Source: a virus
Taxonomy: Duplodnaviria > Caudoviricetes
DNA: 54,837 nucleotides
Strand: one strand, 5' to 3'
IMG/VR virus record: IMGVR_UViG_3300021560_000021
Coordinates: 1 to 54,837 of that record
In this document: piece after piece, positions 1 through 54,837 of the stretch
How positions within the stretch are numbered: position 1 is the stretch's first letter
Layout of the letters: the number at the start of each line of letters is the position of its first letter
The notes under the pieces: model-generated
Told to the model about the DNA's origin: nothing
The model's database searches: none
Seen by the model: only the letters and a program-made list of their open reading frames with translations
Position numbers and translations under genes: made by a program

Positions 1-234
1 ACCGCCAATCGCGGATCAAAACCTCATTTCGCCCGCATGGATTATGAACGCGCGACGCTGAGCGTACGTGGCACATTGGACAAGCTGGCCATGGGGTACT
101 GGCGCATAACGGAGCGTGCGCCGTGCCCGTGCTGCGGTGCCAAATCTAACGGCAAGCTGCGACTGAACGGCATAGGCCGGGTACGGCTGGCGCGGCTTCG
201 CCACCGTGTAGAACAGCGAAAGAGAGGGACCTGA
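1..234 (+). CDS. Partial hypothetical protein with CPCC (possible Zn-binding) motif
   Basis: Frame is open from position 1; its stop overlaps the next ATG (TGATG). Confidence 0.6.
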   Translation, partial: TANRGSKPHFARMDYERATLSVRGTLDKLAMGYWRITERAPCPCCGAKSNGKLRLNGIGRVRLARLRHRVEQRKRGT

Positions 235-407
235 TGTACCACTTCTACGGCTTCGATCCCGACGACTATGACGCACTCTGCAAGATGCGCGAAACGCTGC
301 ACAACAAAACACGCGCTATGACGTTTGATGAACAGCGCGATTTTGCTGAGCGCATGCGCCTCTTGCTAGAGCGCGGCATCTTAATGGAAGGGGAAATGAG
401 AGAATGA
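234..407 (+). CDS. Hypothetical protein, 57 aa (MYHFYGFDPDDY...)
   Basis: Translated by hand; GAGAGGGA RBS; coupled to both neighbours by overlapping start/stop. Confidence 0.65.
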   Translation: MYHFYGFDPDDYDALCKMRETLHNKTRAMTFDEQRDFAERMRLLLERGILMEGEMRE

Positions 408-574
408 TGTTTGACGTGCCCGACGATCTGGTGCCCGTGGTTATCGAGGCATTAGAGCATCTGCAAGAAGACAACGAAGGCTGGATTGGCAGCCATAATC
501 GACAGGCGATCAAAGAAGACCCGAAGCTGCGGCGACTGCAACAGCTAATCGACCTGTTTAACCAGACATCGTGA
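404..574 (+). CDS. Hypothetical protein, 56 aa (MMFDVPDDLV...)
   Basis: Translated by hand; ATGA overlap with the upstream gene; fills the gap before 585. Confidence 0.65.
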   Translation: MMFDVPDDLVPVVIEALEHLQEDNEGWIGSHNRQAIKEDPKLRRLQQLIDLFNQTS

Positions 575-584
575 AAGGCAGAGC

Positions 585-1124
585 ATGGATAAAATGGCAA
601 AGGCAAAATGGGGTACCTGGAAAAGGTACAACGACCTATGGGAGATCGGCGCCGAAGCCGGTTGCTATAACGTTAACGGCACGCATTTCGATGCACCGCG
701 CGACCGCCGGGACTATCCGTACGCGCTGATTTGTCCAACCGGCTACTTCCTGATCAGCAATGCACGCGAGTTGCGCACGTCAGATATCCACATCGGTACG
801 TGGCGCGATGCGCAAGGCCGGGGCCGACTGACTGTACCTAGAGGCGGCATCGAAAACCTGCGCGGCTTCACCCGCAAGGTAAAGGCAAAGATCGCCAAGG
901 TGCAGCATAGCGGCCTGCCGCCAAAGGAAGTCGCTGATCAACTCGGCATCACGCCGATGACCCTGCACACATGGCGCAAAGGCTCGGACACCCGTGAGCC
1001 GCTACGCACTTTGACAACGCCACGGGGCGAGCGTCACACGGTACTGATCCCCGAGCAATCACTTACGGCGTGGCTGCGCAAGTACCGCCCGGACCTGCTT
1101 ACTGTGTGGCAGGCACGTGTATAA
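585..1124 (+). CDS. Protein with C-terminal helix-turn-helix DNA-binding domain
   Basis: PPKEVADQLGITPMTLHTWRKG is an excisionase/MerR-like HTH; GAAAGG RBS. Confidence 0.75.
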   Translation: MDKMAKAKWGTWKRYNDLWEIGAEAGCYNVNGTHFDAPRDRRDYPYALICPTGYFLISNARELRTSDIHIGTWRDAQGRGRLTVPRGGIENLRGFTRKVKAKIAKVQHSGLPPKEVADQLGITPMTLHTWRKGSDTREPLRTLTTPRGERHTVLIPEQSLTAWLRKYRPDLLTVWQARV

Positions 1125-1131
1125 CAAGCCA

Positions 1132-1163
1132 AGGTGCGGCGGTTCCTCCCGCCGCACCTATTT
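1132..1163 (+). terminator. Rho-independent terminator-like hairpin
   Basis: Perfect 11-bp stem AGGTGCGGCGG/CCGCCGCACCT, 6-nt loop, short ATTT tail, just after the stop at 1124. Confidence 0.7.
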
Positions 1164-1190
1164 GACTCTGATATGAACTGAGGGTAAATC
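1162..1190 (+). promoter_or_regulatory. Putative sigma70-type promoter
   Basis: TTGACT-17 bp-TAAATC, located right after a terminator and upstream of the 1243 gene. Confidence 0.55.
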
Positions 1191-1242
1191 CGTCAGTTCG
1201 TACCTGAGCCAATACCGGCTGAGGATCAAACGGAGACGAAAA

Positions 1243-1575
1243 GTGGCCAAGGACATGACTAAGACTGACGTTGTAATCCGGCTCGCCAAGCGGAAGCGCG
1301 GCGTGTCCGGTCCCGAGATCGTCGCGGCGACCGGCTGGCAGTGCGGCTCAACCAAGTGGCATATTGAGCACTACTGCCGCCGGTTTGATCTGGAGTACGA
1401 GCGCATTCCGACCGAGGGCCGCATCGTGCGGTACCGCATCCTGAGTGAAGCGGAAACCGCCGCGGTACGCGCCAAGAAGGCCAAGCCCAAGAAGATGCAC
1501 ACCGTCAGGGCGCACGTCGCGGTACACAAGGGCAAGCGCGTTGTCCGCCGTGCGTACGAGCGTGCCGCTGCCTGA
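1243..1575 (+). CDS. DUF3489-like winged-helix protein with basic C-terminal tail
   Basis: TKTDVVIRLAKRKRGVSGPEIVAATGWQ resembles the DUF3489 pattern (TK..VI.ML.RP.GAT..EI..ATGWQ); GGAG RBS. Confidence 0.7.
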   Translation: MAKDMTKTDVVIRLAKRKRGVSGPEIVAATGWQCGSTKWHIEHYCRRFDLEYERIPTEGRIVRYRILSEAETAAVRAKKAKPKKMHTVRAHVAVHKGKRVVRRAYERAAA

Positions 1576-1594
1576 TCACTGAAAGGACAAAACC

Positions 1595-2257
1595 ATGGCG
1601 CAAACCCCACGCGCACCACGGCGGAAGCGTCCCGCACCGATCGCCACAAATGGGAGCGCGCCGCCGACACCGGAGACGACACCGGAGACGACTGAGCCGA
1701 CACCGGTTGCGGAAGCTATCGCAGCCATGGCGGCACAGGATCAGAAGTCGGAAGACTTATGCTATGTGCGTATGCCACGCCTTGTACCGCGGGATGCCGC
1801 GTTGCAGTGGGCACACTACATGGCATTCCGATTTGCCACGAAGATCGACGTATGCAACCGCAAAGGCCAGTTGATTAAGTCATTCGACAACCGCGACATA
1901 ACGCTGGTCAAGCCGGAAGGTAGCATGCCACCGAATTGGCTGTGGCATCCTAGCTGGGATGCGCGGCCATGGGGGCGGCCAGGTACTGCATCTGAGCCTG
2001 ATCCCGACACCGCTGATCCCGCTCCGGCTACGGCGCCGAAGCGTAAGGCGTCACAAGGCCCCGGCCCCCGCAAAGACGATCCAAACGCGAAGTCGAGTCG
2101 GCTGGTGGCTTTGCTTAGCAGGGAGGGCGGCGCGACCCGTGCGGAGATGAAGGAGATCACCGAATGGGCCGTGCCGGTCACGTACATCGAGCGGCTGGCA
2201 AAGCTGCGCGACAAGAAGATGGAAAGTCTCGGAGATGATCGCTACCGCCTAGTCTGA
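1595..2257 (+). CDS. Hypothetical protein with C-terminal DUF3489-like winged helix
   Basis: KSSRLVALLSREGGATRAEMKEITEW...RYRLV; GAAAGGA RBS; Pro/Thr-rich linkers. Confidence 0.65.
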   Translation: MAQTPRAPRRKRPAPIATNGSAPPTPETTPETTEPTPVAEAIAAMAAQDQKSEDLCYVRMPRLVPRDAALQWAHYMAFRFATKIDVCNRKGQLIKSFDNRDITLVKPEGSMPPNWLWHPSWDARPWGRPGTASEPDPDTADPAPATAPKRKASQGPGPRKDDPNAKSSRLVALLSREGGATRAEMKEITEWAVPVTYIERLAKLRDKKMESLGDDRYRLV

Positions 2258-2287
2258 AATCCAAACCAAAATCCGAAAGGAAACACA

Positions 2288-3379
2288 ATGAGCATTCTTA
2301 CCCAAGCGTCGCACGAGTGGATGAAGCGGCCGAATGATCAGCGGTATCTGAACCTGCCGGACATGAAGGCGCACTTCGATCTGGAGCGCAAGTACTCCGC
2401 CGAAAAGGTGGTGCCCACATCGAAGGTCACCATCCTGCCGGTCAAGGGCGACAACACGGGCTTGGTCGTACAGGGACCGAAGGGCTTTGACTTCGCGCCG
2501 ACTCACTGGTCCTTCGGCCAGCTTGCCACGCTCGGCAAGGCGCCGGCCGGATATCTTCGTACCCTGCCGTCACCGATGGCCGCTGACTGTCTGAACTTTG
2601 GCTTGAAGATCGCACGTGACATTGAAGACGTGGGCTTGCTGCTGCACAAGAATGGCGGCACCCCAACGCTGCGCGCGGCGACCGGGCCGAAGTACGGGCG
2701 CATCTGGAATAACGACCTGCTTGACGAAGTGATCAAGCGGTTCGGCGACGGCGTGACCGGGGCATGGAAGATACCCGGCGAGTTCGGCAAGAAGGTGGCG
2801 ATCACCAAGGCCAACACGACGCTGTACGCGTCCGACCGCGATTTCTTCATCTTCCTTGCCGATGAAGAGAATCGCATCATCCTGCCCAACCGGCGCGACG
2901 GTAAGTCCGGCTCGCTGGCGCGCGGCTGGTTCATGTGGAATTCCGAAGTCGGCTCAACGACCTTCGGTATTTCGATGTTCCTGTTTGACTACGCGTGCAA
3001 GAATCGCATCGTGTGGGGCGTGACCGAAAAGGTGGACTTCCGCCTGCGTCACACCGTGTCGGCGCCGGACAAGTGGCTGGCGGAAATCCAGCCGGCGCTG
3101 ATCGCCTACCAAAACTCGTCGGGTAAGGGCGTGTTGCAGGCAATCGAGGATGCCCGCAAGGACCGGCTTGAAGACAGGTTGCAGAAGTTCCTTGCTGACC
3201 GGTTTTCCAAGGAACTGGTCAAGAGCATGACCGACGTGCACATGATCGAAGAGGGCCGCCCGATCGAAACGCGGTGGGATGCCGTGGTCGCTGCGACTGC
3301 GGTTGCACGCTCTATCGAGCATCAGGACGTGCGTGTGAAGTTGGAGCGCGAGGCCGGATCGCTGTTGAAGGCTTCGTAA
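2288..3379 (+). CDS. DUF932-family protein
   Basis: 363 aa; TLYASDRDFFIFL, RGWFMWNSEVGS, FDYACKNRIVWG and RLRHT motifs; GAAAGGA RBS. Confidence 0.85.
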   Translation: MSILTQASHEWMKRPNDQRYLNLPDMKAHFDLERKYSAEKVVPTSKVTILPVKGDNTGLVVQGPKGFDFAPTHWSFGQLATLGKAPAGYLRTLPSPMAADCLNFGLKIARDIEDVGLLLHKNGGTPTLRAATGPKYGRIWNNDLLDEVIKRFGDGVTGAWKIPGEFGKKVAITKANTTLYASDRDFFIFLADEENRIILPNRRDGKSGSLARGWFMWNSEVGSTTFGISMFLFDYACKNRIVWGVTEKVDFRLRHTVSAPDKWLAEIQPALIAYQNSSGKGVLQAIEDARKDRLEDRLQKFLADRFSKELVKSMTDVHMIEEGRPIETRWDAVVAATAVARSIEHQDVRVKLEREAGSLLKAS

Positions 3380-3380
3380 T

Positions 3381-3416
3381 CCTAACTGACTTAGGGGAGC
3401 GGATAACACCGCTCCC
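3381..3416 (+). other. Tandem 3'-UTR hairpins upstream of the ribozyme
   Basis: CCTAA/TTAGG (3381-3395) and GGGAGCGG/CCGCTCCC (3395-3416); no U-tract. Confidence 0.65.
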
Positions 3417-3475
3417 GCCGTAATGCAGCCAATGCCGGTCACAAGCCCGGATGCAAAATGCAGAGTGAGGCGGGA
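3413..3475 (+). ncRNA. Twister self-cleaving ribozyme, type P1; predicted cleavage U3421/A3422
   Basis: P1 UCCCGCC/GGCGGGA; L1 GUAA; P2 UGCA/UGCA; GC pseudoknot; P4 CCGG/CCGG; L4 UCACAAGC; conserved GA; pseudoknot UCAC/GUGA. The core closely follows the rice Osa-1-4 twister as recalled (GCCAAUGCCGGUCCCAAGCCCGGAU), with a compensatory change in the pseudoknot. Confidence 0.93.
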
Positions 3476-3565
3476 AGCCGTACGAGTGGAACCACACTCA
3501 ATCCGTGCTTGGGCACATAAGCGCACGGGCCATTTGGAAACAGGGCTTGTGGAAGGCTTCCCGCC
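3469..3565 (+). ncRNA. Putative multibranch structured RNA overlapping the twister P1 3' strand
   Basis: 11-bp closing stem GGCGGGAAGCC/GGCTTCCCGCC encloses hairpins at 3484-3499 and 3503-3528 and a weak GAAA-loop hairpin at 3529-3546; intergenic. Confidence 0.6.
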
Positions 3566-3591
3566 GTACCCTAAAGCACCGGAGACAATCA

Positions 3592-3795
3592 ATGATCATT
3601 GTTGTCGGCATCGTCGTGTTCGCGCTGATCGGCGCGGCATGCTCGGCCAGACGCGGCGCCGTTGCAGCGGAAGACTTACGCTATATCGCGCTGCATGGCC
3701 GTGACGCATTCCTGACTAAACAACGCAACGCGCGCAACCTAAGACTGATCGGCTGGCTGCTCTTTGCTGGCTTGCTGTGGCGCGCATTCATGTAG
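3592..3795 (+). CDS. Small membrane protein (two hydrophobic segments)
   Basis: MIIVVGIVVFALIGAACS and LIGWLLFAGLLW; GGAG RBS at 3581. Confidence 0.75.
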   Translation: MIIVVGIVVFALIGAACSARRGAVAAEDLRYIALHGRDAFLTKQRNARNLRLIGWLLFAGLLWRAFM

Positions 3796-3805
3796 GAGAC
3801 TAAAA

Positions 3806-4201
3806 ATGAAACACGCGCTGATCGCGACGATGACGTTGGCGCTTGCAGCATGTCAGCAACCACTAATCGTGCCCGAGTACACCGGCTATCAGGGCGGCGA
3901 CACGTGCCCGTATGCACAGTCAATGACGCCAGCCGATTACAACCAACAACTTTGCCAGCGATGGGAGAGTGATCGCGCCGCATACCAAGCGTCGCACGCC
4001 AATAATTCAGCCGCCTACATGGCGCGCATTCACGCCTATGAGATAGCGCATCCGGGGCAAGAAGCCGCCCCTGATCCAAAGCTGACCGCTGCACAGCGGG
4101 ACTACATCATCCGCCGCAACCTCGTTGAAATGTGCATGCGTCGCGGGCTTGCGGCGCCGGCACCGGATTGCAGCGAGTTCTGGTGGGCACCGTTACACTG
4201 A
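3806..4201 (+). CDS. Predicted lipoprotein
   Basis: MKHALIATMTLALAAC signal peptide with LAAC lipobox; AGGAG RBS. Confidence 0.8.
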   Translation: MKHALIATMTLALAACQQPLIVPEYTGYQGGDTCPYAQSMTPADYNQQLCQRWESDRAAYQASHANNSAAYMARIHAYEIAHPGQEAAPDPKLTAAQRDYIIRRNLVEMCMRRGLAAPAPDCSEFWWAPLH

Positions 4202-4212
4202 AAGGAAACCCC

Positions 4213-4461
4213 ATGGCAAAAACAAGCAAGCCGAGCCTGATCCTAAACATCGGTCCCGGCCACAACATCATCCACGACGCACGGTGCCATTTCATGACCT
4301 GTCATGAGCCGGCGCCACCGCCGATCCATCGCTATCCCGGTCATAGCGTGGGTCAGCTTGACAACATTCGGCGGCGTGAATGGCCAGACTATCCCCAACC
4401 GAGATTTTGCAAAGCGTGTTTGGCCAAATACGGCCACTCCGATCTGTGCAACCGCCACTGA
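4213..4461 (+). CDS. Hypothetical protein, possible Zn finger (H...C, CKAC)
   Basis: GAAAGGA RBS; IIHDARC and FCKAC motifs. Confidence 0.65.
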   Translation: MAKTSKPSLILNIGPGHNIIHDARCHFMTCHEPAPPPIHRYPGHSVGQLDNIRRREWPDYPQPRFCKACLAKYGHSDLCNRH

Positions 4462-4472
4462 AAGGGTATGAC

Positions 4473-4685
4473 ATGGCGACCAAGCAGTACGCGCATACGG
4501 CGGTTTACACGTGTGAGAGTAAGACAGTGTTGCACCGCTTCGTGCGGCAACTGATCAACAGCACCGCATGGTTTACCTGTACGCCACATGACTTCACGGT
4601 GGAAACCAGCGAAGTACGCGCCAACCATCGGATGAACCTGACCGGCATAACCATGACGATAAAGCCGACGCAGCGGCTACCCTGA
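4473..4685 (+). CDS. Hypothetical protein
   Basis: GAAAGGG RBS; fits operon packing. Confidence 0.65.
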   Translation: MATKQYAHTAVYTCESKTVLHRFVRQLINSTAWFTCTPHDFTVETSEVRANHRMNLTGITMTIKPTQRLP

Positions 4686-4697
4686 AAGCGAGGTACA

Positions 4698-5036
4698 ATG
4701 CCAGAGATCACCGACGAAGAATTGCATGCTGCCATGGCACGCGCCATAAAGCAAAATGCGCCACATGGCGGCTCACGCGTGATCGAGTACGGCGATGCGC
4801 GTGTGCTTGTACCAACCGAGCTTATCACCGAGGCGCTTAAAGGATTGCAGGCTGACGATAGCCTGCGCAAAGCGGCAATAGAGGTAGCAAACCTTCGGCT
4901 ACCGACAGCTATCAAAGTGCTGCTGAGCACGCCCGAGGGGGCGCCGAGCGCACTGGTACGCACGGTCACGCTGGACATCGTTATCTGGTTTGCCAACGAG
5001 ATCATCGAGGGCCGCGCGTCGCTGAGCATGAACTAA
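4698..5036 (+). CDS. Hypothetical protein
   Basis: GAGG RBS; 112-aa ORF in operon. Confidence 0.7.
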   Translation: MPEITDEELHAAMARAIKQNAPHGGSRVIEYGDARVLVPTELITEALKGLQADDSLRKAAIEVANLRLPTAIKVLLSTPEGAPSALVRTVTLDIVIWFANEIIEGRASLSMN

Positions 5037-5041
5037 CCGAC

Positions 5042-5070
5042 TTGACAAACCGAGGCCGGGTATGTATAGT
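5042..5070 (+). promoter_or_regulatory. Sigma70-type promoter
   Basis: TTGACA (5042-5047), 17-bp spacer, TATAGT (5065-5070); intergenic. Confidence 0.85.
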
Positions 5071-5082
5071 GCTCGGCCTTTT
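5053..5082 (+). terminator. Terminator-like hairpin overlapping the promoter -10 box
   Basis: AGGCCGGGTA/TGCTCGGCCT stem with two G-U pairs, followed by TTT. Confidence 0.55.
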
Positions 5083-5112
5083 CGATCAAACAAAACCGGC
5101 GGAGAAAAAGCA

Positions 5113-5718
5113 ATGTGGCTATTCCTTAGCAACGCCTTCCTGTCCATCGTCATTGACAAAACCGACCCGGACAAGCTGCTGGTCCGGGCACGTGCCGCTG
5201 GCGATATCCAACGGGTATTCGGCAAGCGTACAAAGGTCATACGCACGCCACGGGCCGACTATGGCTGGCGGGCATACGTAAGCCGGGATCGCGTCAAGCA
5301 GGCAATGGTCAAGGAAATCGACCAGATCACCTATCCCAACTTCAAGGACAGTGTACCGGAAGACGACCGGCACAACGCGTACGCACGGTGCTGGAATGCC
5401 TTGTATGATTTCCAGCGTCAGCGGCTTTATCCGCTGCCGAAGCGGCCGAAGCTGCACAACTGGCCACCGCAGTATAACATACTGAGCCTGCCATTTGCAG
5501 AGGAAGTCGTGGTAAGTGACTCGGTTGTACGGACAACGGAGACAACGACAACCAAGGTGCGCGTTGAACGGACACTTCCGACCGACTGCTTTTTCATCAG
5601 CAAGTCGGGTAGCACGGAAGTTGGTACGGCGGTGCGCACCGATGGCCCCATGACCCTCATTCAGGATCGTGACGGCAAAGAAGAGTGGTACGCATCGCAC
5701 GAGTGGGAGCCGCTATGA
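5113..5718 (+). CDS. Conserved phage hypothetical protein with C-terminal extension
   Basis: MWLF...FLSIV...LLVRAR...DI...DY..RA...YPNFK pattern recognised from many phage hypotheticals; GGAG RBS. Confidence 0.75.
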   Translation: MWLFLSNAFLSIVIDKTDPDKLLVRARAAGDIQRVFGKRTKVIRTPRADYGWRAYVSRDRVKQAMVKEIDQITYPNFKDSVPEDDRHNAYARCWNALYDFQRQRLYPLPKRPKLHNWPPQYNILSLPFAEEVVVSDSVVRTTETTTTKVRVERTLPTDCFFISKSGSTEVGTAVRTDGPMTLIQDRDGKEEWYASHEWEPL

Positions 5719-5722
5719 AGCG

Positions 5723-5753
5723 AAGGCCGCAGGGAAACCCTCTGCGGCCTTTT
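5723..5753 (+). terminator. Rho-independent terminator
   Basis: AAGGCCGCAG/CTGCGGCCTT stem followed by a T-rich tail. Confidence 0.8.
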
Positions 5754-5781
5754 GCTTTGTACAGACCATGAAAAGGAAACC

Positions 5782-6795
5782 ATGATGTCAGGACACCGCA
5801 CCATCCGAAATAACAAGATCGTCTTCGGCCACAACGTGTCTATGGCCGATATCCGACCGTGGAATATGACGGTGGCCAGCTTTCGCGATGCCGCGTTGGA
5901 GGAACGGGTATCGGCGTTGTACGTAACCGAGTGGAGCAACCAATTCATGCCCGATGCGGATACCGTACACAGTATCTCGCGGGCAGCCCATCGCGCCGTA
6001 AAGAGCGGCCAGTTGATTGACTTGGGCAACCTGCCCAACAACGTGATCAAAGAGGCTGGGCTGCGCGGCGGACCCTTGTACACACAAGGCGCCATCGGCC
6101 TGCCGTTCTCTGATCCGTGGGTCCTGTTTCACACATGGGAAGGCGGGCCGACTGCCTACGTTGTGCAGTTGGTCAAAGGCCAGCCGAATGGTGGCTGCAT
6201 CGAGATCGCCGAATTGATTGGCGTGGAAATCAAAGGACTCCGGCTGCTGATCGTCGGCGACCATCTGCACTACACGCCAACGCCGCAAGAGCCGGCACGG
6301 TACAACATCATCCCCATGCCATCCTATCTGCGCTGCATTGACTATGAAATGCAGAATGGTCCGTTGGACGTGACCGACAATCCAGAGCCGTTGATGGCTG
6401 GCGTCGGTCCCAACCTGTTGGACCCGCTCATGGCGGCACTGCTGATCATGAATACGGACGGCGTACCGAGTACGACAATCCGCGCAACCGACAAGCTGCA
6501 AAAGGCCAGGGCGAAGAATGGCAAGCCGATGATCCCGCCGTACCGCCAAGTCACCAGCGCAGGCTATGTGACCGCACTCGTGACGCGGCGCACTGAACAG
6601 CAGAACGGCAAACGTGGTACGCACGCGTCACCGGTCATGCATATCCGCCGTGGTCACAACCGGCATTACAAACGCTCCGGTGAGACGCGGTGGATCAAGG
6701 ACATGCTTATCAACGCCAACGAAGCGGCGCGCAATGACTTCATCGCCACGCGCACGCATTACAAAACAGGAGCGACGAATGAAACGCAAAATTAG
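5782..6795 (+). CDS. Phage hypothetical protein with C-terminal HxRRGH motif
   Basis: HASPVMHIRRGHNRHY...RWI; AAAGGA RBS. Confidence 0.75.
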   Translation: MMSGHRTIRNNKIVFGHNVSMADIRPWNMTVASFRDAALEERVSALYVTEWSNQFMPDADTVHSISRAAHRAVKSGQLIDLGNLPNNVIKEAGLRGGPLYTQGAIGLPFSDPWVLFHTWEGGPTAYVVQLVKGQPNGGCIEIAELIGVEIKGLRLLIVGDHLHYTPTPQEPARYNIIPMPSYLRCIDYEMQNGPLDVTDNPEPLMAGVGPNLLDPLMAALLIMNTDGVPSTTIRATDKLQKARAKNGKPMIPPYRQVTSAGYVTALVTRRTEQQNGKRGTHASPVMHIRRGHNRHYKRSGETRWIKDMLINANEAARNDFIATRTHYKTGATNETQN

Positions 6796-7954
6796 CAAGC
6801 GGAAGCAGGAAACACTCGAAACACGCACACGCGCACCGTTGCTGGTTGATCGGCTGCTGCATCAGGACCGCCGGGACAGCGAGCGATACGTACACCCGAA
6901 GGCACATGAACAAATGATGCGCTCTTTGCGGAGTTCGCATCGCTTCGTGTTTGACGATGAAGCCGCTGAGCGACTGGCCAAGGTGGTGATCGACATTCCG
7001 CAGCTTTTGGTACGCGAGCGGCAGTTTGCCCGAGCACCGTTTGACACAATCTGGATTGAGATTGCGTCACATCGGTACTGGGAAACCCTGCGCGAGCAAG
7101 CACCGGAAGCATACGACATGCAGGGCGAGTGGGGCGACCGCGAGAATGCTGATCACACGGTCGGCTACCTGATTGACCACAACCGCGTCAACACGATCGT
7201 CGGCGGCACCGTGGCGGACCCGCTGGGCAAAATCTATATCTCGCCGCTGCAATACCAAATTCATACCGAGTGGCCGCTACAGGACCAGATCAAATTTGCC
7301 GAAACCGCGCAAATGAGTCGGCTCGGTATAACCGCCTTCATGTGGGGAAGCTCGTTCGGCTTCCTTGGCAAGGATGATGTACACGACCTGCGCAATGAAA
7401 CCGTGCTGGAATTCCTGCCGCCTAATCCTGCGTACCCGGAGCAAGTCGGGTACCTCCGGCGGCCGGACGTGATTCAGTTGTCGATGCGCGGCGCGGTCGG
7501 CGACGTGCGCACCATCCACGCCTTGCTGTTGATGCTCAACCGACCGTCGATCACGCAATACCGACCGGTCAACACGTCGCGCGGCTGGTATCGGTCAAAG
7601 CCAATTCCGTACCTGTCGCACTCGGTTGTGCACGTTGATCTGGATGCCGTGAAAACCCTGCGCCACATTGGCACACCGGCTGAAAGCGGTATCACGCATC
7701 GTCGTCACGAAGTACGCGGGCACTTCTGCCACGATAAGACGGCACGCGACTACATGCGCATTGCCGGCTGCATCCATGAGTGGCGGGCGTGCGATGACGA
7801 ATGGGCGGTGATCGAAGGCAAGCCGAAGGACGAGCCTTCACGCTGGCACTGCGCGGCGTGCGGCGGCAAGCGGTGGTGGCGGGAAGCCCATGAGCGCGGC
7901 GACGCGTCCAAGGGCTACGTGATCAGGGATGGCTATGAGGTAACCGTGCTATGA
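6779..7954 (+). CDS. Phage hypothetical protein with HxVRGH motif and inserted Zn ribbon
   Basis: RRHEVRGHFCH...CIHEW...CAACGG...WWREAHERG; AGGAG RBS before ATG 6779. Confidence 0.75.
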   Translation: MKRKISKRKQETLETRTRAPLLVDRLLHQDRRDSERYVHPKAHEQMMRSLRSSHRFVFDDEAAERLAKVVIDIPQLLVRERQFARAPFDTIWIEIASHRYWETLREQAPEAYDMQGEWGDRENADHTVGYLIDHNRVNTIVGGTVADPLGKIYISPLQYQIHTEWPLQDQIKFAETAQMSRLGITAFMWGSSFGFLGKDDVHDLRNETVLEFLPPNPAYPEQVGYLRRPDVIQLSMRGAVGDVRTIHALLLMLNRPSITQYRPVNTSRGWYRSKPIPYLSHSVVHVDLDAVKTLRHIGTPAESGITHRRHEVRGHFCHDKTARDYMRIAGCIHEWRACDDEWAVIEGKPKDEPSRWHCAACGGKRWWREAHERGDASKGYVIRDGYEVTVL

Positions 7955-8127
7955 CACCGAGCGTCAGAAGCATCCTTACCGGCGGCACAGTCGGCTTGCT
8001 GCTTGCTGCCGTACAGATGGACATCATGTACGCCGTGTACGAGGAGTACATGCGCTGCGCCTTGGATGGACTGGTGACCTGCATCCTGTTCCGCCAGCAT
8101 TTCGCGCTGGCGGATCGCGGCTTATGA
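7951..8127 (+). CDS. Small hydrophobic protein, 58 aa
   Basis: Translated by hand; ATGA overlap; GAGG RBS. Confidence 0.6.
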   Translation: MTPSVRSILTGGTVGLLLAAVQMDIMYAVYEEYMRCALDGLVTCILFRQHFALADRGL

Positions 8128-8139
8128 AAGGGAGCACAC

Positions 8140-8328
8140 ATGACTATCAAATGGTCTGACATGCTGGATGATCTGGCACGTCGCAAGGTTGACCGACACC
8201 GGGAATTGCTGCGCGCTGGCGTACCTGCGGCCGACGCGGCAAAGCAAGCGCAGGATGAATTCAACATCGCACGTACGGCTGCGATCAAAGTCGCAACCGA
8301 ATGGCTGGTGCCGGGAGTACCGACATGA
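8140..8328 (+). CDS. Hypothetical protein
   Basis: AAGGGAG RBS; 62-aa ORF. Confidence 0.7.
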   Translation: MTIKWSDMLDDLARRKVDRHRELLRAGVPAADAAKQAQDEFNIARTAAIKVATEWLVPGVPT

Positions 8329-8471
8329 CGCATGATGAAGTGCTGCGCGACCTTGAAGCCCGCGCGCAAAAGCTGGCAGACGATCACGAGGTTGAGCAAG
8401 CGCGACGTTTGGCGCAAGCCCGCGACGTGAAGCCGACGTTGGCAGCGATTAAGCGGCTGACCGAAACATGA
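8325..8471 (+). CDS. Hypothetical protein, 48 aa, helical
   Basis: Translated by hand; ATGA overlaps at both ends; GGAG RBS. Confidence 0.6.
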   Translation: MTHDEVLRDLEARAQKLADDHEVEQARRLAQARDVKPTLAAIKRLTET

Positions 8472-9067
8472 CCCGCTATCCGCAGGCACGCGATTACGTC
8501 ACTGCCGGAAAGCTACCACGCGGCCGAGGCTGGAAAGACTATACGCTGAATGTCCTCACACTCGGCCGCGTGTCTATCCTTGAACAATACCCCACGCTGT
8601 TGATACCGATTGACGCCAACGAAAACCCTAATGAGCGGACGACCATGCTTCTGGTATCAACAGTGCCAGAAGCGGAAGCGCGCGCCGCCAACGTATTTGT
8701 AGATGGCGGCGGCGTGCTGGCGATCGAAATCGAGTCTATCGGTGCAGTGCCGATGGAAGTCAAATGGACGATTGACGACACCGATTACATAAGCCAACTG
8801 ACGCCGGTTACCGGCAAGCCGCGCATGTTGCATGCGGCAAATCCAGATGGCAGATTTGGCGGCAAGCCCCCCGACCTAATACGTCACCACCCCGGCTATA
8901 ACGCCTTGGCGCTGCCATCCTATCGTCCTGACGGGAAGGTATTTCATGTGCATCTGGTGGTACTCAATGAGAACGGCAGAAAGCTATCGCGTTGGGAGGC
9001 AGAGTTGAACATAAGGGCATATGACAAAAATCCGATACCTGACGCAAACCGGAGGATCAAACGATGA
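8468..9067 (+). CDS. Hypothetical protein
   Basis: 199-aa ORF translationally coupled on both sides. Confidence 0.7.
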   Translation: MTRYPQARDYVTAGKLPRGRGWKDYTLNVLTLGRVSILEQYPTLLIPIDANENPNERTTMLLVSTVPEAEARAANVFVDGGGVLAIEIESIGAVPMEVKWTIDDTDYISQLTPVTGKPRMLHAANPDGRFGGKPPDLIRHHPGYNALALPSYRPDGKVFHVHLVVLNENGRKLSRWEAELNIRAYDKNPIPDANRRIKR

Positions 9068-9633
9068 CTGAGAAAAATCCACTGACTGAACTGCTGCGGC
9101 CACACGTCGCAGCGTTGAAGGCCAGCGCCGCTATGGGCAATCAGGCAGCGCAACAGGTGATCGACCTGTACCAAATGCACATCGCCGCACGGCATGATCC
9201 CGGCGCACCGGCACTATGTGAGGCGGCATTCAAACAATGGCAGGAGACACAGAAGCCGGAGACACTGACCGAGCAACAGGCAATTCTTGATCTTGAGGAA
9301 GTCTATCGCGCCATCGTCAGCGGCAACTTCTATGAAGACTATGACGATGCCACCGCGCTATGCGGCAAGCTGCGCAAGGCGATCGACGCTCTGCGCGGTG
9401 TGTCTGACAAGAAGCCAGAAACCGTAGCCGAGAAGATCAAGGCACTGCGCGAGCAATCCGGTTACCCTATGATGGACTGCAAGGTAGCGTTGCATGAAGC
9501 CAAGGGAGACTTTGACGCTGCCTTGGCTGCATTGAATGCCATGCTACCGGCCGCTGCACTGCGCGATCCGATATCGCCGCACAAAGCCCTTGACCTGTTT
9601 ATGGGCCGCAAGAGCGAGGGAGAGGACACGTGA
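9064..9633 (+). CDS. Modular protein containing an EF-Ts N-terminal (UBA/TS-N)-like domain
   Basis: IKALREQSGYPMMDCKVALHEAKGDFDAALAAL matches the EF-Ts N-terminus pattern VKELRE.TGAGMMDCKKAL.E..GD...A...L; GGAGG RBS. Confidence 0.8.
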   Translation: MTEKNPLTELLRPHVAALKASAAMGNQAAQQVIDLYQMHIAARHDPGAPALCEAAFKQWQETQKPETLTEQQAILDLEEVYRAIVSGNFYEDYDDATALCGKLRKAIDALRGVSDKKPETVAEKIKALREQSGYPMMDCKVALHEAKGDFDAALAALNAMLPAAALRDPISPHKALDLFMGRKSEGEDT

Positions 9634-9938
9634 CACGCCGGCCATTGGTACAAGCTACCGCACCGCCTGATCGGAAGATCAGGCGGCGCCTGTTGCGGCC
9701 GGAGTTACCCGATGATGTCAGGGACGCGAAGCGGTGGCGGGCGTTGATGGCATGCCCCAACCTACGGATACAAACCACGACGCCGCAGCCATTCTCGCCG
9801 AAGGATCAGCCCGGCTACCGCTACATCGCACTGGACATCGCCACGCACGGTAACGGCAGCAATCACTTGAATTGGCACCTGTTGCGTGACTTCGTTGATC
9901 ACCTTGTCGCGCTACAGGACAACGATGCGGAGGGATGA
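9630..9938 (+). CDS. Hypothetical protein
   Basis: GTGA overlap; GAGGA RBS; contains the RDAKRWR motif common in small phage proteins. Confidence 0.7.
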   Translation: MTRRPLVQATAPPDRKIRRRLLRPELPDDVRDAKRWRALMACPNLRIQTTTPQPFSPKDQPGYRYIALDIATHGNGSNHLNWHLLRDFVDHLVALQDNDAEG

Positions 9939-9939
9939 A

Positions 9940-10182
9940 ATGCGCGACCTGTACACAAACCGAGATATCATGGATGCTATCCCGGTCATCACCGATCGCG
10001 AGGAAAACAAGTACACCGATATTCCCGGTTGGGAGGGCGAGTACACCGACTACACCGAAAAGGCTGTGCTGCTGCGCATGCCGAACACAACGATATGGTT
10101 TCCGTTCTCACAACTGCGCAAGGCGGAAGACGGTCAGTCCATCTATGCGTCAAACTGGATACTGGAACAGAAGGGAATATGA
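9940..10182 (+). CDS. Conserved small phage protein (TEKAVL...W.P.SQ...W...KG pattern)
   Basis: YTEKAVLL...IWFPFSQL...NWILEQKGI; GGAGG RBS. Confidence 0.75.
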   Translation: MRDLYTNRDIMDAIPVITDREENKYTDIPGWEGEYTDYTEKAVLLRMPNTTIWFPFSQLRKAEDGQSIYASNWILEQKGI

Positions 10183-10590
10183 ATGATCAAGCTACCGCAT
10201 TGGCTGACCGAGCCATACTGGCGTGTCCGCTGGTACTGGTGGATCACGGTACAGTCACCGACGCTGCCGACCACGTACAACATGGTGCACAAGGCCAAGA
10301 TCACGCAAGCCGATTACGATATCATGGCGGCGCGATGGGAGAAGCGCGAGCCGAAGCGTGGCGCACCGCCAAGCGTGGTACGGCACCGCCGTCGCCGCAA
10401 CATGACGTTTCCGAGGTATGCGCTGATCACCAATCCGCCGGACAGCACGTACAAATATGCCGTGTACGATGCGCACCGGACCAAAGGCAATCTGTACGTC
10501 TATCAGTCCGACGACATGGATACCTGCAAGGAAATGCGCAACGCCTGCAACGCAATGGAGGCTCTATATGAACGTAACCCCGGAAGCTAA
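10183..10590 (+). CDS. Hypothetical protein
   Basis: 135-aa ORF abutting the previous stop. Confidence 0.65.
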   Translation: MIKLPHWLTEPYWRVRWYWWITVQSPTLPTTYNMVHKAKITQADYDIMAARWEKREPKRGAPPSVVRHRRRRNMTFPRYALITNPPDSTYKYAVYDAHRTKGNLYVYQSDDMDTCKEMRNACNAMEALYERNPGS

Positions 10591-11227
10591 GGGTTGGGTA
10601 CGAACGGTGTTCAACGATATCCGCACACAGGAAAAAGCCTATCTAGATGCGATTGAGCGGGACATCATGCCACGACTACGCGCTCGCATGCGGATCAAAC
10701 GCTCGCTGCGACCCGAGCATGTCATCGAAGTCATGCGCGCGTTTCAAACGCTACGCCATCCGTACCGCCTGACGCTGGATACCACGTCACCGAGAAAAGG
10801 GCATGTCCTCGTGATCAATACCCTGCTTGGCGCCGCGTCCGAGTACTTCCGTCACTGGCGAACCGACCAATGGGAACACACCGTGTCGATTGACAGGATC
10901 ATAATCGGTACAACAGAAGGCCGGCTACGCATCAAAACCGAGTCGATCGCCGACGTGTCGTTGCATGCGTTGGCACGCTTCTATGAACGGGCGCGACGGC
11001 GCACGGTGCCGGACCTGCTGGCCAGCCTTAAAGTGGTGAGCCAAGCCGACCTTGAAGAAACCGAAACGCAATGCGAGCAAGGCGTCTGGATCGGCGGGCT
11101 GACCTATGTCACCGAAGATAAACAGCCGATATCGTACATTCGCAGCATCCGTACCTTCATCGGCGCCGATCAGCGCGAAGATCATCATCAATCGACCGGA
11201 TCAACCACGGTGCGATTGCCGGTCTGA
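10568..11227 (+). CDS. Hypothetical protein with HALARFYER motif
   Basis: GGAGG RBS before ATG 10568; last gene of the + arm. Confidence 0.7.
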   Translation: MNVTPEAKGWVRTVFNDIRTQEKAYLDAIERDIMPRLRARMRIKRSLRPEHVIEVMRAFQTLRHPYRLTLDTTSPRKGHVLVINTLLGAASEYFRHWRTDQWEHTVSIDRIIIGTTEGRLRIKTESIADVSLHALARFYERARRRTVPDLLASLKVVSQADLEETETQCEQGVWIGGLTYVTEDKQPISYIRSIRTFIGADQREDHHQSTGSTTVRLPV

Positions 11228-14200
11228 GGATAGACTGTACGACTGCCGTTGCTCGGGCTGACGCTGCGCGAGCCATTTGTGGGAGAGACGATTCGCCCGC
11301 CCCCGGACGGGCTGACCACACGCCCCGGCCCGCCGGGCGCAGTCACCCGATCCGGCGGGATGCCCGGCGGCCCGAAGTGCAGGAAATCCACGGCGGCCTG
11401 TACACCGCCGCTGCCATAGATTATCTGATTCCAATCAATCAGCGCGGTATGAGTGGCGCCGCCTATGACCGATCCGGCCCCATCTAGCTCGGCCGCGCCG
11501 TACGTCGCGCGGATGGCGTTGCAGATGACGGCGCCGGTACCGGCGATCGTCGCTGAGCCGTCCTGTACGTGCGGCGTGAAGGCGTCCGCCAGCACCCCAC
11601 CGATGCCGCCGATCGTGCCCCGTGCGGAGGCTAGGAGCGTCGCTGAGCCGGTGACGACGCCGGCCCCATCCACCCTACCGGCCGCCGCCAGACGGGCTTG
11701 TACAGCCGCCTGTACGCCGCCTGTGGCGTTGATTTGTACACTGACCGGGAGCCGCCCCGAGGCGGTGGCTTGTACTGCCCCCGTGCCGGCCACCAGAGCC
11801 GTACCAGCGGCCCGCAACGCCGCCCGCCCGGTTACCCCACCGGCCCCGTCGATCTGCCCTGTAGCCGCCGCCAGGACGGTTGTACTGATATCCGCCGCCA
11901 GGGTTGAATCGCCCGGCGCCCCGACCGGCGGCAGGATCGGCGCATAGGACGCGAAGGCTTGCTTCTGCCAGAGCGTCGCACCGTACCGGACGGTGATATC
12001 GACATGCGTGCCGATCGGCACGGTGAACATGAGGCGCGGGAAGACGTACACGCACCCCACATTCTGCATCGTGCGGGTACAGATATTCCGCTGCGAAGTC
12101 AGCGGTGCACTCGTTGGGAACGGCAGCGGGAAGTTGCCAACGGCAACCTGCGTCGGCGTGGCGTTGCCTTCGTAAACGGTGACCTGTGCCGCCGTGAGGC
12201 CGGCGGTTGAGCCGCCGATCAGCCGCCAGTATTCGCTGTACGTCCACGTGTCGCCTTGTACGGCTGGCGTATGCGTCCACGCCTCATTCGTGGTAGTGCC
12301 CGGATCAAAATAGAACGAATTGCTGGTCGTGGTGCCGAACCACCGCACGTCAATGGTCGGCATACCACTTTCGGAACCGACCGCTATGACCTGTGGCTGT
12401 AGGCCACCACCGATGAATGTGTACAGCGATGGCAGGACACCGGCATACTGTACCGAGACATTATCAACCGTGACCGCGCCGGCTGTGGTGCGGTTGATTC
12501 TGATCCATGTCGTTGTCGCGGTCGCGGTGAACCTGACACCGCAAGCCAAACCGGGACCAAGGTTTACGTTGCCTAAGCCAGACGCGCCCTGCGTATTGCC
12601 GATTGCGATATTCGCAGCTACGCCGCCGCCAACGTCCAATGACAAAATGTACGTGCGGCCGATAACCGTCGCGACCGACGTATCAATGCGTGCGTTGTTG
12701 GTACCGTCCGGGCTGATCGTAACTAGGTTGGTTGCCCAAGTCACCGTACTGGTGCCGCCGACAACGGACCAGTACCAGCCGTTTTGCAATACGTTCTGTG
12801 CGGCGTTTAACGGGTTGAGCGCGAAGCTGCCGTTGGTGATCAGCTCTATGCCATCGGCCGGTACAGCACCTTCCCAACGCGGGTTGCGGCTGGCGTTGAC
12901 CGTCGCCGGTTCAGTGATCAAACCAAGCGGGTTGAGCGTGACCGGATCGTAGCCGTAGCGCGGGACGTTGATGCCCGCCTGTTGCAGCGTGCCCGTGTTG
13001 TCGAAACACCAAGCCGGACTGTTGCGCGCGAATGTACCGACACCGGCCACGCCGTCGATTTCGGCACTGACCGTACCGGCGGTGACGCTGCGCGCATCAG
13101 CCTGTACACCGCCGACGCCATTGATGGTCGCCGACGCCGGCAGGACGGCATGTACACTGTCGGCCAGGACCGTGCCGGAGCCGGCCAGGACCGCGCCTGC
13201 GACCGCCCGGAGGACCGCCCCGCCGGAGACTGATCCTGCCCCGCTGATCAGCCCGGACGCGGCCAGCCGGAGGGTTGCCGAGGCACTGACCTGACCGACG
13301 CCGGCAAGGGTTGCAGACGCGCCCGATGTGCGGCCTGTGTCAGCACTGATCCCGCCGACGCCGGCAATGGTTGCACCGGCTGTTGCCCACTGTACGGCCG
13401 AGCTACTGACCGCGCCTGCGCCGGCCATGGTCGCACTGGCCGCCGCCAGAATGACAGCCGAGCCGCTGACCGAGCCGATACCGTCGATTTCGGCCGACGA
13501 TGTACCGGCAGTGACCGTACGCCCATCGGCCGCCACACCGCCGATACCGGCAATCGTCGCCGACGCCGGTTGTACAACGTGCACCGCGTTGGCTTGTACG
13601 CCGCCTGCACCGTTGATGCTCGCCGACGCCGTTGCCCGGAGGACAGCGGAGCCGGAGACGGAGCCGGAGCCGTTGATCGCTGTTGCAGCGGTGACGCTGT
13701 GCACGCCGGAGCTTTGTACCGCGCCGACGCCGTTGATGGTGGAGCTTGCAACTGCCCGGAGGACAGCGGAGCCGGAGACGCTGCCGAAGCCGTTGATCAG
13801 CGCATTAGCCGACGCCTGGACAGCCGCCGTTGCAGCGACCGAGCCGATGCCGTCGATTTCCGCTGACGCGGTGATGCCTATGGTCGCGCGATCGCCGCTG
13901 GCCTGGACACCGCCTACACCGTCGATTTCGATCGCAGCGGTGACAAGGTGGACGCTATCGGCCTGGACAGCGCCGACGCCGTTGATCGTCGCCGCTGCAA
14001 TTTCGAGGATGGCAGCAGTACCAGCTACCGCACCGACACCACCGATCGTCGCCGCAGCGAGTGGAGTGTGTACCGCGGTGAAGTTTGTACCACCGACGCC
14101 GGCAATGGTTGCCGCTGCGACTGTGCTGTGCGTTGCGGTGAAGCTGGTAGCGCCGGCACCGTTGATCGTCGCCGCTGCAAGCGGCGTATGCGTTGCGTTG

Positions 14201-16167
14201 AACGTCGTACCGCCAGCACCGGCAATGGTGAAGCTGGCTTGTTCGTACAGCGACGCCGTTGTGGTGACCGAGCCGATACCGTTGATCGTCGCCGATGCAG
14301 CAGCAAGTACAACGGCTGTACCGGTAATCGAGCCAACGCCGCCGACCGCCGCCGCGCCAAACGGATTAGATACTGCGTTTGCGGTGACACCGCCAACACC
14401 GCTGATCGTCGCCGAGTTACCGAAAACCCAAATTACGTCGGTATCTGCTTGTACACCGCCGACGCCGTTGATCGTCGCCGATATCGGGTACTGCGTGCCT
14501 TTGGTTGAAACCGTCGAATCAGCTTGTACGCTACCCGTGCCGGCAATCGTCGCGCGAGCTTGCGTGTCACGGATCGCTGCAACAAATGTCGTGTTGCCGG
14601 CGCCAGCGATGGTCAGGCTGATCGGCCACGAGACATTCAAACTGGTAAGGATCAAACCACCGGATGAACCAGTACCGCCCGCGCCTGCGGTCGCGCTACC
14701 GCCCCCCGCACCGCCACCCGGCCATGCGCCGTTGCCACCCGCCTTCGATGTGGTTGACCCGCCCGATGCGCCAGAGCCGCCGCGCATGTCACTGGTGCCG
14801 GCATTGCCGGCCGTACCCGCAGCGGGCGATGCAGCACCCGCAACATTGGCAGCATCGGCCGCACCACCGGCACGTCCCGTTGTCTGTCCGGTTGTCGCCG
14901 CGGTACCAACTGCCGCTGCACCGTCCGGTCCCGGTGCACCCGCACCGCCGGCACCGCCAACGGTACCCGAAAAACCTGCACCGCCGGCTGCACCGGCAGT
15001 TAGTACATCACCGATCGCCGATGTGGTACTGCCCGCTGCACCCGCTGTTGTACCCGAAGCGTTGCCCGCCGCATTGGCGCGCAAACTTGATCCGATGGTC
15101 GTGTTGCCACCGGCCACGTTGGCAGGCACCGCAACCGTCAGCGCAGCATTCGGTGTGACCGCCAGTGTGTTCTTGCGTGAGTAACCACCTGATCCGCCAC
15201 CGGCCGCACCGGTTGATGCCGCCGTACCACCAGCGCCGCCCGGCCCCCACGCTTCCGCCTTGGTTGACGACATATTCGGCGGAATTTGTACCGTGGTGAA
15301 GGTCTGCGTACCGCCGACGACGATAATCCGATCAGGGTCAGTACCGGGATAGGTGATCTTTATGAGCGCCCAGCCACCGATACCTGCAACACCCGTGCCC
15401 GCGCTCGCCGCGCCGCCGCCGCCCGGTGTACCGCCGTTGCCGGAACTCGCTACGTTGGCGCCCGAGACGAAACCACCGGAGCCGCCACCGCCGCCACCGT
15501 TGTTCCAATCGTCGCCGCCATTGCCACCGGCTGCACCGGCCGACGTGCCCGAGTTACTACCGCCGCCACCGCCGCCCGCGCCCCTGCCGCCCGGTGCGCC
15601 GACCGTGGGCGTACCAGCGCCACCTGTTCCGCCTGTGCCTGCAAAGCCATTGCCACCGTTGCCGCCGGCGCCGGTTCCAACCGCTGCGTTAGCACCCGCA
15701 GTACCACCACCGTTGCCGCCACCGCCGGCACCACCAACCGAGCTTGCGGGCGTTAAGCCACCAGCTTGACCAGCACCGTTTGGACCGGCCGCGCCACCGC
15801 CGGCACCAACACCCGCGCCGGCCTGTACGGCACCCGTTGATCCAGCACCACCGGCAAACGTGACATCGCCGATCGCCGCCGTGGCTGATCCGCCACCGGG
15901 AGCAATGATCGTTGACGCGGCGCTAAACCACGTGTCGCCGCCATTGGCGCCAGCGGTTAAACCCGGCGCACCTAAGCTGAAATTGTAATTTGTGTTCGCA
16001 GTAACCGCAAAGACGTTATCGCGCGCATAACCACCGCCGTTGCCGGCGTTGTACGGCGACGCGTTCTGCCCGGCCTGACCGGCACCCCAAACCTCTGTTT
16101 GGACATTCCCGGTGTAGCGTGATCGCCACGTCCCGGTACCGGAGCCAACAATCCATTCGGTTGTCAT
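11188..16167 (-). CDS. Large virion fibre: two Gly-rich domains, ~20-aa ATIxGxGxV repeats, head-spike-fibre-like segment with CBM-like insert, C-terminal 9-aa repeats
   Basis: 1659 aa; EVWGAG/EAWGPGG Gly-rich modules; NVPRYGYDPVTLNPLGLITEPATVN; ELITNGSF; lies downstream of fibre-adaptor-like genes. Confidence 0.8.
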   Translation of the reverse strand: MTTEWIVGSGTGTWRSRYTGNVQTEVWGAGQAGQNASPYNAGNGGGYARDNVFAVTANTNYNFSLGAPGLTAGANGGDTWFSAASTIIAPGGGSATAAIGDVTFAGGAGSTGAVQAGAGVGAGGGAAGPNGAGQAGGLTPASSVGGAGGGGNGGGTAGANAAVGTGAGGNGGNGFAGTGGTGGAGTPTVGAPGGRGAGGGGGGSNSGTSAGAAGGNGGDDWNNGGGGGGSGGFVSGANVASSGNGGTPGGGGAASAGTGVAGIGGWALIKITYPGTDPDRIIVVGGTQTFTTVQIPPNMSSTKAEAWGPGGAGGTAASTGAAGGGSGGYSRKNTLAVTPNAALTVAVPANVAGGNTTIGSSLRANAAGNASGTTAGAAGSTTSAIGDVLTAGAAGGAGFSGTVGGAGGAGAPGPDGAAAVGTAATTGQTTGRAGGAADAANVAGAASPAAGTAGNAGTSDMRGGSGASGGSTTSKAGGNGAWPGGGAGGGSATAGAGGTGSSGGLILTSLNVSWPISLTIAGAGNTTFVAAIRDTQARATIAGTGSVQADSTVSTKGTQYPISATINGVGGVQADTDVIWVFGNSATISGVGGVTANAVSNPFGAAAVGGVGSITGTAVVLAAASATINGIGSVTTTASLYEQASFTIAGAGGTTFNATHTPLAAATINGAGATSFTATHSTVAAATIAGVGGTNFTAVHTPLAAATIGGVGAVAGTAAILEIAAATINGVGAVQADSVHLVTAAIEIDGVGGVQASGDRATIGITASAEIDGIGSVAATAAVQASANALINGFGSVSGSAVLRAVASSTINGVGAVQSSGVHSVTAATAINGSGSVSGSAVLRATASASINGAGGVQANAVHVVQPASATIAGIGGVAADGRTVTAGTSSAEIDGIGSVSGSAVILAAASATMAGAGAVSSSAVQWATAGATIAGVGGISADTGRTSGASATLAGVGQVSASATLRLAASGLISGAGSVSGGAVLRAVAGAVLAGSGTVLADSVHAVLPASATINGVGGVQADARSVTAGTVSAEIDGVAGVGTFARNSPAWCFDNTGTLQQAGINVPRYGYDPVTLNPLGLITEPATVNASRNPRWEGAVPADGIELITNGSFALNPLNAAQNVLQNGWYWSVVGGTSTVTWATNLVTISPDGTNNARIDTSVATVIGRTYILSLDVGGGVAANIAIGNTQGASGLGNVNLGPGLACGVRFTATATTTWIRINRTTAGAVTVDNVSVQYAGVLPSLYTFIGGGLQPQVIAVGSESGMPTIDVRWFGTTTSNSFYFDPGTTTNEAWTHTPAVQGDTWTYSEYWRLIGGSTAGLTAAQVTVYEGNATPTQVAVGNFPLPFPTSAPLTSQRNICTRTMQNVGCVYVFPRLMFTVPIGTHVDITVRYGATLWQKQAFASYAPILPPVGAPGDSTLAADISTTVLAAATGQIDGAGGVTGRAALRAAGTALVAGTGAVQATASGRLPVSVQINATGGVQAAVQARLAAAGRVDGAGVVTGSATLLASARGTIGGIGGVLADAFTPHVQDGSATIAGTGAVICNAIRATYGAAELDGAGSVIGGATHTALIDWNQIIYGSGGVQAAVDFLHFGPPGIPPDRVTAPGGPGRVVSPSGGGRIVSPTNGSRSVSPSNGSRTVYPQTGNRTVVDPVD
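13020..14640 (-). repeat. Degenerate ~60-bp (20-aa) coding tandem repeat array
   Basis: Recurrent GTTGATCGTCGCCG at multiples of 60 bp; identical 28-mer at 13633-13660 and 13753-13780. Confidence 0.85.
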
Positions 16168-16190
16168 GTTGGCGACCTGTCAAAATTTGA

Positions 16191-16583
16191 TCAGGCGGGC
16201 GCGGTCCACTCGTACGGCGGCGATTGCTCGCTGTACGTGGCCGGCTCAAGCGGTGGAAACACCGCCTGCGTACGCACCATTGGCATGGTGACGTACATTT
16301 CCAGTGTGGCGCCGCGCAGCGTGTTGACCACGACGCGTACGAGATACTGACGCGCAGCAACACCGCCTGCGAACCAGATGATCAACGTGTTGCCGGAGAG
16401 TGAGATTGGATCAGTGCTCTGAGGCGCCGATACCTTCAACTCGCCATCACCTGACGGGGAGATGTACACCAGCGCGTGCGTGGGCACGTCGCCTTCGTCC
16501 AACTCGCCCGTCAGATTGATCGCGTAGCCGAGATTGGCGTTCGGTGCCTTCTCCGGCCACTTGTCATCATTGGAGAAGGACAT
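16191..16583 (-). CDS. Putative fibre adaptor protein
   Basis: WPEKAPNANLGYAINLTGELDEGD...IIWFAGG...YLVRVVVNTLRG resembles phage fibre-adaptor proteins; located next to the fibre gene. Confidence 0.6.
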   Translation of the reverse strand: MSFSNDDKWPEKAPNANLGYAINLTGELDEGDVPTHALVYISPSGDGELKVSAPQSTDPISLSGNTLIIWFAGGVAARQYLVRVVVNTLRGATLEMYVTMPMVRTQAVFPPLEPATYSEQSPPYEWTAPA

Positions 16584-16599
16584 ACATCGCCGCTCCCGA

Positions 16600-16995
16600 T
16601 TATGACAGCGTGAGGATGCACTGTCCTGCGTTGATGATCAGCGAGTCGCCCGCGCCTAAAGTACGCGCGGTGGCAAGCTGACCGAACCACAGCATGTTGC
16701 CGCCGGTCGCCGTCTGATCCCAAACCTGCAACGCTTGTACCGTGCAGCCCGAAGAGAACGGACCAAACGTCATCGCGTTGGAGTTTGATACCGAGCCGGC
16801 CGGCGACGCGGCAGCATTGAAGCTGCATGTCGCCCGCGCGTAGCCGGAGCCGGTAGCAATTTCGCTGCCGGAAGACGATACCGGCGTGCCGACCGAGAGG
16901 CCGACCGCGATATTGGACGGCCGCGTTGGCGTTTGCGCCATCACGGCGATCCAATTCAGCATCAGCGGCTTGTTGTAGTCAGAGATACCAGCCAT
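16600..16995 (-). CDS. ~130-aa phage fibre-associated structural protein
   Basis: SEIATGSGYARA...SNSNAMTF...VWDQTATGGNMLWFGQL...LGAGDSL pattern of a widespread phage virion family. Confidence 0.75.
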   Translation of the reverse strand: MAGISDYNKPLMLNWIAVMAQTPTRPSNIAVGLSVGTPVSSSGSEIATGSGYARATCSFNAAASPAGSVSNSNAMTFGPFSSGCTVQALQVWDQTATGGNMLWFGQLATARTLGAGDSLIINAGQCILTLS

Positions 16996-17031
16996 GTGTC
17001 GTCACACTCCCCTTTTGGGTTGCAGTGTAGT

Positions 17032-17403
17032 TCAGCCTTTCAGACTGTCGGGCACCTTCCCGCCGTTTTCTTCGAGCTTCTGCATGAGTGCCTTGTACAG
17101 AGCTTCGTTGCGTTCCGCTGATCCATCTGTACCAGCGGTGACGTTAAGTTCCTGCGCCAGCGTATGACGCGCTGCCGCACTGGAATCGAGGCCGAGCACG
17201 TGCAACAGATCAACGATGGATGTACGCCAGTTACCACCGCCGCCCTTCTGCGTTGCGAGGTTCTGCACGATCGCTTCCACGTCGATCACGGGCTTCGGTG
17301 CGGAAGGATCAGCCGGTGTGGCTGCCTGACCAGCAACCGCGGTACCTTCGGCGCTTTCCGTTGTACCGGTCAGCTTGTGCCAGATATCCGTCAACATGCT
17401 CAT
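17032..17403 (-). CDS. DUF3597-like protein, in frame with and nested in the 3' end of the GT9 ORF
   Basis: NWRTSIVDLLHVLGLDSSAAAR..LAQEL...KLEENGGKVP; own RBS AAGGAG 7 nt before ATG 17403. Confidence 0.75.
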   Translation of the reverse strand: MSMLTDIWHKLTGTTESAEGTAVAGQAATPADPSAPKPVIDVEAIVQNLATQKGGGGNWRTSIVDLLHVLGLDSSAAARHTLAQELNVTAGTDGSAERNEALYKALMQKLEENGGKVPDSLKG

Positions 17404-18522
17404 AGGCTCGCTCCTTGCTTGTACTGGTTGGCCTGTAAGCGCAGCCTGTGCGCACCGGACGATATGCTCGATCGGAATCGAGGAAATGCAGGCTGCGGCG
17501 TTCTTTTCCTTGTTCGGTGTGCAATAGGTAAAATCGCTGTGCAGCCGATGGCATGGATAGCAAGGCACCGTCGTTGTGTGCAGTGCGATGACGCGATGCC
17601 AGTACTTGACGATGTTCTCGGGCGATGCATGTGACAGGAGTACAACCTTGGGGATGTCCTCCATGGCAACGGCCCACATTGATCCGGTATCCGGCCCGAT
17701 CACCATGTCGCATTGCTGCAATAGCGCGAGCGAACGTCTGATCGGCCAAGACTTCACGTCGGCGTCGTCAACCGCAATGCTGCCGTCGTCCTTCACCGTC
17801 CACTTCGGCAAGGCGAATTGCAGACCAGTGGTTGATCCGTTGACGTGCTCCACGTGCTTGCGGATTTCTTCCGCCATGGACATTTCGCGCGTACTGGTCG
17901 GCGAGCCAAACAGCACAACCGGAATGCCAAGCTCGCGGATCAAATGAGCGATCGCCGCTGCGGAGTACGGATAGATTTTGTCGATGCGACTACCGGACAG
18001 GCACCAGCCGATCATGCGGTCGCCGATGATCGACTTGGTTTGCACCGCCTTGGCGCGTTCATCATTGGTCGGATAGAAGCGCGGATCAAACTCGTACGGC
18101 ACACCGCAGATATCGTGCAGGTACTCAAGGTAGTTTACGCCGCAATGTGCACGTCGCCATTCCGCCGGCCAGTAGAATTTCGTCTGACCGGGAAACAGCG
18201 CCAACTCGGTTTCGATCGAATGCGATAGATGGCGAAAGTAGGCGTACTCTGCACCACGCTTTTCAAACCAGCCCTGCCATTCTTCGGCCGAGGTAAATGG
18301 AATATCGCCTTGCTTCTTGATCGTCAGTTTGTCGATGTACGGATTGTTTTCAAACACGCATCCCTGCGGGTCCTGCGCAATGACTTCAACATGGTAGTCC
18401 TTGTGCAGATGCGGCAGGACGGACGATACGATGATGTTGTCGCCGATACCGCCCAAGCGTGCGATGCATGCCCACGGCTTCACAGTCGCAGCCATTCGAT
18501 CAATTCGGCGCCCGGCTGACAC
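17032..18522 (-). CDS. Glycosyltransferase family 9 (heptosyltransferase-like) protein
   Basis: RLGGIGDNI, VFENNPYID, IGPDTGSMWAV and PCYPCH motifs. Confidence 0.85.
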   Translation of the reverse strand: MSAGRRIDRMAATVKPWACIARLGGIGDNIIVSSVLPHLHKDYHVEVIAQDPQGCVFENNPYIDKLTIKKQGDIPFTSAEEWQGWFEKRGAEYAYFRHLSHSIETELALFPGQTKFYWPAEWRRAHCGVNYLEYLHDICGVPYEFDPRFYPTNDERAKAVQTKSIIGDRMIGWCLSGSRIDKIYPYSAAAIAHLIRELGIPVVLFGSPTSTREMSMAEEIRKHVEHVNGSTTGLQFALPKWTVKDDGSIAVDDADVKSWPIRRSLALLQQCDMVIGPDTGSMWAVAMEDIPKVVLLSHASPENIVKYWHRVIALHTTTVPCYPCHRLHSDFTYCTPNKEKNAAACISSIPIEHIVRCAQAALTGQPVQARSEPMSMLTDIWHKLTGTTESAEGTAVAGQAATPADPSAPKPVIDVEAIVQNLATQKGGGGNWRTSIVDLLHVLGLDSSAAARHTLAQELNVTAGTDGSAERNEALYKALMQKLEENGGKVPDSLKG

Positions 18523-19103
18523 AGATCAGCCGGCGGTATCTCGCTGTGCTCCTGTTCAAAGCCGACCGCTTCAAGCTCGGCGATCACCGACTTGCCGTCG
18601 TCAATCCAAGTGAACTTGTCGTCCTCATAGATTGCCGGGATGTAGCGGCGCGTCTGATTGAGCGTCCACAGGATGCCACCGGGCTTGATCGCACGATGCA
18701 GAAGTTGTACGTCAAACTCCAGATCGAATACGTGCTGCAAGGCCCAGATCGCGATGGCGCCATGTGCGCGCAGACCGGCTTTGACAAACTGTTGCAGCAT
18801 CAGCGAGTGCGCGGTGGCGAAGCCTTCGCGCGCTGTGTACACCTCTGCCATGTGACGCATTGGCGGCGATATGTCGATCCCGAGCACGGGATTCTTCAAC
18901 AGCTTGGCGATGCGACCGATACCGCAGCCATAGTCGATCACCAGTTCTTCGTCATTGCGGAAGGCGATACGTTCCATCAGCCATGGCGTCTCCTGATCCC
19001 ATCGCTGCTGTGTAGTCAAACCGCATTCCGGCGTAAGGATGATCGCCTTGGCAGCCTCCATGTTATCCTGCACAAATATGTGCGGATTGTACCGAGGTTC
19101 CAT
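18480..19103 (-). CDS. Class I SAM-dependent methyltransferase
   Basis: VIDYGCGIGR, LGIDISPPM, ALQH and IKPGG motifs. Confidence 0.9.
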   Translation of the reverse strand: MEPRYNPHIFVQDNMEAAKAIILTPECGLTTQQRWDQETPWLMERIAFRNDEELVIDYGCGIGRIAKLLKNPVLGIDISPPMRHMAEVYTAREGFATAHSLMLQQFVKAGLRAHGAIAIWALQHVFDLEFDVQLLHRAIKPGGILWTLNQTRRYIPAIYEDDKFTWIDDGKSVIAELEAVGFEQEHSEIPPADLCQPGAELIEWLRL

Positions 19104-19125
19104 GAACTTCTCTCCGGGTTATTTT

Positions 19126-19668
19126 TTAAGGTATGGTCGCACTCTGTGGCGGCCAGACAGGCTCGCCGCCACCGGCCATGACATCGCGTTGTGTGCCAAG
19201 CGTACTCAACAGATTGCGCTCAGCTTTGTACAAAGCGATCACACTGGCTTCGTCAAAGTTGTGTGGATTGCCGTCAGTGTCGTTGATCGCCACCGTCGCC
19301 GTGTCATGTGGCAAACCGAGGCCGGACGATGCATCGCGTGCAATGGCACCGGTCTGTGCGAAGCTCGCACTGTCGATCGGATATGTGCCGTTGAGCGCCG
19401 AATTGGATGTTGACGTGATGGTGATACCATCCGCGACCTTCTGCGCGTAAACCTGATCAGCGGTCGGCGGTGGCGTCGGCGGCGTGTACGACACAAGCTG
19501 ACCGCCGCTTATCGCATAAAAGCCGTTCAACCGAGCGGCCCACTCGTCATCGTTCATCTCGTACAATGTTGTCGGCAGATTTGGATAATCGGCAAAGTCG
19601 GTATCATACCAGCCGGTGATCGGTGACGGCTCTGGTACGCTCGGATTAAAGCTCCCGTATTTTGGCAT
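19126..19668 (-). CDS. Tail fibre assembly/chaperone-like protein (DUF4376-like)
   Basis: Follows the tail fibre with TGATG overlap; ITGWYDT...LVSYTPP...LNGTYPID. Confidence 0.7.
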   Translation of the reverse strand: MPKYGSFNPSVPEPSPITGWYDTDFADYPNLPTTLYEMNDDEWAARLNGFYAISGGQLVSYTPPTPPPTADQVYAQKVADGITITSTSNSALNGTYPIDSASFAQTGAIARDASSGLGLPHDTATVAINDTDGNPHNFDEASVIALYKAERNLLSTLGTQRDVMAGGGEPVWPPQSATIP

Positions 19669-20978
19669 CAGTACCCCCATGCTATCCAGCGCACGCCAAC
19701 GCCGCCGAAGTACGTCGGCGTTGAACCGTGATTGTATCCAGTCGCCAATTGGAACTGCGCAAGGTTTGGTACCGGGATGCCGATATCCGCGATACCCAAC
19801 CCGTCATCAACGCCGACAATGGTAAATATCCCGTTCGGGAAAGCGATCGGGAAATTGAAGGTATCGTAACCGGTGATCGAGGTCTGCAAGCCGCCTTGCA
19901 GAATTACGCCGTTGGGCAATCGACAGTAACCACCCGCAGAATTGCTTGCCAACAGAAAGTCGTTAAGAATGACGCCGGCCGCATTATCACCTGATCCATA
20001 AGCGCCGAGCGCCGCACGCAATCGACCATTGCCGGCGACGATGTTGCTACCGGAGTTGATCGTGGTGATCGAGCCGTCAACCTGCAACGAGCCGTGGAAG
20101 TTGACGTTGCCTTGCGCGGTCATCGTGTTGGAAGAGGTCACCGCCGCGCCAGAGACCGTGCCGGCTGGCGCGCTGACGTTGCCGTTGGTTGACGAGATAC
20201 CGCCTGTCGCAGTGATCGCGCCGCCAAAAGTAACACCAGCAGCAGAGCCATCAAAATGCACCGCACCGGTTGCCAGCGTAACCCAAAACGGCCGCAATGC
20301 ATTGTACACGCCAAGCGGCTGATTGTTGTTGGTCATCAGCAGATAGACATTGGTATTGTCCATCCGCCAACCGACGCCGTAGCCGGTCGTCTCGCCCAGC
20401 GTCATGCGCATTTGCATGGCGCCGGCATCAACGCCGGTCGCGATCACGCCTTGCTGAAAATAGTTGCTCAGTTGCCAACGGTTCTGCCCGCCGATCTGAC
20501 CGTACGCGACCGACGAAATGCCAGTGACAAGTCCGGTAGCACCGACCGATACGGTAGCGCCGACGTAAGTACCAACCGTGACACCGCCGCTAGGTGGCAG
20601 TGAGCCGTTGGCCAATGCGGTGACGCGACCATCCGCTTCAACCGATATTTGTACCGTTGGTCCATAGGTGCCCGGTACAACGCCCGTGTTGGGAATGACA
20701 AACTGCGATTTGATCGCTGCGATGAAGTTCTGCTCAATCGTCGCAATCGTGCCATCGTCAATCACGTCGGCGGCAATGGTATCGTTGATGAACTTGGCGA
20801 TCATGGAGGCCATGATCGAAGTCTGCCGCCATGTCTTATTGGCTTGCTGACCGTTGGCCTTACCAGCAACCACACCCGATGTCAGGTTGGTTGCGCCCGC
20901 ATAGTCGGATTGCAGCAACACGTTGGCATTGCCGCCACCAGCCCATACGAGAAAGTCATTGCGTGGTGCAAGTGCCAT
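19668..20978 (-). CDS. Tail fibre protein
   Basis: N-terminal NDFLVWAGGGNANV..Q baseplate attachment motif; C-terminal GYCRLPNGVILQGG...FPIAFPN...WIAWGY. Confidence 0.85.
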   Translation of the reverse strand: MALAPRNDFLVWAGGGNANVLLQSDYAGATNLTSGVVAGKANGQQANKTWRQTSIMASMIAKFINDTIAADVIDDGTIATIEQNFIAAIKSQFVIPNTGVVPGTYGPTVQISVEADGRVTALANGSLPPSGGVTVGTYVGATVSVGATGLVTGISSVAYGQIGGQNRWQLSNYFQQGVIATGVDAGAMQMRMTLGETTGYGVGWRMDNTNVYLLMTNNNQPLGVYNALRPFWVTLATGAVHFDGSAAGVTFGGAITATGGISSTNGNVSAPAGTVSGAAVTSSNTMTAQGNVNFHGSLQVDGSITTINSGSNIVAGNGRLRAALGAYGSGDNAAGVILNDFLLASNSAGGYCRLPNGVILQGGLQTSITGYDTFNFPIAFPNGIFTIVGVDDGLGIADIGIPVPNLAQFQLATGYNHGSTPTYFGGVGVRWIAWGY

Positions 20979-20990
20979 CGTCGCCTTTTC

Positions 20991-23030
20991 CTACATTGAA
21001 CCGAAGCCGGACGGATTGGCGTACAGCCATGTGGACGGATCAAAGCAGCCATCCACGGTATCGGTTGGATTGTTCAGATTGACCCACGGACCGTAACCGC
21101 CGATGACGGGGTTCTGCAAAGAAGGATCAAATGGAATGCCACCCTGATTGGATGCTGGGTCCTGCGTGCCGGTCATGTAGCGATTCCATGAGCCATTGTT
21201 GACACGTATCCACAGCTTCCAATTCGTCAGGTCCATCGCGAAGCAGATGCGGTTGCCATAGACAAAGGAGTCGAGGCCAGTATCGTTCTCGCTGAAACTG
21301 CCGAACTTGTACCCGCCGGTGCCGTCAAGCGGCCAGTTGCGCCAGCAGTTCAAGCCATAGTTGGAGTACGTCGGGTATTGGCTAGTGTACGGCGTAAATC
21401 CGCCAGTGTTGTTCCAATAGGCACCGACGATGCCAACCACGATATAGGTGCCGCCGTTGACCGGATCGTATCCGTCCCTGACAAAGTTGAATTCCCAGTA
21501 CCACTTGCCGGACGGCTTGAAGTACTTGCCGATCACGCTGCCGGTGTTCCACTGCGCGGACTGCACACCGTATGCACGGGTATTGACAAAACTGCCGCTG
21601 TTCTGCACCGCGACGCGCGCCGGCTCTAGTGCAACAAACTGCTGATTGGATGGAATGTTGAAGCTTGTACCGCCAGCACCGCTGATCGTCGCTGCGATCG
21701 TCTGCCGGCGCCCGGCGCTGCCCACAACACCGCCAAGGCCGGCAATGGTCGCCGAAGCTGACAGCAACGATGTACCACGCGACGAGTCAGCGGTGATCCC
21801 GCCAGCACCGGGAATGATGATGCTGCCCACCATCTGTACCGGCGCCATGCCGGGCACGCTGACCAAGCCGGTACCGGGGATGGTCGCCTGTGCGACTTCA
21901 AGGATGGTCGCGGAGCCGATCACACTACCGATGCCGGCAATCGTCGCCCGCGTCTGGCCGGCGGATACCACGGCGGTTGCGGTGACTGATCCCACACCGT
22001 TGATCGTCGCGCTATTGCCGAAGCGCGACACGACGTTGGCGTTGGCGATGATGAAGGCTTCGGCACCCATCGTCACGGTGTAGCCGGCGGCACTCACCAG
22101 ACTGTTGGCGATCACCGCGCCGGTACCAGCAATGGTCGCGGCGGCGGGCTGCGCGCGCGAGGCGTTGGCGATGATGGTACCGACGCCGGCCATGGTCGCG
22201 CTGATCGGCTGCGCGCGACTGCCGAATGCCGTCACGCCACCCGTCGCGTTGATCGTAATGCCGATCGGACGCAGCAGGTTGGCTCGCCCGATGACGCTGC
22301 CCGTGCCGCTGATCTGCATCTGCTGGAATGACGCACCACCGGCAATCATCGCGCCTGTGCCGCGAATGGTCGCCGAGGCGAAGCGCACCAGACCAGCACG
22401 AGCAAAGACACCGCCAAAGCCGGTGATCGTCGCGCTGACCGGGAACGATACCGGGTCCTTAATCAGGTAGTTGATGGCGACGCCGGCCGGTTTGATCGGC
22501 AGGTAATTACCGACAAGGATAGCGCGGAAGATGGCGTTCTGTACCGCACCGTGTACCTCAACCTGCATCGTCATATCCATGTTGTCGGTCACGGTGGCGG
22601 ACACGCCTTCGTCCACCAGCAACAACTTGAACATGTCGATGACTTCGCCGATTGTACCGCGCCAGACATTTGCAGCGGCTTTGGCGTACAGCAGCTTGCG
22701 ATAGGTACCGTCATCCAGACGCGTCACGCCTTCGTCAGGATCAAATGCCCCTTGCCAGTAGCCTTGCTCCCATCCGAGCAACTCAGTATCCCACGAGAAG
22801 TACACACCCGTGATCGGCGTTTCGACAAAGCGCGTGCGGCCGATCCAAATGCCAACGATATCCAACTGCGCGCCGATCGCGTCATCCAGATCAAAGTCAC
22901 CCGACAGACCGGAAATGGCCGTCTGGATATCCACCAGTGGATTGAGCGCAGCCTTCAAGGTCGCGATGAAGTCAGGCTTATCCGCATTCATCGGCGGCAC
23001 GAGGCCGAGATAATCATCGACTGTTGGCAT
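20991..23030 (-). CDS. DUF2612 baseplate wedge protein extended by ATIxGxG repeats and a SPRY/ConA-like domain
   Basis: FDLDDAIGAQLDIVGIWIGRTR, LDDGTYRKLL and PIKPAGV; then repeats; then SGKWYWEF...CFAMDLTNWKLW. Confidence 0.85.
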   Translation of the reverse strand: MPTVDDYLGLVPPMNADKPDFIATLKAALNPLVDIQTAISGLSGDFDLDDAIGAQLDIVGIWIGRTRFVETPITGVYFSWDTELLGWEQGYWQGAFDPDEGVTRLDDGTYRKLLYAKAAANVWRGTIGEVIDMFKLLLVDEGVSATVTDNMDMTMQVEVHGAVQNAIFRAILVGNYLPIKPAGVAINYLIKDPVSFPVSATITGFGGVFARAGLVRFASATIRGTGAMIAGGASFQQMQISGTGSVIGRANLLRPIGITINATGGVTAFGSRAQPISATMAGVGTIIANASRAQPAAATIAGTGAVIANSLVSAAGYTVTMGAEAFIIANANVVSRFGNSATINGVGSVTATAVVSAGQTRATIAGIGSVIGSATILEVAQATIPGTGLVSVPGMAPVQMVGSIIIPGAGGITADSSRGTSLLSASATIAGLGGVVGSAGRRQTIAATISGAGGTSFNIPSNQQFVALEPARVAVQNSGSFVNTRAYGVQSAQWNTGSVIGKYFKPSGKWYWEFNFVRDGYDPVNGGTYIVVGIVGAYWNNTGGFTPYTSQYPTYSNYGLNCWRNWPLDGTGGYKFGSFSENDTGLDSFVYGNRICFAMDLTNWKLWIRVNNGSWNRYMTGTQDPASNQGGIPFDPSLQNPVIGGYGPWVNLNNPTDTVDGCFDPSTWLYANPSGFGSM

Positions 23031-23033
23031 GGA

Positions 23034-24242
23034 TCAGTGCACCAGTACGGTGACGATGATGTTATCCAAGGTGCAGGTCGCGGCTTCGTTGAAGGCCATC
23101 ACCACATCGGAATTTGACGGCGAGCCTGTTCTCGAGATCAACAACTGCACAATGTTGTATGTCACACCCAAATTGTCGGGCAGCATGTACGCCGGATGGA
23201 ATATCTGCGTCAGGTACACGTCACCGCCGATATCCAGCGACGAGACAAAATCAGCAATCGCCTGCGCGATCACCTGTGCGGTTGATGTCGTGTATCCAAC
23301 CAACGGCTGAATGGTCAGCGCGACAGTGATCGGTACCAACACCGGCCGGAAGAAACTGACCTGATAGCTGACGCCTTGCTGATCAATCACGGTTTCCGTG
23401 GTTGTACCATAGGTGCCGCAGCCGGGCGGCTTGCGCAGCATGATCGTATCGCAAATCACCTGTGCATCGCCGCCATCCACGACAAAGGCCACGCTGTTGC
23501 CGGGAATGCCGTTGGCGTCGGTCACCTTGGTATCGTTTTCGTACGAGATGTACCGCACCACACCGGGTATCTCGGCAACGCCGCCGGTCATGCCGTCAAG
23601 CACGGTCTGCGACGGCAGTTCGGTGGACACGGTTTGCCGCTGACGCAGCGCCGCGTCGCTTTCCAGCGGATCACCCTGTGTTGCCTTTGCCGGGTTGTTG
23701 ACGCTTTGCCAGCCGCGTACCGGAGTGAGGATGGTTTGAATGGTATCCTGATCAGCCGATATCGCACCGGAGTTGGCGGCAATCGCGGTGACGGTGATTT
23801 CACCACTTGGCGGAATTTGTACGGTCGGCGGCAGCAGCCAGTTGTTTTGATTCTCGTCGCGCGCGATACCGTTGATGATGGTCGTACCGTTCTGCCCGAT
23901 CAGCAGAAGATCGACCATGGAGTTGGTCGGCACCAGCCGCCGCATATTGTTGATTTTGACAACGCTGGATAGACCAATACCTTCCGCCGTAGCCGGCGAA
24001 AACGAGTTGTACACCTGCACAGCCATGGAGTTGGCATCGTGAATCGCCAACGCCACGATGGCGATCCACTGAAAGTCCTGACTGTCATCGCCAAGGTAGG
24101 TATCTTCGCCGTAAATGCCGAGGTACTGATTGATGAAGTACGTCAGCACGTCTTCGTACGCAGGCACATGAATGCCCGTCTGATCAACGTACGCGACAGG
24201 CGTCGTCGGAAACGTCTGTGCTGATGTTGTGGTAACAGACAC
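23034..24242 (-). CDS. Baseplate J/gp47-like wedge protein
   Basis: YNSFSPATAEGIGL, ESDAALRQRQ, YENDT..TDANGIP.NS...VVDGG. Confidence 0.9.
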   Translation of the reverse strand: MSVTTTSAQTFPTTPVAYVDQTGIHVPAYEDVLTYFINQYLGIYGEDTYLGDDSQDFQWIAIVALAIHDANSMAVQVYNSFSPATAEGIGLSSVVKINNMRRLVPTNSMVDLLLIGQNGTTIINGIARDENQNNWLLPPTVQIPPSGEITVTAIAANSGAISADQDTIQTILTPVRGWQSVNNPAKATQGDPLESDAALRQRQTVSTELPSQTVLDGMTGGVAEIPGVVRYISYENDTKVTDANGIPGNSVAFVVDGGDAQVICDTIMLRKPPGCGTYGTTTETVIDQQGVSYQVSFFRPVLVPITVALTIQPLVGYTTSTAQVIAQAIADFVSSLDIGGDVYLTQIFHPAYMLPDNLGVTYNIVQLLISRTGSPSNSDVVMAFNEAATCTLDNIIVTVLVH

Positions 24243-24254
24243 CGGTCGATCCTT

Positions 24255-27200
24255 TTATGCGAGCGCGCCAGTCAGCAAAACGATCTGCTCGGACGGCAGC
24301 GCAATGGAGGACATGGATGCTTGTGTGCCGATCAACGGTGTGGTCGGATTGGCCTTGCCGATCTCCCACCGTGCAACCGTACCGCTAATCGCACCGCCAA
24401 GTACCGACAGGTTCAACGTCTTAGCCGCAGCCACGTCATAGTTGACGATCTGTGCAGCGAATGCCTTGGCATTGACGGTGAACAGGATATCCACGCTGGT
24501 CAGGCTGGTACTGGCCGACACCTGATTGCCAGACATGACCTGTCCGGCCTTGCCGAGATAATAGCCGGCCGGATCAATCTTGGTCGGATCGCTGGCAAGC
24601 TGCTTGTTGCCAACCGCGCCGTAATAGTCATCGTACAGCGCATCCCACATGGCGGCGCCAGTGAAATTGAAATCGCTCTTATGCGCCGCACTCAACAGCA
24701 ACGCATTGTACACCGCGCCGACATAGGTGCCCTGCCACGGCAGACCGAATGCACCGCTGTTCTGTGCAGCGTTGCCGTTGTACTCGGTCATCATGATCGG
24801 AATGTCGGCCGCCGCCGTATTGACCAGCTTGGCGCGTACCGATGCCACGTCGGTAAAGCCTATCGCCTTGGCGTAAATCTGCGCATTGGTATCGGCCGGA
24901 GCGACCGGGTACGAATGGAAGCAAAAGAAATCCACCTTGCCCGCACTATCGACAAGGAAAGCCGCGATATCCGGCGCATTCCACGATAAGCCTTCGGTGG
25001 CGCCCACCTTATACGCCGCGTTGATCCCGTGCAGCGTATCAGCAATCGCGTTGAAGTATGCGCTGTACGTGTCCACGTCAGACGGCCACTCATTGCCAAC
25101 CGACCAATAAATGATCTCGTGGCCAGCCGTCTTTTCCGCCTGCGCAAATGTACCGACCAGTGATGCCCACTGTGACGGTGATAACACTTCCTGTCCGGTC
25201 AGCGGCCCCACGCCCATGATCAAACGATAGGACGGGTCCATGAAGGACGTGGCATTTGCCCACCACGCATTCATCACCGTGTTGTCTGTACCGAAGTTGC
25301 GCGCGATGTACTGGTCAGCGTTGATACGCAACAGTGTTGGCCTGATCTGCGCCAACGACGAAACCACGCTAGAATTGGCCAGCGCGGCAAACTTGTTGTC
25401 GGCCAGCGCACCAGTTGACAGACCGAAGTTGTACCGCGAGAAGCCTTTGATCACCGAGGTAAGTGCAACGCTTCCGGTCGCAGTTGCCGGTGCGATCTGG
25501 ATGGTGAAGCTCTTGGTAACCGTGGAGCCGTTGGTCAGTTGCGCGGTGATCGAAACCGAGTTTGTACCGGCCGTCAGCGCACCAGCGGTTTGCAGTTGCG
25601 AGTTTACGATCTTGAAGTTGGCGGCATTGCTACCGCCTAGCGCACCGAAAGTACCGGTGAACTGCCCGCTTGACGTGACTACCACGATATTGCCGACCAC
25701 GGTTGAAGCCGGCGAGCCTGCGGTGACCGTCTGATTGTCAAGCAGGATATCGGTTACCGTCTGGCTTGCCAAGCGCGGATCGCCCGCTTCGCCAACCCAA
25801 TGATAGGTGCCGGTGCCGGCCCCGGCCGGACGCGCCGCATAGGCTCGGATGTAGTCGATATGCGCACCGGAGCCGTTGCCGCCGGCCACCGACTGCGCAC
25901 CGTCAAAGGTGATGTTGCTAGCCGTCGCCGCCGTCGGATCAGACCCTTGAGTCCAGATGTTCGGCTCAGTCCAATAGTACCAATTGCCGGCCGCGTTGGT
26001 TTGCCAGATCACATTGTTGACGTAAACGATCCGCGTGACGTTGCTGCTAAAGCCGGCATTGGCGCCGTTCTTCTGCACCACACCGGCCGAAGTGACCGTC
26101 CACACCGCACCGTTGATATCGGTGATCGAGCCGATACCCGGCGTTGCACTCGGGATCGTCGTACCGGCAAAGTCGTCAAGGAATTGCGCAGCCGACTTGT
26201 TGAGTGTACCACCGGTACCGGAGTAGGCCGCCGCGCGCGAGGCCCACACACCGATGTAGTCAACCTGCATGACGTTGGTTGTCGTCGGCGTGGTGACTGC
26301 CGGTGCACCAGACCAGCTAGTTGGACCACCGATCGCCAGCACGCAATTGATGTACCAAAGGTTGGCCGCGATATCGGACGGCATCGCCTGTTGATACGTT
26401 TGTACGTTATCAAACCAGAAGGTGATGGTTGATCCGGTAAGCTCTACGCCATAGGTGTGGAACGCCAGCGAGACATCGGCAACACCTGTGTAGTCATTTT
26501 CATGGCTGGCGCCGGCAACGCCTGAATGAATGGACTGACGTACAACACCCGGCGAGCCACCGAGCAGTTCAACAACGTCAAGCTCACCGGGCGGATACGT
26601 AACAGTGCCGCCAGTGTGTACAGACAGCGGATAGAGCACCAACGCACCCCACGTACCCGGACCACCATTGGCCGGGCCGCCTTTCGGCATTTGAATCCGG
26701 CCTTCGCAATAGCCGTGGTTGAACGCATAGAGGCCGGGTTCCGGGCCGCCATTGATCTCGCGACAGGACGTGATGCAGCCGGAATTCCACGGCTGGCCTG
26801 CGGGATTGATCACACTGACTGGTGCGCCCGAACCCTCAAATGCGCCGATGTCATAAGCAGTACCTTGCGGACGACCTAGACCGGTCGCATCGGTCGTCAC
26901 TACTGGAATCGTCAGCCCATGATTGAGCGCAGCCGAGCCGGCGCCAAGTGCGTAGTTATTGGCTGGGTACGAGGATGCGTTGATGAAATTCGGATTACCG
27001 CTCTGCCCGTTGGGGTTCCATCCGGTCGTGGCGCCGCTTGAGAACGCAGCACCATTCGTCAGGTACACATCGTTATAGTCGATCTGTCCAACCGCAGTCG
27101 GTGTCCAACCATTTGTCACGAAGGCAAACGACGATGCACCGGAGCAAGCGATGATGTTATTCTTGAACTCGCTCGCTGCGTTTGGCGATCCCATAGAGAA

Positions 27201-30200
27201 CGCCCAGCCACTCACATCCAGCGTGTTGTTGTAAAAATGGAAGATGCCGTTGGTTGATGTAGTGGTATTCGTGGTGTTCTGACAGATCACAGCAACCGGT
27301 CCAGCACCGCCCTTTATGCGTATCGTATTGTTGTACGCGGTGAGAATCTTGCCGTTGACCGGATCGGACAGCATCATACCATGCAGGTTCGTGCCGTCGT
27401 AAATCTGTTCGATGTAGTTGTTGCGGATCGTCAGGTTGCCGTTGTTGACCGTCTGGATACCGTCATTATGCCCGTTGGAATTGGAATTCCGCATAATGAT
27501 CGTGTTGCCATCAACCAAGATGGCATCGTCAACCGTATTGCCTTGGATGTATATGCCATCCGTCTGATCGGTGAAGCTGGCGCCGTTCGCGCCACCGCTA
27601 TCTGCCGTGTCAACGTAATTGCTCGAGATCAGGATGCCGGAGCTTCCCGCTCCGGTAATGTTACGAATGTCAAAGGCGCACGAATGTCCGTTGTTGTTCG
27701 TACCGCCAACGTGGACCTTGCAACCTTGTACAACAACGCCGTTCATCACGCCGGAGTTGCCGTTGATCCACACGCAGTCAAAACCAGAACCGGGATTTTG
27801 CAGCGTGAGATTGTATACACCGATGTAACTGCGGCTGATTATATCGAGGCAATCCCGGCCCGCAGACTGACCGTCGATTATGACGGTTCCATTGTGCCCG
27901 GCATCGGTGCCGGCGGTAATTATGATCGAATTTCCCGATGTACCGCTTTTGCCGATGGTCAGCGTCTCATTGTACGTCTGCGAAGCTGCGCCGCCAGAGA
28001 TATAAATCGTATCACCGGCCGCAACGCTGGCCCAAACGATGTTTGACAGGTTTTTCCACGCACCGGCCCACGACGTTCCGGCGCCGCTGGTAGCAACCGA
28101 ATTGTCAACGTACCACTTCGCGCCTGCCCCAATTGGTACACTAGGCGCCGTCCTTGCTATGATCGACAGGACGCTATTCGAGATGGCAAACGCGTTATAG
28201 CCATAGCTTGACACATGGCCGGAGCCATTGTCGGCATAGTACTGCTGTTCGTTGACCCACGGCAGATAAAACTCGTTGCCACCAAATGCCAGATGGTTCA
28301 TCCATCCGCCCGGTGAGCCGGTACCACCACCAGAGGTCAACTGCGCGGGATTTGGCGTGACATCGGCGCCGTAATTCGTCGCCGTCAGGATGTACATGTA
28401 CTGCGGCGTGGACGTGTAGTCGGCCGGATCAGGCAGCGACGAAAGCTGCACCGTCCACTTCAACACGCCATCGAGGTAGAAATTGATCAGCGTGTTGGTC
28501 CACTCGATTGCATACTCGTGCTGGCCGGACGCATCAAATGGAATGGAGGACCACAACTCGCCGCCTGTACTCTGCGCAACGCCGAAGTTGACCACCTGTC
28601 CGTTGGAGTTGGAGTCAACGCGAATGTCGATCTCCGGCGGCCAGTGATAAATCTCCCATGCTTCAAGGCACCACTGGAAACTGATCCCCGGCGTGGTATC
28701 GACCGCCGCACTGACCGCCCAGTACCCGTACTGCTGCGTAAACGAGTTGACGGTATGCAACAGCGTACCGACAAACGGCAGGTTGGTACCGGCCTGTAGG
28801 TTGATGTAGTTCTGATAGGCCGCAGGCGTCGGCAACACGCCAAGATGCATCTGCCCGCCTGAAATGGAATACAGCCCGGCGATCGGCGTGGATGGGTTAT
28901 TCGGATTGGTCCACCACTGCGAACCGCTTTCATTGTTGTTTGGGCCGCCGCGTCCATCCGGCGTAGCTGGCGTACAAAAGCCGAAGTTATCACCAGCCGT
29001 CCAAGCACGATGCGTCAACCATGGTTCGGTTGCAGTGAAGTCATCGTTGAACGTCGTCGGCACTGATGTACCGGTCGCCCATACCCACCAGCCGCCCGAT
29101 GTGTTGCGCTGATGGATTTGATTATTGTACCACAACAGCAGGTTGACATTCTGCGTCGAAGTATCGGTTGTACCGCCGTGTTGTATCTGATTGCCCTGCG
29201 TCGCCGACGCCACCAGAGTCCACGGCGTGACATTCTGATCATACAGCACGTCACCCGGCCCGGTGATCGACGCACCGTTGGCCGACGTGGTGATGCGCGG
29301 ATCACTTGCCGGTACAACCGCCGTGCCGTTCCACACATTCCAGCCCGAAGCGGTCTGCTGATAGACCGTGTGGTTGTGGTAGTACAACTCCAACGTCGTG
29401 GTCGCGGAGCCTTGCACTGTACCGTTGTAAATGATGTTGCCGTTGGCGCCGGTCAGCGACCATGTATCAAAAGGACCGGACGATGCAGTGCCCGGCGTAC
29501 GCGAGGCGAGTATGATGCCACCGGCATCCACCAGCGTTGTACCTTCCGGCGACTCGCTCTGCGCGGGGATCGGCGATCCCACGCTGCCATTCCATGCGTT
29601 GTTCTGCCATGCCCACCAGCCGGGGTTATTGCCAAGGCTATCGGTGCTGTTGGCCTGCTGGTACACCGTGTGGTTGTGATAGTACAACTGCACAATGTTG
29701 CGCGTTGACATATCAACTGTGCCGTTGACGGCAATGCGAAATCCGTTGCCGTCATTCAAATTGACCAGCGTCCACGCGTTAAGCTGTGCATCGTAAATGA
29801 CTGTGGCACCAGTGGTCACGGCGGTAATCAATTGATCAGGCGGCTGCGACGGCGCACCGGTACCGCCACCGCCACCCGGCGACGGTGTGCTCATGGTCGC
29901 GCCCGTGAATGCCGCGCACTGATTGCCGTACGGAGTCTTCGTGTTGCCGTTGGTATTGACCAGGGTATCAGCGTCGGTATTGCCACCAGCACCGGCCGGC
30001 GGCACATAGCCGTACCAACTCCAAAGCCACGGGAACGCCCCGCAGAAATTGCTCGGCTGATTCGTCGTCAGATCAATGAAGGCTTGTACGCATGCATACT
30101 TGCCGTTGATGATCTTGTCATCCGATGGGACGCTGGCACCCGACGTAGAGTTGCCGCCTTCGCCCATGAGCACCGGCATGACGCCATCGGCCGAATGCGC

Positions 30201-32294
30201 GTAGTTCTGCCACTGGTTGATCCAGCTATGGATGTTGTTATAGTAATCCTGCATCGTCGCGGCGCTGCCGAACGCCCACGGGTACATGTGGATGTTCCAG
30301 CCGACATTCGTCCATGTCGAATAGATGGCGGCGTTGATCGAATTGAAGCCGTTGTAGTTGCCGTTCTCCGACTCAAAGAAGATCAGGCTGTTGTTGCCGG
30401 CACCACGAATGGCATTGTAGATCGCCTGATGGCAGTTGCCCGAGTTGTACACCTCGTTTTCAGTGGTCCAAATGACCATCGGCTGCTGCGCATAGTGCGT
30501 CGCCATGCGCGTGTACCAAGCGCAGGAATTGGTCAGATCAGTACCCGAGCGGACCTGCGGCTGCCCGGGTACATAGTCGGACAGCATGACGACGAAGCCT
30601 TTGGCAATGGCATCATCGACCCATGCGAAGATCGCTGCGTCCGGTTGCGCGCTCGCGTAGCCGTTGCCGTCCGCGCCGACCGCAAGGTTGATCGCATTGC
30701 AGTTCGGAAATAGCTGCTTGACCAGCGACGCCGGCACCGAGGACATCATGCCGTCAAGCACCGCCACGCCGTAAATGGTGAACGGCTGACCACCGCGCAG
30801 CACCCGCCCGCCGCTGACCGACCATGCACCAGTTGGCGCGGTCGTGACCGACGCCGTGCCGGTTTTGATCTGTGTGCCGTACGCAGTCAGCGCGCCGTTG
30901 CTCTGCTGCGTCAGCATGTTGCCCATATGCGCGGCGGCCTGATTGCCGGGGATGTAATAGATGTACGCAGCATAGCCGTTGAAGTGCGTCGGCGCGTAAT
31001 CCAGTACAACCTGTACCGCCTGTGTGCCGCCGGCATCGGCATTGACGGTTGCAGTTGAATTGCCAAACTCGCCAACGATCACCGGAAGCGCGGTGAAGGC
31101 GAGTATGCTGGCGATGTCAGAGACAAGCTGATTGAGGTTGGTTGTGTAATCCGTGCTGTACGACGTGCGGCCGTTGTAATAGTGCATATTCCAAAAGACG
31201 TTGGTCCACGACTTGTACCGACCATCGTTGATCAGACCGGTCGGCGAGTAGCCGCCGATCGGGTCCAATCCGATCGGCGCGGCGTTGCCGGCACCGCGGA
31301 TTGCGTTGTACACCGCCTGATGTTCATCGGACACTTGGCCTGTGCCGTTCTGCGGCGCAGACATCGTGTTGAACCAAACCAGCGGATTAGACTTCCACTT
31401 GGTCGCAAGCTGGGTAAACCAACTGATCATCGTCGGGTCATTGGCGCCCAACGAATTCGTGGCGTTGTAATTGCACAGCACAACGACGATGCCGAGTGCG
31501 GTCAGCCAGTTGATTGCGTTGATGATCGTCGTGTCGTTGATCGTCGCGGTGTAGCCGCTCTTGCATATGATGCGCACAAAGTTGCAGCCGGGGAAGTTGG
31601 CCAGCAACGGCGTGCAGTTGGAGTTGGCAACCACGGTGCCGACCGTGGTATCAAGTACGCAGATACCATTGGCGACGAATTTGATCCCGGCATTGTCAAC
31701 GACGAAGCCATTTGACATGCGGAAGGGTGGCACATAGACATAAGCACTGGACGACGGTGCGGTTGCCGGCGCCTGTGGCGTCACTGTACCGACCGGCATG
31801 GTTGTCGGCACGCCAGGATCAGGCTGATTCCACGTGACGACGGTGGTGCCGTTCCACTGATACCAACGAAAGCCTTTGGCCATCTGCGCCCATAATTGGC
31901 CGTTGACCACACGGATGGAATCAACGAAATCGCCATTGACCGACGTGGAGATTTTGATCTGCTGGCCGTTGCGCGTGAGCGCACCCGCCGGCCATGCTAT
32001 GCCATAGTACGTGTTGGCCGGCGTCATCATCGGCAACGTCCACACGTCGCCATTGGCATCGGTGACCGAGCTTGGTCCGCCGGCCTGCGCGCTGACCGGA
32101 GTTATGTCGTTGGCATTGAGTACGGTCAGGTAGCCTTGGTATTCCTCATTGCTCAAATTCGTCCAGTTCATCGCGCACTCGACTTGGTTGACATCGAGTG
32201 TCACGGGCAACGGAATAGTCGCGCCAGTGCCCGGCTGCAACGGCGGCAGGTTGTAAATGTTGCACTTGGCAGGAAGGGTCGTCGTACCGGACAT
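24255..32294 (-). CDS. Giant multi-domain glycoside hydrolase (2x GH5-like, 2x GH16-like, right-handed beta-helix, cadherin-like, C-terminal clan GH-A domain)
   Basis: 2679 aa; ENEV/GEGG, GEFG, WPPEIDI, GELDVVE, HNDGIQ beta-helix, GNEW/TEYN motifs. Confidence 0.85.
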   Translation of the reverse strand: MSGTTTLPAKCNIYNLPPLQPGTGATIPLPVTLDVNQVECAMNWTNLSNEEYQGYLTVLNANDITPVSAQAGGPSSVTDANGDVWTLPMMTPANTYYGIAWPAGALTRNGQQIKISTSVNGDFVDSIRVVNGQLWAQMAKGFRWYQWNGTTVVTWNQPDPGVPTTMPVGTVTPQAPATAPSSSAYVYVPPFRMSNGFVVDNAGIKFVANGICVLDTTVGTVVANSNCTPLLANFPGCNFVRIICKSGYTATINDTTIINAINWLTALGIVVVLCNYNATNSLGANDPTMISWFTQLATKWKSNPLVWFNTMSAPQNGTGQVSDEHQAVYNAIRGAGNAAPIGLDPIGGYSPTGLINDGRYKSWTNVFWNMHYYNGRTSYSTDYTTNLNQLVSDIASILAFTALPVIVGEFGNSTATVNADAGGTQAVQVVLDYAPTHFNGYAAYIYYIPGNQAAAHMGNMLTQQSNGALTAYGTQIKTGTASVTTAPTGAWSVSGGRVLRGGQPFTIYGVAVLDGMMSSVPASLVKQLFPNCNAINLAVGADGNGYASAQPDAAIFAWVDDAIAKGFVVMLSDYVPGQPQVRSGTDLTNSCAWYTRMATHYAQQPMVIWTTENEVYNSGNCHQAIYNAIRGAGNNSLIFFESENGNYNGFNSINAAIYSTWTNVGWNIHMYPWAFGSAATMQDYYNNIHSWINQWQNYAHSADGVMPVLMGEGGNSTSGASVPSDDKIINGKYACVQAFIDLTTNQPSNFCGAFPWLWSWYGYVPPAGAGGNTDADTLVNTNGNTKTPYGNQCAAFTGATMSTPSPGGGGGTGAPSQPPDQLITAVTTGATVIYDAQLNAWTLVNLNDGNGFRIAVNGTVDMSTRNIVQLYYHNHTVYQQANSTDSLGNNPGWWAWQNNAWNGSVGSPIPAQSESPEGTTLVDAGGIILASRTPGTASSGPFDTWSLTGANGNIIYNGTVQGSATTTLELYYHNHTVYQQTASGWNVWNGTAVVPASDPRITTSANGASITGPGDVLYDQNVTPWTLVASATQGNQIQHGGTTDTSTQNVNLLLWYNNQIHQRNTSGGWWVWATGTSVPTTFNDDFTATEPWLTHRAWTAGDNFGFCTPATPDGRGGPNNNESGSQWWTNPNNPSTPIAGLYSISGGQMHLGVLPTPAAYQNYINLQAGTNLPFVGTLLHTVNSFTQQYGYWAVSAAVDTTPGISFQWCLEAWEIYHWPPEIDIRVDSNSNGQVVNFGVAQSTGGELWSSIPFDASGQHEYAIEWTNTLINFYLDGVLKWTVQLSSLPDPADYTSTPQYMYILTATNYGADVTPNPAQLTSGGGTGSPGGWMNHLAFGGNEFYLPWVNEQQYYADNGSGHVSSYGYNAFAISNSVLSIIARTAPSVPIGAGAKWYVDNSVATSGAGTSWAGAWKNLSNIVWASVAAGDTIYISGGAASQTYNETLTIGKSGTSGNSIIITAGTDAGHNGTVIIDGQSAGRDCLDIISRSYIGVYNLTLQNPGSGFDCVWINGNSGVMNGVVVQGCKVHVGGTNNNGHSCAFDIRNITGAGSSGILISSNYVDTADSGGANGASFTDQTDGIYIQGNTVDDAILVDGNTIIMRNSNSNGHNDGIQTVNNGNLTIRNNYIEQIYDGTNLHGMMLSDPVNGKILTAYNNTIRIKGGAGPVAVICQNTTNTTTSTNGIFHFYNNTLDVSGWAFSMGSPNAASEFKNNIIACSGASSFAFVTNGWTPTAVGQIDYNDVYLTNGAAFSSGATTGWNPNGQSGNPNFINASSYPANNYALGAGSAALNHGLTIPVVTTDATGLGRPQGTAYDIGAFEGSGAPVSVINPAGQPWNSGCITSCREINGGPEPGLYAFNHGYCEGRIQMPKGGPANGGPGTWGALVLYPLSVHTGGTVTYPPGELDVVELLGGSPGVVRQSIHSGVAGASHENDYTGVADVSLAFHTYGVELTGSTITFWFDNVQTYQQAMPSDIAANLWYINCVLAIGGPTSWSGAPAVTTPTTTNVMQVDYIGVWASRAAAYSGTGGTLNKSAAQFLDDFAGTTIPSATPGIGSITDINGAVWTVTSAGVVQKNGANAGFSSNVTRIVYVNNVIWQTNAAGNWYYWTEPNIWTQGSDPTAATASNITFDGAQSVAGGNGSGAHIDYIRAYAARPAGAGTGTYHWVGEAGDPRLASQTVTDILLDNQTVTAGSPASTVVGNIVVVTSSGQFTGTFGALGGSNAANFKIVNSQLQTAGALTAGTNSVSITAQLTNGSTVTKSFTIQIAPATATGSVALTSVIKGFSRYNFGLSTGALADNKFAALANSSVVSSLAQIRPTLLRINADQYIARNFGTDNTVMNAWWANATSFMDPSYRLIMGVGPLTGQEVLSPSQWASLVGTFAQAEKTAGHEIIYWSVGNEWPSDVDTYSAYFNAIADTLHGINAAYKVGATEGLSWNAPDIAAFLVDSAGKVDFFCFHSYPVAPADTNAQIYAKAIGFTDVASVRAKLVNTAAADIPIMMTEYNGNAAQNSGAFGLPWQGTYVGAVYNALLLSAAHKSDFNFTGAAMWDALYDDYYGAVGNKQLASDPTKIDPAGYYLGKAGQVMSGNQVSASTSLTSVDILFTVNAKAFAAQIVNYDVAAAKTLNLSVLGGAISGTVARWEIGKANPTTPLIGTQASMSSIALPSEQIVLLTGALA

Positions 32295-32300
32295 AAAATC

Positions 32301-32474
32301 TTATTCCTTGGCTGTGTCCGATTGCAAAACCGCCTGTTGTTGCCGCCACGCATCGCCGCGTGCGCCACCGCTGCCATGCGGATCATGTTCGGAATAGTGC
32401 GCATCGTGACAGCCATTATCCGGCGGCGGCAGTGGTTGGATTGGCTTGTTCTGTTGTACAGGTTGATCGGACAT
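32301..32474 (-). CDS. Hypothetical 57-aa protein (MSDQPVQQNKP...)
   Basis: Translated by hand; AAGGA RBS; exactly fills the gap between the two glycanase genes. Confidence 0.55.
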   Translation of the reverse strand: MSDQPVQQNKPIQPLPPPDNGCHDAHYSEHDPHGSGGARGDAWRQQQAVLQSDTAKE

Positions 32475-32486
32475 GGATTTGCTTCC

Positions 32487-35345
32487 TTACTTCATCATCC
32501 CACGGATGACCGTGCCGTAGTCGGTCAGCACCGAGAAATCAAACGGCGCTGCAAGAAGCAGGTCCGCCGTTGACGTATCCCAGTTCGCGTACCAAGCAGC
32601 GAAACCATTCGGCAAGGCGCCAACCTGATTCATCACGTCCATCCAATTGGCGTCACGTGTCGCGCCATCAGTGCTGTCACCGAATTCAAAGCAGAACGGT
32701 GCAATAGCTCCCTGTTGGTTGTTGAAGATCAGAAGTTGGTTGAGCAGCGATTGCAGCGAGATACCGTTGGCCGGCTGCCAGCCGTAATAGTGGTAATCCC
32801 AACCTGCATTCGTCATGGTGGAGAAGTTGCTGGCCGTCATGCCGGGCGGATTGTCGCCCATTGAACATAGCACCGGATTGGTATTGCCAGTGTTGCGCAC
32901 GGCATCGTACATCGCGCGCATCATGTTGGAGATACCCGCCGCGTCACCGTGCGGCTCATTCTGCGTACCGAACCACACGTACGGATTCGACTGGAATGTT
33001 GTCGCCCATTCAGCGAGCCAGTTGCACGCATCAGTCAATGCCTGACCGGTCGCATAATTGCCCGTGTAGTGTACTTCGGCGTACACGATGATCTTGTTGG
33101 AAGTCAGATCGTTGACCCAATTACGCACCGTTGCATCGGTTGCAGGATGCGATGCGTTGGCCAGTGACGTGGCGTACAAGTCGGCGAAGCGTACGAGGTT
33201 GATCAGCGGGAAGGCGCGCTTCAACGCACCAGACGAGAACCGGCCAAGGTCCATTGAACCGCCGCCGCTGCCCCATGGCCGACGATAGATGCAGTTGATA
33301 CCCTGCGCATGAAACACAAGGCCATTTGGATCAGTAACGCGGCCGTTCGCAAGCAGGAAGCGACCCGAAGCCGGCGGCGCTGGTGCCGAGGGATCACCGC
33401 TGATCTGCGTCCACGTGACGACGCCGGGCGAGGTCGTATTGGACATCCACCAGCCGACACCGTTCGGTGCCGAGGCGTAGGGCGCGGACTGCGCAATCTC
33501 GCCGCCAACCTTTTCGATCACCGTGACGTTTTGCGTGCTGGTCTGTACCTGCCACGTTGTTGTACCTGCCGGCAGCCAGTCGATTTGCCCGTTGGCGTCG
33601 ATCCGCCAGCTATCACCGTCATTGTCGATCAACACGGCGCTTGTACCGCCAGCAACCGCAGTCGCTTTGGCGTACTCGGGCGACGGGCCGCCCGGTGTTG
33701 GCGGTGGCGGTACAACGACGCGCGGATCACCGGCAATCAGTACCCAGCCCTTCGTCACCGGATTCCACTGTGCCCACTGTCCGCCGGCCGTCTCGTAATA
33801 GACGATGCCATTGTGCAAAAGCAGAGCTTGCAGGTTGTGCGTATTGGTATCGGGCACACCGTTCTGTGCCGCCTGCATACCATCGGCCGCCTGTACCAAC
33901 GTCCATGTGATGCCTTGCGGATCAACGAAGGACTGCGCAGCACCAGTGACGGTTGTACCTTCCGGCGATTCCTGCTTACCGGCGGCAACCAAGGTCACCG
34001 TGGATAGCTGCGACGGCACACCGGAACTGGCGGCATTGGATGCGACAACCTGTACATCCCACACACTACCCGGCGGACTGAGGCCGGTCACGGTCGCGCT
34101 GTTGGTTTGTACCTGCGCGCCGATGTTTACCCACGCACCACCGGCATGCGGGCGGTACTGTGCCTGATAGAAGATCGGCGCGTCACCGGTCGCCGATAGC
34201 GTCCACGTCAAGGTAAAGCCGGACTGCGTTGTGTTGGTCGGCTGTACATTGGTCGGCGCCGATGGCGGGATCGCTGTACCGGATGCCGTATTCAACTGAT
34301 TGGTCTGCGAGGTTGCCGAGCCGCCGGTATTGCTGGCGACAACCTGTACGATGTACGGCGTTGCCGGTAGCAGCCCGGTCATGTTCAACGTGGTGCCGGT
34401 GATCGGCGCACCATAGTTGGCAAAAGCGTTCGCGCCGGTACGGTACTGCACCTGATAGGTTGGCGTCGGCAGACCGGTGGCCGATGGTGCCCATGTCACG
34501 GTCGCCGATGACGCCGTGATGTTGGTAAACTGCGGCTGCCCCGGTGCGGATGGCGCGGTCGCCGTCTGTGCAAGCTGACGCGTGATGAAGGTCGTGGTCG
34601 TGGTCGTCACGCTGTTGATCGCGTCCACTGTCAAATCGTACGTCTGACCGCCCAACAAATTGACAACGGTGACCGGACCCTGACTGACCGGACTGCCGAA
34701 CGGTGTCCAAGTGGACGCGCCGTTGATCCGGTATTTCGGCTGATAGGTGATCGGCGTTGAGCCGGACGCTGAATTGGTCCAATTGAGGACCAACGTGCTG
34801 ATCTGAATGTTGGTCGCGGTGATGTTGGTCACGGGCGACGGTGGCGTACCAACCGGCAACGTCTGAATGGTCACGCTCGGCGAGTTGGAGTTACCGGCGT
34901 TGTTGGACGCGTTGATGTAGAAATCATAATTTGTGAAGGCGGCCAGACCGGTCACCGTTTCCGACGTGCCGCTCTGCGGTGGTCCGTACGGCACATAGTT
35001 GTTGCCGGAGCCGGACTGACGGTACATCACTTGGTAAAAAATCGAGCCGGAGCCGGATGCGGACGGCGACCAGTTCAGTACAATCGAGCCTGACGTAACC
35101 GTACCCGGTGTCGGATTGCCCGGCGCTGACGGTGCCCGCGTCGCCGTGGTGAAGGTGACGATCTGCGATGTTGTTGCGCCTGATTCGTCAACAGCGAGGA
35201 TATCAAGGTCGTATGTGCGATTGGCCTGCAACCCTGTCAGCACGTCATTCAAATCGGTTGTCGGCTCGCCGAATTCGGTCCATGGCGCATTCTGCGCGGT
35301 CGTGTGCAGCCGATACCGCACTGTGTAGATCGCAGGGGAGGCCAT
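32487..35345 (-). CDS. FN3-repeat protein with C-terminal GH5-like glycoside hydrolase
   Basis: Five FN3 units (first lacks its N-terminal strands); TQNEPHG acid/base; WDYHYY; CFEFGD nucleophile. Confidence 0.85.
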   Translation of the reverse strand: MASPAIYTVRYRLHTTAQNAPWTEFGEPTTDLNDVLTGLQANRTYDLDILAVDESGATTSQIVTFTTATRAPSAPGNPTPGTVTSGSIVLNWSPSASGSGSIFYQVMYRQSGSGNNYVPYGPPQSGTSETVTGLAAFTNYDFYINASNNAGNSNSPSVTIQTLPVGTPPSPVTNITATNIQISTLVLNWTNSASGSTPITYQPKYRINGASTWTPFGSPVSQGPVTVVNLLGGQTYDLTVDAINSVTTTTTTFITRQLAQTATAPSAPGQPQFTNITASSATVTWAPSATGLPTPTYQVQYRTGANAFANYGAPITGTTLNMTGLLPATPYIVQVVASNTGGSATSQTNQLNTASGTAIPPSAPTNVQPTNTTQSGFTLTWTLSATGDAPIFYQAQYRPHAGGAWVNIGAQVQTNSATVTGLSPPGSVWDVQVVASNAASSGVPSQLSTVTLVAAGKQESPEGTTVTGAAQSFVDPQGITWTLVQAADGMQAAQNGVPDTNTHNLQALLLHNGIVYYETAGGQWAQWNPVTKGWVLIAGDPRVVVPPPPTPGGPSPEYAKATAVAGGTSAVLIDNDGDSWRIDANGQIDWLPAGTTTWQVQTSTQNVTVIEKVGGEIAQSAPYASAPNGVGWWMSNTTSPGVVTWTQISGDPSAPAPPASGRFLLANGRVTDPNGLVFHAQGINCIYRRPWGSGGGSMDLGRFSSGALKRAFPLINLVRFADLYATSLANASHPATDATVRNWVNDLTSNKIIVYAEVHYTGNYATGQALTDACNWLAEWATTFQSNPYVWFGTQNEPHGDAAGISNMMRAMYDAVRNTGNTNPVLCSMGDNPPGMTASNFSTMTNAGWDYHYYGWQPANGISLQSLLNQLLIFNNQQGAIAPFCFEFGDSTDGATRDANWMDVMNQVGALPNGFAAWYANWDTSTADLLLAAPFDFSVLTDYGTVIRGMMK

Positions 35346-35349
35346 TTGA

Positions 35350-35823
35350 TCAGCTTCCTACTTGGTACGGCGACCACGATACCGATACTGCGGTGTCGCT
35401 GATTACAGTCACCGCGACGTTGATCGGACGTGGGGGCGGCTGGTCTAATTCGGTTTGTGGCTGTGTGATGTACTTGGTTTGCGCCGGCTTGTACGCGCCG
35501 TACACCGTCATCAGCGTAAAGCTTGCAGTGAATTGCCGTGTATTCTGATTGGCTGTGGACGAGTAGCCTTGCAGTTCAACAACGCCCGGCGTCTGCACCG
35601 CGCGCATCTGAATGGCGATGTCCCGTGTGTTTGCCGTGCCTACACCGAGTACTTCATTCAGCCAATCCATCCCATCGGACGTATCAAGAAACCACTGTCC
35701 GGTCCAAAGCCGCAGACGCGTGGCGACCGCTTGAGCCACCGCTTCCGGTTGATCAATGTAGAAATCATTCTGACCGCGACCGAAGACAAAATCCCCGGTC
35801 GGACTGAGCTTGCGGTACCTCAT
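35350..35823 (-). CDS. Baseplate gp25/gp46-like wedge protein with FN3-like C-terminal tail
   Basis: MRYRKL...GDFVFG...EAVAQAVATRLRLWTGQWFLDT..G. Confidence 0.85.
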   Translation of the reverse strand: MRYRKLSPTGDFVFGRGQNDFYIDQPEAVAQAVATRLRLWTGQWFLDTSDGMDWLNEVLGVGTANTRDIAIQMRAVQTPGVVELQGYSSTANQNTRQFTASFTLMTVYGAYKPAQTKYITQPQTELDQPPPRPINVAVTVISDTAVSVSWSPYQVGS

Positions 35824-36359
35824 GCGACCATTGCCGGCTTCAATACGCCGCCCAGCACTTCGGCGATGGCGCGACAGATCGCAGTGAAGTTTTTGTGGTA
35901 CAGCTCCGCATCGGCGTACGAATCAACGAAGCAAACTTCGATCAGTACTGCCGGCATTTCGGTCATGTTGAGAAAGTACAAATCGTCGCGGAACTTGGAG
36001 CCGCGATTGATGAAGCCACCAGCATCATGCAACGCGGCACAAAACGCATTCGCCAGACCAAGATCAGTCAGGTAGCAGCATTCGGTGCCCATCGGATCGG
36101 GCGTAGTCTGGAATGCGTTGAAGTGTACCGAGACATCCAGACTGCGGTCGTGTGCATTGTGGAAACCGACGATGGTTTCAAGGTTTGTCTGCTGATCAGT
36201 GCTGGTATCGTCGTGGAAGGTCAGCACTTCAACGCCGCTGTGGTTCAGTTCAACCGCCACCTGATCAACCACGTTGCGGGCTTCGTCCACTTCGACAAGG
36301 TAGCCTGACGCACCGGGCACGTGCTTACCGTGCCCGCTGGATATGATCACAGCGACCAT
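35820..36359 (-). CDS. N-acetylmuramoyl-L-alanine amidase (Amidase_3), probable endolysin
   Basis: SSGHG...E, SVHFNA and LIEVCFVDS Zn-binding/catalytic motifs. Confidence 0.92.
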   Translation of the reverse strand: MVAVIISSGHGKHVPGASGYLVEVDEARNVVDQVAVELNHSGVEVLTFHDDTSTDQQTNLETIVGFHNAHDRSLDVSVHFNAFQTTPDPMGTECCYLTDLGLANAFCAALHDAGGFINRGSKFRDDLYFLNMTEMPAVLIEVCFVDSYADAELYHKNFTAICRAIAEVLGGVLKPAMVA

Positions 36360-36383
36360 GACGTTTACCCTTTGGTTGTTGAA

Positions 36384-37202
36384 CTAGCTACCCGGCGTGG
36401 GTCCGCTTGTCGCCGATGCGACGGTGCCGGTTGTACCGTGACGATGCGTTGATGCGTGCGTACCCGCCGTGCCCCACTGTATCTCGCCCTTCACCACCAA
36501 ATTGCCGGTGATGTTGACCGTAGGCGTATCCAGAGTGACCGATCCAGTTGCATGTACTCGTGCTGTAGCAGACCCGTCCACTGTAACATCATTGGCGTTG
36601 GCGTCGGCGGTAACCGATATGCCGCCATTAACCGCCTTAATGACTTTGTTCTTTGCATCAGTCGTGATGCTAATGTCGGTTCCGTTGACCACGCGAGCGA
36701 CTTGGTTATCCGCATCAAGCTCCACGAAGATCGTGCCATCGGACGTGCGCAACTGCGCTGTCTTATCTGATACGTTGGGTATCTTAGTGGCCTGGGAGTA
36801 CGGACCAGGAATCGCGAAGCCGTCCGACAGATCATGCAACCTCATTTCAAATTGTGGTTGTACACCGCCGTTCTGCCACCAGTTGTCGATGCAACGGGAG
36901 GAAAACACGACAAGGCATTCGTCGCCTTCGGTGATCGGAAACGTCAAAGCGTATTTGCCGCCACGTGGAAACACGATAGGCACGTCATGCAGCAATGGCA
37001 ACTCCACGTCTGATCTCGAGCCGTCAGGCGCCAACACCTTGACCTGAATAGCCGGACGCACGGTCGCGGTGATCTCGCCATCCTGACCGAGCGACGTGGT
37101 ATTGATGATGCCCGGCATAGCCGTCCACATCTTCACCTGTTGCCCGGAGACGGCAGCCTTGATCGCCTCTGGCAGCCCGCCGATGCGCTCGCGATAATCC
37201 AT
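36384..37202 (-). CDS. Baseplate central spike protein
   Basis: LHDVPIVFPRGG...GDECLVVFSSRCID.WW..G...RLHDLSDGFAIPG; C-terminal THRH metal-binding tip. Confidence 0.9.
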   Translation of the reverse strand: MDYRERIGGLPEAIKAAVSGQQVKMWTAMPGIINTTSLGQDGEITATVRPAIQVKVLAPDGSRSDVELPLLHDVPIVFPRGGKYALTFPITEGDECLVVFSSRCIDNWWQNGGVQPQFEMRLHDLSDGFAIPGPYSQATKIPNVSDKTAQLRTSDGTIFVELDADNQVARVVNGTDISITTDAKNKVIKAVNGGISVTADANANDVTVDGSATARVHATGSVTLDTPTVNITGNLVVKGEIQWGTAGTHASTHRHGTTGTVASATSGPTPGS

Positions 37203-37544
37203 CTAAACCCACTTCCACACGAGCGTGCCACCGACGATGAAACGCAGATGCGAGGTTACGCCCAACGTATTGAAATTCGGCGGATCAGATGGTGCACCAT
37301 CGGTCATGATCCAAAGCTCGCCGCCAATGCCGAGATACGGGTACTGCGCCAGCAGATTGGCGCCCGTGACCAGCGGCAGCCCGGCGACCAGCGGCGTGCC
37401 GTATTGATCGTAAATCGTCGCAATCCATGAGCCGTAGGCGTCCCGCCATAGCAGTTTGAATTTGTAATCCACGCCAAGCAACGTCACCGAGAAGACTTGT
37501 GGCACACTCGGTTGCAGCGGAATGTCATAGGTCGTCGCGGCCAT
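37203..37544 (-). CDS. Small baseplate protein (plug-like)
   Basis: IPL...Q.F.VTL.G..Y...GLPLVTGANLLAQY.YLG; position between hub-region genes and the spike. Confidence 0.75.
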   Translation of the reverse strand: MAATTYDIPLQPSVPQVFSVTLLGVDYKFKLLWRDAYGSWIATIYDQYGTPLVAGLPLVTGANLLAQYPYLGIGGELWIMTDGAPSDPPNFNTLGVTSHLRFIVGGTLVWKWV

Positions 37545-38324
37545 TTACGCCCATCCCGGCGGAAGATCGCTCTGCACTGGCGGCTGCAATGGCGACGCCT
37601 GTACCACCTGTGCCTGTTCTGAAAGGCCAGCAAGGTCTGTACTGCCGCCGACCGGTGTTGAACTGATACCCTGCGGCTGCACAACCGAAGGCGCCACCTT
37701 GCCGACATTGGTTGCCGGCTGCGTCTGTCCCGGCTGTGCCTGTGTACCTGAACCAGTACGAATGACCTGTGTCGTCACAATGAAGACTTGGCGACAGACG
37801 ATATCAACGATCAAACAGTACTCGGTCCATGCATCCGTCGTCTCGCTGATCGACTCGATGACCATGTTATCGTACGAGCGTTTGCCGGTAGTCAGCACCA
37901 CCGGTAAACGCTTGCTTTGGATGGTGCGCAGGTTGTTGTACACCGATTTGGCGTACCACTCGCCGCGCATGCTTTCGGTCCAACCCCAACGCAGATTGAC
38001 CGTAGGAGGATCAAGATAGGCGTGGTCGCTGATAAGCGAGCCGCTTTCCACCGGATGCCGCGTTACGATCAGCCGGTCGCTGTGCGATTCGGTGATCGCA
38101 CAGTCCGGCACGAGTGCCATCAACCGCCGCGCACTGAGGCCGAACGCCTGCGTTGCGGGATTGAAGCCGAAGCTGGCAAACGAAGTGAAGCTTGCGCCGA
38201 AGCCACCGCCGGGTATGGCAAGCGGTGACGGTACGCCGACCAGTCCGGTGATCGCGTTGACACCGGCAACAACGGTTGCTGCCTGTCCGGCCGCACCAGC
38301 AAGTCCGGCAAGTGCTCCGCTCAT
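37545..38324 (-). CDS. Baseplate/tail-tube initiator (Dit-like) protein
   Basis: ESHSD...VTRHPVESG..ISDHA...TGKRSYDNMVIESI. Confidence 0.8.
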   Translation of the reverse strand: MSGALAGLAGAAGQAATVVAGVNAITGLVGVPSPLAIPGGGFGASFTSFASFGFNPATQAFGLSARRLMALVPDCAITESHSDRLIVTRHPVESGSLISDHAYLDPPTVNLRWGWTESMRGEWYAKSVYNNLRTIQSKRLPVVLTTGKRSYDNMVIESISETTDAWTEYCLIVDIVCRQVFIVTTQVIRTGSGTQAQPGQTQPATNVGKVAPSVVQPQGISSTPVGGSTDLAGLSEQAQVVQASPLQPPVQSDLPPGWA

Positions 38325-39481
38325 CTCAACAAACTCACCAGCGATTGATCAGAGACGCCAAGCGTGCGACCGGGATTGGTCGGATCGACCGAAATGCACT
38401 CGGCTGTTGTGTACCACTCATTGCCGCGCGTATCGCCGCTATGGTTGACCATGATGACTTTGTACCTGCCGTCAGCATCCAGATTGTTGGCCAGCACGCG
38501 GTTGGTTGTGCCCTGACTCAAATCAGCAGTGTACTGAAACTGCGCACGCTGCACAGAATTGCTGTTGATATTGACGGTGGAAGCGCGACCGATCGCAGGA
38601 TTGAGCAATGTGGTAACGCTCACACCGTACGCTGTCTGATGCGGCATGCCGATCATGCCCGAGTCCTTGTTGATGTCTATGATGTCATCCGGCTTGTACG
38701 CAGTGACTTCAAGAAATTCGACATTGCCCTTGTTGATGTACCAGTTGCAGCGGTAGGTGGACGCCACGTCATCCAGTACGTCGCGGCCCATGTTGAAGAT
38801 AGACTTGCCACGCGGTGCCGGCTTGGGTGGCGTATTGGTATCGGTCGGAAAGTTGCCGACGCTGCAACCGTACTTATTGAACACCTGCATGGTCTGATCC
38901 AAAATGTCCTGCGGCAGGTATCCCTTGCTCAGTGACGTATTGATCAAACCCCACTTGTGCGCCGAGTCGCCATCCGCCGCGTTGAGAAGGGTAATGCGAT
39001 CTGTGGCACTCTCCCGCCCGTGGCGCACCTGTACAAGCTGGCCTTGAAAGATGATACCCTGATTGCCGGGATAGCCTGCAACCAAGGTGACCTGCGCTGG
39101 CGCACTTTGATTCCTCTTTGGGTCCTTCCAATTATCACCACTGAACACGCCTTGCTGCGAGCCGGCAGGCACCGAAGTACTGGATGGCTTACTGCCGGGA
39201 CCGCCAGCGATCACATCACCCGGCGGCACAATCGGCATGGTCAGCAAGAGTTTGCGTGTGCGATCGGACAAATTGTACACGGTGATTTCCGCCGTGTCTG
39301 GCTGCACAACGGTCAAACGCGACGTGACGCGAAAGACGATGCGCATCTGCGACAGGTCGATCAGCACCGAGCTATTCTGATCCTCAATCGTCAGGCTGCA
39401 TACGCGCAACCATTGCTGTACACCGGGCGCGCCCTTGCCGGTTACCGGATCAATTACCGCCTGTCCTGTTGCATCGCTCAT
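38321..39481 (-). CDS. Baseplate hub protein
   Basis: PDTAEITVYNLS, LVAGYPG..GIIFQG, SGMIGMP, GDTRGNEW. Confidence 0.85.
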   Translation of the reverse strand: MSDATGQAVIDPVTGKGAPGVQQWLRVCSLTIEDQNSSVLIDLSQMRIVFRVTSRLTVVQPDTAEITVYNLSDRTRKLLLTMPIVPPGDVIAGGPGSKPSSTSVPAGSQQGVFSGDNWKDPKRNQSAPAQVTLVAGYPGNQGIIFQGQLVQVRHGRESATDRITLLNAADGDSAHKWGLINTSLSKGYLPQDILDQTMQVFNKYGCSVGNFPTDTNTPPKPAPRGKSIFNMGRDVLDDVASTYRCNWYINKGNVEFLEVTAYKPDDIIDINKDSGMIGMPHQTAYGVSVTTLLNPAIGRASTVNINSNSVQRAQFQYTADLSQGTTNRVLANNLDADGRYKVIMVNHSGDTRGNEWYTTAECISVDPTNPGRTLGVSDQSLVSLLR

Positions 39482-41865
39482 GCGAACACCGGTTGCAATC
39501 TGCGTATCACGTCAGAGTTGGCGTCGCGCATCGCGCGTCCGACATGATCTGCCGCAGCATGTGGATCGGAAACGCCCGTGATGGTGATATTCGGCGACGA
39601 ATTAAGCGAAACCTGTGTGTTCTGTTGTGGCATCTGGCTTGGCGAAACCGACGACGAATTGAAGTTCGGACGGCCGACATTCCAACCTTTGCGCATTATG
39701 TCGTACAGCTTCGCCTTGAAGTCCGGGCTTTGCGCATCCTGCGGCGTCAGCGTCGCAGGATCAGCCGGTTGCTGACTGGCACTTGTCGGTACCGGAGACG
39801 TGGTTGGCATCGTCTTAGGCGCCAACGCCGCAGGATCATTCGGTTGCTGGCCGGGATTATCGCCGAGATTACCGACCCTATCCTTGAACCAACCAACGAC
39901 GCCGGTACTGCTCTGGCCGGGATGCCGGGCACGTGCCGCCGCCAGCCGCTTTGCCCACATTTCTGGCGTGGTGTTCATCTGCGAGCCGCCCGGCAGTGAC
40001 GGCCAGATTTTGTTTAGCGCAATGGCGATATCCAGATCACGGTCACCCTTCTGCAAATCGCCAAGCAGGCTACGCCCGGTCAATGCCTTGTACCGATCCT
40101 GTGCAAGAAACCAAGCAGCGCGGTCCTGTTGCTTCGGATCGTTGATGTCGGTTAGCTCGCCGCCGCTTTCCTTGACCAAATCCGACCATGTACCACTGAT
40201 GATCTGGTATTTGCCGAATGCGCTACTGCCTTGCTGATTGCGCTGATGGTACGGATCAGGTCCCGACGATTCGCCGCCTGATAACGCTTCAAGGAATGAC
40301 GCCGCTTCTGGCGCCATAGTCTGATCAGCCGTGGGGAACGGTACAACATCATCGCCCGGACCAAGCGGACCGATCTTGCGGCCCTGCCGACGCTGCATCT
40401 CAGTGAAGTTAATCCGCTCACCAGTTTGCGGATTATAGAACATCGGGTCTCGATCACTGCCCTGCTTCTGCCAGCCTTCGGATTCTGCCTGCTTGTACAC
40501 GTCCTGCTGCGCAGCGGCATTGGTTTCGTACGTAATTCCCATGGTGGCAAGCGCAGCAAATGGAATCACGCCAAGATACGCCAGCGCCAGAAGCGGCGTC
40601 TTCAAAATGCCCATGATGCCCGGTAGGAAAGATATGGTCAGATAGGCGAGCAACCCTTCAAACGCCGGGATGAACGCCTTATCAATGCCGAGCTTTTCCG
40701 CCATCGGCGTGATCAGGTTGTTGAACTTTTCGATCGCCTCGGTCGCATTCTTGATCGGACCTTCCCACTTGCCCCAATCAATCAGCGAGCCTTTGCCTTC
40801 GGTTTCCTTCCACTGATCGTAGTCATTCTTTAATGCAGCCAACGCGATGCCAAGGAACAGCAAACCGGCGATGCGACCACCGCCGGGAATACCGGCCAGG
40901 TTCAGCACCTTGCCGAGCGCAGCCGAGCCACCGGCTGCGGCTGCGGCAATGCCGCCAACAGCTACACCGCCAGCAACTTGATCCTGCTGCTCATTGCTCA
41001 AACCCTTCCACCACGTCTCCACCTTGGAGAACAGCGCGTCAAACCGCTTGCCGGTGTCGTCAAGATATTTGCCGATCGCTTCCGAGTGGCGGCCCATGAA
41101 TTTCTCAAAGTCGCCTAGCGCGCGTTGTACCGGCCCGATGAAATCGTTGGTCGCACGATCCTTTAGCAGAGTGAATGTGTCGGTGATCTTGAACCAACTT
41201 GCACGGAACGCCTCGCCCTTCTTGCCAAGCTCGTCAAGCTGATCCATCCACTGCTTTGTCTGCGCCTGACCAGTTTCAAAGCCCGGAGCGAACTGCTGGG
41301 CTAAGCCACGCCGGATCAGATTTGGATCGAGGCCCAATATCCCCTGTATCTGATTGACTAGCTGGGTTGTTGTACCTTCCTTATCCGCGCTCGCTGCAAT
41401 CTGCCGCCGTGCTTCGGCAAACACCTGTACAATCTGCTGCGTCGGATCATCCGAGGTTACACCCTGAAACGCGCCTTTGATGACTTCGCTCAGATGCGGA
41501 ACTTTAAGCGCCTGTTGCGCATATTCTTCAAGCGCCGTGGTCGCGTCGCCGATGCTGCCACCGGCCGAATAGAACGCATAGCCGAGTGCATGGATATTCT
41601 CAATGCTCGTATTTACACGCTGTGCTTCAAGGTTCATATTGCCCATGCCGATGGCAATATGACCGAGGCCGGTCGCGATCGACACAGCGGCGGTCGCGGC
41701 TGCTGTACCAAGTTCAAAGAAGCGCGAGACCGTGCTGCGCAGCGTTTTGTCCAACCCCTCCATGAAAAGGTTGATCGACTTCATGCCGTCGGTAAAGCGG
41801 TTCTGCTGGGTCTGATCAACATCAAACCCAAGCTTCACCACAAACTCTTGCAGGACATCGGCCAT
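39478..41865 (-). CDS. Tape measure protein with lambda-lysozyme-like domain
   Basis: EFVVKLGFDVD start; long helical region; GGES...SAFGKYQ...TW...QDRAA...WPSLP. Confidence 0.88.
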   Translation of the reverse strand: MADVLQEFVVKLGFDVDQTQQNRFTDGMKSINLFMEGLDKTLRSTVSRFFELGTAAATAAVSIATGLGHIAIGMGNMNLEAQRVNTSIENIHALGYAFYSAGGSIGDATTALEEYAQQALKVPHLSEVIKGAFQGVTSDDPTQQIVQVFAEARRQIAASADKEGTTTQLVNQIQGILGLDPNLIRRGLAQQFAPGFETGQAQTKQWMDQLDELGKKGEAFRASWFKITDTFTLLKDRATNDFIGPVQRALGDFEKFMGRHSEAIGKYLDDTGKRFDALFSKVETWWKGLSNEQQDQVAGGVAVGGIAAAAAGGSAALGKVLNLAGIPGGGRIAGLLFLGIALAALKNDYDQWKETEGKGSLIDWGKWEGPIKNATEAIEKFNNLITPMAEKLGIDKAFIPAFEGLLAYLTISFLPGIMGILKTPLLALAYLGVIPFAALATMGITYETNAAAQQDVYKQAESEGWQKQGSDRDPMFYNPQTGERINFTEMQRRQGRKIGPLGPGDDVVPFPTADQTMAPEAASFLEALSGGESSGPDPYHQRNQQGSSAFGKYQIISGTWSDLVKESGGELTDINDPKQQDRAAWFLAQDRYKALTGRSLLGDLQKGDRDLDIAIALNKIWPSLPGGSQMNTTPEMWAKRLAAARARHPGQSSTGVVGWFKDRVGNLGDNPGQQPNDPAALAPKTMPTTSPVPTSASQQPADPATLTPQDAQSPDFKAKLYDIMRKGWNVGRPNFNSSSVSPSQMPQQNTQVSLNSSPNITITGVSDPHAAADHVGRAMRDANSDVIRRLQPVFA

Positions 41866-41868
41866 CAA

Positions 41869-42033
41869 TTACTCCATGGCGTCACGCAGCCGCCATTCGT
41901 TTTCATCCTGCACATCGAGGTACTCATTCATCCGTGCAAGATCAACCAAATCCAATGTACCGTCTAACAACGACTCGTACTTACACATGCCCCTCCCCAC
42001 GGGACGCAGTACCCAATCCACGTCTTCGGCCAT
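41869..42033 (-). CDS. Tail assembly chaperone, second segment (probable frameshift extension)
   Basis: Translated by hand: MAEDVDWVLRPV...YESLLDGTLDLVDLARMNEYLD; its frame stays open upstream into the preceding gene. Confidence 0.75.
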   Translation of the reverse strand: MAEDVDWVLRPVGRGMCKYESLLDGTLDLVDLARMNEYLDVQDENEWRLRDAME

Positions 42034-42035
42034 GT

Positions 42036-42425
42036 TCAGGAATTCAACTGGCCGTTTGGTCGGGAGCTTTCTTGGTTGGAGATCGAGGGAAGGGCGGGCA
42101 TAAAAGGCCCGAGATTTTCCTGCAACGTGGTCGTGGTGAGATTGATCATCTGCCCCATGTCGATATCGTCAAACTGCAATTGATTGATGCGAGCATTCCA
42201 GATCGAAGTCCATGAGCCGTGTTGCTCGCGCAGGCACAGCGACAGGCACTTGCCGATCACAAATGTACAGTCTTCATCCGATACGGTGGCCAGCGCGGCG
42301 ACCACGCCTTGCAGACTACCAGCACCGGACAGCACCGGAAGCAGCCGCTTTGTGACGAAGAATTGGTCCATCACGGACAGCTTGCCGGTCCTGTACAAGT
42401 TTCCATTGATTGTTATTTCAGCCAT
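42036..42425 (-). CDS. Tail assembly chaperone
   Basis: Between tube and tape measure; YRTGKLSVMDQFFVTKRLLPV. Confidence 0.8.
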   Translation of the reverse strand: MAEITINGNLYRTGKLSVMDQFFVTKRLLPVLSGAGSLQGVVAALATVSDEDCTFVIGKCLSLCLREQHGSWTSIWNARINQLQFDDIDMGQMINLTTTTLQENLGPFMPALPSISNQESSRPNGQLNS

Positions 42426-42433
42426 GGATCACC

Positions 42434-42877
42434 TTACGAGATCACCCCAAGGATGCGGTCGATGTACCCAACGTTGAAACCCCACTCCATGATGTTGCCG
42501 TCCTTGGCGTAGGTGTTGGGCGCCTGCCGGCGGAACGCAGCGGCGCGACCGGATGTCACGTCGCCCAGCGCGGTATTGGACACAACGATCACGTTGATGC
42601 CCCACAACGCCGACGACGTGGTTTGCAGGTCGTACATCTGCTGCAATCGCGCGTTGGTTGGCGATGTCTTCAACAAACGCACGGTCATCGTACCCATCTT
42701 GCCAGCGTGCAAGGAGTGCATCACGGTACCATCGGCGCCGCCCTGCATGCGGTCCTTGTCTTCCTCCATGTCGATCGTAATACCTTCATCGGCATTGCCG
42801 GCACCCGCGCCAAGCGAGATCACACCGCCCGGCCCGGAAAGCGTCGCCTGTACGTCAACAAACGAGTACGCGGTCAT
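42434..42877 (-). CDS. Tail tube protein (DUF3277-like)
   Basis: YSFVDV.ATL.GPGG...GADG..MHS...LLKTSPTN; follows the sheath gene. Confidence 0.88.
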   Translation of the reverse strand: MTAYSFVDVQATLSGPGGVISLGAGAGNADEGITIDMEEDKDRMQGGADGTVMHSLHAGKMGTMTVRLLKTSPTNARLQQMYDLQTTSSALWGINVIVVSNTALGDVTSGRAAAFRRQAPNTYAKDGNIMEWGFNVGYIDRILGVIS

Positions 42878-42894
42878 GTACCAGTCTCCTATTC

Positions 42895-42917
42895 AAAACG
42901 GCCACGGTAGCCGTTTT
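42895..42917. terminator. Stem-loop between sheath and tube genes
   Basis: AAAACGGC/GCCGTTTT inverted repeat with 7-nt loop. Confidence 0.45.
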
Positions 42918-44419
42918 CAGCGATTGATGTTGATATGCACGTCGGCTTCGTGGAACGCACCCGCCAGCTTGGCAGCGATCTGCATCGGCGGCGCCTTGCG
43001 GTCTGCACGATCAGATTGGTTCTGTGTGGCGAGCGGTGGCATGTACACGTAATAGCCTTTGGTCAGTGCCATGCCGGTGTGCAACTGGCCAAACTCCAAC
43101 GAGCTTGTCCAAATACCCGGTGCGACGAAGCCGTTGGTGACCGAACGATCCATTGAACCTTCCGCCACCGTGGCAAGCTGGTGCGCACCAGCATCGGTCT
43201 GCGGTACCTTGGTCGGCGTAGTGTAGAAGAAATTGTACACGTCGGTCTGCACCTGATTGCTCAGCCAATCAGCACCGTGACGTTCATCGAAGTAGTAACC
43301 GTTCGCCATGGTCGCCCACTGGATGATCGCGGTGTTGTTCTGGTACTGGACGAAAACGTTGATGTTTTTCGCCTTCAAGGCGGCGGCCTGCGTCTCGGTC
43401 AGTTGCTCAGCAGTAACGCCCGGCTCTTGCTTGAACATCAGCGTGATCATGCTGTTGTTGGCGTTGAAGTCGGTCGTGAAGGCACGGCCGTACATCGAGG
43501 CGACGGCATGCAGTGAGGACGTGCTGAACTGTACGAAGCTCCGGCTGTAGTTGGCCTTCTGCAATGCCGAGCCGATATCCGTCGAATTCGCCGGATCAAG
43601 TGCCGCTGACTCCTGCGTCGTGATACCGAAGATGCGCACCGGCTTGGCGCCTTCGATATAGGCCGCGACCGATACGTACTGCTGGTCGCTGATCTGATTG
43701 GCAGTGGTCGGCGCAAACATGATACCGTACACGTCCGCCGACAGCGGATTGAGCGCAGTGACCGCATCCAATGGCTGTTCCGGTGCGATACCGTGCACCG
43801 TGCGCGCACCCGTGGCCTGTGTCAGATGCAGATCGGTGGCCAGCGGTGCGCCAGTACCCGGATCGGTCGCATACGACACCGTGGATGTACCGCCGGTCGA
43901 ATGCGAGTCGATTTCAAAGCTGCCGGTGGAAGCATTCCATACGCACGTACCGGAGCTTCCCAAGGCAGTTGTTATGATGGATGCAGCACCATTCAAATTC
44001 GTGATGTTGCTGAAGTTCATGTTGGCCAGCGTGTGCGGCGTACCGTCGATCGACACGGTGAAACCGCCGGTCGTGATCCCGGTGAGCGTCGTCAGCAGCG
44101 TAGTCTGATCAGCCGGCGTTATCATGCCGCCGACGAGCGCGCCGTTGTCACCGTTGGCCGCCCACTGCGCGATGTAGCAGATGGACGGCTGCGGTGACTG
44201 CGAGAAAAACAGATCAGCCGCCAGATACTCCGGTGCCGTAGTACCAAAGTCCTGCGCCACCTGATCGAGCGTGCTGTACTGGCGGATGCGCGAGCCAACG
44301 TCAATGACACCGGATGATCCGATGATGCATAGTGCGCCGAAGTTGCGCGTCGGCGCTGCGATCGGCTCTAACGTGACATCCACGCTTACAACGTCGTCAA
44401 CCGACAAGCCGATAGGCAT
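42917..44419 (-). CDS. Tail sheath protein (DUF3383)
   Basis: DFGTTAPEYLAA..FFSQSPQP, TLMFKQEPG, KVPQTDAG, KLAGAFH. Confidence 0.92.
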   Translation of the reverse strand: MPIGLSVDDVVSVDVTLEPIAAPTRNFGALCIIGSSGVIDVGSRIRQYSTLDQVAQDFGTTAPEYLAADLFFSQSPQPSICYIAQWAANGDNGALVGGMITPADQTTLLTTLTGITTGGFTVSIDGTPHTLANMNFSNITNLNGAASIITTALGSSGTCVWNASTGSFEIDSHSTGGTSTVSYATDPGTGAPLATDLHLTQATGARTVHGIAPEQPLDAVTALNPLSADVYGIMFAPTTANQISDQQYVSVAAYIEGAKPVRIFGITTQESAALDPANSTDIGSALQKANYSRSFVQFSTSSLHAVASMYGRAFTTDFNANNSMITLMFKQEPGVTAEQLTETQAAALKAKNINVFVQYQNNTAIIQWATMANGYYFDERHGADWLSNQVQTDVYNFFYTTPTKVPQTDAGAHQLATVAEGSMDRSVTNGFVAPGIWTSSLEFGQLHTGMALTKGYYVYMPPLATQNQSDRADRKAPPMQIAAKLAGAFHEADVHININR

Positions 44420-44422
44420 TTG

Positions 44423-45022
44423 TCAACCTCCTGGTGATGGGTTCGGGTCTGTTGCCAACCACTGACCCGAAACCCCCGTGTCAGCGGTAATCGTACCGTC
44501 AGCCGATACGATGTCTTTGATCGCGTAGGTACGCGTCTGTTCGGTTGCGAGGCGGATGCGCATATCTGCGCGGTTGATGTACTGCACGTTGATTAAGTCC
44601 GGTACCATGGTCACCGAGCCGGCTTCGATCAAACGGATGCCAAGCAGATTCAATTGCTCGAAGTTCTGCGCGATGTAGCAGGCATCACGCAAATCTTCGG
44701 CGTTGTCCTCTGCATTCGGACCGTACACGCTGACCATGAGGGACAGGATAGGCCAGCGGTACAACGTGCTCGAACCACCGTTGGCATGTGAGATGTACGG
44801 AAAGCCCGTCGTCTCCCGTTCAATGATGCCAAACGCCGCCCAATCAGTCCCGGCCGGCGGTTGGTTCGGCGGTTCCGGTTGCCACCGTGGTCTGATCAGG
44901 TCCGGCGGAATTCCCGTCACACCCTGTATCAGGCTTTGTACCGCGTCTTCCAACTGCGCTTGCGTGACCGGCGCATTGGTCCTTTGCAGGTAACCACCGG
45001 TCGCGGAAGTATTGCCAGACAT
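44423..45022 (-). CDS. Tail terminator / neck protein
   Basis: NTSATGGYL...IRPRWQPEPP...W.AFG; directly upstream of the sheath. Confidence 0.75.
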   Translation of the reverse strand: MSGNTSATGGYLQRTNAPVTQAQLEDAVQSLIQGVTGIPPDLIRPRWQPEPPNQPPAGTDWAAFGIIERETTGFPYISHANGGSSTLYRWPILSLMVSVYGPNAEDNAEDLRDACYIAQNFEQLNLLGIRLIEAGSVTMVPDLINVQYINRADMRIRLATEQTRTYAIKDIVSADGTITADTGVSGQWLATDPNPSPGG

Positions 45023-45432
45023 CAATCATGATCCACAACGGTTGGGTTAGGCGAAGCTGCAAGCAGATCGCGCAGTTGACAGACAGCATGTACAAAGCCA
45101 GCGCCAAAATCCCCGTACCACTGCACATTGGCGACCAGATACGTGTTGCCAGCATATTCGATGGTATCGCCGTACGTTGTGTTGGATGGACCTTCGAGGC
45201 GGTACTTCGTGTAAATCTCGATCGCACCGTTGACGTTGATCTGGTCCTGCATGAGGTTCATCGTGCGTGCAGAGATCGGATAAATCGCACCGATGACCTG
45301 CTGCATATTGGTCTGACCGGGCTGCGCGCGGCCGTGCTGATCAACCACCTGTTGCTTGCGGATGACAGTGAACGGCTTCTTCGTGATGAAGTCCGGGTCA
45401 GTCATCAGTTCCGATACGTCCAACTCAGCCAT
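45022..45432 (-). CDS. Head closure/head-tail adaptor protein
   Basis: LDVSELMTDPDF...YG.GF; position in neck module. Confidence 0.75.
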   Translation of the reverse strand: MAELDVSELMTDPDFITKKPFTVIRKQQVVDQHGRAQPGQTNMQQVIGAIYPISARTMNLMQDQINVNGAIEIYTKYRLEGPSNTTYGDTIEYAGNTYLVANVQWYGDFGAGFVHAVCQLRDLLAASPNPTVVDHD

Positions 45433-45658
45433 GCGTATTCCCCATTATGTACACAATCACGGCGAGGATCAGGAAAAGCACCGTCATGAATGTCTCGTGT
45501 TCAAACGAGAAGCCGACCGCTGACAGCAAAAACAGGAATGCGAGGAAGTAGAACAGCGTACCCGTGGTCGGTGGCTCTATGTTTTGCGAATGACGTACTT
45601 GACCGCGTTGAGCATCTGTGTCGTGTCGATCAGCGGCTTCATGTTCTGCGCGCCCCAT
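45425..45658 (-). CDS. Possible small two-TM membrane protein (holin candidate); start uncertain
   Basis: LFYFLAFLFLLSAVGF and FMTVLFLILAVIVYIM fill the 45433-45576 gap; the only upstream ATG overlaps the previous gene by ~80 bp. Confidence 0.45.
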   Translation of the reverse strand: MGRAEHEAADRHDTDAQRGQVRHSQNIEPPTTGTLFYFLAFLFLLSAVGFSFEHETFMTVLFLILAVIVYIMGNTHG

Positions 45659-46137
45659 TGCAGAAGGTTGACTCCCTTCTTGCGCATGTTGCGCAGACGA
45701 CGTTGGCCGCGCTGCGTCTTCCGCAGTCGGGCAATGATCGTTGACATCGCGAGTGGTGCAAATGGTCCGGTCCTCAATTTGATCTTGACCGCGCGTACCG
45801 CGGCGCCGCCAGCTACGTTCAACTGTCCCATCATGCCGACGACATTGCCTTTGATCGCCATCATCGCAGCGTTGCGCAGCCGGGCTTGCGTCTGTTGGTT
45901 GATGCTGGCAACGCCCGGTTTAAGAAATGGCCGCGCCGGCAGATTATGCTCGGGTGAACCGTGCTCATGGATGTAGGCGAGATAGGCGTTGGTCGGCGCC
46001 CCGGTTTCTGTACGCGTCACACCTTGCTCGGCCGGAAAGCCCACCATGACCGACGTGTGGGACAACAGATTGATCGCGGCCGCGATCTTCAATCGGTTGT
46101 CCACCGTCATCTTAATCTGCGATGGCGTTACCGCCAT
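45577..46137 (-). CDS. Neck/tail-completion protein
   Basis: TNAYLAYIHEHGSP..NLPARPFL...KPLIDT.QMLNAV. Confidence 0.8.
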   Translation of the reverse strand: MAVTPSQIKMTVDNRLKIAAAINLLSHTSVMVGFPAEQGVTRTETGAPTNAYLAYIHEHGSPEHNLPARPFLKPGVASINQQTQARLRNAAMMAIKGNVVGMMGQLNVAGGAAVRAVKIKLRTGPFAPLAMSTIIARLRKTQRGQRRLRNMRKKGVNLLQWGAQNMKPLIDTTQMLNAVKYVIRKT

Positions 46138-46138
46138 T

Positions 46139-46591
46139 TTAGTACGTAACCACGCCCGGCCATGGCGGACCAAAGGTCGGACCAAGCGCGATATCGGGAC
46201 CACCGGATTGGAAGCCACCGGCACCGATCAGATTGGCCTGATGCAGCCACATGCGGCCGTACGTGGTCATATTCCACATACCGCCTTTGTCTTCTGCACC
46301 GCTGTTGGTATCGTAACTGATCGAGCCGCCGCCCAATGATTTGGATGTCACGACGCCGACGCGTGTACCAGGCACACCGCCGCCTTCCGCTGTACGATTG
46401 GCCAGATCATTGAGCGCGAGGAAATGCGCGACGTACAAGCCCTGATAGTAATCGCGGAATTCACCCCATAGCGCAACCGGCATGGAGGTATCCGACATTT
46501 GCAGAAACACTTCGATCTCCGCATCGGTGTACTGCTGCGGATCACCGAACGCGCGGAAGACTTGGCGGAAGTACGTCAGGGTGATCCCCAT
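46139..46591 (-). CDS. DUF4054 head-tail connector protein
   Basis: FR..F..F.D...Y, LYVAHFL, SKS.G..SISYD, WNMTTYG. Confidence 0.85.
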   Translation of the reverse strand: MGITLTYFRQVFRAFGDPQQYTDAEIEVFLQMSDTSMPVALWGEFRDYYQGLYVAHFLALNDLANRTAEGGGVPGTRVGVVTSKSLGGGSISYDTNSGAEDKGGMWNMTTYGRMWLHQANLIGAGGFQSGGPDIALGPTFGPPWPGVVTY

Positions 46592-46592
46592 G

Positions 46593-47564
46593 TCAGGTCA
46601 CTCCGGCCATGAGCTTCTGATCCATCTGATTCGCCGCGCCGGAGAGCTTCGCCGACTTCACCTGTGACGCCAGATGTTCGGCGTGCGCCTTGTGGTGCAT
46701 GGCGGCGGCCTGCACGTGCTGCATGGATTGCGTATGCTGGCCACGGTTGCGCAGCCACGCCGCAAGCCTCTCGTGGTGCGCGGCGCTCTGCACATGCGTC
46801 CGCTGCTGCCCTGCGCCCTGATCAGGCGTGGCAGGACGCGTGCTCGGGCGGGCTGCTCCCATCCTTGGCGCGGGCGCCTTGACCGCCGGCAGACCGGCCG
46901 CTGATCGCTGATGCGGCGTGGTCCGCGTCACCGATGCGCCCTGCGTCATGAGCGCGTCGCGGAATGCCGCCGCCAGCGCATCGCGTGTGCCCTTATTGTA
47001 CTTCGGCGGACTTTCGATCAGCTTATCGGTGATGCGCTCCATGATCGCCTGCAATGGCATCGGCGCCTGCGTATCGGCCGTGTCGCCGCCTTGCTGGCGT
47101 TTGGTACCAGGCGAGCCGACTTTCGGGATGTCGGCGATCTTCTTTTCCTTGGCGATCGCGGCCGGCGAGCGCGCAGTGACAATGCGTGGTCCGGTGTACG
47201 GTATCTTCGCACCACCGGTCGCGACCGGCTTCGGCTTGGTCGCGTGTACGATGCGTGGCGTACCAGCCGGAATGAAGGCGTCGCCAGTGCGTCGCGCCAT
47301 GCAGGCATCCACGAAGCGACGGATGCGGATACGATCCTGCGTCGTGAAGCTGGACGATGGCGATGGCGTTGTACTGGTGCCCGGCAGCGAGCTACTTGAT
47401 CCGCTGCTAGGCGGCGGCGTAATTGAACCTTCGTCCTGCGACCGCGACTTGCCGGCATTGCTCAATGCCGCTGCGACCGCCTGCTTCTGCGGGTGACCAG
47501 AGTGTACCATCTCACTGATGTTCTGGCTGATCACCTCTTGGCTTGATCCTTCCTTCAACGGCAT
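46593..47564 (-). CDS. Low-complexity basic protein, probable internal head protein
   Basis: N-terminal [35 protein letters not shown] is a recurring small phage motif; GGAGG RBS; His/Ala-rich C-terminus. Confidence 0.7.
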
Positions 47565-47597
47565 TGCTGCAACCTCCCAAGAGGTTTGGAGCCGGCG

Positions 47598-48179
47598 TTA
47601 TGCCGGCCCCGAAGGCTCGAATGTGCCGGACGTACCGAGCCGGCGCCGTACGCGCTGATGACGATCAGCCAGTTCCTTGTCGGCCTGCTGTTGCGCAAGC
47701 TGATCCTCGGCCGCTTCCGCACGGGCGCGTACCGCGACTTCATGATGCAGTGCTGCGGTGTGGCCGATCGTGCCCGGCATGGCCGGCTGCGGTGACTCCG
47801 GCGGGTTCTCGGTATGCATGAGCGTGTACCAGTGCTCCGCATCCGCCTTCGGCATATCGTATTCGCCCGGCTCGCCGTCGATTATGTTGGTCTGATCAGC
47901 ATGATAGACGACGCCTGTACCATCGTCGCGGTTCAGTCCGAATGAACTGACCACCTTGACACGCGTCGTCTCAACCTTGGTACCTTCATCGGTCTTGGTC
48001 ACTTCGGCCTGTGCGGCTTCCGCCGCACCAGGTTCGGCGCGTACAACTTGGGCTTGCGCCTGTACGTCACTTTCGGCGTGCCCGGCATGCGCTTCGTGCT
48101 GCTGCCGGCCGCCACGATCATGTCCTGACATTTGTACATTCCTATGGGTTAGCGTGGGCAAAGGCCCGCCTTCGTTCAT
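47598..48179 (-). CDS. Head-associated hypothetical protein
   Basis: Directly downstream of the major capsid gene; GEYDMP...AEHWY...H motif; alternative start at 48131. Confidence 0.7.
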   Translation of the reverse strand: MNEGGPLPTLTHRNVQMSGHDRGGRQQHEAHAGHAESDVQAQAQVVRAEPGAAEAAQAEVTKTDEGTKVETTRVKVVSSFGLNRDDGTGVVYHADQTNIIDGEPGEYDMPKADAEHWYTLMHTENPPESPQPAMPGTIGHTAALHHEVAVRARAEAAEDQLAQQQADKELADRHQRVRRRLGTSGTFEPSGPA

Positions 48180-48231
48180 TTGATATTGTGATTAGCCGAA
48201 GGGGATTGCGGCCTTTGCCGGCCGCGAGCGA

Positions 48232-49329
48232 TCAGATTCCGTCGAGATATGCGACGGTTTCGGGATAGACCATTTCCAGGCAGCCGAGCCGCCCGAAATA
48301 CGTGGTAAGCTGATAGATCGAGCGGTATTCGACCGGCGTGTGCTGCAACGGCACCAGCGGATACCTGACACGATCCTTGTCCTTCGTGTACACCATTGCA
48401 CGATTGACCGTCGTCGCGTTGCCCGCCGTGAGCCACTTCACCGGCTGAATATCCAGCGGCCGACCGTTGGCGGAGTTCGCCAGCGAGTTGGCTTTCAGGA
48501 ATTCGATGATCGACACGTTACCGGCGTCGCTGACCTTCTGCGAAGCGAGTACGGAGAAGTGCAGCGGTGGCAGACGAAGATGCGTCGGCACCATCGCATA
48601 GGCAGACGATACCCATGCAAGGTTCAACAGGTAGTTGACATCCGCGAGGATGTTGTCGGCTGTCTTGGTCAATGCACCGGCCGACGATACCCATGCCGTG
48701 TTCGGCGAGCCGGTACCGGTAGCGGATGCGTTCTGCGGCGTGACCAGCGGCGAGTTGAACAGTCCGGTTTTGCCGAACAGCGTATCGCCGATGTACACCA
48801 TTTCATCGACATCCATCTGGTACTTCAGCTTCATGCCGTCGTACTTCTGAGTGTCGATCGGGCGGCCAATCTTCTGCGCCGACTCCAGTTCAAGCAGGGT
48901 CCACTTCAACTCGGTGCCCCACGGGATCAGCGGATTGGTCACCTTGCCGATATCCAACTGGATACCGGTGATGGAGTTGGAGTCTTTGCCGATCCACGCC
49001 TTGCCGTTTGGCACGATGCCGCCGGGCGATGCGTACGATGACAGAGTGTACGAGGACACTTCGTCAGCGATCGTCACGTCTTCCCGCAAGTCGATATCGC
49101 GGCCCCACGTGACGGCGGCAAGCGGCTCATGCAAAGTCTGATCAAGCCGCTCCAACTCGCCGACGAGAAATGAACCGGTGCTATCAACGGTTAGCTGGTT
49201 CATCCGCTCGAAGGTCATGAAGTCGTCGGTCGTGTAGTGCGGCTTCGACCACTCACTATCCGGCCGGATAATGGCCGGCGCAGACAGGAACGTGCTGCCT
49301 GCGTACTCGATACGCTGGATGTTGCTCAT
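48232..49329 (-). CDS. Major capsid protein (DUF2184)
   Basis: FLVGELERLDQTLHEPL..VTWGRDIDLREDV...YPETVAYLDGI; AAGGAG RBS. Confidence 0.93.
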   Translation of the reverse strand: MSNIQRIEYAGSTFLSAPAIIRPDSEWSKPHYTTDDFMTFERMNQLTVDSTGSFLVGELERLDQTLHEPLAAVTWGRDIDLREDVTIADEVSSYTLSSYASPGGIVPNGKAWIGKDSNSITGIQLDIGKVTNPLIPWGTELKWTLLELESAQKIGRPIDTQKYDGMKLKYQMDVDEMVYIGDTLFGKTGLFNSPLVTPQNASATGTGSPNTAWVSSAGALTKTADNILADVNYLLNLAWVSSAYAMVPTHLRLPPLHFSVLASQKVSDAGNVSIIEFLKANSLANSANGRPLDIQPVKWLTAGNATTVNRAMVYTKDKDRVRYPLVPLQHTPVEYRSIYQLTTYFGRLGCLEMVYPETVAYLDGI

Positions 49330-49389
49330 TGTCTCTCCTTAACTCGCAACCTCCGCTGCGAGTAGTTCAAAGCGTTGGTACGCTACGGC

Positions 49390-49905
49390 TCAGAGAAGAC
49401 CGAAGCTGATCTCCACATTGCCGTTGGCATCCGCCGGCCCCATGAAGGTGGCGCCAGTGAATGCAAAGCCATTGGTCGTCGGATTGGCGGCTTCAAATCC
49501 GCCAACGATATGGCCACCGCCTGCGGCAGCGGTCCAAATGTACACAAGGCCACCTTTGACTGCGGCCGTTGCGCCGGAAAGCTTCACGCTCATGTAGCCG
49601 CGACGCAGCAGATCAACCGGTCCCTGCGTCGGCGGCGTGGATGTGCCGAGCGCATCCTGCGACGAGAATGCAGGAAACGGCCGGACCAGCAGTCCATAGA
49701 TACTCGCGAGCGTGTCGCCAGCCGCCACCATGCGGGCATTGCCCACATTGCCGGCGGTCTGATCAATCACCATCGGAATGCCGAACGCAGTCGGCGCCCC
49801 CGTAGTACCCTGCGGCGTCACCGCAATGGGTTCAATCGAAGCCTGCTGCGCCCGGTTTACCTCACCGGGAATGCCAGCCGGCATGCGCGTCAGAAACGCG
49901 GGCAT
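49390..49905 (-). CDS. Capsid cement/decoration protein
   Basis: RMPAGIPGEV.R...YGLLVRPFP...LRRGYM...GPADANGNVEI; between protease and capsid genes. Confidence 0.85.
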   Translation of the reverse strand: MPAFLTRMPAGIPGEVNRAQQASIEPIAVTPQGTTGAPTAFGIPMVIDQTAGNVGNARMVAAGDTLASIYGLLVRPFPAFSSQDALGTSTPPTQGPVDLLRRGYMSVKLSGATAAVKGGLVYIWTAAAGGGHIVGGFEAANPTTNGFAFTGATFMGPADANGNVEISFGLL

Positions 49906-49969
49906 TGCATTACCTCACTTTGCAAGTTGTACGAATTATGGTTGCGGGTACACGCAACCGGAGCGGCGG

Positions 49970-51508
49970 TTACCCGCCGTTACGAGCGGCCCAAAACTTG
50001 TTGTTGCGCTCGTTGAGCGACGCGATCGTGGGGATCACGCCGAAGCCGTTGCCGGGATTACCGGCGGCACCGATCGCGGTGCTGTGGGCACGTCCGTTGT
50101 TCGCAGCCGCCATAAGCGCCGACGCGGCGTTGAACACCGTGGTAATGCCGTCGCACGTCATGATGGCATCGTGGAAGTTGTACTTCTGCGGCAGCGGACC
50201 ACCGATGGCGGTTTCGATCGCAGCGCGGCCACGATCAGTACCGGCACTCGCCTGCAACGTGCGACGCTTGAAGTTGCACATTGACGACGAAGTGTCCTTC
50301 GCCGACTTCGCCGAGTCGAACGTCAAAAGCTGGATACCCGGCATGAGGATTTCGGCCTTCGACAACATCTGCAAAAACTCAGTCTGCATGGATGTTGAAT
50401 CGCCGACCATCGCACGGCGGCTGTCACCAGTGGTACGCCGGTCACCGCCCATCACGGCGCGATCACCGTTGTTGTTGTCATCCGGTGGCGGCTGCTGTGC
50501 ACCACCGCCTTCCTCCGGGGAGGCTTCCGGCTGCGGCTCGCCACCGCCTGCCCCCACGTCAAGCTTCTCGGCGATCATGGCGAGTACCTGCTCAACCTGC
50601 TCCATGCGCGCCTCAAGCGAGCCGAGCCGATCACCACCACCGCCACCACCGGCATCGGGCGGTACAACAGCGCCACCGCTCGGGTCCGGTGCATCACCGG
50701 CCACTTCCGGCTTGCCGCCATGCACGTTGATCGTCACGTGGTGCGGCTGGTCCGGTGCGCCGGGCATCGGTACATCGTCACCAGACAGGACTTCACCGAG
50801 AAGATCAGGGTCCTTCTCGGCTTCTTTCAGCAGGTTGAGAGCGCCGCCCTCATCCCGCGTGTGTACCATCCGCCGGAACTTCGCCCGGAAAATGGCTGCG
50901 CGACTGCTCATGGTTAATGCATCTCCTATGCTGCATTGAGGCCCACAACGTCCGCGATCAACCAGGGCCACGTGGTTGATAACGATGTTACGCTGCCGTC
51001 CAACACCGGGCGCGTCCTGAGAGTACTCCGCGTTGTACCCAGCAGAGACTTCCTGACGAATGCCCTTCCTGTGTTTGTCCTCCAACGCTTTGACGGCGGC
51101 GCCATTGGTGATCATCAGGTCCGCGTACATCTTCTGGTTATCTTCCGTGCGGCCATCGCCGCGACGTGGACGCATTACGATCCCGACGGCCTTTTCATTC
51201 CAGTTATCCGGTGTGACCGGCTCGCCGTTATTCGGATGCTCGATCACCACCGGCTTGCCGTTGGCCGATGCGATCGTCTCCGGCCGGAACACTTCATCTT
51301 CGGTGCGGTGAATGCGGATGATGCGATCAGGCCCGGACTGCACCGGTATCTCACCATCGGCATATAGCTGTGTGCCTGTACGTGCGATCGGGATGTTTTG
51401 AATCAACAGGAAACCTTCGGGCGTGATCTGCCACGTCCCGCCAGCATCCGTTGCATAGTACATGAAGCCATCGGGCGTACCAGCCCAATCGCACGTCAGG
51501 TCGTCCAT
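49970..51508 (-). CDS. DUF2213 prohead protease/scaffold protein
   Basis: TPEGFL...PIARTG.Q.Y, EVFRPETIAS..GKPV..EHP, EVSAGY, NHVALVDRGRCG; GAGG RBS and TGATG overlap at 51508. Confidence 0.92.
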   Translation of the reverse strand: MDDLTCDWAGTPDGFMYYATDAGGTWQITPEGFLLIQNIPIARTGTQLYADGEIPVQSGPDRIIRIHRTEDEVFRPETIASANGKPVVIEHPNNGEPVTPDNWNEKAVGIVMRPRRGDGRTEDNQKMYADLMITNGAAVKALEDKHRKGIRQEVSAGYNAEYSQDAPGVGRQRNIVINHVALVDRGRCGPQCSIGDALTMSSRAAIFRAKFRRMVHTRDEGGALNLLKEAEKDPDLLGEVLSGDDVPMPGAPDQPHHVTINVHGGKPEVAGDAPDPSGGAVVPPDAGGGGGGDRLGSLEARMEQVEQVLAMIAEKLDVGAGGGEPQPEASPEEGGGAQQPPPDDNNNGDRAVMGGDRRTTGDSRRAMVGDSTSMQTEFLQMLSKAEILMPGIQLLTFDSAKSAKDTSSSMCNFKRRTLQASAGTDRGRAAIETAIGGPLPQKYNFHDAIMTCDGITTVFNAASALMAAANNGRAHSTAIGAAGNPGNGFGVIPTIASLNERNNKFWAARNGG

Positions 51509-51855
51509 CACCGCCTCGTTTTCGGGAAGTCGTACTGACTCCAATCCACCACCGGCAACGGCACTTGCAGCGATTCCAATGGTGGCAGTGTCGTTGTACC
51601 GGCCTTCATCGCACCGGTCCTGTGATCGCGCCCGTCACTGGCATCCTTCGGCGGCGCGGCGGGCTGATTATCCATGTTCTGATAATGACCACCCGCCATG
51701 TGCGAATTGCTCAATCCGAGCCGTAGGCCGATGCGTTTGACATAGGCGGGCGCATAACCGGTCAACCGACCGATCTCCGCCCATGTCTTGTTCTGCGTAT
51801 GCAGCTTGCGGATTTGATCCTCAAGCTGCTTCATCTTATCCGGCACTAATGACAC
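51508..51855 (-). CDS. Small HTH protein (GcrA N-terminal-like)
   Basis: QIRKLHTQNKTWAEIGRLTG...RIGLRLGL; GTG start with GGAG RBS (alternative ATG at 51834). Confidence 0.6.
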   Translation of the reverse strand: MSLVPDKMKQLEDQIRKLHTQNKTWAEIGRLTGYAPAYVKRIGLRLGLSNSHMAGGHYQNMDNQPAAPPKDASDGRDHRTGAMKAGTTTLPPLESLQVPLPVVDWSQYDFPKTRR

Positions 51856-51859
51856 GGCT

Positions 51860-52078
51860 TTACTCCAAGCTGTCGAGGAACTCGCCCAGCCGTTCGCCGT
51901 AGCGGCTGTGACGCATGGCCTCACCGCTTTTGGTACATGTCCAGCCATCACCGGCCAGCGTTATGGAGTATTCGCCGCGCACGAATACATCCCTTGATTC
52001 CCTTGAGTCCCGCCAGCCGGCGTCGCGCAGAGTCTCACGGTTTTGGTCACGGCTGTTGAATCCAGGTCGTACGGCCAT
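51860..52078 (-). CDS. Hypothetical protein
   Basis: GGAGGG RBS; 72-aa ORF in operon. Confidence 0.7.
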   Translation of the reverse strand: MAVRPGFNSRDQNRETLRDAGWRDSRESRDVFVRGEYSITLAGDGWTCTKSGEAMRHSRYGERLGEFLDSLE

Positions 52079-52090
52079 TGTACCCTCCCT

Positions 52091-53422
52091 TCAATGCATC
52101 TGCGACTTGGCGTACTGACCATAGTCGGTCAGCACCGTGTAATCGAACGGTGAAGCCAGCAACCTGTCAGCGCCACTCGATGTATCTGACCAGTTGGAGT
52201 ACCAACAGGCAGCGCCGGCAGGATTGGCGTACGCTTCCTGTATCACTTGTTGCCAATTGGCGTCACGGTTGTTGCCATCGGTCGCGTCACCAGTTTCAAG
52301 GCACAAACAATTCATTGCGCCCTGTTGGTTGTGGAACTGCGCAGCCATCGCAGCGATGTCGCGAAAATGCACGCCACTGGTAATGTTCCAACCGTAAAAA
52401 TGACCGTCCATGAAACTGTTGGTCTGGCCGGTGAAGTCGGCGGGATTCATGCCGTTGATCTCGCCGCCGGGATTGCCGAGACAATGACCGAACGGACCAT
52501 TGAAGCCCTGCCCACGCGCCGCGTTGTACATCGTCACCATCATGTGCGAAATACCCGGCCCGTCGCCGTGCGGTTCGTTCTGTGAGCCAAGCCATACCAT
52601 CGGGTTATTCTTGTACTGGTTCGCCCACTCAGCAAGCCATGAGCATGCGTCGTTCAAGGCTTGTCCCGTCGCGTAGTTGCCCGTGTAGTGTACTTCGGCG
52701 TACACGATGATGCCGTGTGCGTTCAGATCAGCAACCCAATTGCGGATGTTCGCATCGCTCGCGGGATGCGTGGCACCTGAAAGCGGCGTCGCATACAGAT
52801 CAGCGAACCGTACAAAGTTGAAGTTCGGTCCCCATAGGCTGCGCAGTTTGGCACCCGATGCGCGGGCATAGTCAAACTGACCATTGCCCCACACCTGCTT
52901 CGCCATTATGTTCATCCCATTGGCGCGGAACGGCCTGCCGTTTGGATCGACAATGCCGCCGGGACCAATCTGGTACACGCCGCTGGTATTCGGCGGTGTC
53001 GGCACTGACGGATCACCGGGTATCTGCTGCCATGCAACAGTCGGCGGTGTACCGGTAACCGATGCGATCCACCAGCCGGTACCGCCCTGGTACGGTGCCC
53101 ACTGCGCGCAGCTTGTTTTCCACTTCTCAATGCCGGTGACGTTCTGACTGAAACCGGCGGCAGTGAACGATGTTGCACCCTTCGGCTGCCACTGTACGAC
53201 ATTGCCGAGTGTCGGATCAGCAAAGAGCTTCCACTGCGCACCGTTGTCGTCGGTCAGGATCGTGGTCGTGTTGGTAACCTTCGTACCATCCGGTGACGGC
53301 TGACCGGGCTGCGGCGGCTGCGGTGCCACCGGCATGGTCAGCGTCATGTCGATCGGATATTTGGCACCCGCCGCATCCGCCAGCGTACCGGTCAGATGAA
53401 TGTTGTTTGTGGTCCCACTCAT
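52091..53422 (-). CDS. GH5-like glycoside hydrolase, paralog of the C-terminal part of 32487-35345
   Basis: SQNEPHG, DGHFY, CLETGD; GGAG RBS before ATG 53422. Confidence 0.85.
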   Translation of the reverse strand: MSGTTNNIHLTGTLADAAGAKYPIDMTLTMPVAPQPPQPGQPSPDGTKVTNTTTILTDDNGAQWKLFADPTLGNVVQWQPKGATSFTAAGFSQNVTGIEKWKTSCAQWAPYQGGTGWWIASVTGTPPTVAWQQIPGDPSVPTPPNTSGVYQIGPGGIVDPNGRPFRANGMNIMAKQVWGNGQFDYARASGAKLRSLWGPNFNFVRFADLYATPLSGATHPASDANIRNWVADLNAHGIIVYAEVHYTGNYATGQALNDACSWLAEWANQYKNNPMVWLGSQNEPHGDGPGISHMMVTMYNAARGQGFNGPFGHCLGNPGGEINGMNPADFTGQTNSFMDGHFYGWNITSGVHFRDIAAMAAQFHNQQGAMNCLCLETGDATDGNNRDANWQQVIQEAYANPAGAACWYSNWSDTSSGADRLLASPFDYTVLTDYGQYAKSQMH

Positions 53423-53438
53423 GTATTGCACTCCATGG

Positions 53439-54269
53439 TTATATGTACTTATCGGGATAGACTGGTTCCGCCCAGCACCTACAATTGTATATGCAACCGG
53501 GATGTGCGCGCTCGCCACGTGTCCCGGCGATCGGCGGCTCACTCCATTTGTGGAATGTACCTTCAAGCTTACGATGGCTGCCCATTTTCAACGTGTTCAA
53601 CTGCGCGAAGTGCGCGATGCCAAGCTCGGGCCGCACCTTGTAATCGCCACTGTTGCGCCAGATGTACCCGGGCGAGCCAATGTGTACAGCACGCGCTTCG
53701 GTCAGTGAGGTTGCCGCCCTACCGGTTTCCGTGCGCGCGATCAGATCGGCACGGGCTTGCGTGACCAAGCCGGTATTCATGATTTCCTTGGCCACGTCGG
53801 CGGCACGTGCGCCGCCGTAGAGATTGCCAACCACGATGTCATGCACGCGTTGCGCTGCATCCAGTGGCAGCGACGTGATCAGGGTCACCTGATCGTCCAT
53901 GAGTTGCTGCACGGTATGTCCGATGGGCGCCGTCATTAGCTCATTGCGCAGGCTGATCCCCATGGCCTGCGAGTGTTTCATCCAGGCGGTCAGGTCGCGG
54001 CGCGAGACTTCCGCCAACATGCGGCCGGCGACCGCCTGTGCCCACGGTCGCAATATCTCGGCATAGCGTTCAAGTATCTTGCGTACCGTCTGCAACTGCG
54101 CTTGGTCGTTTGGATCAAACGCCTTGGTCAGGTCACCGATCTGTTTGGCAACCTTGCGGAGCTGTACGTTGTAGTACCGCTCTGCGTTGCGCGTTTGGTT
54201 GAAGGCTTCGCGCTGTTTCTTGCTTTCTTTCCAGGGAGCATCAAACGTGGTGACCTGTACACCATCCAT
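53439..54269 (-). CDS. MuF/SPP1 gp7-like head morphogenesis protein
   Basis: RADLIARTET, YIWRNSGD.KVR, H..LEG, HPGCIYNCRC. Confidence 0.92.
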   Translation of the reverse strand: MDGVQVTTFDAPWKESKKQREAFNQTRNAERYYNVQLRKVAKQIGDLTKAFDPNDQAQLQTVRKILERYAEILRPWAQAVAGRMLAEVSRRDLTAWMKHSQAMGISLRNELMTAPIGHTVQQLMDDQVTLITSLPLDAAQRVHDIVVGNLYGGARAADVAKEIMNTGLVTQARADLIARTETGRAATSLTEARAVHIGSPGYIWRNSGDYKVRPELGIAHFAQLNTLKMGSHRKLEGTFHKWSEPPIAGTRGERAHPGCIYNCRCWAEPVYPDKYI

Positions 54270-54275
54270 GACTGA

Positions 54276-54836
54276 TCACTCCCCTGACTCCTTGTTGTCC
54301 AAATCAGGGTCAGGATGGACTTTGATCTTGTCCTTCAACGGCAAGCCGAGTGCCGCACCTTCACCATCCCAGATCACATTGCCTTCGCCGTCCATGAAGA
54401 TACCGGGATCGTTGTGCGGGCCGAAACCCTTCAACGGTGTTTCACGCGGCTTTTGCTCGTCGTCTGGCATGTCGGCATCCCCCCGCAACCACATGTACAC
54501 ATCGGCGGTCAGCATCGCGAAATCGCCAACGTCGCCTTCGTCATGCTGGTACACACGACTGATCATGCGGACCAATGTGTACCCGCCCTTTTCCTGAATT
54601 TCGTACACGTGAAACTGCTGCTTGTGCTCCAACAGCACTTCGTTTTCGACATGCGTCGAAGGCGTATCCACGCCGAGCGCACGCGTACCTTTGCGCACCA
54701 CCATTTCAAAGCGCAGATTGCCGCTGAATGCCGCTTCATCGGCCATGCTGGCAGATATGTGGCCGTCAGCCGTGTAGATCGCATCGCCGCCGATCTCCAA
54801 CAACTGCTTCCACTTCTTGACGGCGTTGGACTTCTC
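54276..54836 (-). CDS. ADP-ribosyltransferase domain protein (VIP2/Alt-like), 5'-truncated by the window edge
   Basis: GHISAS (STS-like), VRKGTRAL, ENEVLL (ExE); frame is open to the window end. Confidence 0.75.
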   Translation of the reverse strand, partial: EKSNAVKKWKQLLEIGGDAIYTADGHISASMADEAAFSGNLRFEMVVRKGTRALGVDTPSTHVENEVLLEHKQQFHVYEIQEKGGYTLVRMISRVYQHDEGDVGDFAMLTADVYMWLRGDADMPDDEQKPRETPLKGFGPHNDPGIFMDGEGNVIWDGEGAALGLPLKDKIKVHPDPDLDNKESGE

Positions 54837-54837
54837 T

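What the first reader, a model, noticed from the sequence alone, without database searches (positions are those of the whole stretch)
3413..3475. Twister ribozyme splitting a phage early operon
Seen: all twister elements are present (P1, U|AA, P2, both pseudoknots, P4, L4 AAGC, conserved GA), with covariation in the UCAC/GUGA pseudoknot. It sits about 40 nt after the DUF932 stop and upstream of a membrane protein and a lipoprotein gene. Known: twisters self-cleave to leave 2',3'-cyclic phosphate and 5'-OH ends, and their roles in phages are largely unknown. Inference: it processes the polycistronic early mRNA. The upstream hairpin 3395-3416 shares UCCC with P1 and could refold to release and protect the DUF932 mRNA end.
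Basis: partly seen in the sequence, partly recalled or inferred. Interest (0 to 1): 0.85.

Follow-up and report, generated by a model that had tools for sequence, protein, structure and literature searches.

The report
Twister ribozyme between phage genes
A real self-cutting twister RNA sits between two genes of a soil phage; it is an ordinary member of a known ribozyme class, followed by an unusual stretch that could compete with its own folding.

Summary
Window 3417-3471 (+) is the only Rfam match in the whole 54.8-kb phage contig: twister-P1, 46.5 bits, E 3.3e-7. That is below the curated cut-off of 67.2 because the optional P3 stem is absent. Every conserved nucleotide, P1, P2, P4 and both pseudoknots are present. 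A model built from 14 other P3-less phage twisters scores it 70.7 bits.

The upstream hairpin 3395-3416 looks like the class's optional P0 stem. A hairpin of at least 5 bp ends exactly at P1 in 37 of 52 phage type-P1 twisters, against 1-4 of 50-52 at control offsets.

The most likely function is cleavage of a polycistronic plus-strand mRNA at U3421|A3422. The upstream gene's RNA would then end in a hairpin plus a 5-nt tail with a cyclic phosphate. This role is inferred, not shown, and has already been proposed in print for phage ribozymes. Engineers use the same layout of stem-loop, twister and ribosome binding site.

It is a new member of a known kind. One thing is unusual. A 91-nt orphan structured domain (3472-3562) and the sequence just after it repeat the substrate strand. 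They can capture the ribozyme's P1/T1 3' strand, and this is the strongest such pairing among 51 phage twisters. No homologue was available to test it.

The parts
2288..3379 (+). Upstream gene, 363 aa (phrog_1362; only a weak DUF932 likeness)
   Evidence: ORF list. PHROG E 8.5e-43. Pfam DUF932 E 0.069, below the cut-off. Codon log-odds +0.60 per codon.
3395..3416 (+). P0 hairpin: 8 bp (3395-3402 with 3409-3416), loop AUAACA. It ends directly at P1 and has no U-tract after it.
   Evidence: Folds. Inverted repeat I3, 100% complementary. The same kind of abutting hairpin occurs in 37 of 52 phage type-P1 twisters, against 1-4 of 50-52 at control offsets.
3417..3471 (+). Twister ribozyme core, type P1, without P3 or P5. 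P1 3417-3419/3469-3471; P2 3424-3427/3459-3462; P4 3435-3438/3447-3450; T1 3440-3442/3465-3467; T2 3428-3429/3445-3446.
   Evidence: Rfam RF03160 46.5 bits, E 3.3e-7 over the whole window. Own model R1 70.7 bits, E 2.6e-20. Pair counts.
3421..3422 (+). Predicted scissile bond U3421|A3422
   Evidence: Aligned to the invariant UAA of the model. The U-A cleavage site is given in review PMC6154101. Not tested experimentally.
3472..3562 (+). Orphan structured non-coding domain. Closing stem 3472-3479/3555-3562 abuts P1. Hairpins at 3484-3499, 3505-3524 and 3525-3550.
   Evidence: Fold z-score -4.16, 0 of 200 shuffles. No Rfam match at E<=10. No relative in about 140 fetched loci. Non-coding by codon log-odds.
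3555..3572 (+). Competitor strand. It is complementary to 3462-3479 (P2 end, T1 3' strand, P1 3' strand and 8 more nt). It contains the second copy (3559-3568) of the 10-nt substrate strand 3413-3422.
   Evidence: Direct repeat D1 and inverted repeat I2. Duplex -24.8 kcal/mol, z -5.6, rank 1 of 51. Repeat length rank 1 of 51.
3581..3585 (+). Shine-Dalgarno-like GGAGA, 6 nt before the ATG at 3592
   Evidence: Sequence.
3592..3795 (+). Downstream gene 1: 67-aa protein with hydrophobic N- and C-terminal segments
   Evidence: Translation. Codon log-odds +0.18 and GC3 0.70, against -0.44 for the upstream extension of the same frame.
3806..4201 (+). Downstream gene 2: 131-aa protein with a lipoprotein-type signal (MKHALIATMTLALAAC)
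   Evidence: Translation. No family match.

Best explanation
Window 3395-3471 encodes a functional type-P1 twister self-cleaving ribozyme. It consists of the optional P0 hairpin, a short P1, P2, P4 and the two pseudoknots T1 and T2. It has no P3 or P5.

It is transcribed as part of a plus-strand polycistronic phage mRNA. It lies between the phrog_1362 (DUF932-like) gene and a small membrane-protein gene.

Once 3471 has been made, the RNA folds and cuts itself between U3421 and A3422.
- The upstream product ends in the GC-rich P0 hairpin followed by GCCGU with a 2',3'-cyclic phosphate. This is a terminator-like end that 3' exonucleases and poly(A) polymerase should handle poorly.
- The downstream product starts with a 5'-OH at A3422. 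It carries the folded ribozyme and a 91-nt structured leader ahead of the ribosome binding site at 3581.

The net effect is to uncouple the stability, and possibly the translation, of the two parts of the operon.

Shown here: the motif, its statistical and comparative support, and the layout.
Inferred: catalysis in this sequence, co-transcription of the flanking genes, and the stability effects.
For: Identity
- Full-length Rfam twister-P1 match, the only match in the window (46.5 bits, E 3.3e-7).
- 70.7 bits, E 2.6e-20 with model R1, built from 14 other P3-less phage twisters.
- The window carries the residue found in all 11 other P3-less phage twisters at each of the 26 invariant columns of alignment A1.
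- On A1, 97.1% of cells are paired and 9 of 17 pairs show changes on both sides. 0 of 500 shuffles reach this, and slid controls pair 17-42%.
- The T1 middle pair is Watson-Crick in 85 of 86 phage twisters.
- The isolated RNA folds into the expected nested helices.

Expected activity
- About 94% of more than 2600 natural twister candidates cleaved in vitro. Twisters without P3 or P5 are a recognised subgroup (PMC11662667, passages).
- P0, P3 and P5 are optional, in 21%, 78% and 1% of twisters (PMC6154101).

Layout
- Same strand as both neighbouring genes. No terminator-like or promoter-like site on the plus strand from 1 to 5041.
- The closest relative of the upstream gene (L002, 56% identity) has a classical hairpin plus U-tract terminator at this same position.

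Hairpin role
- A hairpin of at least 5 bp ends exactly at P1 in 37 of 52 phage type-P1 twisters, against 1-4 of 50-52 at offsets of 20-60 nt.
- The engineered pRAP cassette (stem-loop, twister, RBS) needed that stem-loop for expression of the upstream cistrons in E. coli (PMC9872166).
- Hatchet ribozymes carry a catalytically dispensable P0 upstream of P1 in 90% of cases (PMC10761166; PMC4604424).
Against: - The score is below Rfam's gathering threshold (46.5 against 67.2). However, all 13 twister-P1 matches in 7 other phage loci are below it too (47.3-64.6).
- 11 of the 14 training sequences of R1, and all 11 partners in A1, were picked because they share a 16-of-17-nt P4/L4 motif with the window. 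That part of the fit is circular.
- No RNA evidence exists, so cleavage, co-transcription and stability effects are untested.
- The ribozyme is not conserved with its upstream gene. No twister was found at E<=1 in 12 related loci. L003 and L124 appear to be one contig and L122 ends inside the gene, which leaves about 10 independent assessable loci.
- The full 221-nt region has an MFE of -86.4 kcal/mol that does not contain P1 or a free T1 strand. With the twister helices forced it is -78.0, pseudoknot energy not counted. Part of the transcripts might therefore never cleave.
- Here the start codon is 121 nt after P1. In 33 of 51 other phage twisters it is within 40 nt.
Confidence: 0.7

Rival explanations
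1. Gated ribozyme. The downstream strand 3555-3572 is a built-in competitor or pseudo-substrate. After it is transcribed, it captures the P1 3' strand and the T1 3' strand (3465-3479). Only the fraction of transcripts that cut within the first seconds is processed. Alternatively, after the cut it displaces the 5' product and makes cleavage irreversible. This adds to the best explanation rather than replacing it.
For: - The duplex of 3464-3478 with the following 150 nt is -24.8 kcal/mol, z -5.6, 0 of 200 shuffles. It is the strongest of 51 phage type-P1 twisters; the next are -19.1 and -16.2.
- The 10-nt exact repeat of the substrate strand is the longest of 51; the others are 8 nt or less.
- The complementarity runs 5 bp beyond the repeated part (AAGCC with GGCUU), so duplication alone does not explain it.
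- Growing-transcript folds show the twister as the MFE at 3472, and P1 and T1 lost from 3572 onward.
- A second complement exists, 3440-3460 with 3531-3551 (81% complementary, 5 of 500 shuffles).
- PMC11662667 notes that flanking sequence can alter twister reactivity and might be regulatory.
Against: - This rests on a single sequence. No homologue of the domain was found in the phage records, IMG/VR or the fetched loci, so there is no covariation test.
- The feature was noticed after looking at the fold.
- P1 is reported to be dispensable for cleavage (PMC6154101).
- Pseudoknot energies could not be computed, so the balance between the two states is unknown.
Confidence: 0.3
2. P1 is the 7-bp helix 3413-3419 with 3469-3475, which needs the outer half of the hairpin to open. 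After the cut the hairpin re-forms and releases and protects the upstream RNA.
For: - The 7-bp P1 with the inner 4 bp of the hairpin retained is only 1.3 kcal/mol less stable than P0 + 3-bp P1 (-31.7 against -33.0).
- Two other loci (L055, L109) also show a possible 7-bp P1 reaching into P0.
Against: - MFE and centroid folds keep the full hairpin and a 3-bp P1.
- In most phage twisters the hairpin simply abuts a 3-5-bp P1.
- GGGA 3472-3475 has a better partner in the closing stem of the downstream domain.
Confidence: 0.15
3. Two-site excision. After the first cut, the second copy of the substrate strand docks on the P1 3' strand and is cut at U3567|A3568. This releases a 146-nt RNA (3422-3567) with 5'-OH and cyclic-phosphate ends. 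It leaves the downstream mRNA with a 24-nt leader.
For: - The repeat includes the G-U-A of the cleavage site.
- The resulting leader, with the start 24 nt after the cut, would match the spacing of 40 nt or less seen in 33 of 51 other phage twisters.
Against: - The second site lacks the AA-P2 continuation that the twister core uses. No precedent for such a cut was seen in the papers read.
- The 10-nt identity is almost fully explained by both copies pairing with the same strand.
Confidence: 0.04
4. Inactive relic or chance look-alike with no function.
For: - The score is below Rfam's curated threshold.
- The element is absent from all relatives of the upstream gene.
- There is a G.A at the last P1 pair.
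Against: - E 3.3e-7 for the whole window, and no conserved position is altered.
- The T1 variant is the commonest Watson-Crick form.
- Twisters tolerate helix imperfections, and about 94% of natural candidates cleave (PMC11662667).
Confidence: 0.06

Closest known systems
Twister ribozyme, type P1 (Rfam RF03160, clan CL00120); basic form such as Oryza sativa Osa-1-4 (PDB 4OJI)
   Same: P1-P2-P4 with the T1 and T2 double pseudoknot, a U|AA cleavage site, L4 with AAGC, a conserved GAG after P2, and no P3 or P5.
   Different: It carries P0, which Osa-1-4 lacks according to PMC6154101. The last P1 pair is G.A. It scores below the Rfam cut-off. It lies in a soil phage contig.
Twister and hammerhead ribozymes near phage and prophage genes in bacteria (Roth 2014 and Weinberg 2015, as cited in PMC10085705; Perreault 2011, PMC3088659)
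   Same: Intergenic position, same strand as the flanking small genes, in a phage. The proposed role is to cut long phage transcripts into gene-length mRNAs.
   Different: There is a single copy here, whereas arrays of 2-3 occur in L034, L038, L061 and L009. The reported strongest association is with Mu-like phage genes. None of the 33 window proteins scanned matched a transposase or a family I would recognise as Mu-specific. Many ORFs were not scanned.
Engineered pRAP cassette: stem-loop, twister, RBS, ORF (PMC9872166)
   Same: A stable hairpin sits directly upstream of the twister cleavage site, so the upstream cistron ends in a stem-loop. The ribozyme stays on the 5' end of the next cistron.
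   Different: This one is natural. The RBS is 110 nt after the ribozyme rather than directly behind it, with a structured domain in between.
P0 hairpin of hatchet ribozymes
   Same: An accessory hairpin just 5' of P1 in a ribozyme that cuts at its 5' edge. It is dispensable for catalysis.
   Different: Different ribozyme class and fold.

Membership tests
Twister ribozyme (type P1) | Significant full-length covariance-model match | tested here: met
   RF03160 model positions 1-68 of 68, 46.5 bits. E 3.3e-7 for 54,837 nt x 2 strands x 4227 families, and it is the only match. Model R1 gives 70.7 bits, E 2.6e-20.
Twister ribozyme (type P1) | Rfam curated gathering score of 67.2 bits (an operational annotation cut-off, not a structural feature) | tested here: not met
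   46.5 bits, with nothing listed at gathering. The shortfall comes from the deleted optional P3 (alignment). All 13 twister-P1 matches in 7 other phage loci are also below it, at 47.3-64.6 bits.
Twister ribozyme (type P1) | Helices P1, P2 and P4 in the consensus order | tested here: met
   They appear in the MFE and centroid fold of 3390-3476. On A1, P2 and P4 cells are 100% paired and P1 cells 89.6%, with changes on both sides in all 4 P1 pairs and all 4 P2 pairs.
Twister ribozyme (type P1) | Double pseudoknot: T1 (L4 with the 3' side of the P1-P2 loop) and T2 (L4 with the junction after P2) | tested here: met
   CAC 3440-3442 with GUG 3465-3467, and GC 3428-3429 with GC 3445-3446. T1 cells are 97.2% paired and T2 cells 100% on A1. 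The T1 middle pair covaries, Watson-Crick in 85 of 86.
Twister ribozyme (type P1) | Highly conserved nucleotides (UAA at the cut, GCC after P2, L4 ..CAAGC, GAG after P2) | tested here: met
   All upper-case consensus positions of the Rfam alignment are matched except the covarying T1 C-to-A and G-to-U. At each of the 26 invariant columns of A1 the window has the residue shared by the 11 other sequences.
Twister ribozyme (type P1) | Mg2+-dependent self-cleavage at the U-A step, giving 2',3'-cyclic phosphate and 5'-OH ends | not testable with these tools
   No RNA data. The prior is about 94% activity among natural candidates in vitro (PMC11662667).
Twister ribozyme (type P1) | Optional stems P0, P3 and P5 | tested here: met
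   P0 is present (3395-3416). P3 and P5 are absent, which the class allows: P0 21%, P3 78%, P5 1% (PMC6154101). That P0 lies 5' of P1 in twister is recalled, not seen in a call. For hatchet it is stated.

The most novel reading that the evidence does not exclude
The twister is the front half of a larger natural RNA device. The 91-nt domain behind it ends in a second copy of the substrate strand. That copy competes for the ribozyme's P1 and T1 strand. This would be a built-in pseudo-substrate that sets what fraction of the operon mRNA is cut, or that drives product release. In its boldest form it is a second cut site that excises a 146-nt RNA with ends that can be ligated. A natural flank-gated twister has not turned up in the papers I could search.
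Probability: 0.25. Interest if true: 0.6.

Novelty: new member of a known kind. Interest (0 to 1): 0.35.

Why it matters
On its own this is one more twister in a phage, in the genetic setting where this class is already known to cluster. Three things give it some value.

First, it is invisible to annotation at Rfam's gathering score. So were all 13 other phage twisters scored here. Phage ribozyme counts based on that cut-off are therefore too low.

Second, the comparison set shows a layout of hairpin, twister and ribosome binding site as the rule in phage type-P1 twisters. Engineers found this same layout necessary. That gives a concrete, testable reason for the long-unexplained link between these ribozymes and phage operons.

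Third, the competitor strand downstream would be a natural example of a twister controlled by its flank, if it proves functional.

Tried and rejected
Relatives and homologues
- I looked for homologues carrying the same intergenic region. blastn of 2200-4800 against phage records found only the upstream gene, at 68-76% identity.
- Loci related to the upstream protein in IMG/VR (2 loci) and in metagenomes (10 loci) contain no twister at E<=1. Prokaryote genomes gave none.
- The lipoprotein gene has no relative in IMG/VR.
- An exact 18-nt pattern from the ribozyme's 3' side gave 0 hits.
- A 17-nt pattern from the P0/P1/P2 side gave 18 loci of a different, P3-bearing twister group. I did not analyse these further.
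- blastn-short of 3472-3591 against the window and all fetched loci gave only chance 12-14-mers.

RNA evidence
- No RNA holder was listed by the look-up of sequencing runs. The only run is one soil-metagenome DNA run, which may be the source sample.

Other readings considered and dropped
- A second ribozyme or known RNA in 3472-3591: no Rfam match at E<=10 and no tRNA.
- A twister on the minus strand: none.
- A coding reading of the spacer: ORF 3423-3704, its GTG 3486 start, and the GTG 3505 extension all score negative by codon log-odds.
- A target-site-duplication or mobile-cassette reading of the 10-nt repeat: no other phage twister in the set of 51 has such a repeat. The repeat is explained by shared pairing with one strand.
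- Local alignment of the ribozyme against the downstream region in direct orientation is not significant (137 of 500 shuffles). A partial tandem duplication therefore remains possible but unsupported.

Rows dropped or imperfect
- A1 used 12 of the 13 'linker 4' rows. L077 was dropped as a near-duplicate of L063.
- The sets of 52 and 51 come from a strict regular expression that kept 55 of 129 motif matches. They still contain at least two probably mis-parsed permuted forms (L006, L086).
- 42 of 128 matches stayed unclassed. Some are twisters with a P2 mismatch or cut by a contig end, and others are chance matches in coding DNA.
- Shuffles were mononucleotide shuffles.

Papers
- Only passages found by term search were read, for PMC6765202, PMC8782182, PMC5502269, PMC10085705, PMC6154101, PMC9872166, PMC3088659, PMC4604424, PMC10761166 and PMC11662667.
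- Felletti et al. (PMC5785228) is not held. Its content is known to me only through the review passages and recall.
- Roth et al. 2014 was not read.
- Supplementary files were not opened. Supplements of the twister surveys may already list this kind of phage twister or P0 statistics.
Full report
WHAT IS THERE

The window is one IMG/VR virus record of 54,837 b, rated 63% complete. One soil-metagenome DNA run holds it. Between the stop of a 363-aa gene (2288-3379) and the next credible start (ATG 3592) lie 212 non-coding bases.

Read directly from the sequence:
- Hairpin 3395-3402 with 3409-3416.
- P1 3417-3419 with 3469-3471, followed by G3420.A3468.
- U3421|A3422 A3423.
- P2 3424-3427 with 3459-3462.
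- G3428 C3429 pairing with G3445 C3446 (T2).
- A 5-nt linker (CCAAU) where P3 would be.
- P4 3435-3438 with 3447-3450.
- Loop UCACAAGC.
- CAC 3440-3442 pairing with GUG 3465-3467 (T1).
- G3463 A3464 after P2.

IS IT MORE THAN CHANCE?

At Rfam's gathering scores nothing is reported for the window. With E-value reporting, twister-P1 (RF03160) matches 3417-3471 over the whole model at 46.5 bits. E is 2e-9 in a 321-nt search and 3.3e-7 for the whole window on both strands against all 4227 families. It is the only match at E<=1.

The printed alignment shows that the shortfall against the 67.2-bit cut-off comes from deletion of the P3 hairpin. P3 is optional, present in 78% of twisters according to PMC6154101 (passage). 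All 13 twister-P1 matches in seven other phage loci also fall below the cut-off, at 47.3-64.6 bits. A sub-threshold score is therefore normal for this material.

The 87 nt from 3390 to 3476 fold, in both MFE and centroid, into exactly hairpin + P1 + P2 + P4. The four pseudoknot strands are left unpaired.

COMPARATIVE SUPPORT

- Of 128 matches in L004-L120, a strict regular expression classed 51 as type-P1 twisters and 35 as permuted twisters with P1 closed by a loop. It left 42 unclassed.
- The free base pairs with its T1 partner in 85 of 86 (A-U 50, C-G 28, G-C 6, U-A 1, one A.C).

An alignment of the window with 11 other P3-less twisters (A1) gives 97.1% of cells paired for the 17 pairs of P1, P2, P4, T1 and T2. 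Nine pairs change on both sides. 0 of 500 shuffles are as good, and only 17-42% pair when partners are slid.

Model R1 was built from 14 P3-less phage twisters without the window. Three of the 14 have other P4 sequences. R1 scores 3417-3471 at 70.7 bits, E 2.6e-20. The next match in the window is noise at 9.7 bits.

Caveat: most comparison sequences were chosen because they share the P4/L4 motif with the window. P4, L4 and T2 therefore say nothing independent. The independent information lies in P1, P2, the T1 middle pair and the loop nucleotides.

THE HAIRPIN

Among the 52 unique type-P1 twisters of the sample (window included), a helix of at least 5 bp ends exactly on the base before a 4-bp P1 in 37. 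At control offsets of 20-60 nt upstream this happens in 1-4 of 50-52 (gap 0 in 39, gap 1 or less in 44).

The hairpin sequences differ widely, so structure is what is kept. This fits the optional 'P0' stem of the class (PMC6154101). Its position 5' of P1 in twister is my recollection of the original description. For hatchet ribozymes, a P0 upstream of P1 that is present in 90% and dispensable for cleavage is stated.

It is much better than a melted P0 (-25.9).

After the cut, the upstream RNA would end in P0 plus GCCGU with a cyclic phosphate. The permuted phage twisters leave the P1 hairpin itself at the new 3' end (sequences). Both architectures therefore produce a hairpin-terminated upstream fragment.

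Engineers arrived at the same design. In the pRAP system a stem-loop placed before a twister was needed for expression of all but the last cistron (PMC9872166, passages).

That such ends resist 3' exonucleases and polyadenylation, and that 5'-OH ends are poor RNase E substrates, is established knowledge that I recall. No call shows it.

CONTEXT

The plus-strand block 1-11,227 holds small genes. They include an HTH protein, one with a weak DUF3489 likeness, the phrog_1362 protein, and many without family.

The minus-strand block holds structural genes: major head protein, DUF3383, baseplate J, tail-fibre domains and large glycoside-hydrolase-bearing proteins. 'Early operon' is thus a reasonable guess, not a result.

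On the plus strand no terminator-like or promoter-like site was found between 1 and 5041. The first are a promoter-like site at 5042-5070 and a strong terminator-like hairpin at 5722-5752. Read-through across the ribozyme is therefore plausible.

The Pfam DUF932 match of the upstream protein is weak (E 0.069). A DNA-level relative in Synechococcus virus S-ESS1 is annotated DUF932.

The ribozyme is not inherited with this gene. No twister was found in 12 related loci, of which about 10 are independent and assessable. The closest viral relative, L002, has a textbook intrinsic terminator at the same spot. The hairpin-plus-ribozyme here occupies the place of a terminator. It would give a defined, protected 3' end without stopping transcription.

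WHAT IS UNUSUAL

In 33 of 51 other phage type-P1 twisters, a Shine-Dalgarno-like motif and the start of an ORF of at least 40 codons follow within 40 nt of P1. Here the start is 121 nt away, and the space is filled by a 91-nt domain (3472-3562). An 8-bp closing stem abuts P1 and encloses three hairpins (z -4.16, 0 of 200 shuffles).

The domain has no Rfam match and no relative in any fetched locus. It is non-coding by codon usage.

Its 3' side repeats the substrate strand exactly: 10 nt at 3413-3422 and again at 3559-3568. It extends the complementarity by five more pairs. The strand 3465-3479 (T1 3' strand, P1 3' strand and 8 more nt) can therefore pair either inside the ribozyme or with 3555-3569.
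- That duplex is -24.8 kcal/mol, z -5.6. It is the strongest of 51; the next are -19.1 and -16.2.
- The repeat is the longest of 51.
- The unconstrained MFE of 3380-3600 uses this alternative (-86.4). With the twister helices forced the energy is -78.0, before any pseudoknot or tertiary energy. The two states may be close.
- A further complement, 3440-3460 with 3531-3551, exists.

Without a homologue I cannot tell a selected switch from a by-product of a partial duplication. I record it as unexplained and as the novel case.

MECHANISM AND RIVALS

Best reading (0.7): an active twister that segments a polycistronic phage mRNA, with P0 as the protective end of the upstream piece.

Additive rival (0.3): cleavage is gated, or product release is driven, by the downstream competitor.

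The prior for activity is high. About 94% of more than 2600 natural candidates cleaved in vitro, and P3-less forms are a recognised subgroup (PMC11662667).

WHAT IS KNOWN

Twisters and hammerheads cluster near phage genes, most strongly Mu-like ones, and near each other. The reason is called unknown (PMC10085705). Processing of polycistronic transcripts into pieces of different stability has been suggested for both (PMC6765202; PMC3088659).

My searches found no paper that describes a natural twister gated by its flank. They also found none that counts P0 in phage twisters. The key primary papers and all supplements were out of reach, so I make no claim that these are not in print.

VERDICT

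This is a new member of a known kind, with one unexplained feature worth a bench test. Interest 0.35.

Noticed in passing
L004-L120 (IMG/VR loci): Twisters are very common in IMG/VR phage contigs. 86 of 128 matches were classed as twisters (51 type P1, 35 permuted). Several contigs carry arrays: three in L034, three in L038, two in L061, two in L009.
   Followed up: partly
L009, L014, L034, L038, L049, L061, L074: All 13 Rfam twister-P1 matches in these phage loci score below the family's gathering score (47.3-64.6 against 67.2 bits). Standard Rfam annotation would miss them.
   Followed up: partly
52 unique type-P1 twisters from L004-L120 plus the window: There is a recurrent layout of GC-rich hairpin abutting P1, then twister, then Shine-Dalgarno motif and start within 40 nt. 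The hairpin is present in 37 of 52 and the start in 33 of 51. The permuted forms instead leave the P1 hairpin at the new 3' end. The layout mirrors the engineered pRAP cassette.
   Followed up: partly
window 3423-3425: The conserved UAAUGCA places an AUG one base after the cleavage site, so the 3' product begins A-AUG. The 93-codon ORF it opens (3423-3704) looks non-coding by codon usage.
   Followed up: yes
L002 4120-4150: The closest viral relative of the upstream gene has a classical intrinsic terminator (GC hairpin plus U-tract) where the window has hairpin plus twister.
   Followed up: yes
window 5042-5752: A near-consensus sigma-70-like promoter (11 of 12, 5042-5070) and a 13-bp terminator-like hairpin (5722-5752) bracket the single gene 5062-5718. 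This may be an autonomous unit inside the plus-strand block.
   Followed up: no
window 17032-18522, 24255-32294, 32487-35345 (minus strand): The structural module encodes three notable proteins: a 2679-aa protein with a GH16 domain, a 952-aa protein with four fn3 repeats and a GH5 cellulase domain, and a 496-aa protein with glycosyltransferase-9 and DUF3597 domains. This is an unusual carbohydrate-active set for a tailed phage.
   Followed up: no
L121 4808-4923 (minus strand): Weak match to the Rfam Phage_DGR RNA (30.7 bits, E 0.11, below the cut-off) in a metagenome relative.
   Followed up: no

What the first reader, a model, noticed from the sequence alone, without database searches (positions are those of the whole stretch)
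3413..3568. Ribozyme cleavage site duplicated 146 nt downstream: conformational switch or circular-RNA unit
Seen: TCCCGCCGTA (P1 5' strand plus the scissile U|A) occurs at 3413-3422 and again at 3559-3568. The second copy forms a longer 11-bp helix with the P1 3' strand (3469-3479/3555-3565), closing a three-hairpin domain. Inference A: 3422-3567 is shaped like a 146-nt monomer whose ends, if joined, rebuild an intact twister inside a compact circle, as in viroid-like RNAs or retrozymes. Inference B: the downstream strand displaces P1 as a co-transcriptional off-switch or a post-cleavage lock. Caveat: the second site lacks a P2 strand, so how it would be cut is unexplained, and only 3 nt (GTA) of the repeat go beyond what pairing alone requires.
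Basis: partly seen in the sequence, partly recalled or inferred. Interest (0 to 1): 0.9.

Follow-up and report, generated by a model that had tools for sequence, protein, structure and literature searches.

The report
Phage twister ribozyme with built-in competitor strand
A self-cutting twister RNA between two phage genes is followed by an unusual extra RNA domain whose last strand copies the cut site and can pair with the ribozyme in its place, which more likely refolds the RNA after cutting than makes an RNA circle.

Summary
TCCCGCCGTA lies at 3413-3422 and 3559-3568, and 3469-3479 pairs perfectly (11 bp) with 3555-3565, closing three hairpins. The ribozyme is a P3-less type-P1 twister (Rfam 46.5 bits, E 2.4e-9, below the 67.2 cut-off, as were all 8 peer phage twisters tested). 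It lies in a phage intergenic region with no promoter or terminator match. Of 68 distinct phage type-P1 twisters, only this one has a downstream strand complementary to its P1 3' strand (11 bp; the others 4-8). I found no homolog of the extra domain, so conservation and covariation cannot be tested. The repeat is best read as the footprint of alternative pairing: 3555-3582 pairs with the ribozyme's 3' side, 3447-3479 (-36.2 kcal/mol). GCCGUAC occurs at 3477 and 3563, and both copies complement GUGAGGC (3465-3471). The most likely role is a strand-exchange lock or off-switch acting after co-transcriptional cleavage (about 0.5). The 146-nt unit, folded as a circle, does give an intact twister. 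However, there is no second ribozyme, no similarity after the repeat, and no RNA data, so the circle reading gets about 0.05. It is a new variant of a known kind and a single example.

The parts
2288..3379 (+). Upstream gene (363 aa, phage protein of unknown function); stop codon at 3377-3379
   Evidence: ORF list. PHROG phrog_1362 at E 8.5e-43. No Pfam family.
3395..3416 (+). GC-rich 8-bp hairpin (GGGAGCGG/CCGCUCCC) directly abutting P1. Its last 4 nt (UCCC) can instead extend P1.
   Evidence: (I6). A comparable hairpin ends within 8 nt of the cut site in 61 of 68 phage type-P1 twisters.
3413..3475 (+). Type-P1 twister ribozyme without P3. P1 is 3417-3419/3469-3471, extendable to 3413-3419/3469-3475. 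P2 is 3424-3427/3459-3462. P4 is 3435-3437/3448-3450. T1 is CAC 3440-3442 with GUG 3465-3467.
   Evidence: Rfam RF03160 at 3417-3471, 46.5 bits, E 2.4e-9. The twister fold is the minimum-free-energy structure for transcripts ending at 3472-3480. The T1 middle pair is A-U.
3421..3422 (+). Predicted scissile bond U3421|A3422
   Evidence: Position in the Rfam alignment and the family's known U|A cleavage site (PMC6154101, passages read). Cleavage itself is not shown.
3465..3483 (+). Local alternative hairpin, GUG-A-GGC / GCC-G-UAC. It sequesters the T1 3' strand and the P1 3' strand. It contains the first GCCGUAC copy (3477-3483).
   Evidence: -8.1 kcal/mol; it also appears in the folds.
3484..3550 (+). 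Three hairpins of the extra domain: 3484-3488/3495-3499, 3505-3511/3518-3524, and 3525-3531/3544-3550 with 3534-3536/3541-3543
   Evidence: No similar sequence was found in any held locus, in INPHARED or in IMG/VR by pattern.
3543..3551 (+). GGGCUUGUG, a perfect 9-nt complement of the conserved twister loop CACAAGCCC (3440-3448). Its order crosses the 11-bp helix, so the two pairings are alternatives.
   Evidence: I1; -15.3 kcal/mol; it forms in the fold ending at 3553.
3555..3582 (+). Competitor strand. 3555-3565 pairs with 3469-3479 (11 bp). With interruptions the pairing goes on to 3567-3569/3465-3467, 3571-3572/3462-3463, 3576-3578/3452-3454 and 3579-3582/3447-3450.
   Evidence: duplex -36.2 kcal/mol. 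The duplex z-score is -2.89, second of 68 twisters.
3559..3568 (+). Second copy of the decamer TCCCGCCGTA (the finding)
3363..3375 (+). TGTTGAAGGCTTC at the end of the upstream gene. It matches 3548-3560 (TGTGGAAGGCTTC) at 12 of 13 positions and is collinear with the decamer repeat across a 39-nt gap.
   Evidence: D1. Gapped local alignment scores 27.2; 0 of 500 shuffles and 1 of 109 other window segments score as high. On its own the block is weak: 69 of 1000 shuffles score as high.
3581..3585 (+). Shine-Dalgarno-like GGAGA. Its first two G's pair with 3447-3448 in the alternative fold.
   Evidence: Sequence and fold
3592..3795 (+). Downstream small gene (67 aa, hydrophobic N-terminus). The ATG lies 7 nt after the Shine-Dalgarno sequence.
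   Evidence: No Pfam or PHROG family. A small ORF also follows the homologous gene in relative L147.

Best explanation
This is a phage intergenic type-P1 twister ribozyme. It should cut the polycistronic transcript at U3421|A3422, 42 nt after the upstream stop codon. Unlike its phage peers, it carries a roughly 86-nt three-hairpin insertion between the ribozyme and the next gene's ribosome-binding site. The last strand of that insertion (3555-3569, weakly on to 3582) is complementary to the ribozyme's 3' side. That side comprises the P1 3' strand, the T1 3' strand GUG and, more weakly, the P2 and P4 3' strands. The decamer 'repeat' is a by-product of this: any strand that pairs with GUGAGGCGGGA must resemble the substrate strand. 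The proposed sequence of events is inferred, not shown. First, the upstream hairpin and the twister fold while the RNA is being made, and cleavage occurs. About 80 nt later the competitor strand emerges and docks on the free AGCC (3476-3479). It then displaces the substrate strand by branch migration and releases the upstream mRNA, which ends in a hairpin plus GCCGU with a 2',3'-cyclic phosphate. This leaves the downstream mRNA with a tightly closed 5' leader. For molecules not yet cut, the same exchange, extended into T1, P2 and P4, would act as an off-switch.
For: All twister features that could be tested are present. The twister fold is the predicted structure when transcription has reached 3472-3480: P1, P2 and P4 pair probabilities are 0.96-0.97 at 3472. 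Once 3565 is transcribed, the 11-bp helix has probability 0.99-1.0. Duplex energies are -13.5 kcal/mol for the 7-bp P1 and -23.7 for the 11-bp helix, with 4 unpaired toehold nucleotides. At full length the alternative fold scores -86.1 and the best twister-compatible fold -75.5, pseudoknots not counted. In the 3' cleavage product the twister core plus the 11-bp helix is within 3.9 kcal/mol of the minimum (-61.4 against -65.3). The window is unique among 68 phage type-P1 twisters and ranks second of 68 by duplex z-score. The two downstream GCCGUAC copies (3477, 3563) both complement GUGAGGC 3465-3471 (-6.0 kcal/mol each). They share a C at the position after the A, and that C pairs with G3465. 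The true substrate has A at that position, so the copies look selected for pairing rather than for substrate mimicry. There is no promoter or terminator match in 3000-4000 on the + strand, which fits read-through transcription.
Against: There is only one example. I found no homolog of the domain, so there is no conservation or covariation evidence. All 11 syntenic relatives of the upstream gene that could be examined lack any twister there. The energies ignore pseudoknots, tertiary contacts and kinetics. At intermediate lengths the nested model already disfavours the twister, so it may simply undervalue it. Stem P1 is reported as dispensable for cleavage (PMC6154101, passage), so the 11-bp helix alone need not affect catalysis. 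G3566 matches G3420 without any pairing reason. The collinear repeat 3363-3375/3548-3560 and the 7-nt direct repeats flanking the domain hint at an insertion or duplication origin, which needs no function.
Confidence: 0.5

Rival explanations
1. The domain is a relic of an insertion or duplication with no function of its own. An ordinary phage twister cassette acquired an 86-nt insertion, and the repeats are scars of that event. The complementarity to the ribozyme is incidental or tolerated.
For: GCCGTAC occurs at 3477-3483 and 3563-3569 and flanks 86 nt. Removing one copy plus the intervening sequence would put the start codon 38 nt after GAGUG. The median distance in phage peers is 27 nt, and it is 45 nt or less in 48 of 65 (one of those 48 is the window's own mis-called internal GTG). 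The repeat 3363-3375/3548-3560 is collinear with the decamer repeat (0 of 500 shuffles, 1 of 109 natural segments score as high). A second contig in the same sample matches 3414-3450 with 2 differences and runs straight into an SD-like AGGAGAGA, with no such domain. None of the other 67 twisters has the feature.
Against: An 11-bp perfect GC-rich helix, its extension, and a second 9-bp anti-core match are a lot of complementarity for a scar. The three hairpins and the closing helix fold far better than shuffles (z -3.94; circle z -3.27). No other copy of the inserted sequence exists in the window or in any held locus, so it is not an evident mobile element. A 7-nt flanking repeat is itself close to chance in this genome (16 copies of GCCGTAC on the + strand).
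Confidence: 0.25
2. The three-hairpin domain is an independent cis-acting leader RNA of the downstream gene, for example a stabiliser or a binding site for a protein or ligand. Its closing stem merely recruits the P1 3' strand once the ribozyme has done its work, and there is no feedback on the ribozyme.
For: It is a compact, well-folding four-way junction just upstream of the SD. The 3' product can keep the twister core and the closing helix together. The twister 5'-OH end is described as buried in the fold of the 3' fragment (PMC8782182, passage read).
Against: There is no Rfam family at E up to 10 in 3300-3700 other than the twister, no tRNA-like call, and no homolog anywhere searched. It does not explain the additional anti-core matches at 3501-3525 and 3543-3551.
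Confidence: 0.15
3. One reading: an excised or circular 146-nt RNA. After the first cut, strand exchange places the second UCCCGCCGU|A in the same catalytic core. A second cut at U3567|A3568 then releases 3422-3567 with 5'-OH and 2',3'-cyclic phosphate ends. These ends are joined by the reverse reaction or by a host RtcB-type ligase.
For: The identity runs exactly through the nucleotide 3' of the scissile bond. The circle's minimum-free-energy fold is an intact twister with an 11-bp P1 capped by the domain (-56.2 kcal/mol, z -3.27). A cut at 3567|3568 would leave the downstream gene a 24-nt leader with its SD, much like ordinary spacing. Twister-bearing circular RNAs exist in metatranscriptomes, and one pistol-bearing 'circle' turned out to be a dsDNA-phage segment with a short terminal repeat (bioRxiv 10.1101/2022.07.19.500677, passages read).
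Against: There is one ribozyme only, on one strand. Nothing after the second copy resembles P2 or the rest of a twister (194 of 1000 shuffles score as high). The core would have to work with a broken backbone between the +1 A and P2, and I found no precedent for that (literature searches). Pairing explains the extra letters about as well. None of the other 67 phage twisters has the arrangement. At 146 nt it would be shorter than the viroid-like circles I recall (roughly 220 nt and longer; recalled, not checked). The pistol case cited above is itself a warning that short repeats can imitate circles.
Confidence: 0.05

Closest known systems
Type-P1 twister ribozymes of phages and bacteria (Rfam RF03160), here the P3-less form
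   Same: It has the same core sequence, P1/P2/P4 helices and T1 covariation. It has the same setting as its peers: a GC hairpin just 5' of a short P1 (61 of 68), an intergenic position, and a gene start shortly after. Suggested roles in processing polycistronic or phage mRNAs are in print but unproven (PMC6765202, section 13, read).
   Different: It carries an 86-100-nt structured extension before the SD, and a downstream strand complementary to the ribozyme's 3' side. This was seen in 1 of 68. Start-codon spacing is 124 nt against a median of 27.
Circularly permuted twisters in which P1 is closed by a loop (seen here in many phage loci, e.g. L005, L018)
   Same: In the 3' cleavage product the order is P2 3' strand, GAGUG, P1 3' strand, cap, P1 5' strand, GUA. 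That is the first half of such a permuted twister, with the three-hairpin domain as the cap.
   Different: The permuted forms continue after UAA with P2, T2 and P4. Here the sequence after GUA is unrelated, so no second complete ribozyme exists.
Ribozymes controlled by flanking alternative pairings: HDV ribozyme attenuators (Alt/P(-1) pairings) and viroid hammerheads masked by the rod-like fold
   Same: A flanking strand competes for a ribozyme strand, so activity depends on the order of folding during transcription.
   Different: Those cases are conserved within their families and were tested at the bench. Here there is one sequence and no test. I found no natural twister with such a competitor in the held library.
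Viroid-like circular RNAs and retrozymes with twister or hammerhead ribozymes, and the engineered twister-flanked 'Tornado' circular-RNA design (the latter recalled)
   Same: A unit bounded by two copies of a cleavage site, whose joined ends would rebuild the ribozyme.
   Different: Those have a complete ribozyme for each cut (one per unit or per flank), often on both strands, and units that, as I recall, are roughly 170-220 nt or longer. Here the repeat is 10 nt, there is one ribozyme, one strand, a DNA phage origin, and no RNA evidence.

Membership tests
Twister ribozyme, type P1 (RF03160) | Covariance-model score at or above the curated cut-off (67.2 bits) | tested here: not met
   46.5 bits, E 2.4e-9. 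The shortfall comes from the deleted optional P3 stem. All 8 twister matches in five other phage loci also fall below the cut-off, at 47.3-64.6 bits.
Twister ribozyme, type P1 (RF03160) | Conserved core: U|AA, P2 followed by GCC, loop GGUCNCAAGCC within P4, GAGNG before the P1 3' strand | tested here: met
   Alignment to the model, and the sequence.
Twister ribozyme, type P1 (RF03160) | Helices P1, P2 and P4, with the ends open at P1 | tested here: met
   The twister fold is the minimum-free-energy structure of 3413-3480.
Twister ribozyme, type P1 (RF03160) | Pseudoknot T1 between the P4 loop and GAGNG | tested here: met
   CAC 3440-3442 can pair with GUG 3465-3467. Across 68 phage twisters the variable middle position forms a Watson-Crick pair in 67 (A-U 28, C-G 28, G-C 10, U-A 1).
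Twister ribozyme, type P1 (RF03160) | Self-cleavage at the U|A bond | not testable with these tools
   No RNA run holds the sequence. A bench assay is needed.
Viroid-like circular RNA / retrozyme-type unit | A complete ribozyme serving each of the two cleavage sites | tested here: not met
   A single Rfam match on either strand of 3300-3700 at E up to 10, and one in the whole record. The sequence after the second site is unrelated to the twister.
Viroid-like circular RNA / retrozyme-type unit | Circular junction or unit-length RNA observed | not testable with these tools
   Only one DNA run holds the stretch, and no RNA holder is listed. The DNA contigs show no joint or deletion.
Viroid-like circular RNA / retrozyme-type unit | The unit folds compactly and rebuilds the ribozyme when closed | tested here: met
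   Circular fold of 3422-3567: -56.2 kcal/mol, z -3.27, with P2, P4, the 11-bp P1 and three hairpins. The same fold is available to the linear 3' product, so this does not discriminate.
Ribozyme with a regulatory alternative pairing | A flanking strand forms a helix mutually exclusive with a ribozyme helix and of greater stability | tested here: met
   -23.7 against -13.5 kcal/mol for the two partners of 3469-3475. Pair probabilities switch once 3565 is transcribed.
Ribozyme with a regulatory alternative pairing | The alternative pairing is conserved or covaries in relatives | not testable with these tools
   No homolog of the domain was found. 67 other phage twisters lack it.

The most novel reading that the evidence does not exclude
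One twister core processes two sites in turn. After cutting at 3421|3422, toehold-driven strand exchange loads the duplicated UCCCGCCGU|A into the same active site. A second cut then excises a 146-nt RNA (twister plus three-hairpin cap), whose ends lie side by side and can be sealed into a circle. The downstream gene would be left with a short, ordinary leader. That would be a DNA-phage-encoded ribozyme circle made with a single ribozyme.
Probability: 0.05. Interest if true: 0.9.

Novelty: new variant of a known kind. Interest (0 to 1): 0.45.

Why it matters
The biological role of bacterial and phage twisters is still described as elusive (PMC6765202, section 13). A natural twister that carries its own competitor strand would be a ready-made case for studying how folding order during transcription sets a time window for self-cleavage. 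It could also show how the two mRNA products are released and protected. The strand arrangement, a toehold plus a longer helix, is the kind of device RNA engineers build on purpose. If the rarer reading were true, it would show circular-RNA production by a single ribozyme in a DNA phage. As it stands this is one sequence with no relatives and no RNA data, so it is a bench-testable hypothesis rather than a discovery.

Tried and rejected
Homolog searches that found nothing useful:
- blastn ('distant') of 3380-3600 against INPHARED phages gave no match.
- Relatives of the upstream protein: 2 loci in IMG/VR, 10 in metagenomes and none in GTDB genomes. I examined 11 of these 12 loci. L148 was left out because its gene runs off the contig. 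L003 and L150 appear to be the same contig. None has a twister after the gene.
- The window-specific 17-mer gave 2 chance hits in coding DNA.
- A 'twister core followed 75-105 nt later by its complement' pattern gave 0 hits in IMG/VR and 22 hits in GTDB genomes. None of the 22 is a twister.
- The 5'-flank pattern found L135 plus one chance hit.
- blastn-short of the domain against all held loci gave only chance-level words.

Ideas tested and dropped:
- A decayed second twister after the repeat: 194 of 1000 shuffles score as high.
- The domain as a diverged copy of the twister: 1000 of 1000 shuffles score as high.
- A tRNA-like domain: ARAGORN found none.
- A promoter or terminator inside the region: none on the + strand.
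- A general rule that the upstream flank masks the downstream ribosome site until cleavage: mean z is -0.18 over 67 twisters, L135 +0.56, window -1.39.
- L135 as an ortholog: its upstream protein is unrelated.
- A splicing-like reading, joining across the two sites: the upstream ORF already ends at 3379, before the first site.

Other blanks:
- No RNA holder is listed for the stretch. One DNA run holds it and is possibly the source sample. Laying that run showed no joints or indels.
- Paper supplements are closed, so published lists of twister representatives could not be checked for similar cases.
- Complex prediction, the structure tools and the large protein searches were not used, because they do not bear on an RNA question.
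Full report
WHAT IS THERE. The window is an IMG/VR virus record (linear, 54,837 bases, CheckV completeness 63). Positions 3380-3591 are the spacer between a 363-aa phage gene of unknown function and a 67-aa gene. The first gene is 2288-3379 (phrog_1362, E 8.5e-43). The second is 3592-3795, preceded by GGAGA at 3581-3585. No sigma-70-like promoter and no + strand terminator is called in 3000-4000. The two genes are therefore probably co-transcribed.

A gathering-threshold Rfam scan of the whole window finds nothing. A permissive scan of 3300-3700 finds one family only. That is twister-P1 (RF03160) at 3417-3471 on the + strand, 46.5 bits, E 2.4e-9, full model length, with the optional P3 stem deleted (same result).

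The core letters all match the model: U|AA, P2 UGCA/UGCA, GCC, GCCGGUCACAAGCCCGG and GAGUG. P1 is 3417-3419/3469-3471 and can extend to 7 bp (3413-3419/3469-3475). The scissile bond falls at U3421|A3422.

The sub-threshold score is normal for this kind of phage twister. In five other phage loci, all 8 twister matches score 47.3-64.6 bits, below the 67.2 cut-off.

THE OBSERVATION. TCCCGCCGTA is at 3413-3422 and 3559-3568. GGCGGGAAGCC (3469-3479) and GGCTTCCCGCC (3555-3565) are exact reverse complements. In the minimum-free-energy fold that 11-bp helix closes three hairpins. The region folds better than all 200 shuffles (z -3.94).

IS IT MORE THAN CHANCE, AND IS IT A FAMILY TRAIT? I collected phage twisters from IMG/VR with two exact-word patterns. 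The second gave 38 stretches and was complete.

After removing duplicates, and keeping type-P1 forms with enough flank, 68 distinct twisters remained, including the window. Across them the variable base of the P4 loop and the variable base of GAGNG form a Watson-Crick pair in 67 of 68. This supports pseudoknot T1 and the authenticity of the set.

The common architecture is clear. A stable hairpin ends within 8 nt of the cut site in 61 of 68. A start codon with an SD-like word was found for 65 of 68, at a median of 27 nt after GAGNG. The distance is 45 nt or less in 48 of 65. One of those 48 is the window itself, where the script picked an internal GTG. The real distance in the window is 124 nt.

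The 5' side of the window's twister, a hairpin at 3395-3416 abutting P1, is therefore ordinary. The 3' side is not.

The longest perfect complement between the 16 nt around the P1 3' strand and the next 20-250 nt is 11 bp in the window and 4-8 bp in the other 67. The two 8-bp cases are AT-only words. No other twister repeats its cleavage-site decamer downstream. The best matches are 6-8 of 10 in all 31 other P3-less cases and in every non-window row.

The feature is thus real, statistically unusual, and not a property of the family.

NO RELATIVES TO TEST CONSERVATION. blastn against INPHARED found nothing. I examined eleven loci that encode relatives of the upstream protein (30-59% identity). 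None has a twister after the gene, and L002 has a terminator-like hairpin there instead. GTDB genomes gave no relative of the protein.

Pattern scans for the window's own P1 3' word gave only chance hits. So did scans for a twister followed by the complement of its core, and for the 5' flank; the flank scan also re-found L135. The domain has no similar sequence in about 1.3 Mb of held loci.

The nearest twister is in L135, an AT-rich 199-kb contig. It is 96% identical over 50 nt. It shares two short collinear blocks in the 5' flank, although the upstream proteins are unrelated. L135 also has a roughly 100-nt spacer with two hairpins, but these are unrelated in sequence and there is no complement of P1.

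The one public run that holds the window is DNA. Its contigs show no deletion or joint in 3100-3900. They also contain a second, low-depth contig that matches 3414-3450 with two differences. That contig runs straight from the twister into an SD-like word, with no extra domain.

ANATOMY OF THE COMPETITION. Beyond the 11 bp, 3567-3569 pairs with 3465-3467, which is GUG, the 3' strand of T1. In addition, 3571-3572 pairs with 3462-3463, 3576-3578 with 3452-3454, and 3579-3582 with 3447-3450. The whole duplex is -36.2 kcal/mol. Its z-score of -2.89 is second of 68. The last of these pairs overlap the first two G's of the SD.

A separate 9-nt word, GGGCUUGUG (3543-3551), is the perfect complement of the conserved loop CACAAGCCC. 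Its order crosses the 11-bp helix, so the two are alternatives, not one structure.

GCCGUAC occurs twice, at 3477-3483 and 3563-3569. Each copy complements GUGAGGC (3465-3471) with one A-G mismatch. The first copy makes a local hairpin of -8.1 kcal/mol.

These two copies share C after the A, and that C pairs with G3465. The real substrate has A there, the conserved second A of the twister. So of the three 'extra' letters G-U-A, U and A are accounted for by pairing with G3467 and U3466. Only G3566 is not. This weakens the one argument that the cut site itself, rather than a pairing partner, has been duplicated.

ENERGETICS AND FOLDING ORDER (ViennaRNA, no pseudoknot terms). With the transcript ending at 3472, the P1, P2 and P4 pairs have probability 0.96-0.97. 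At 3480 the minimum-free-energy fold of 3390-3480 is the upstream hairpin plus a 3-bp P1, P2 and P4. From 3565 onward the 11-bp helix has probability 0.99-1.0.

At full length the alternative fold is -86.1 kcal/mol. A fold that keeps the twister is -75.5; it has the upstream hairpin, a 3-bp P1 and an 8-bp version of the downstream helix. T1, T2 and tertiary contacts are not counted, so the true balance is open.

P1 uses 3469-3475, and 3476-3479 (AGCC) is free to act as a toehold for GGCU 3555-3558. The duplex energies are -13.5 kcal/mol (7 bp) and -23.7 (11 bp).

In the 3' cleavage product, the twister core with the 11-bp helix in place of P1 lies 3.9 kcal/mol above the minimum. In the 146-nt unit folded as a circle, it is the minimum itself (-56.2 kcal/mol, z -3.27).

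The model also predicts that parts of the domain disrupt the twister at intermediate lengths. That may be real, or it may reflect the missing pseudoknot terms.

INTERPRETATION. The best-supported reading is a strand-exchange device attached to an otherwise ordinary phage twister. The ribozyme folds and cuts while the RNA is being made. The competitor strand, transcribed about 80 nt later, takes over the P1 3' strand and releases the upstream mRNA. That mRNA ends in a hairpin and a short tail. The downstream mRNA keeps a closed, 5'-OH leader. The same exchange silences any uncut molecules, provided it spreads into T1, P2 and P4.

The last condition matters, because stem P1 is reported to be dispensable for cleavage (PMC6154101, passage read). 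The folds, energies and uniqueness are computed here. The order of events and any effect on expression are inferred. I put this reading at about 0.5.

The main rival (0.25) is that the domain is a scar. It is flanked by 7-nt direct repeats, and removing it would restore typical spacing (38 nt). A 13-nt word from the end of the upstream gene recurs just before the second decamer, collinear with it across a 39-nt gap (0 of 500 shuffles and 1 of 109 natural segments score as high). That word alone is weak, with 69 of 1000 shuffles scoring as high.

A third reading (0.15) treats the domain as an independent leader element.

The circular or excised-RNA reading (0.05) fits the geometry but lacks a second ribozyme. 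The sequence after the second site is unrelated to the twister. It would also need catalysis with a broken backbone next to the +1 adenine. I found no precedent for that in four literature searches.

A preprint on viroid-like circles reports twister-bearing circles. It also reports a pistol-bearing 'circle' that was really a dsDNA-phage segment with a short terminal repeat (10.1101/2022.07.19.500677, passages read). That is a caution against inferring circles from short repeats.

COMPARISON AND NOVELTY. By every feature I could test except the curated Rfam score, this is a member of the twister family. It also matches the usual phage setting. Phage association and a possible role in processing polycistronic mRNAs are already in print, with function called elusive (PMC6765202, section 13; PMC8782182, passage).

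What is new is the 3' competitor domain, so I rate it a new variant of a known kind. It works like ribozymes with attenuator pairings (HDV, viroid hammerheads; recalled, not read here). Membership in such a class cannot be claimed without conservation.

Interest is 0.45. It is an unusual and cleanly testable arrangement. It is also a single sequence, with no relatives, no RNA data, and a plausible non-functional origin.

Noticed in passing
IMG/VR loci L004-L146: Phage type-P1 twisters share a stereotyped setting. A GC-rich hairpin ends within 8 nt of the cut site in 61 of 68. A gene start lies a median of 27 nt after the ribozyme, and the P1 3' strand often overlaps the Shine-Dalgarno word (e.g. 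L055, L085). This suggests a general role in separating and perhaps differentially stabilising neighbouring cistrons.
   Followed up: partly
L038 12152-12820 (-); L123 about 12737-13394 (-); L079 500-830; L012 2734-3324; L084 833-1296: Some phages carry two or three twisters in tandem at roughly 300-570-nt spacing, each in front of a small gene. RNAs between two such ribozymes would have 5'-OH and cyclic-phosphate ends. These loci are better candidates for excised or circular RNAs than the window is.
   Followed up: no
L009, L014, L038, L074, L135 and window 3417-3471: All 8 phage twister matches in five loci, and the window's own, score below Rfam's gathering cut-off (46.5-64.6 against 67.2 bits). 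Standard annotation therefore misses them.
   Followed up: partly
L135 3952-4036 against window 3366-3471: An AT-rich 199-kb phage contig has a twister 96% identical over 50 nt. It also shares two short collinear flank blocks (GGCTTC, GTAATCC) just upstream, although the upstream proteins are unrelated. The twister may travel as a small cassette that includes the end of the preceding reading frame.
   Followed up: partly
Run X1, record 2, laid on window 3414-3450: The only run that holds the window also has a low-depth 176-nt contig with a near-identical twister 5' half (2 differences in 37 nt). Its flanks differ, and an SD-like word follows directly after the ribozyme. A related twister without the extra domain therefore coexists in the sample.
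   Followed up: no
window 6533-6544 (+) and 7878-7888 (+): A third exact copy of the decamer (12 nt with its next two letters) lies inside one coding region. A second copy of GGCGGGAAGCC lies inside another, 1.3 kb downstream. This is probably chance, given how common GCCGTA is here (35 copies). Trans pairing with the ribozyme strand was not examined.
   Followed up: partly
window 3505-3795 (+): The reading frame of the 67-aa gene is open back to 3505, through the end of the domain. The 13-nt word shared with the end of the upstream gene sits in that same frame. No SD precedes the GTG at 3505, so this is probably not coding.
   Followed up: no

Follow-up and report, generated by a model that had tools for sequence, protein, structure and literature searches.

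Two adjacent genes on the minus strand of a tailed-virus genome each encode one part of a single FN3 domain, and the two separate polypeptides probably rebuild this domain jointly, tethering an enzyme arm to the sheath initiator of the baseplate. We put the probability of this reading at about two in three, based on sequence profiles and on a complex model. The window, by which we mean the whole stretch of DNA analysed, comprises 54,837 nucleotides of the IMG/VR record IMGVR_UViG_3300021560_000021 (Duplodnaviria; Caudoviricetes). An earlier note on the window had described an FN3 domain split over two adjacent genes, and this description is borne out by an FN3 profile of our own, positions 1-27 of which lie in the first gene (gene 1) and positions 30-90 in the second (gene 2).

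Organization of the gene pair

The gene pair comprises the following elements.

35350-35823, minus strand: gene 1, open reading frame of the tail sheath initiator, 157 aa
35497-35823, minus strand: gp25-like sheath-initiator globular domain, residues 1-109 (phrog_120 'baseplate wedge subunit', E 7.7e-29)
35443-35496, minus strand: variable linker, residues 110-127 (about 20 residues; mean column identity 0.43)
35353-35442, minus strand: conserved Pro-rich lead-in and FN3 strands A-B, residues 128-157 (match to our own FN3 profile)
35343-35360, minus strand: junction of the two genes, read directly from the sequence
32487-35345, minus strand: gene 2, open reading frame of 952 aa
35142-35345, minus strand: incomplete FN3 domain, strands C to G, residues 1-68 (match to our own FN3 profile)
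33993-35129, minus strand: four intact FN3 repeats (jackhmmer domain table; Pfam fn3 PF00041, E 2e-36, four stretches)
32586-33203, minus strand: GH5 (cellulase family) catalytic domain, residues 715-920 (Pfam PF00150)

Gene 1 encodes a tail sheath initiator of the gp25/TssE-like type, as judged by its homology to structurally defined members of this class. A profile of nine homologs searched against the PDB matched XM1 gp15 (7kh1, 'tail sheath initiator', E 3.5e-12), Pam3 gp21 (7yfz, E 1.5e-11) and the 'sheath initiator' entries 9ndy, 9cuy and 9mjn (E 4e-7 to 2e-6). The previous assignment to a gp25-like baseplate protein stands as to family and is refined by these matches to tail sheath initiator. 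A Pfam scan of the gene 1 protein gave no match; the protein database nevertheless lists PF10934. Gene order agrees with this identity: hub, Dit-like, plug (Pam3 gp18-like), spike, amidase, sheath initiator, two enzyme genes, Baseplate_J, DUF2612 and fibre follow one another on the minus strand, and gene 1 thus lies within the baseplate module near the wedge (Baseplate_J) gene, as expected of a sheath initiator. The protein ends in ...DQPPPRPINVAVTVISDTAVSVSWSPYQVGS, as read from the window sequence, and its stop codon TGA occupies 35350-35352. In solved myophages the sheath initiator is present in six copies per baseplate, and in phage phi92 it joins the first sheath ring through a beta-sheet handshake (PMC13450770).

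The product of gene 2 begins with MASPAIYTVRYRLHTTAQNAPWTEFGEPTTDLNDVLTGLQANRTYDLDILAV, the first FN3 part being strand C. Its four intact FN3 repeats (residues 73-165, 169-257, 264-353 and 361-451) are full-length profile matches, and the GH5 match (PF00150, E 2.2e-12) scores 47.5 bits against a Pfam gathering score of 23.5. The translation contains NEP and EFG motifs, which we take to be the GH5 catalytic motifs. Neither an FN3 domain nor a comparable split was found in gene 3 of the window (24255-32294).

At the junction, a spacer of 4 nt (tcaa, 35346-35349) separates the gene 1 stop from the gene 2 ATG (35343-35345), which lies in frame +1 relative to gene 1. The sequence AGGAAG at 35354-35359 ends 8 nt upstream of this ATG, and a TAG in the frame of gene 2 is found at 35358-35360, four codons upstream. 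The distance, the change of frame, the RBS-like motif and the in-frame stop are all as the earlier note had read them.

Two complementary halves of one FN3 domain

The FN3 profile was built solely from the 19 intact FN3 repeats of these proteins. In the window, gene 1 residues 130-156 correspond to profile positions 1-27, the tail terminating in the B-C loop, and gene 2 residues 4-67 correspond to positions 30-90; neither half gives a full-domain match within its own polypeptide. The same partition is seen in all six distinct pairs, where the tails occupy positions 1-22/27 and the partner N-termini positions 29/31-90, only the B-C loop being absent when the two ranges are combined. These complementary coordinates (6/6), taken with the complex model presented below, indicate that the two chains would jointly provide all seven FN3 strands.

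The profile of the nine tail-bearing sheath initiators, at its positions 121-153, also matches the opening strands of FN3 domains of known structure, namely those of contactin-4, RPTP-F and an FN3con fusion, with E values of 4e-4 to 5e-3. When our own FN3 profile was compared with the 83 C-terminal tails, each 12 aa or longer, encoded by sheath-initiator genes of 164 loci, nine tails (six distinct) matched and 74 did not. By these profile comparisons, the FN3 resemblance of both halves exceeds chance.

Conservation among related loci

The set used for co-occurrence comprised the same 164 loci, among which 156 have at least 130 nt of downstream sequence and nine (six distinct) carry an FN3-type tail. 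In each of these nine loci the directly downstream open reading frame starts at FN3 profile position 28-30, and no FN3 match was obtained directly downstream in the other 147 loci with at least 130 nt of sequence. In the tail-less loci examined by eye, a Baseplate_J-type open reading frame comes directly after the sheath initiator.

The split is present in all six distinct tail-bearing loci, the window included, as two reading frames with a separate stop and ATG; this outcome of the homolog check suggested in the earlier note favours its main claim. The sheath initiators of the five other loci are 48-55% identical to that of the window. Among the best 120 of 196 protein matches, eight homologs (P0002-P0009; 51-63% identical, 96-99% query coverage) carry the tail and terminate 2-8 residues past the strand-B Trp, and the motif QPPxxPINVxVTxxSDTxVxVxW is retained throughout P0001-P0009. 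Mean column identity over the nine homologs amounts to 0.71 in the tail, 0.43 in the linker and 0.75 in the folded domain, and the FN3 core positions of the tail, the strand-B Trp among them, are conserved. By this measure the tail is under selection, being about as conserved as the folded domain, unlike the linker. The cargo varies among partners, which carry GH5, GH16 (L087, at least 1997 aa; L090, 1613 aa) or no recognised enzyme; the partner in L086 is a 955-aa FN3 protein.

A viral scan with a single protein returned only four tail-less loci, and the alignment-based scans recovered the tail-bearing ones. A word-based search with gene 2 residues 1-75 matched solely the window's own protein; the viral scan with an N-terminal alignment found the known loci together with L171 and L172, which were rejected as split loci, their match being an intact internal FN3. 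A search of representatives gave 3446 matches at E <=1e-3; among the 14 inspected from the best 150, P0123 and P0125 have A-B tails by profile. P0127 and P0165 look similar by eye, gave no profile match and were not counted.

A search for longer or fused forms yielded two matches among 405 candidates, P0121 and P0122, a count that says little about the frequency of fusions. P0121 (664 aa) consists of a sheath initiator with its A-B tail followed by roughly 500 aa of enzyme-like domain, and strands C-G are not present in the same chain. Cargo at the C-terminus of a sheath initiator is therefore tolerated, and an A-B tail can consequently exist without an adjacent partner in cis. P0122 has a Pro-rich extension with no FN3 part and is not a fused split FN3. 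A relative of the enzyme part of P0121 occurs in L165, in a different gene context.

Two products or one recoded product

Some ribosomes might shift frame or read through at the gene 1 stop and thereby produce a covalent fusion of sheath initiator, FN3 and enzyme, a possibility that we regard as unlikely and under which the layout as two genes would in part mislead. The stop context in L090 is CCC TGA, which we take to be a +1-prone site; in L006 both genes lie in one frame, with TAA and four codons between them, and the natural fusion P0121 indicates that a covalent link is viable. Furthermore, Ig-like C-terminal extensions of phage proteins arise by +1 or -1 frameshifting, the direction being apparently irrelevant as PMC5009743 summarises it, and for this reason the variety of frames described here is no proof against recoding.

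What speaks for two separate products is the anatomy of the junctions. The boundary falls inside the domain, at the B-C loop, and not ahead of it; the unshifted product would therefore be an orphan yet conserved half domain. In 6/6 loci the conserved strand-C Tyr follows 4-7 residues after the gene 2 ATG, and in five of the six a stop in the gene 2 frame precedes this ATG by 4-13 codons (63 codons in L007). In none of the six loci do the 80 nt leading up to the stop contain an X_XXY_YYZ slippery heptamer or a homopolymer of at least 5. The stop-to-ATG gaps are 4, 12, 11, -4, 1 and 1 nt and the frame offsets, in the same order, +1, 0, +2, +2, +1 and +1; gene 1 ends with TGA, TAA or TAG, with an ATGA overlap in one locus, and recoding would demand three different types inside one small clade. 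A point against two separate products is that a clear SD-like motif before gene 2 is seen only in the window. The assertion that simple readthrough cannot fuse the genes holds for the window and fails for the clade as a whole, the L006 genes sharing a frame, and the +1 frameshift mentioned earlier as an alternative is improbable in view of the separate ATG (6/6), the offsets of 0, +1 and +2 and the missing slippery motif.

Predicted pairing of the halves

The complex model of tail and partner reached an ipSAE of 0.67 (runs 0.64, 0.68 and 0.67), the best of three controls giving 0.00. Among 80 solved complexes 58 attained the mark used, as did 2 among 110 mismatched pairs; these counts apply only approximately to alignments as shallow as the present ones (5 and 9 rows). 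The runs have at least 95% of their contacts in common, with a partner pLDDT of at least 62. Tail residues 128-152 are predicted to contact partner residues 5-9, 32-42 and 47-70; strand B (tail 144-150) is placed against strand E (partner 32-39), and the FN3 sandwich is rebuilt. The success of the model may simply echo intact FN3 folds familiar to the predictor. When the partner is folded alone with AlphaFold, no strand forms over the stretch corresponding to strand E (about residues 32-39), and the truncated FN3 has a pLDDT of 79-88 versus 91-97 for the next FN3; the sheath initiator alone is modelled poorly (mean pLDDT 53; 37-50 in the tail hairpin), a result of little weight. Docking by beta-strand complementation, as proposed before the present analysis together with a complex prediction to check it, is thus supported computationally by the complementary profiles, the conserved split, the conservation of the tail and the complex model.

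It is also conceivable, with a likelihood as low as that of recoding, that an old fusion was split and that its halves no longer pair, the tail binding for instance the wedge or the first sheath ring and the truncated FN3 of the partner being tolerated or packing on its own second repeat. Such a vestige would accord with the pLDDT of 79-88 that AlphaFold assigns to the truncated domain alone, with the retention in P0121 of strands A-B without C-G in cis, and with the C-terminal arm of the phi92 sheath initiator, which contacts the wedge (PMC13450770). It would not account for the co-occurrence of tail and adjacent truncated partner in 9/9 tail-bearing loci versus 0/147 others, for FN3 core positions conserved in the tail, including the strand-B Trp, for profile coordinates that are exact complements, or for a complex model at 0.67 versus 0.00 in controls.

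Finally, an assembly indel or a fresh mutation breaking a single gene in this genome, known from a single metagenome at depth 7.9 and from a second assembly of the same probable source run, is hardly credible, since the same break point recurs in five other distinct loci on other contigs, with differing stops, spacings and frames, and eight homologs (51-63% identical) have their C-termini at this point as well. In that second assembly, a Logan contig from the one soil run containing this DNA (no RNA run was listed as containing it), positions 34600-36100 are identical and free of indels at depth 7.9; the read check asked for in the earlier note thus agrees with the split, but because the run is probably the source sample, this agreement is not independent support. 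On the strength of the compared loci, the split is conserved and is neither an assembly error nor a recent fission, the latter having been offered as an alternative and being refuted by the same split in 6/6 distinct tail-bearing loci.

A proposed docking mechanism and its implications

Beside the observed anatomy, conservation, co-occurrence and variable cargo, we set the following mechanism, in which the two polypeptides rebuild one FN3. The sheath initiator would supply strands A and B of the FN3, preceded by the Pro-rich lead-in, on a variable linker. The gene 2 protein starts at strand C, and its first FN3 therefore contains only strand E of the A-B-E sheet; tail strand B would pair with partner strand E, and strand A would close the sandwich. 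The reconstituted FN3 would hold on the baseplate a stalk of four more FN3 repeats with a glycoside hydrolase (GH5 here) at its tip, and enzyme arms would be mounted by trans-complementation on the six sheath initiators. Stop and start codons at most 12 nt apart in all six loci fit coupled translation of the two genes and a similar yield of the halves, which would presumably bind each other with 1:1 stoichiometry; the enzyme would degrade a host surface polysaccharide. Beyond the pairing itself, we lean slightly towards a natural two-strand tag-and-dock system, in which an FN3 domain is permanently divided in a clade of soil myophages, the tag remaining constant, the cargo being swapped by recombination and folding occurring only when the halves meet at the baseplate.

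A literature search covering open-access PMC and bioRxiv turned up neither a naturally split FN3 nor a domain common to a sheath initiator and another protein; in the same two collections, domain reconstitution in trans was not found described as a viral docking principle either. If the halves pair, they would represent a new means by which phages equip a conserved component of the tail with exchangeable enzymes, via a fold common to two gene products. The C-terminus of a sheath initiator could then act as an attachment point, and large FN3-enzyme arms, which are monomeric in contrast to the classical trimeric spikes, would have an attachment route on a simple baseplate. The pair would also be a natural case of a stable domain divided at a loop, a state maintained even as the proteins around it diverged to about 50% identity, and its tag of about 25 residues, with the receiver, would be a candidate for loading cargo on phage tails or tailocins. 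In current annotation, such split-domain links are invisible because gene callers and domain scans recognise neither half as a domain.

Comparison with known systems

The known counterparts of gene 1 are the sheath initiators of the T4 gp25/TssE class (XM1, Pam3, phi92), to which residues 1-109 are homologous. Its siting in the baseplate module, between the spike gene and the Baseplate_J wedge gene, is likewise that of contractile-tail sheath initiators. The solved relatives XM1 gp15 (117 aa) and Pam3 gp21 (125 aa) stop shortly beyond the domain, whereas gene 1 continues with a 48-residue extension that includes half an FN3, and gene 1 is separated from the wedge gene by two large enzyme genes.

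Phage structural proteins can bear additional Ig-like or FN3 domains, which are often added by programmed frameshifting (Fraser et al. 2006 as summarised in PMC5009743). The gene pair resembles these extensions in having an FN3 module at the C-terminus of a tail gene where the reading frame changes, and in the FN3 arrays carried by virion proteins. In the extensions, as far as that summary describes them, the second frame encodes the complete domain, which is attached covalently via recoding. In the window pair, by contrast, the gene boundary runs through the domain, and each half is provided with a conserved stop or start of its own; a search for sequence motifs at the six junctions (offsets 0, +1 and +2) found no conserved recoding signal, and by sequence the downstream frame has an ATG of its own at the equivalent position in 6/6 loci.

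Adaptor docking of tailspikes and depolymerases on baseplates, for example through T4 gp10-like anchor domains, involves whole folded adaptor domains on trimeric spikes. The purpose is likely the same, namely to carry exchangeable polysaccharide-degrading modules on a conserved baseplate protein. The stalk described here is an FN3 stalk of monomer type, its docking domain is split between two chains, and it would sit on the sheath initiator and not at the wedge periphery.

Split inteins, split GFP and SpyTag-type tags are natural or engineered split-protein systems. Separately encoded fragments reassemble into one fold, and a short tag recruits cargo, as would be the case here. The present example differs in that the fold is FN3, the split is natural and would serve virion assembly, and neither splicing nor a covalent bond is expected.

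In chaperone-usher pili, an incomplete Ig-like beta-sandwich is completed by a strand of another polypeptide, giving a very stable non-covalent link. The missing piece is there the C-terminal G strand, provided by the N-terminal extension of a neighbour with the help of a periplasmic chaperone and an usher. In our case, the domain is an FN3, the break is in the B-C loop, a dedicated chaperone is not evident, and the missing strands are not G but the N-terminal A and B, the presumed donor being the C-terminal tail of a phage baseplate protein. What the two would have in common is the principle by which a surface appendage is built, the beta-sandwich of one chain being completed by strands of another.

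The baseplate module and its sheath initiator

The window, ~63% complete according to the CheckV estimate for this 54.8-kb IMG/VR virus record, carries on its minus strand a contractile-tail module with the following gene order:

Hub, E217 gp41-like, minus strand
Dit-like protein, minus strand
Plug, Pam3 gp18-like, minus strand
Spike, minus strand
35820-36359, minus strand, Amidase_3 (N-acetylmuramoyl-L-alanine amidase; E 6e-23)
35350-35823, minus strand, sheath initiator, 157 aa
32487-35345, minus strand, FN3-GH5 protein, 952 aa
about 32300-32474, minus strand, small ORF of ~57 aa starting MSDQPVQQNK..., with GGAAG upstream, within the 192-nt gap between its two neighbors
24255-32294, minus strand, 2679-aa protein with GH16 as sole Pfam match (residues 1176-1302)
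Baseplate_J, then DUF2612, then tail fibre, minus strand

The amidase stop and the sheath-initiator start overlap by 4 nt. The 2679-aa protein displays neither FN3 domains nor a split-domain start. Its N-terminus, as judged by eye, opens with a Trp-rich module similar to those of ~90 residues located between the FN3 array and GH5 of the 952-aa protein (about residues 452-700; no Pfam match); these modules may serve in carbohydrate binding or connect the two proteins. A 496-aa protein encoded immediately downstream of the tail-fibre genes (17032-18522, minus strand) joins a heptosyltransferase-like region (Glyco_transf_9) to DUF3597.

Residues 1-109 of the 157-aa protein match PHROG 120. A profile of nine homologs matches XM1 gp15 (7kh1, E 3.5e-12), a solved tail sheath initiator, Pam3 gp21 (7yfz, E 1.5e-11) and three more solved entries, each named sheath initiator. 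The designation gp25-like proposed in the earlier note was therefore correct, sheath initiator being the precise name.

Half an FN3 domain in each gene

The sheath initiator of the window ends in ...SVSWSPYQVGS followed by a TGA stop. Four bases separate this stop from the ATG of the FN3-GH5 gene, which lies in the +1 frame, with a TAG in its own frame four codons upstream and an AGGAAG ending 8 nt before the ATG, exactly as the earlier note had described. The same note had placed half an FN3 domain on each side of this junction, an assignment borne out by a profile built on 19 intact FN3 repeats, taken from the downstream proteins encoded by the window and by three relatives after removal of residues 1-72 of each. 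Sheath initiators match this profile exclusively in their C-terminal tails, which cover strands A and B (from position 1 to position 22-27), and residues 1-75 of the downstream proteins match strands C to G (from position 29-31 to position 90), the match of the L007 partner stopping at position 69 where the contig ends. The coordinates are complementary in all six distinct pairs, the B-C loop alone being missing. That the tail is half a domain is supported by the absence of a match in 74 of 83 sheath-initiator tails of at least 12 residues among the 164 loci examined, and by an independent match between the tail section of the nine-homolog profile and the first strands of solved FN3 domains (E 4e-4 to 5e-3).

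Conservation of the split

A word-based protein search returned 196 homologs of the 157-aa protein. Among the best 120, eight besides the window's own (P0002-P0009; 51-63% identical, covering 96-99% of the query) contain the motif QPPxxPINVxVTxxSDTxVxVxW and terminate a few residues past the Trp. The half domain is, judging from these sequences, under constraint, since column identity amounts to 0.71 in the tail versus 0.43 in the linker and 0.75 in the folded domain; it falls to 0.38 after the Trp.

Scans of metagenome and viral contigs yielded 163 related loci, or 164 with the window, and a complete sheath-initiator ORF was found in 161 of them. Nine loci, representing six distinct sequences, encode an FN3-type tail, and in all nine the directly downstream ORF starts at FN3 profile position 28-30. 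Downstream sequence of at least 130 nt is present for 156 loci, and the 147 of these outside the tail-bearing group have no FN3 match directly downstream; in the tail-less loci that were read, the next ORF opens like a wedge (Baseplate_J) gene.

Table. Junctions of the six distinct tail-bearing loci (L008 is identical at the junction to L087, L088 and L089)
Locus; stop; gap to ATG; frame offset
Window; TGA; 4 nt; +1
L006; TAA; 12 nt; 0
L007; TAG; 11 nt; +2
L008; TGA; -4 nt (ATGA overlap); +2
L086; TAG; 1 nt; +1
L090; TGA; 1 nt; +1

These junctions differ in all details and have the principle alone in common; slippery heptamers and homopolymer runs are absent from all six. The close spacing of stop and start codons, which overlap at L008, is consistent with translational coupling of the two genes. 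A search for the split in reads and homologs, suggested in the earlier note, found it in five other distinct loci; the junction was also identical in a second assembly of the sole soil run holding the window, which adds little because this run is probably the source sample. The split, which is conserved, is almost certainly functional.

Structure models and proposed mechanism

Complex prediction, likewise suggested in the earlier note, was applied to residues 1-165 of the FN3-GH5 protein (5-row alignment) and residues 100-157 of the sheath initiator (9-row alignment). The ipSAE reached 0.64, 0.68 and 0.67, against 0.00 for the best of three controls; the score mark is attained by 58 of 80 solved complexes and 2 of 110 mismatched pairs, a calibration that our own alignments make approximate. 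At least 95% of contacts recur across the runs, with a partner pLDDT of at least 62. Tail residues 128-152 are modelled in contact with partner residues 5-9, 32-42 and 47-70, and residues 144-150 lie against 32-39, reproducing the B-E strand pairing of a complete FN3. Modelled alone, the first domain of the partner forms four strands (C, C', F and G), position E remaining without one, and its pLDDT is 79-88 versus 91-97 for the next repeat; the model of the sheath initiator by itself was poor (mean pLDDT 53) and was not used. The complex model supports pairing of the halves and is not proof of it, because FN3 is very familiar to the predictor, half domains of a known fold often pass, and the calibration is approximate.

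In solved myophages, six sheath-initiator copies lie on top of the wedge ring in a handshake with the first sheath ring, and a C-terminal arm contacts the wedge (phi92, PMC13450770). In the present phage, the variable linker (~20 residues) would extend outward as far as the A-B hairpin. By inserting into the A-B-E sheet left open in the first FN3 of the partner, this hairpin would tie the FN3 stalk and glycosidase to each of the six positions. Docking of the enzyme on the baseplate by FN3 complementation, as the earlier note had proposed, is a prediction well supported by computation, through profile, co-occurrence and complex model. The enzyme would presumably cut host exopolysaccharide or capsule.

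Variable cargo and other C-terminal extensions

The downstream proteins open with the truncated FN3, followed by four or five intact repeats, before diverging into GH5 in the window (952 aa), GH16 in L087 (at least 1997 aa) and L090 (1613 aa), and no recognised enzyme family in L086 (955 aa), where a further FN3-esterase gene follows. The putative dock is constant and its cargo variable. In P0121 (664 aa), retrieved by a search for longer forms, the A-B tail of a sheath initiator runs straight into an enzyme-like domain of ~500 aa that has no Pfam match. This natural fusion shows that cargo on the sheath-initiator C-terminus is viable and, as its chain lacks strands C-G, that an A-B tail need not have a partner in cis.

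At L165, a 921-aa protein whose gene immediately follows a spike-like gene contains a relative, 44% identical, of the P0121 enzyme-like domain. The second downstream gene of L086 (9352-12348, plus strand) encodes FN3 halves ~300 residues apart (residues 474-530, profile 1-56; residues 838-873, profile 56-90) around a putative esterase match (PF00756, just below the cut-off); this FN3 would be interrupted in cis by an inserted domain. A second sheath-initiator clade (P0011, P0013, P0015, P0021, P0027 and P0041; 171-180 aa) has another conserved extension, ending ...DGGRF after a Pro-rich linker, and assorted Pro-rich extensions are found on many other sheath initiators. The sheath-initiator C-terminus may be a general attachment point.

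Alternative explanations

Recoding into a covalent sheath initiator-FN3-enzyme fusion is the serious rival, although we consider it unlikely. For phage Ig-like extensions, production by +1 or -1 frameshifting is documented, the direction seemingly irrelevant (PMC5009743); one relative (L006) is in frame behind its TAA and another has a CCC TGA stop context. However, the gene boundary bisects the FN3 domain, the downstream ATG is conserved behind stops in its own frame, and no signal is common to the loci. Equally improbable are vestigial halves that no longer pair: P0121 is their main support, but tail and partner co-occur perfectly, core residues of the tail are conserved and the profile coordinates are complementary. 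Artefact or recent damage is scarcely credible, sequencing error and the recent gene fission envisaged in the earlier note both being ruled out by relatives with the same split rather than by reads.

Comparison with known systems

The open-access PMC and bioRxiv literature searched yielded no account of a naturally split FN3, nor of a domain common to a sheath initiator and another virion protein. Complementation of the two FN3 halves is similar in principle to the donor-strand complementation of pili without belonging to it: the missing strands are A-B instead of G, and no chaperone is evident. It also resembles split-protein reassembly, of which it is not a member since neither splicing nor a covalent bond is expected. 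Unlike phage Ig-like domains appended by frameshifting, the split FN3 has its boundary placed differently and possesses two sets of initiation and termination signals.
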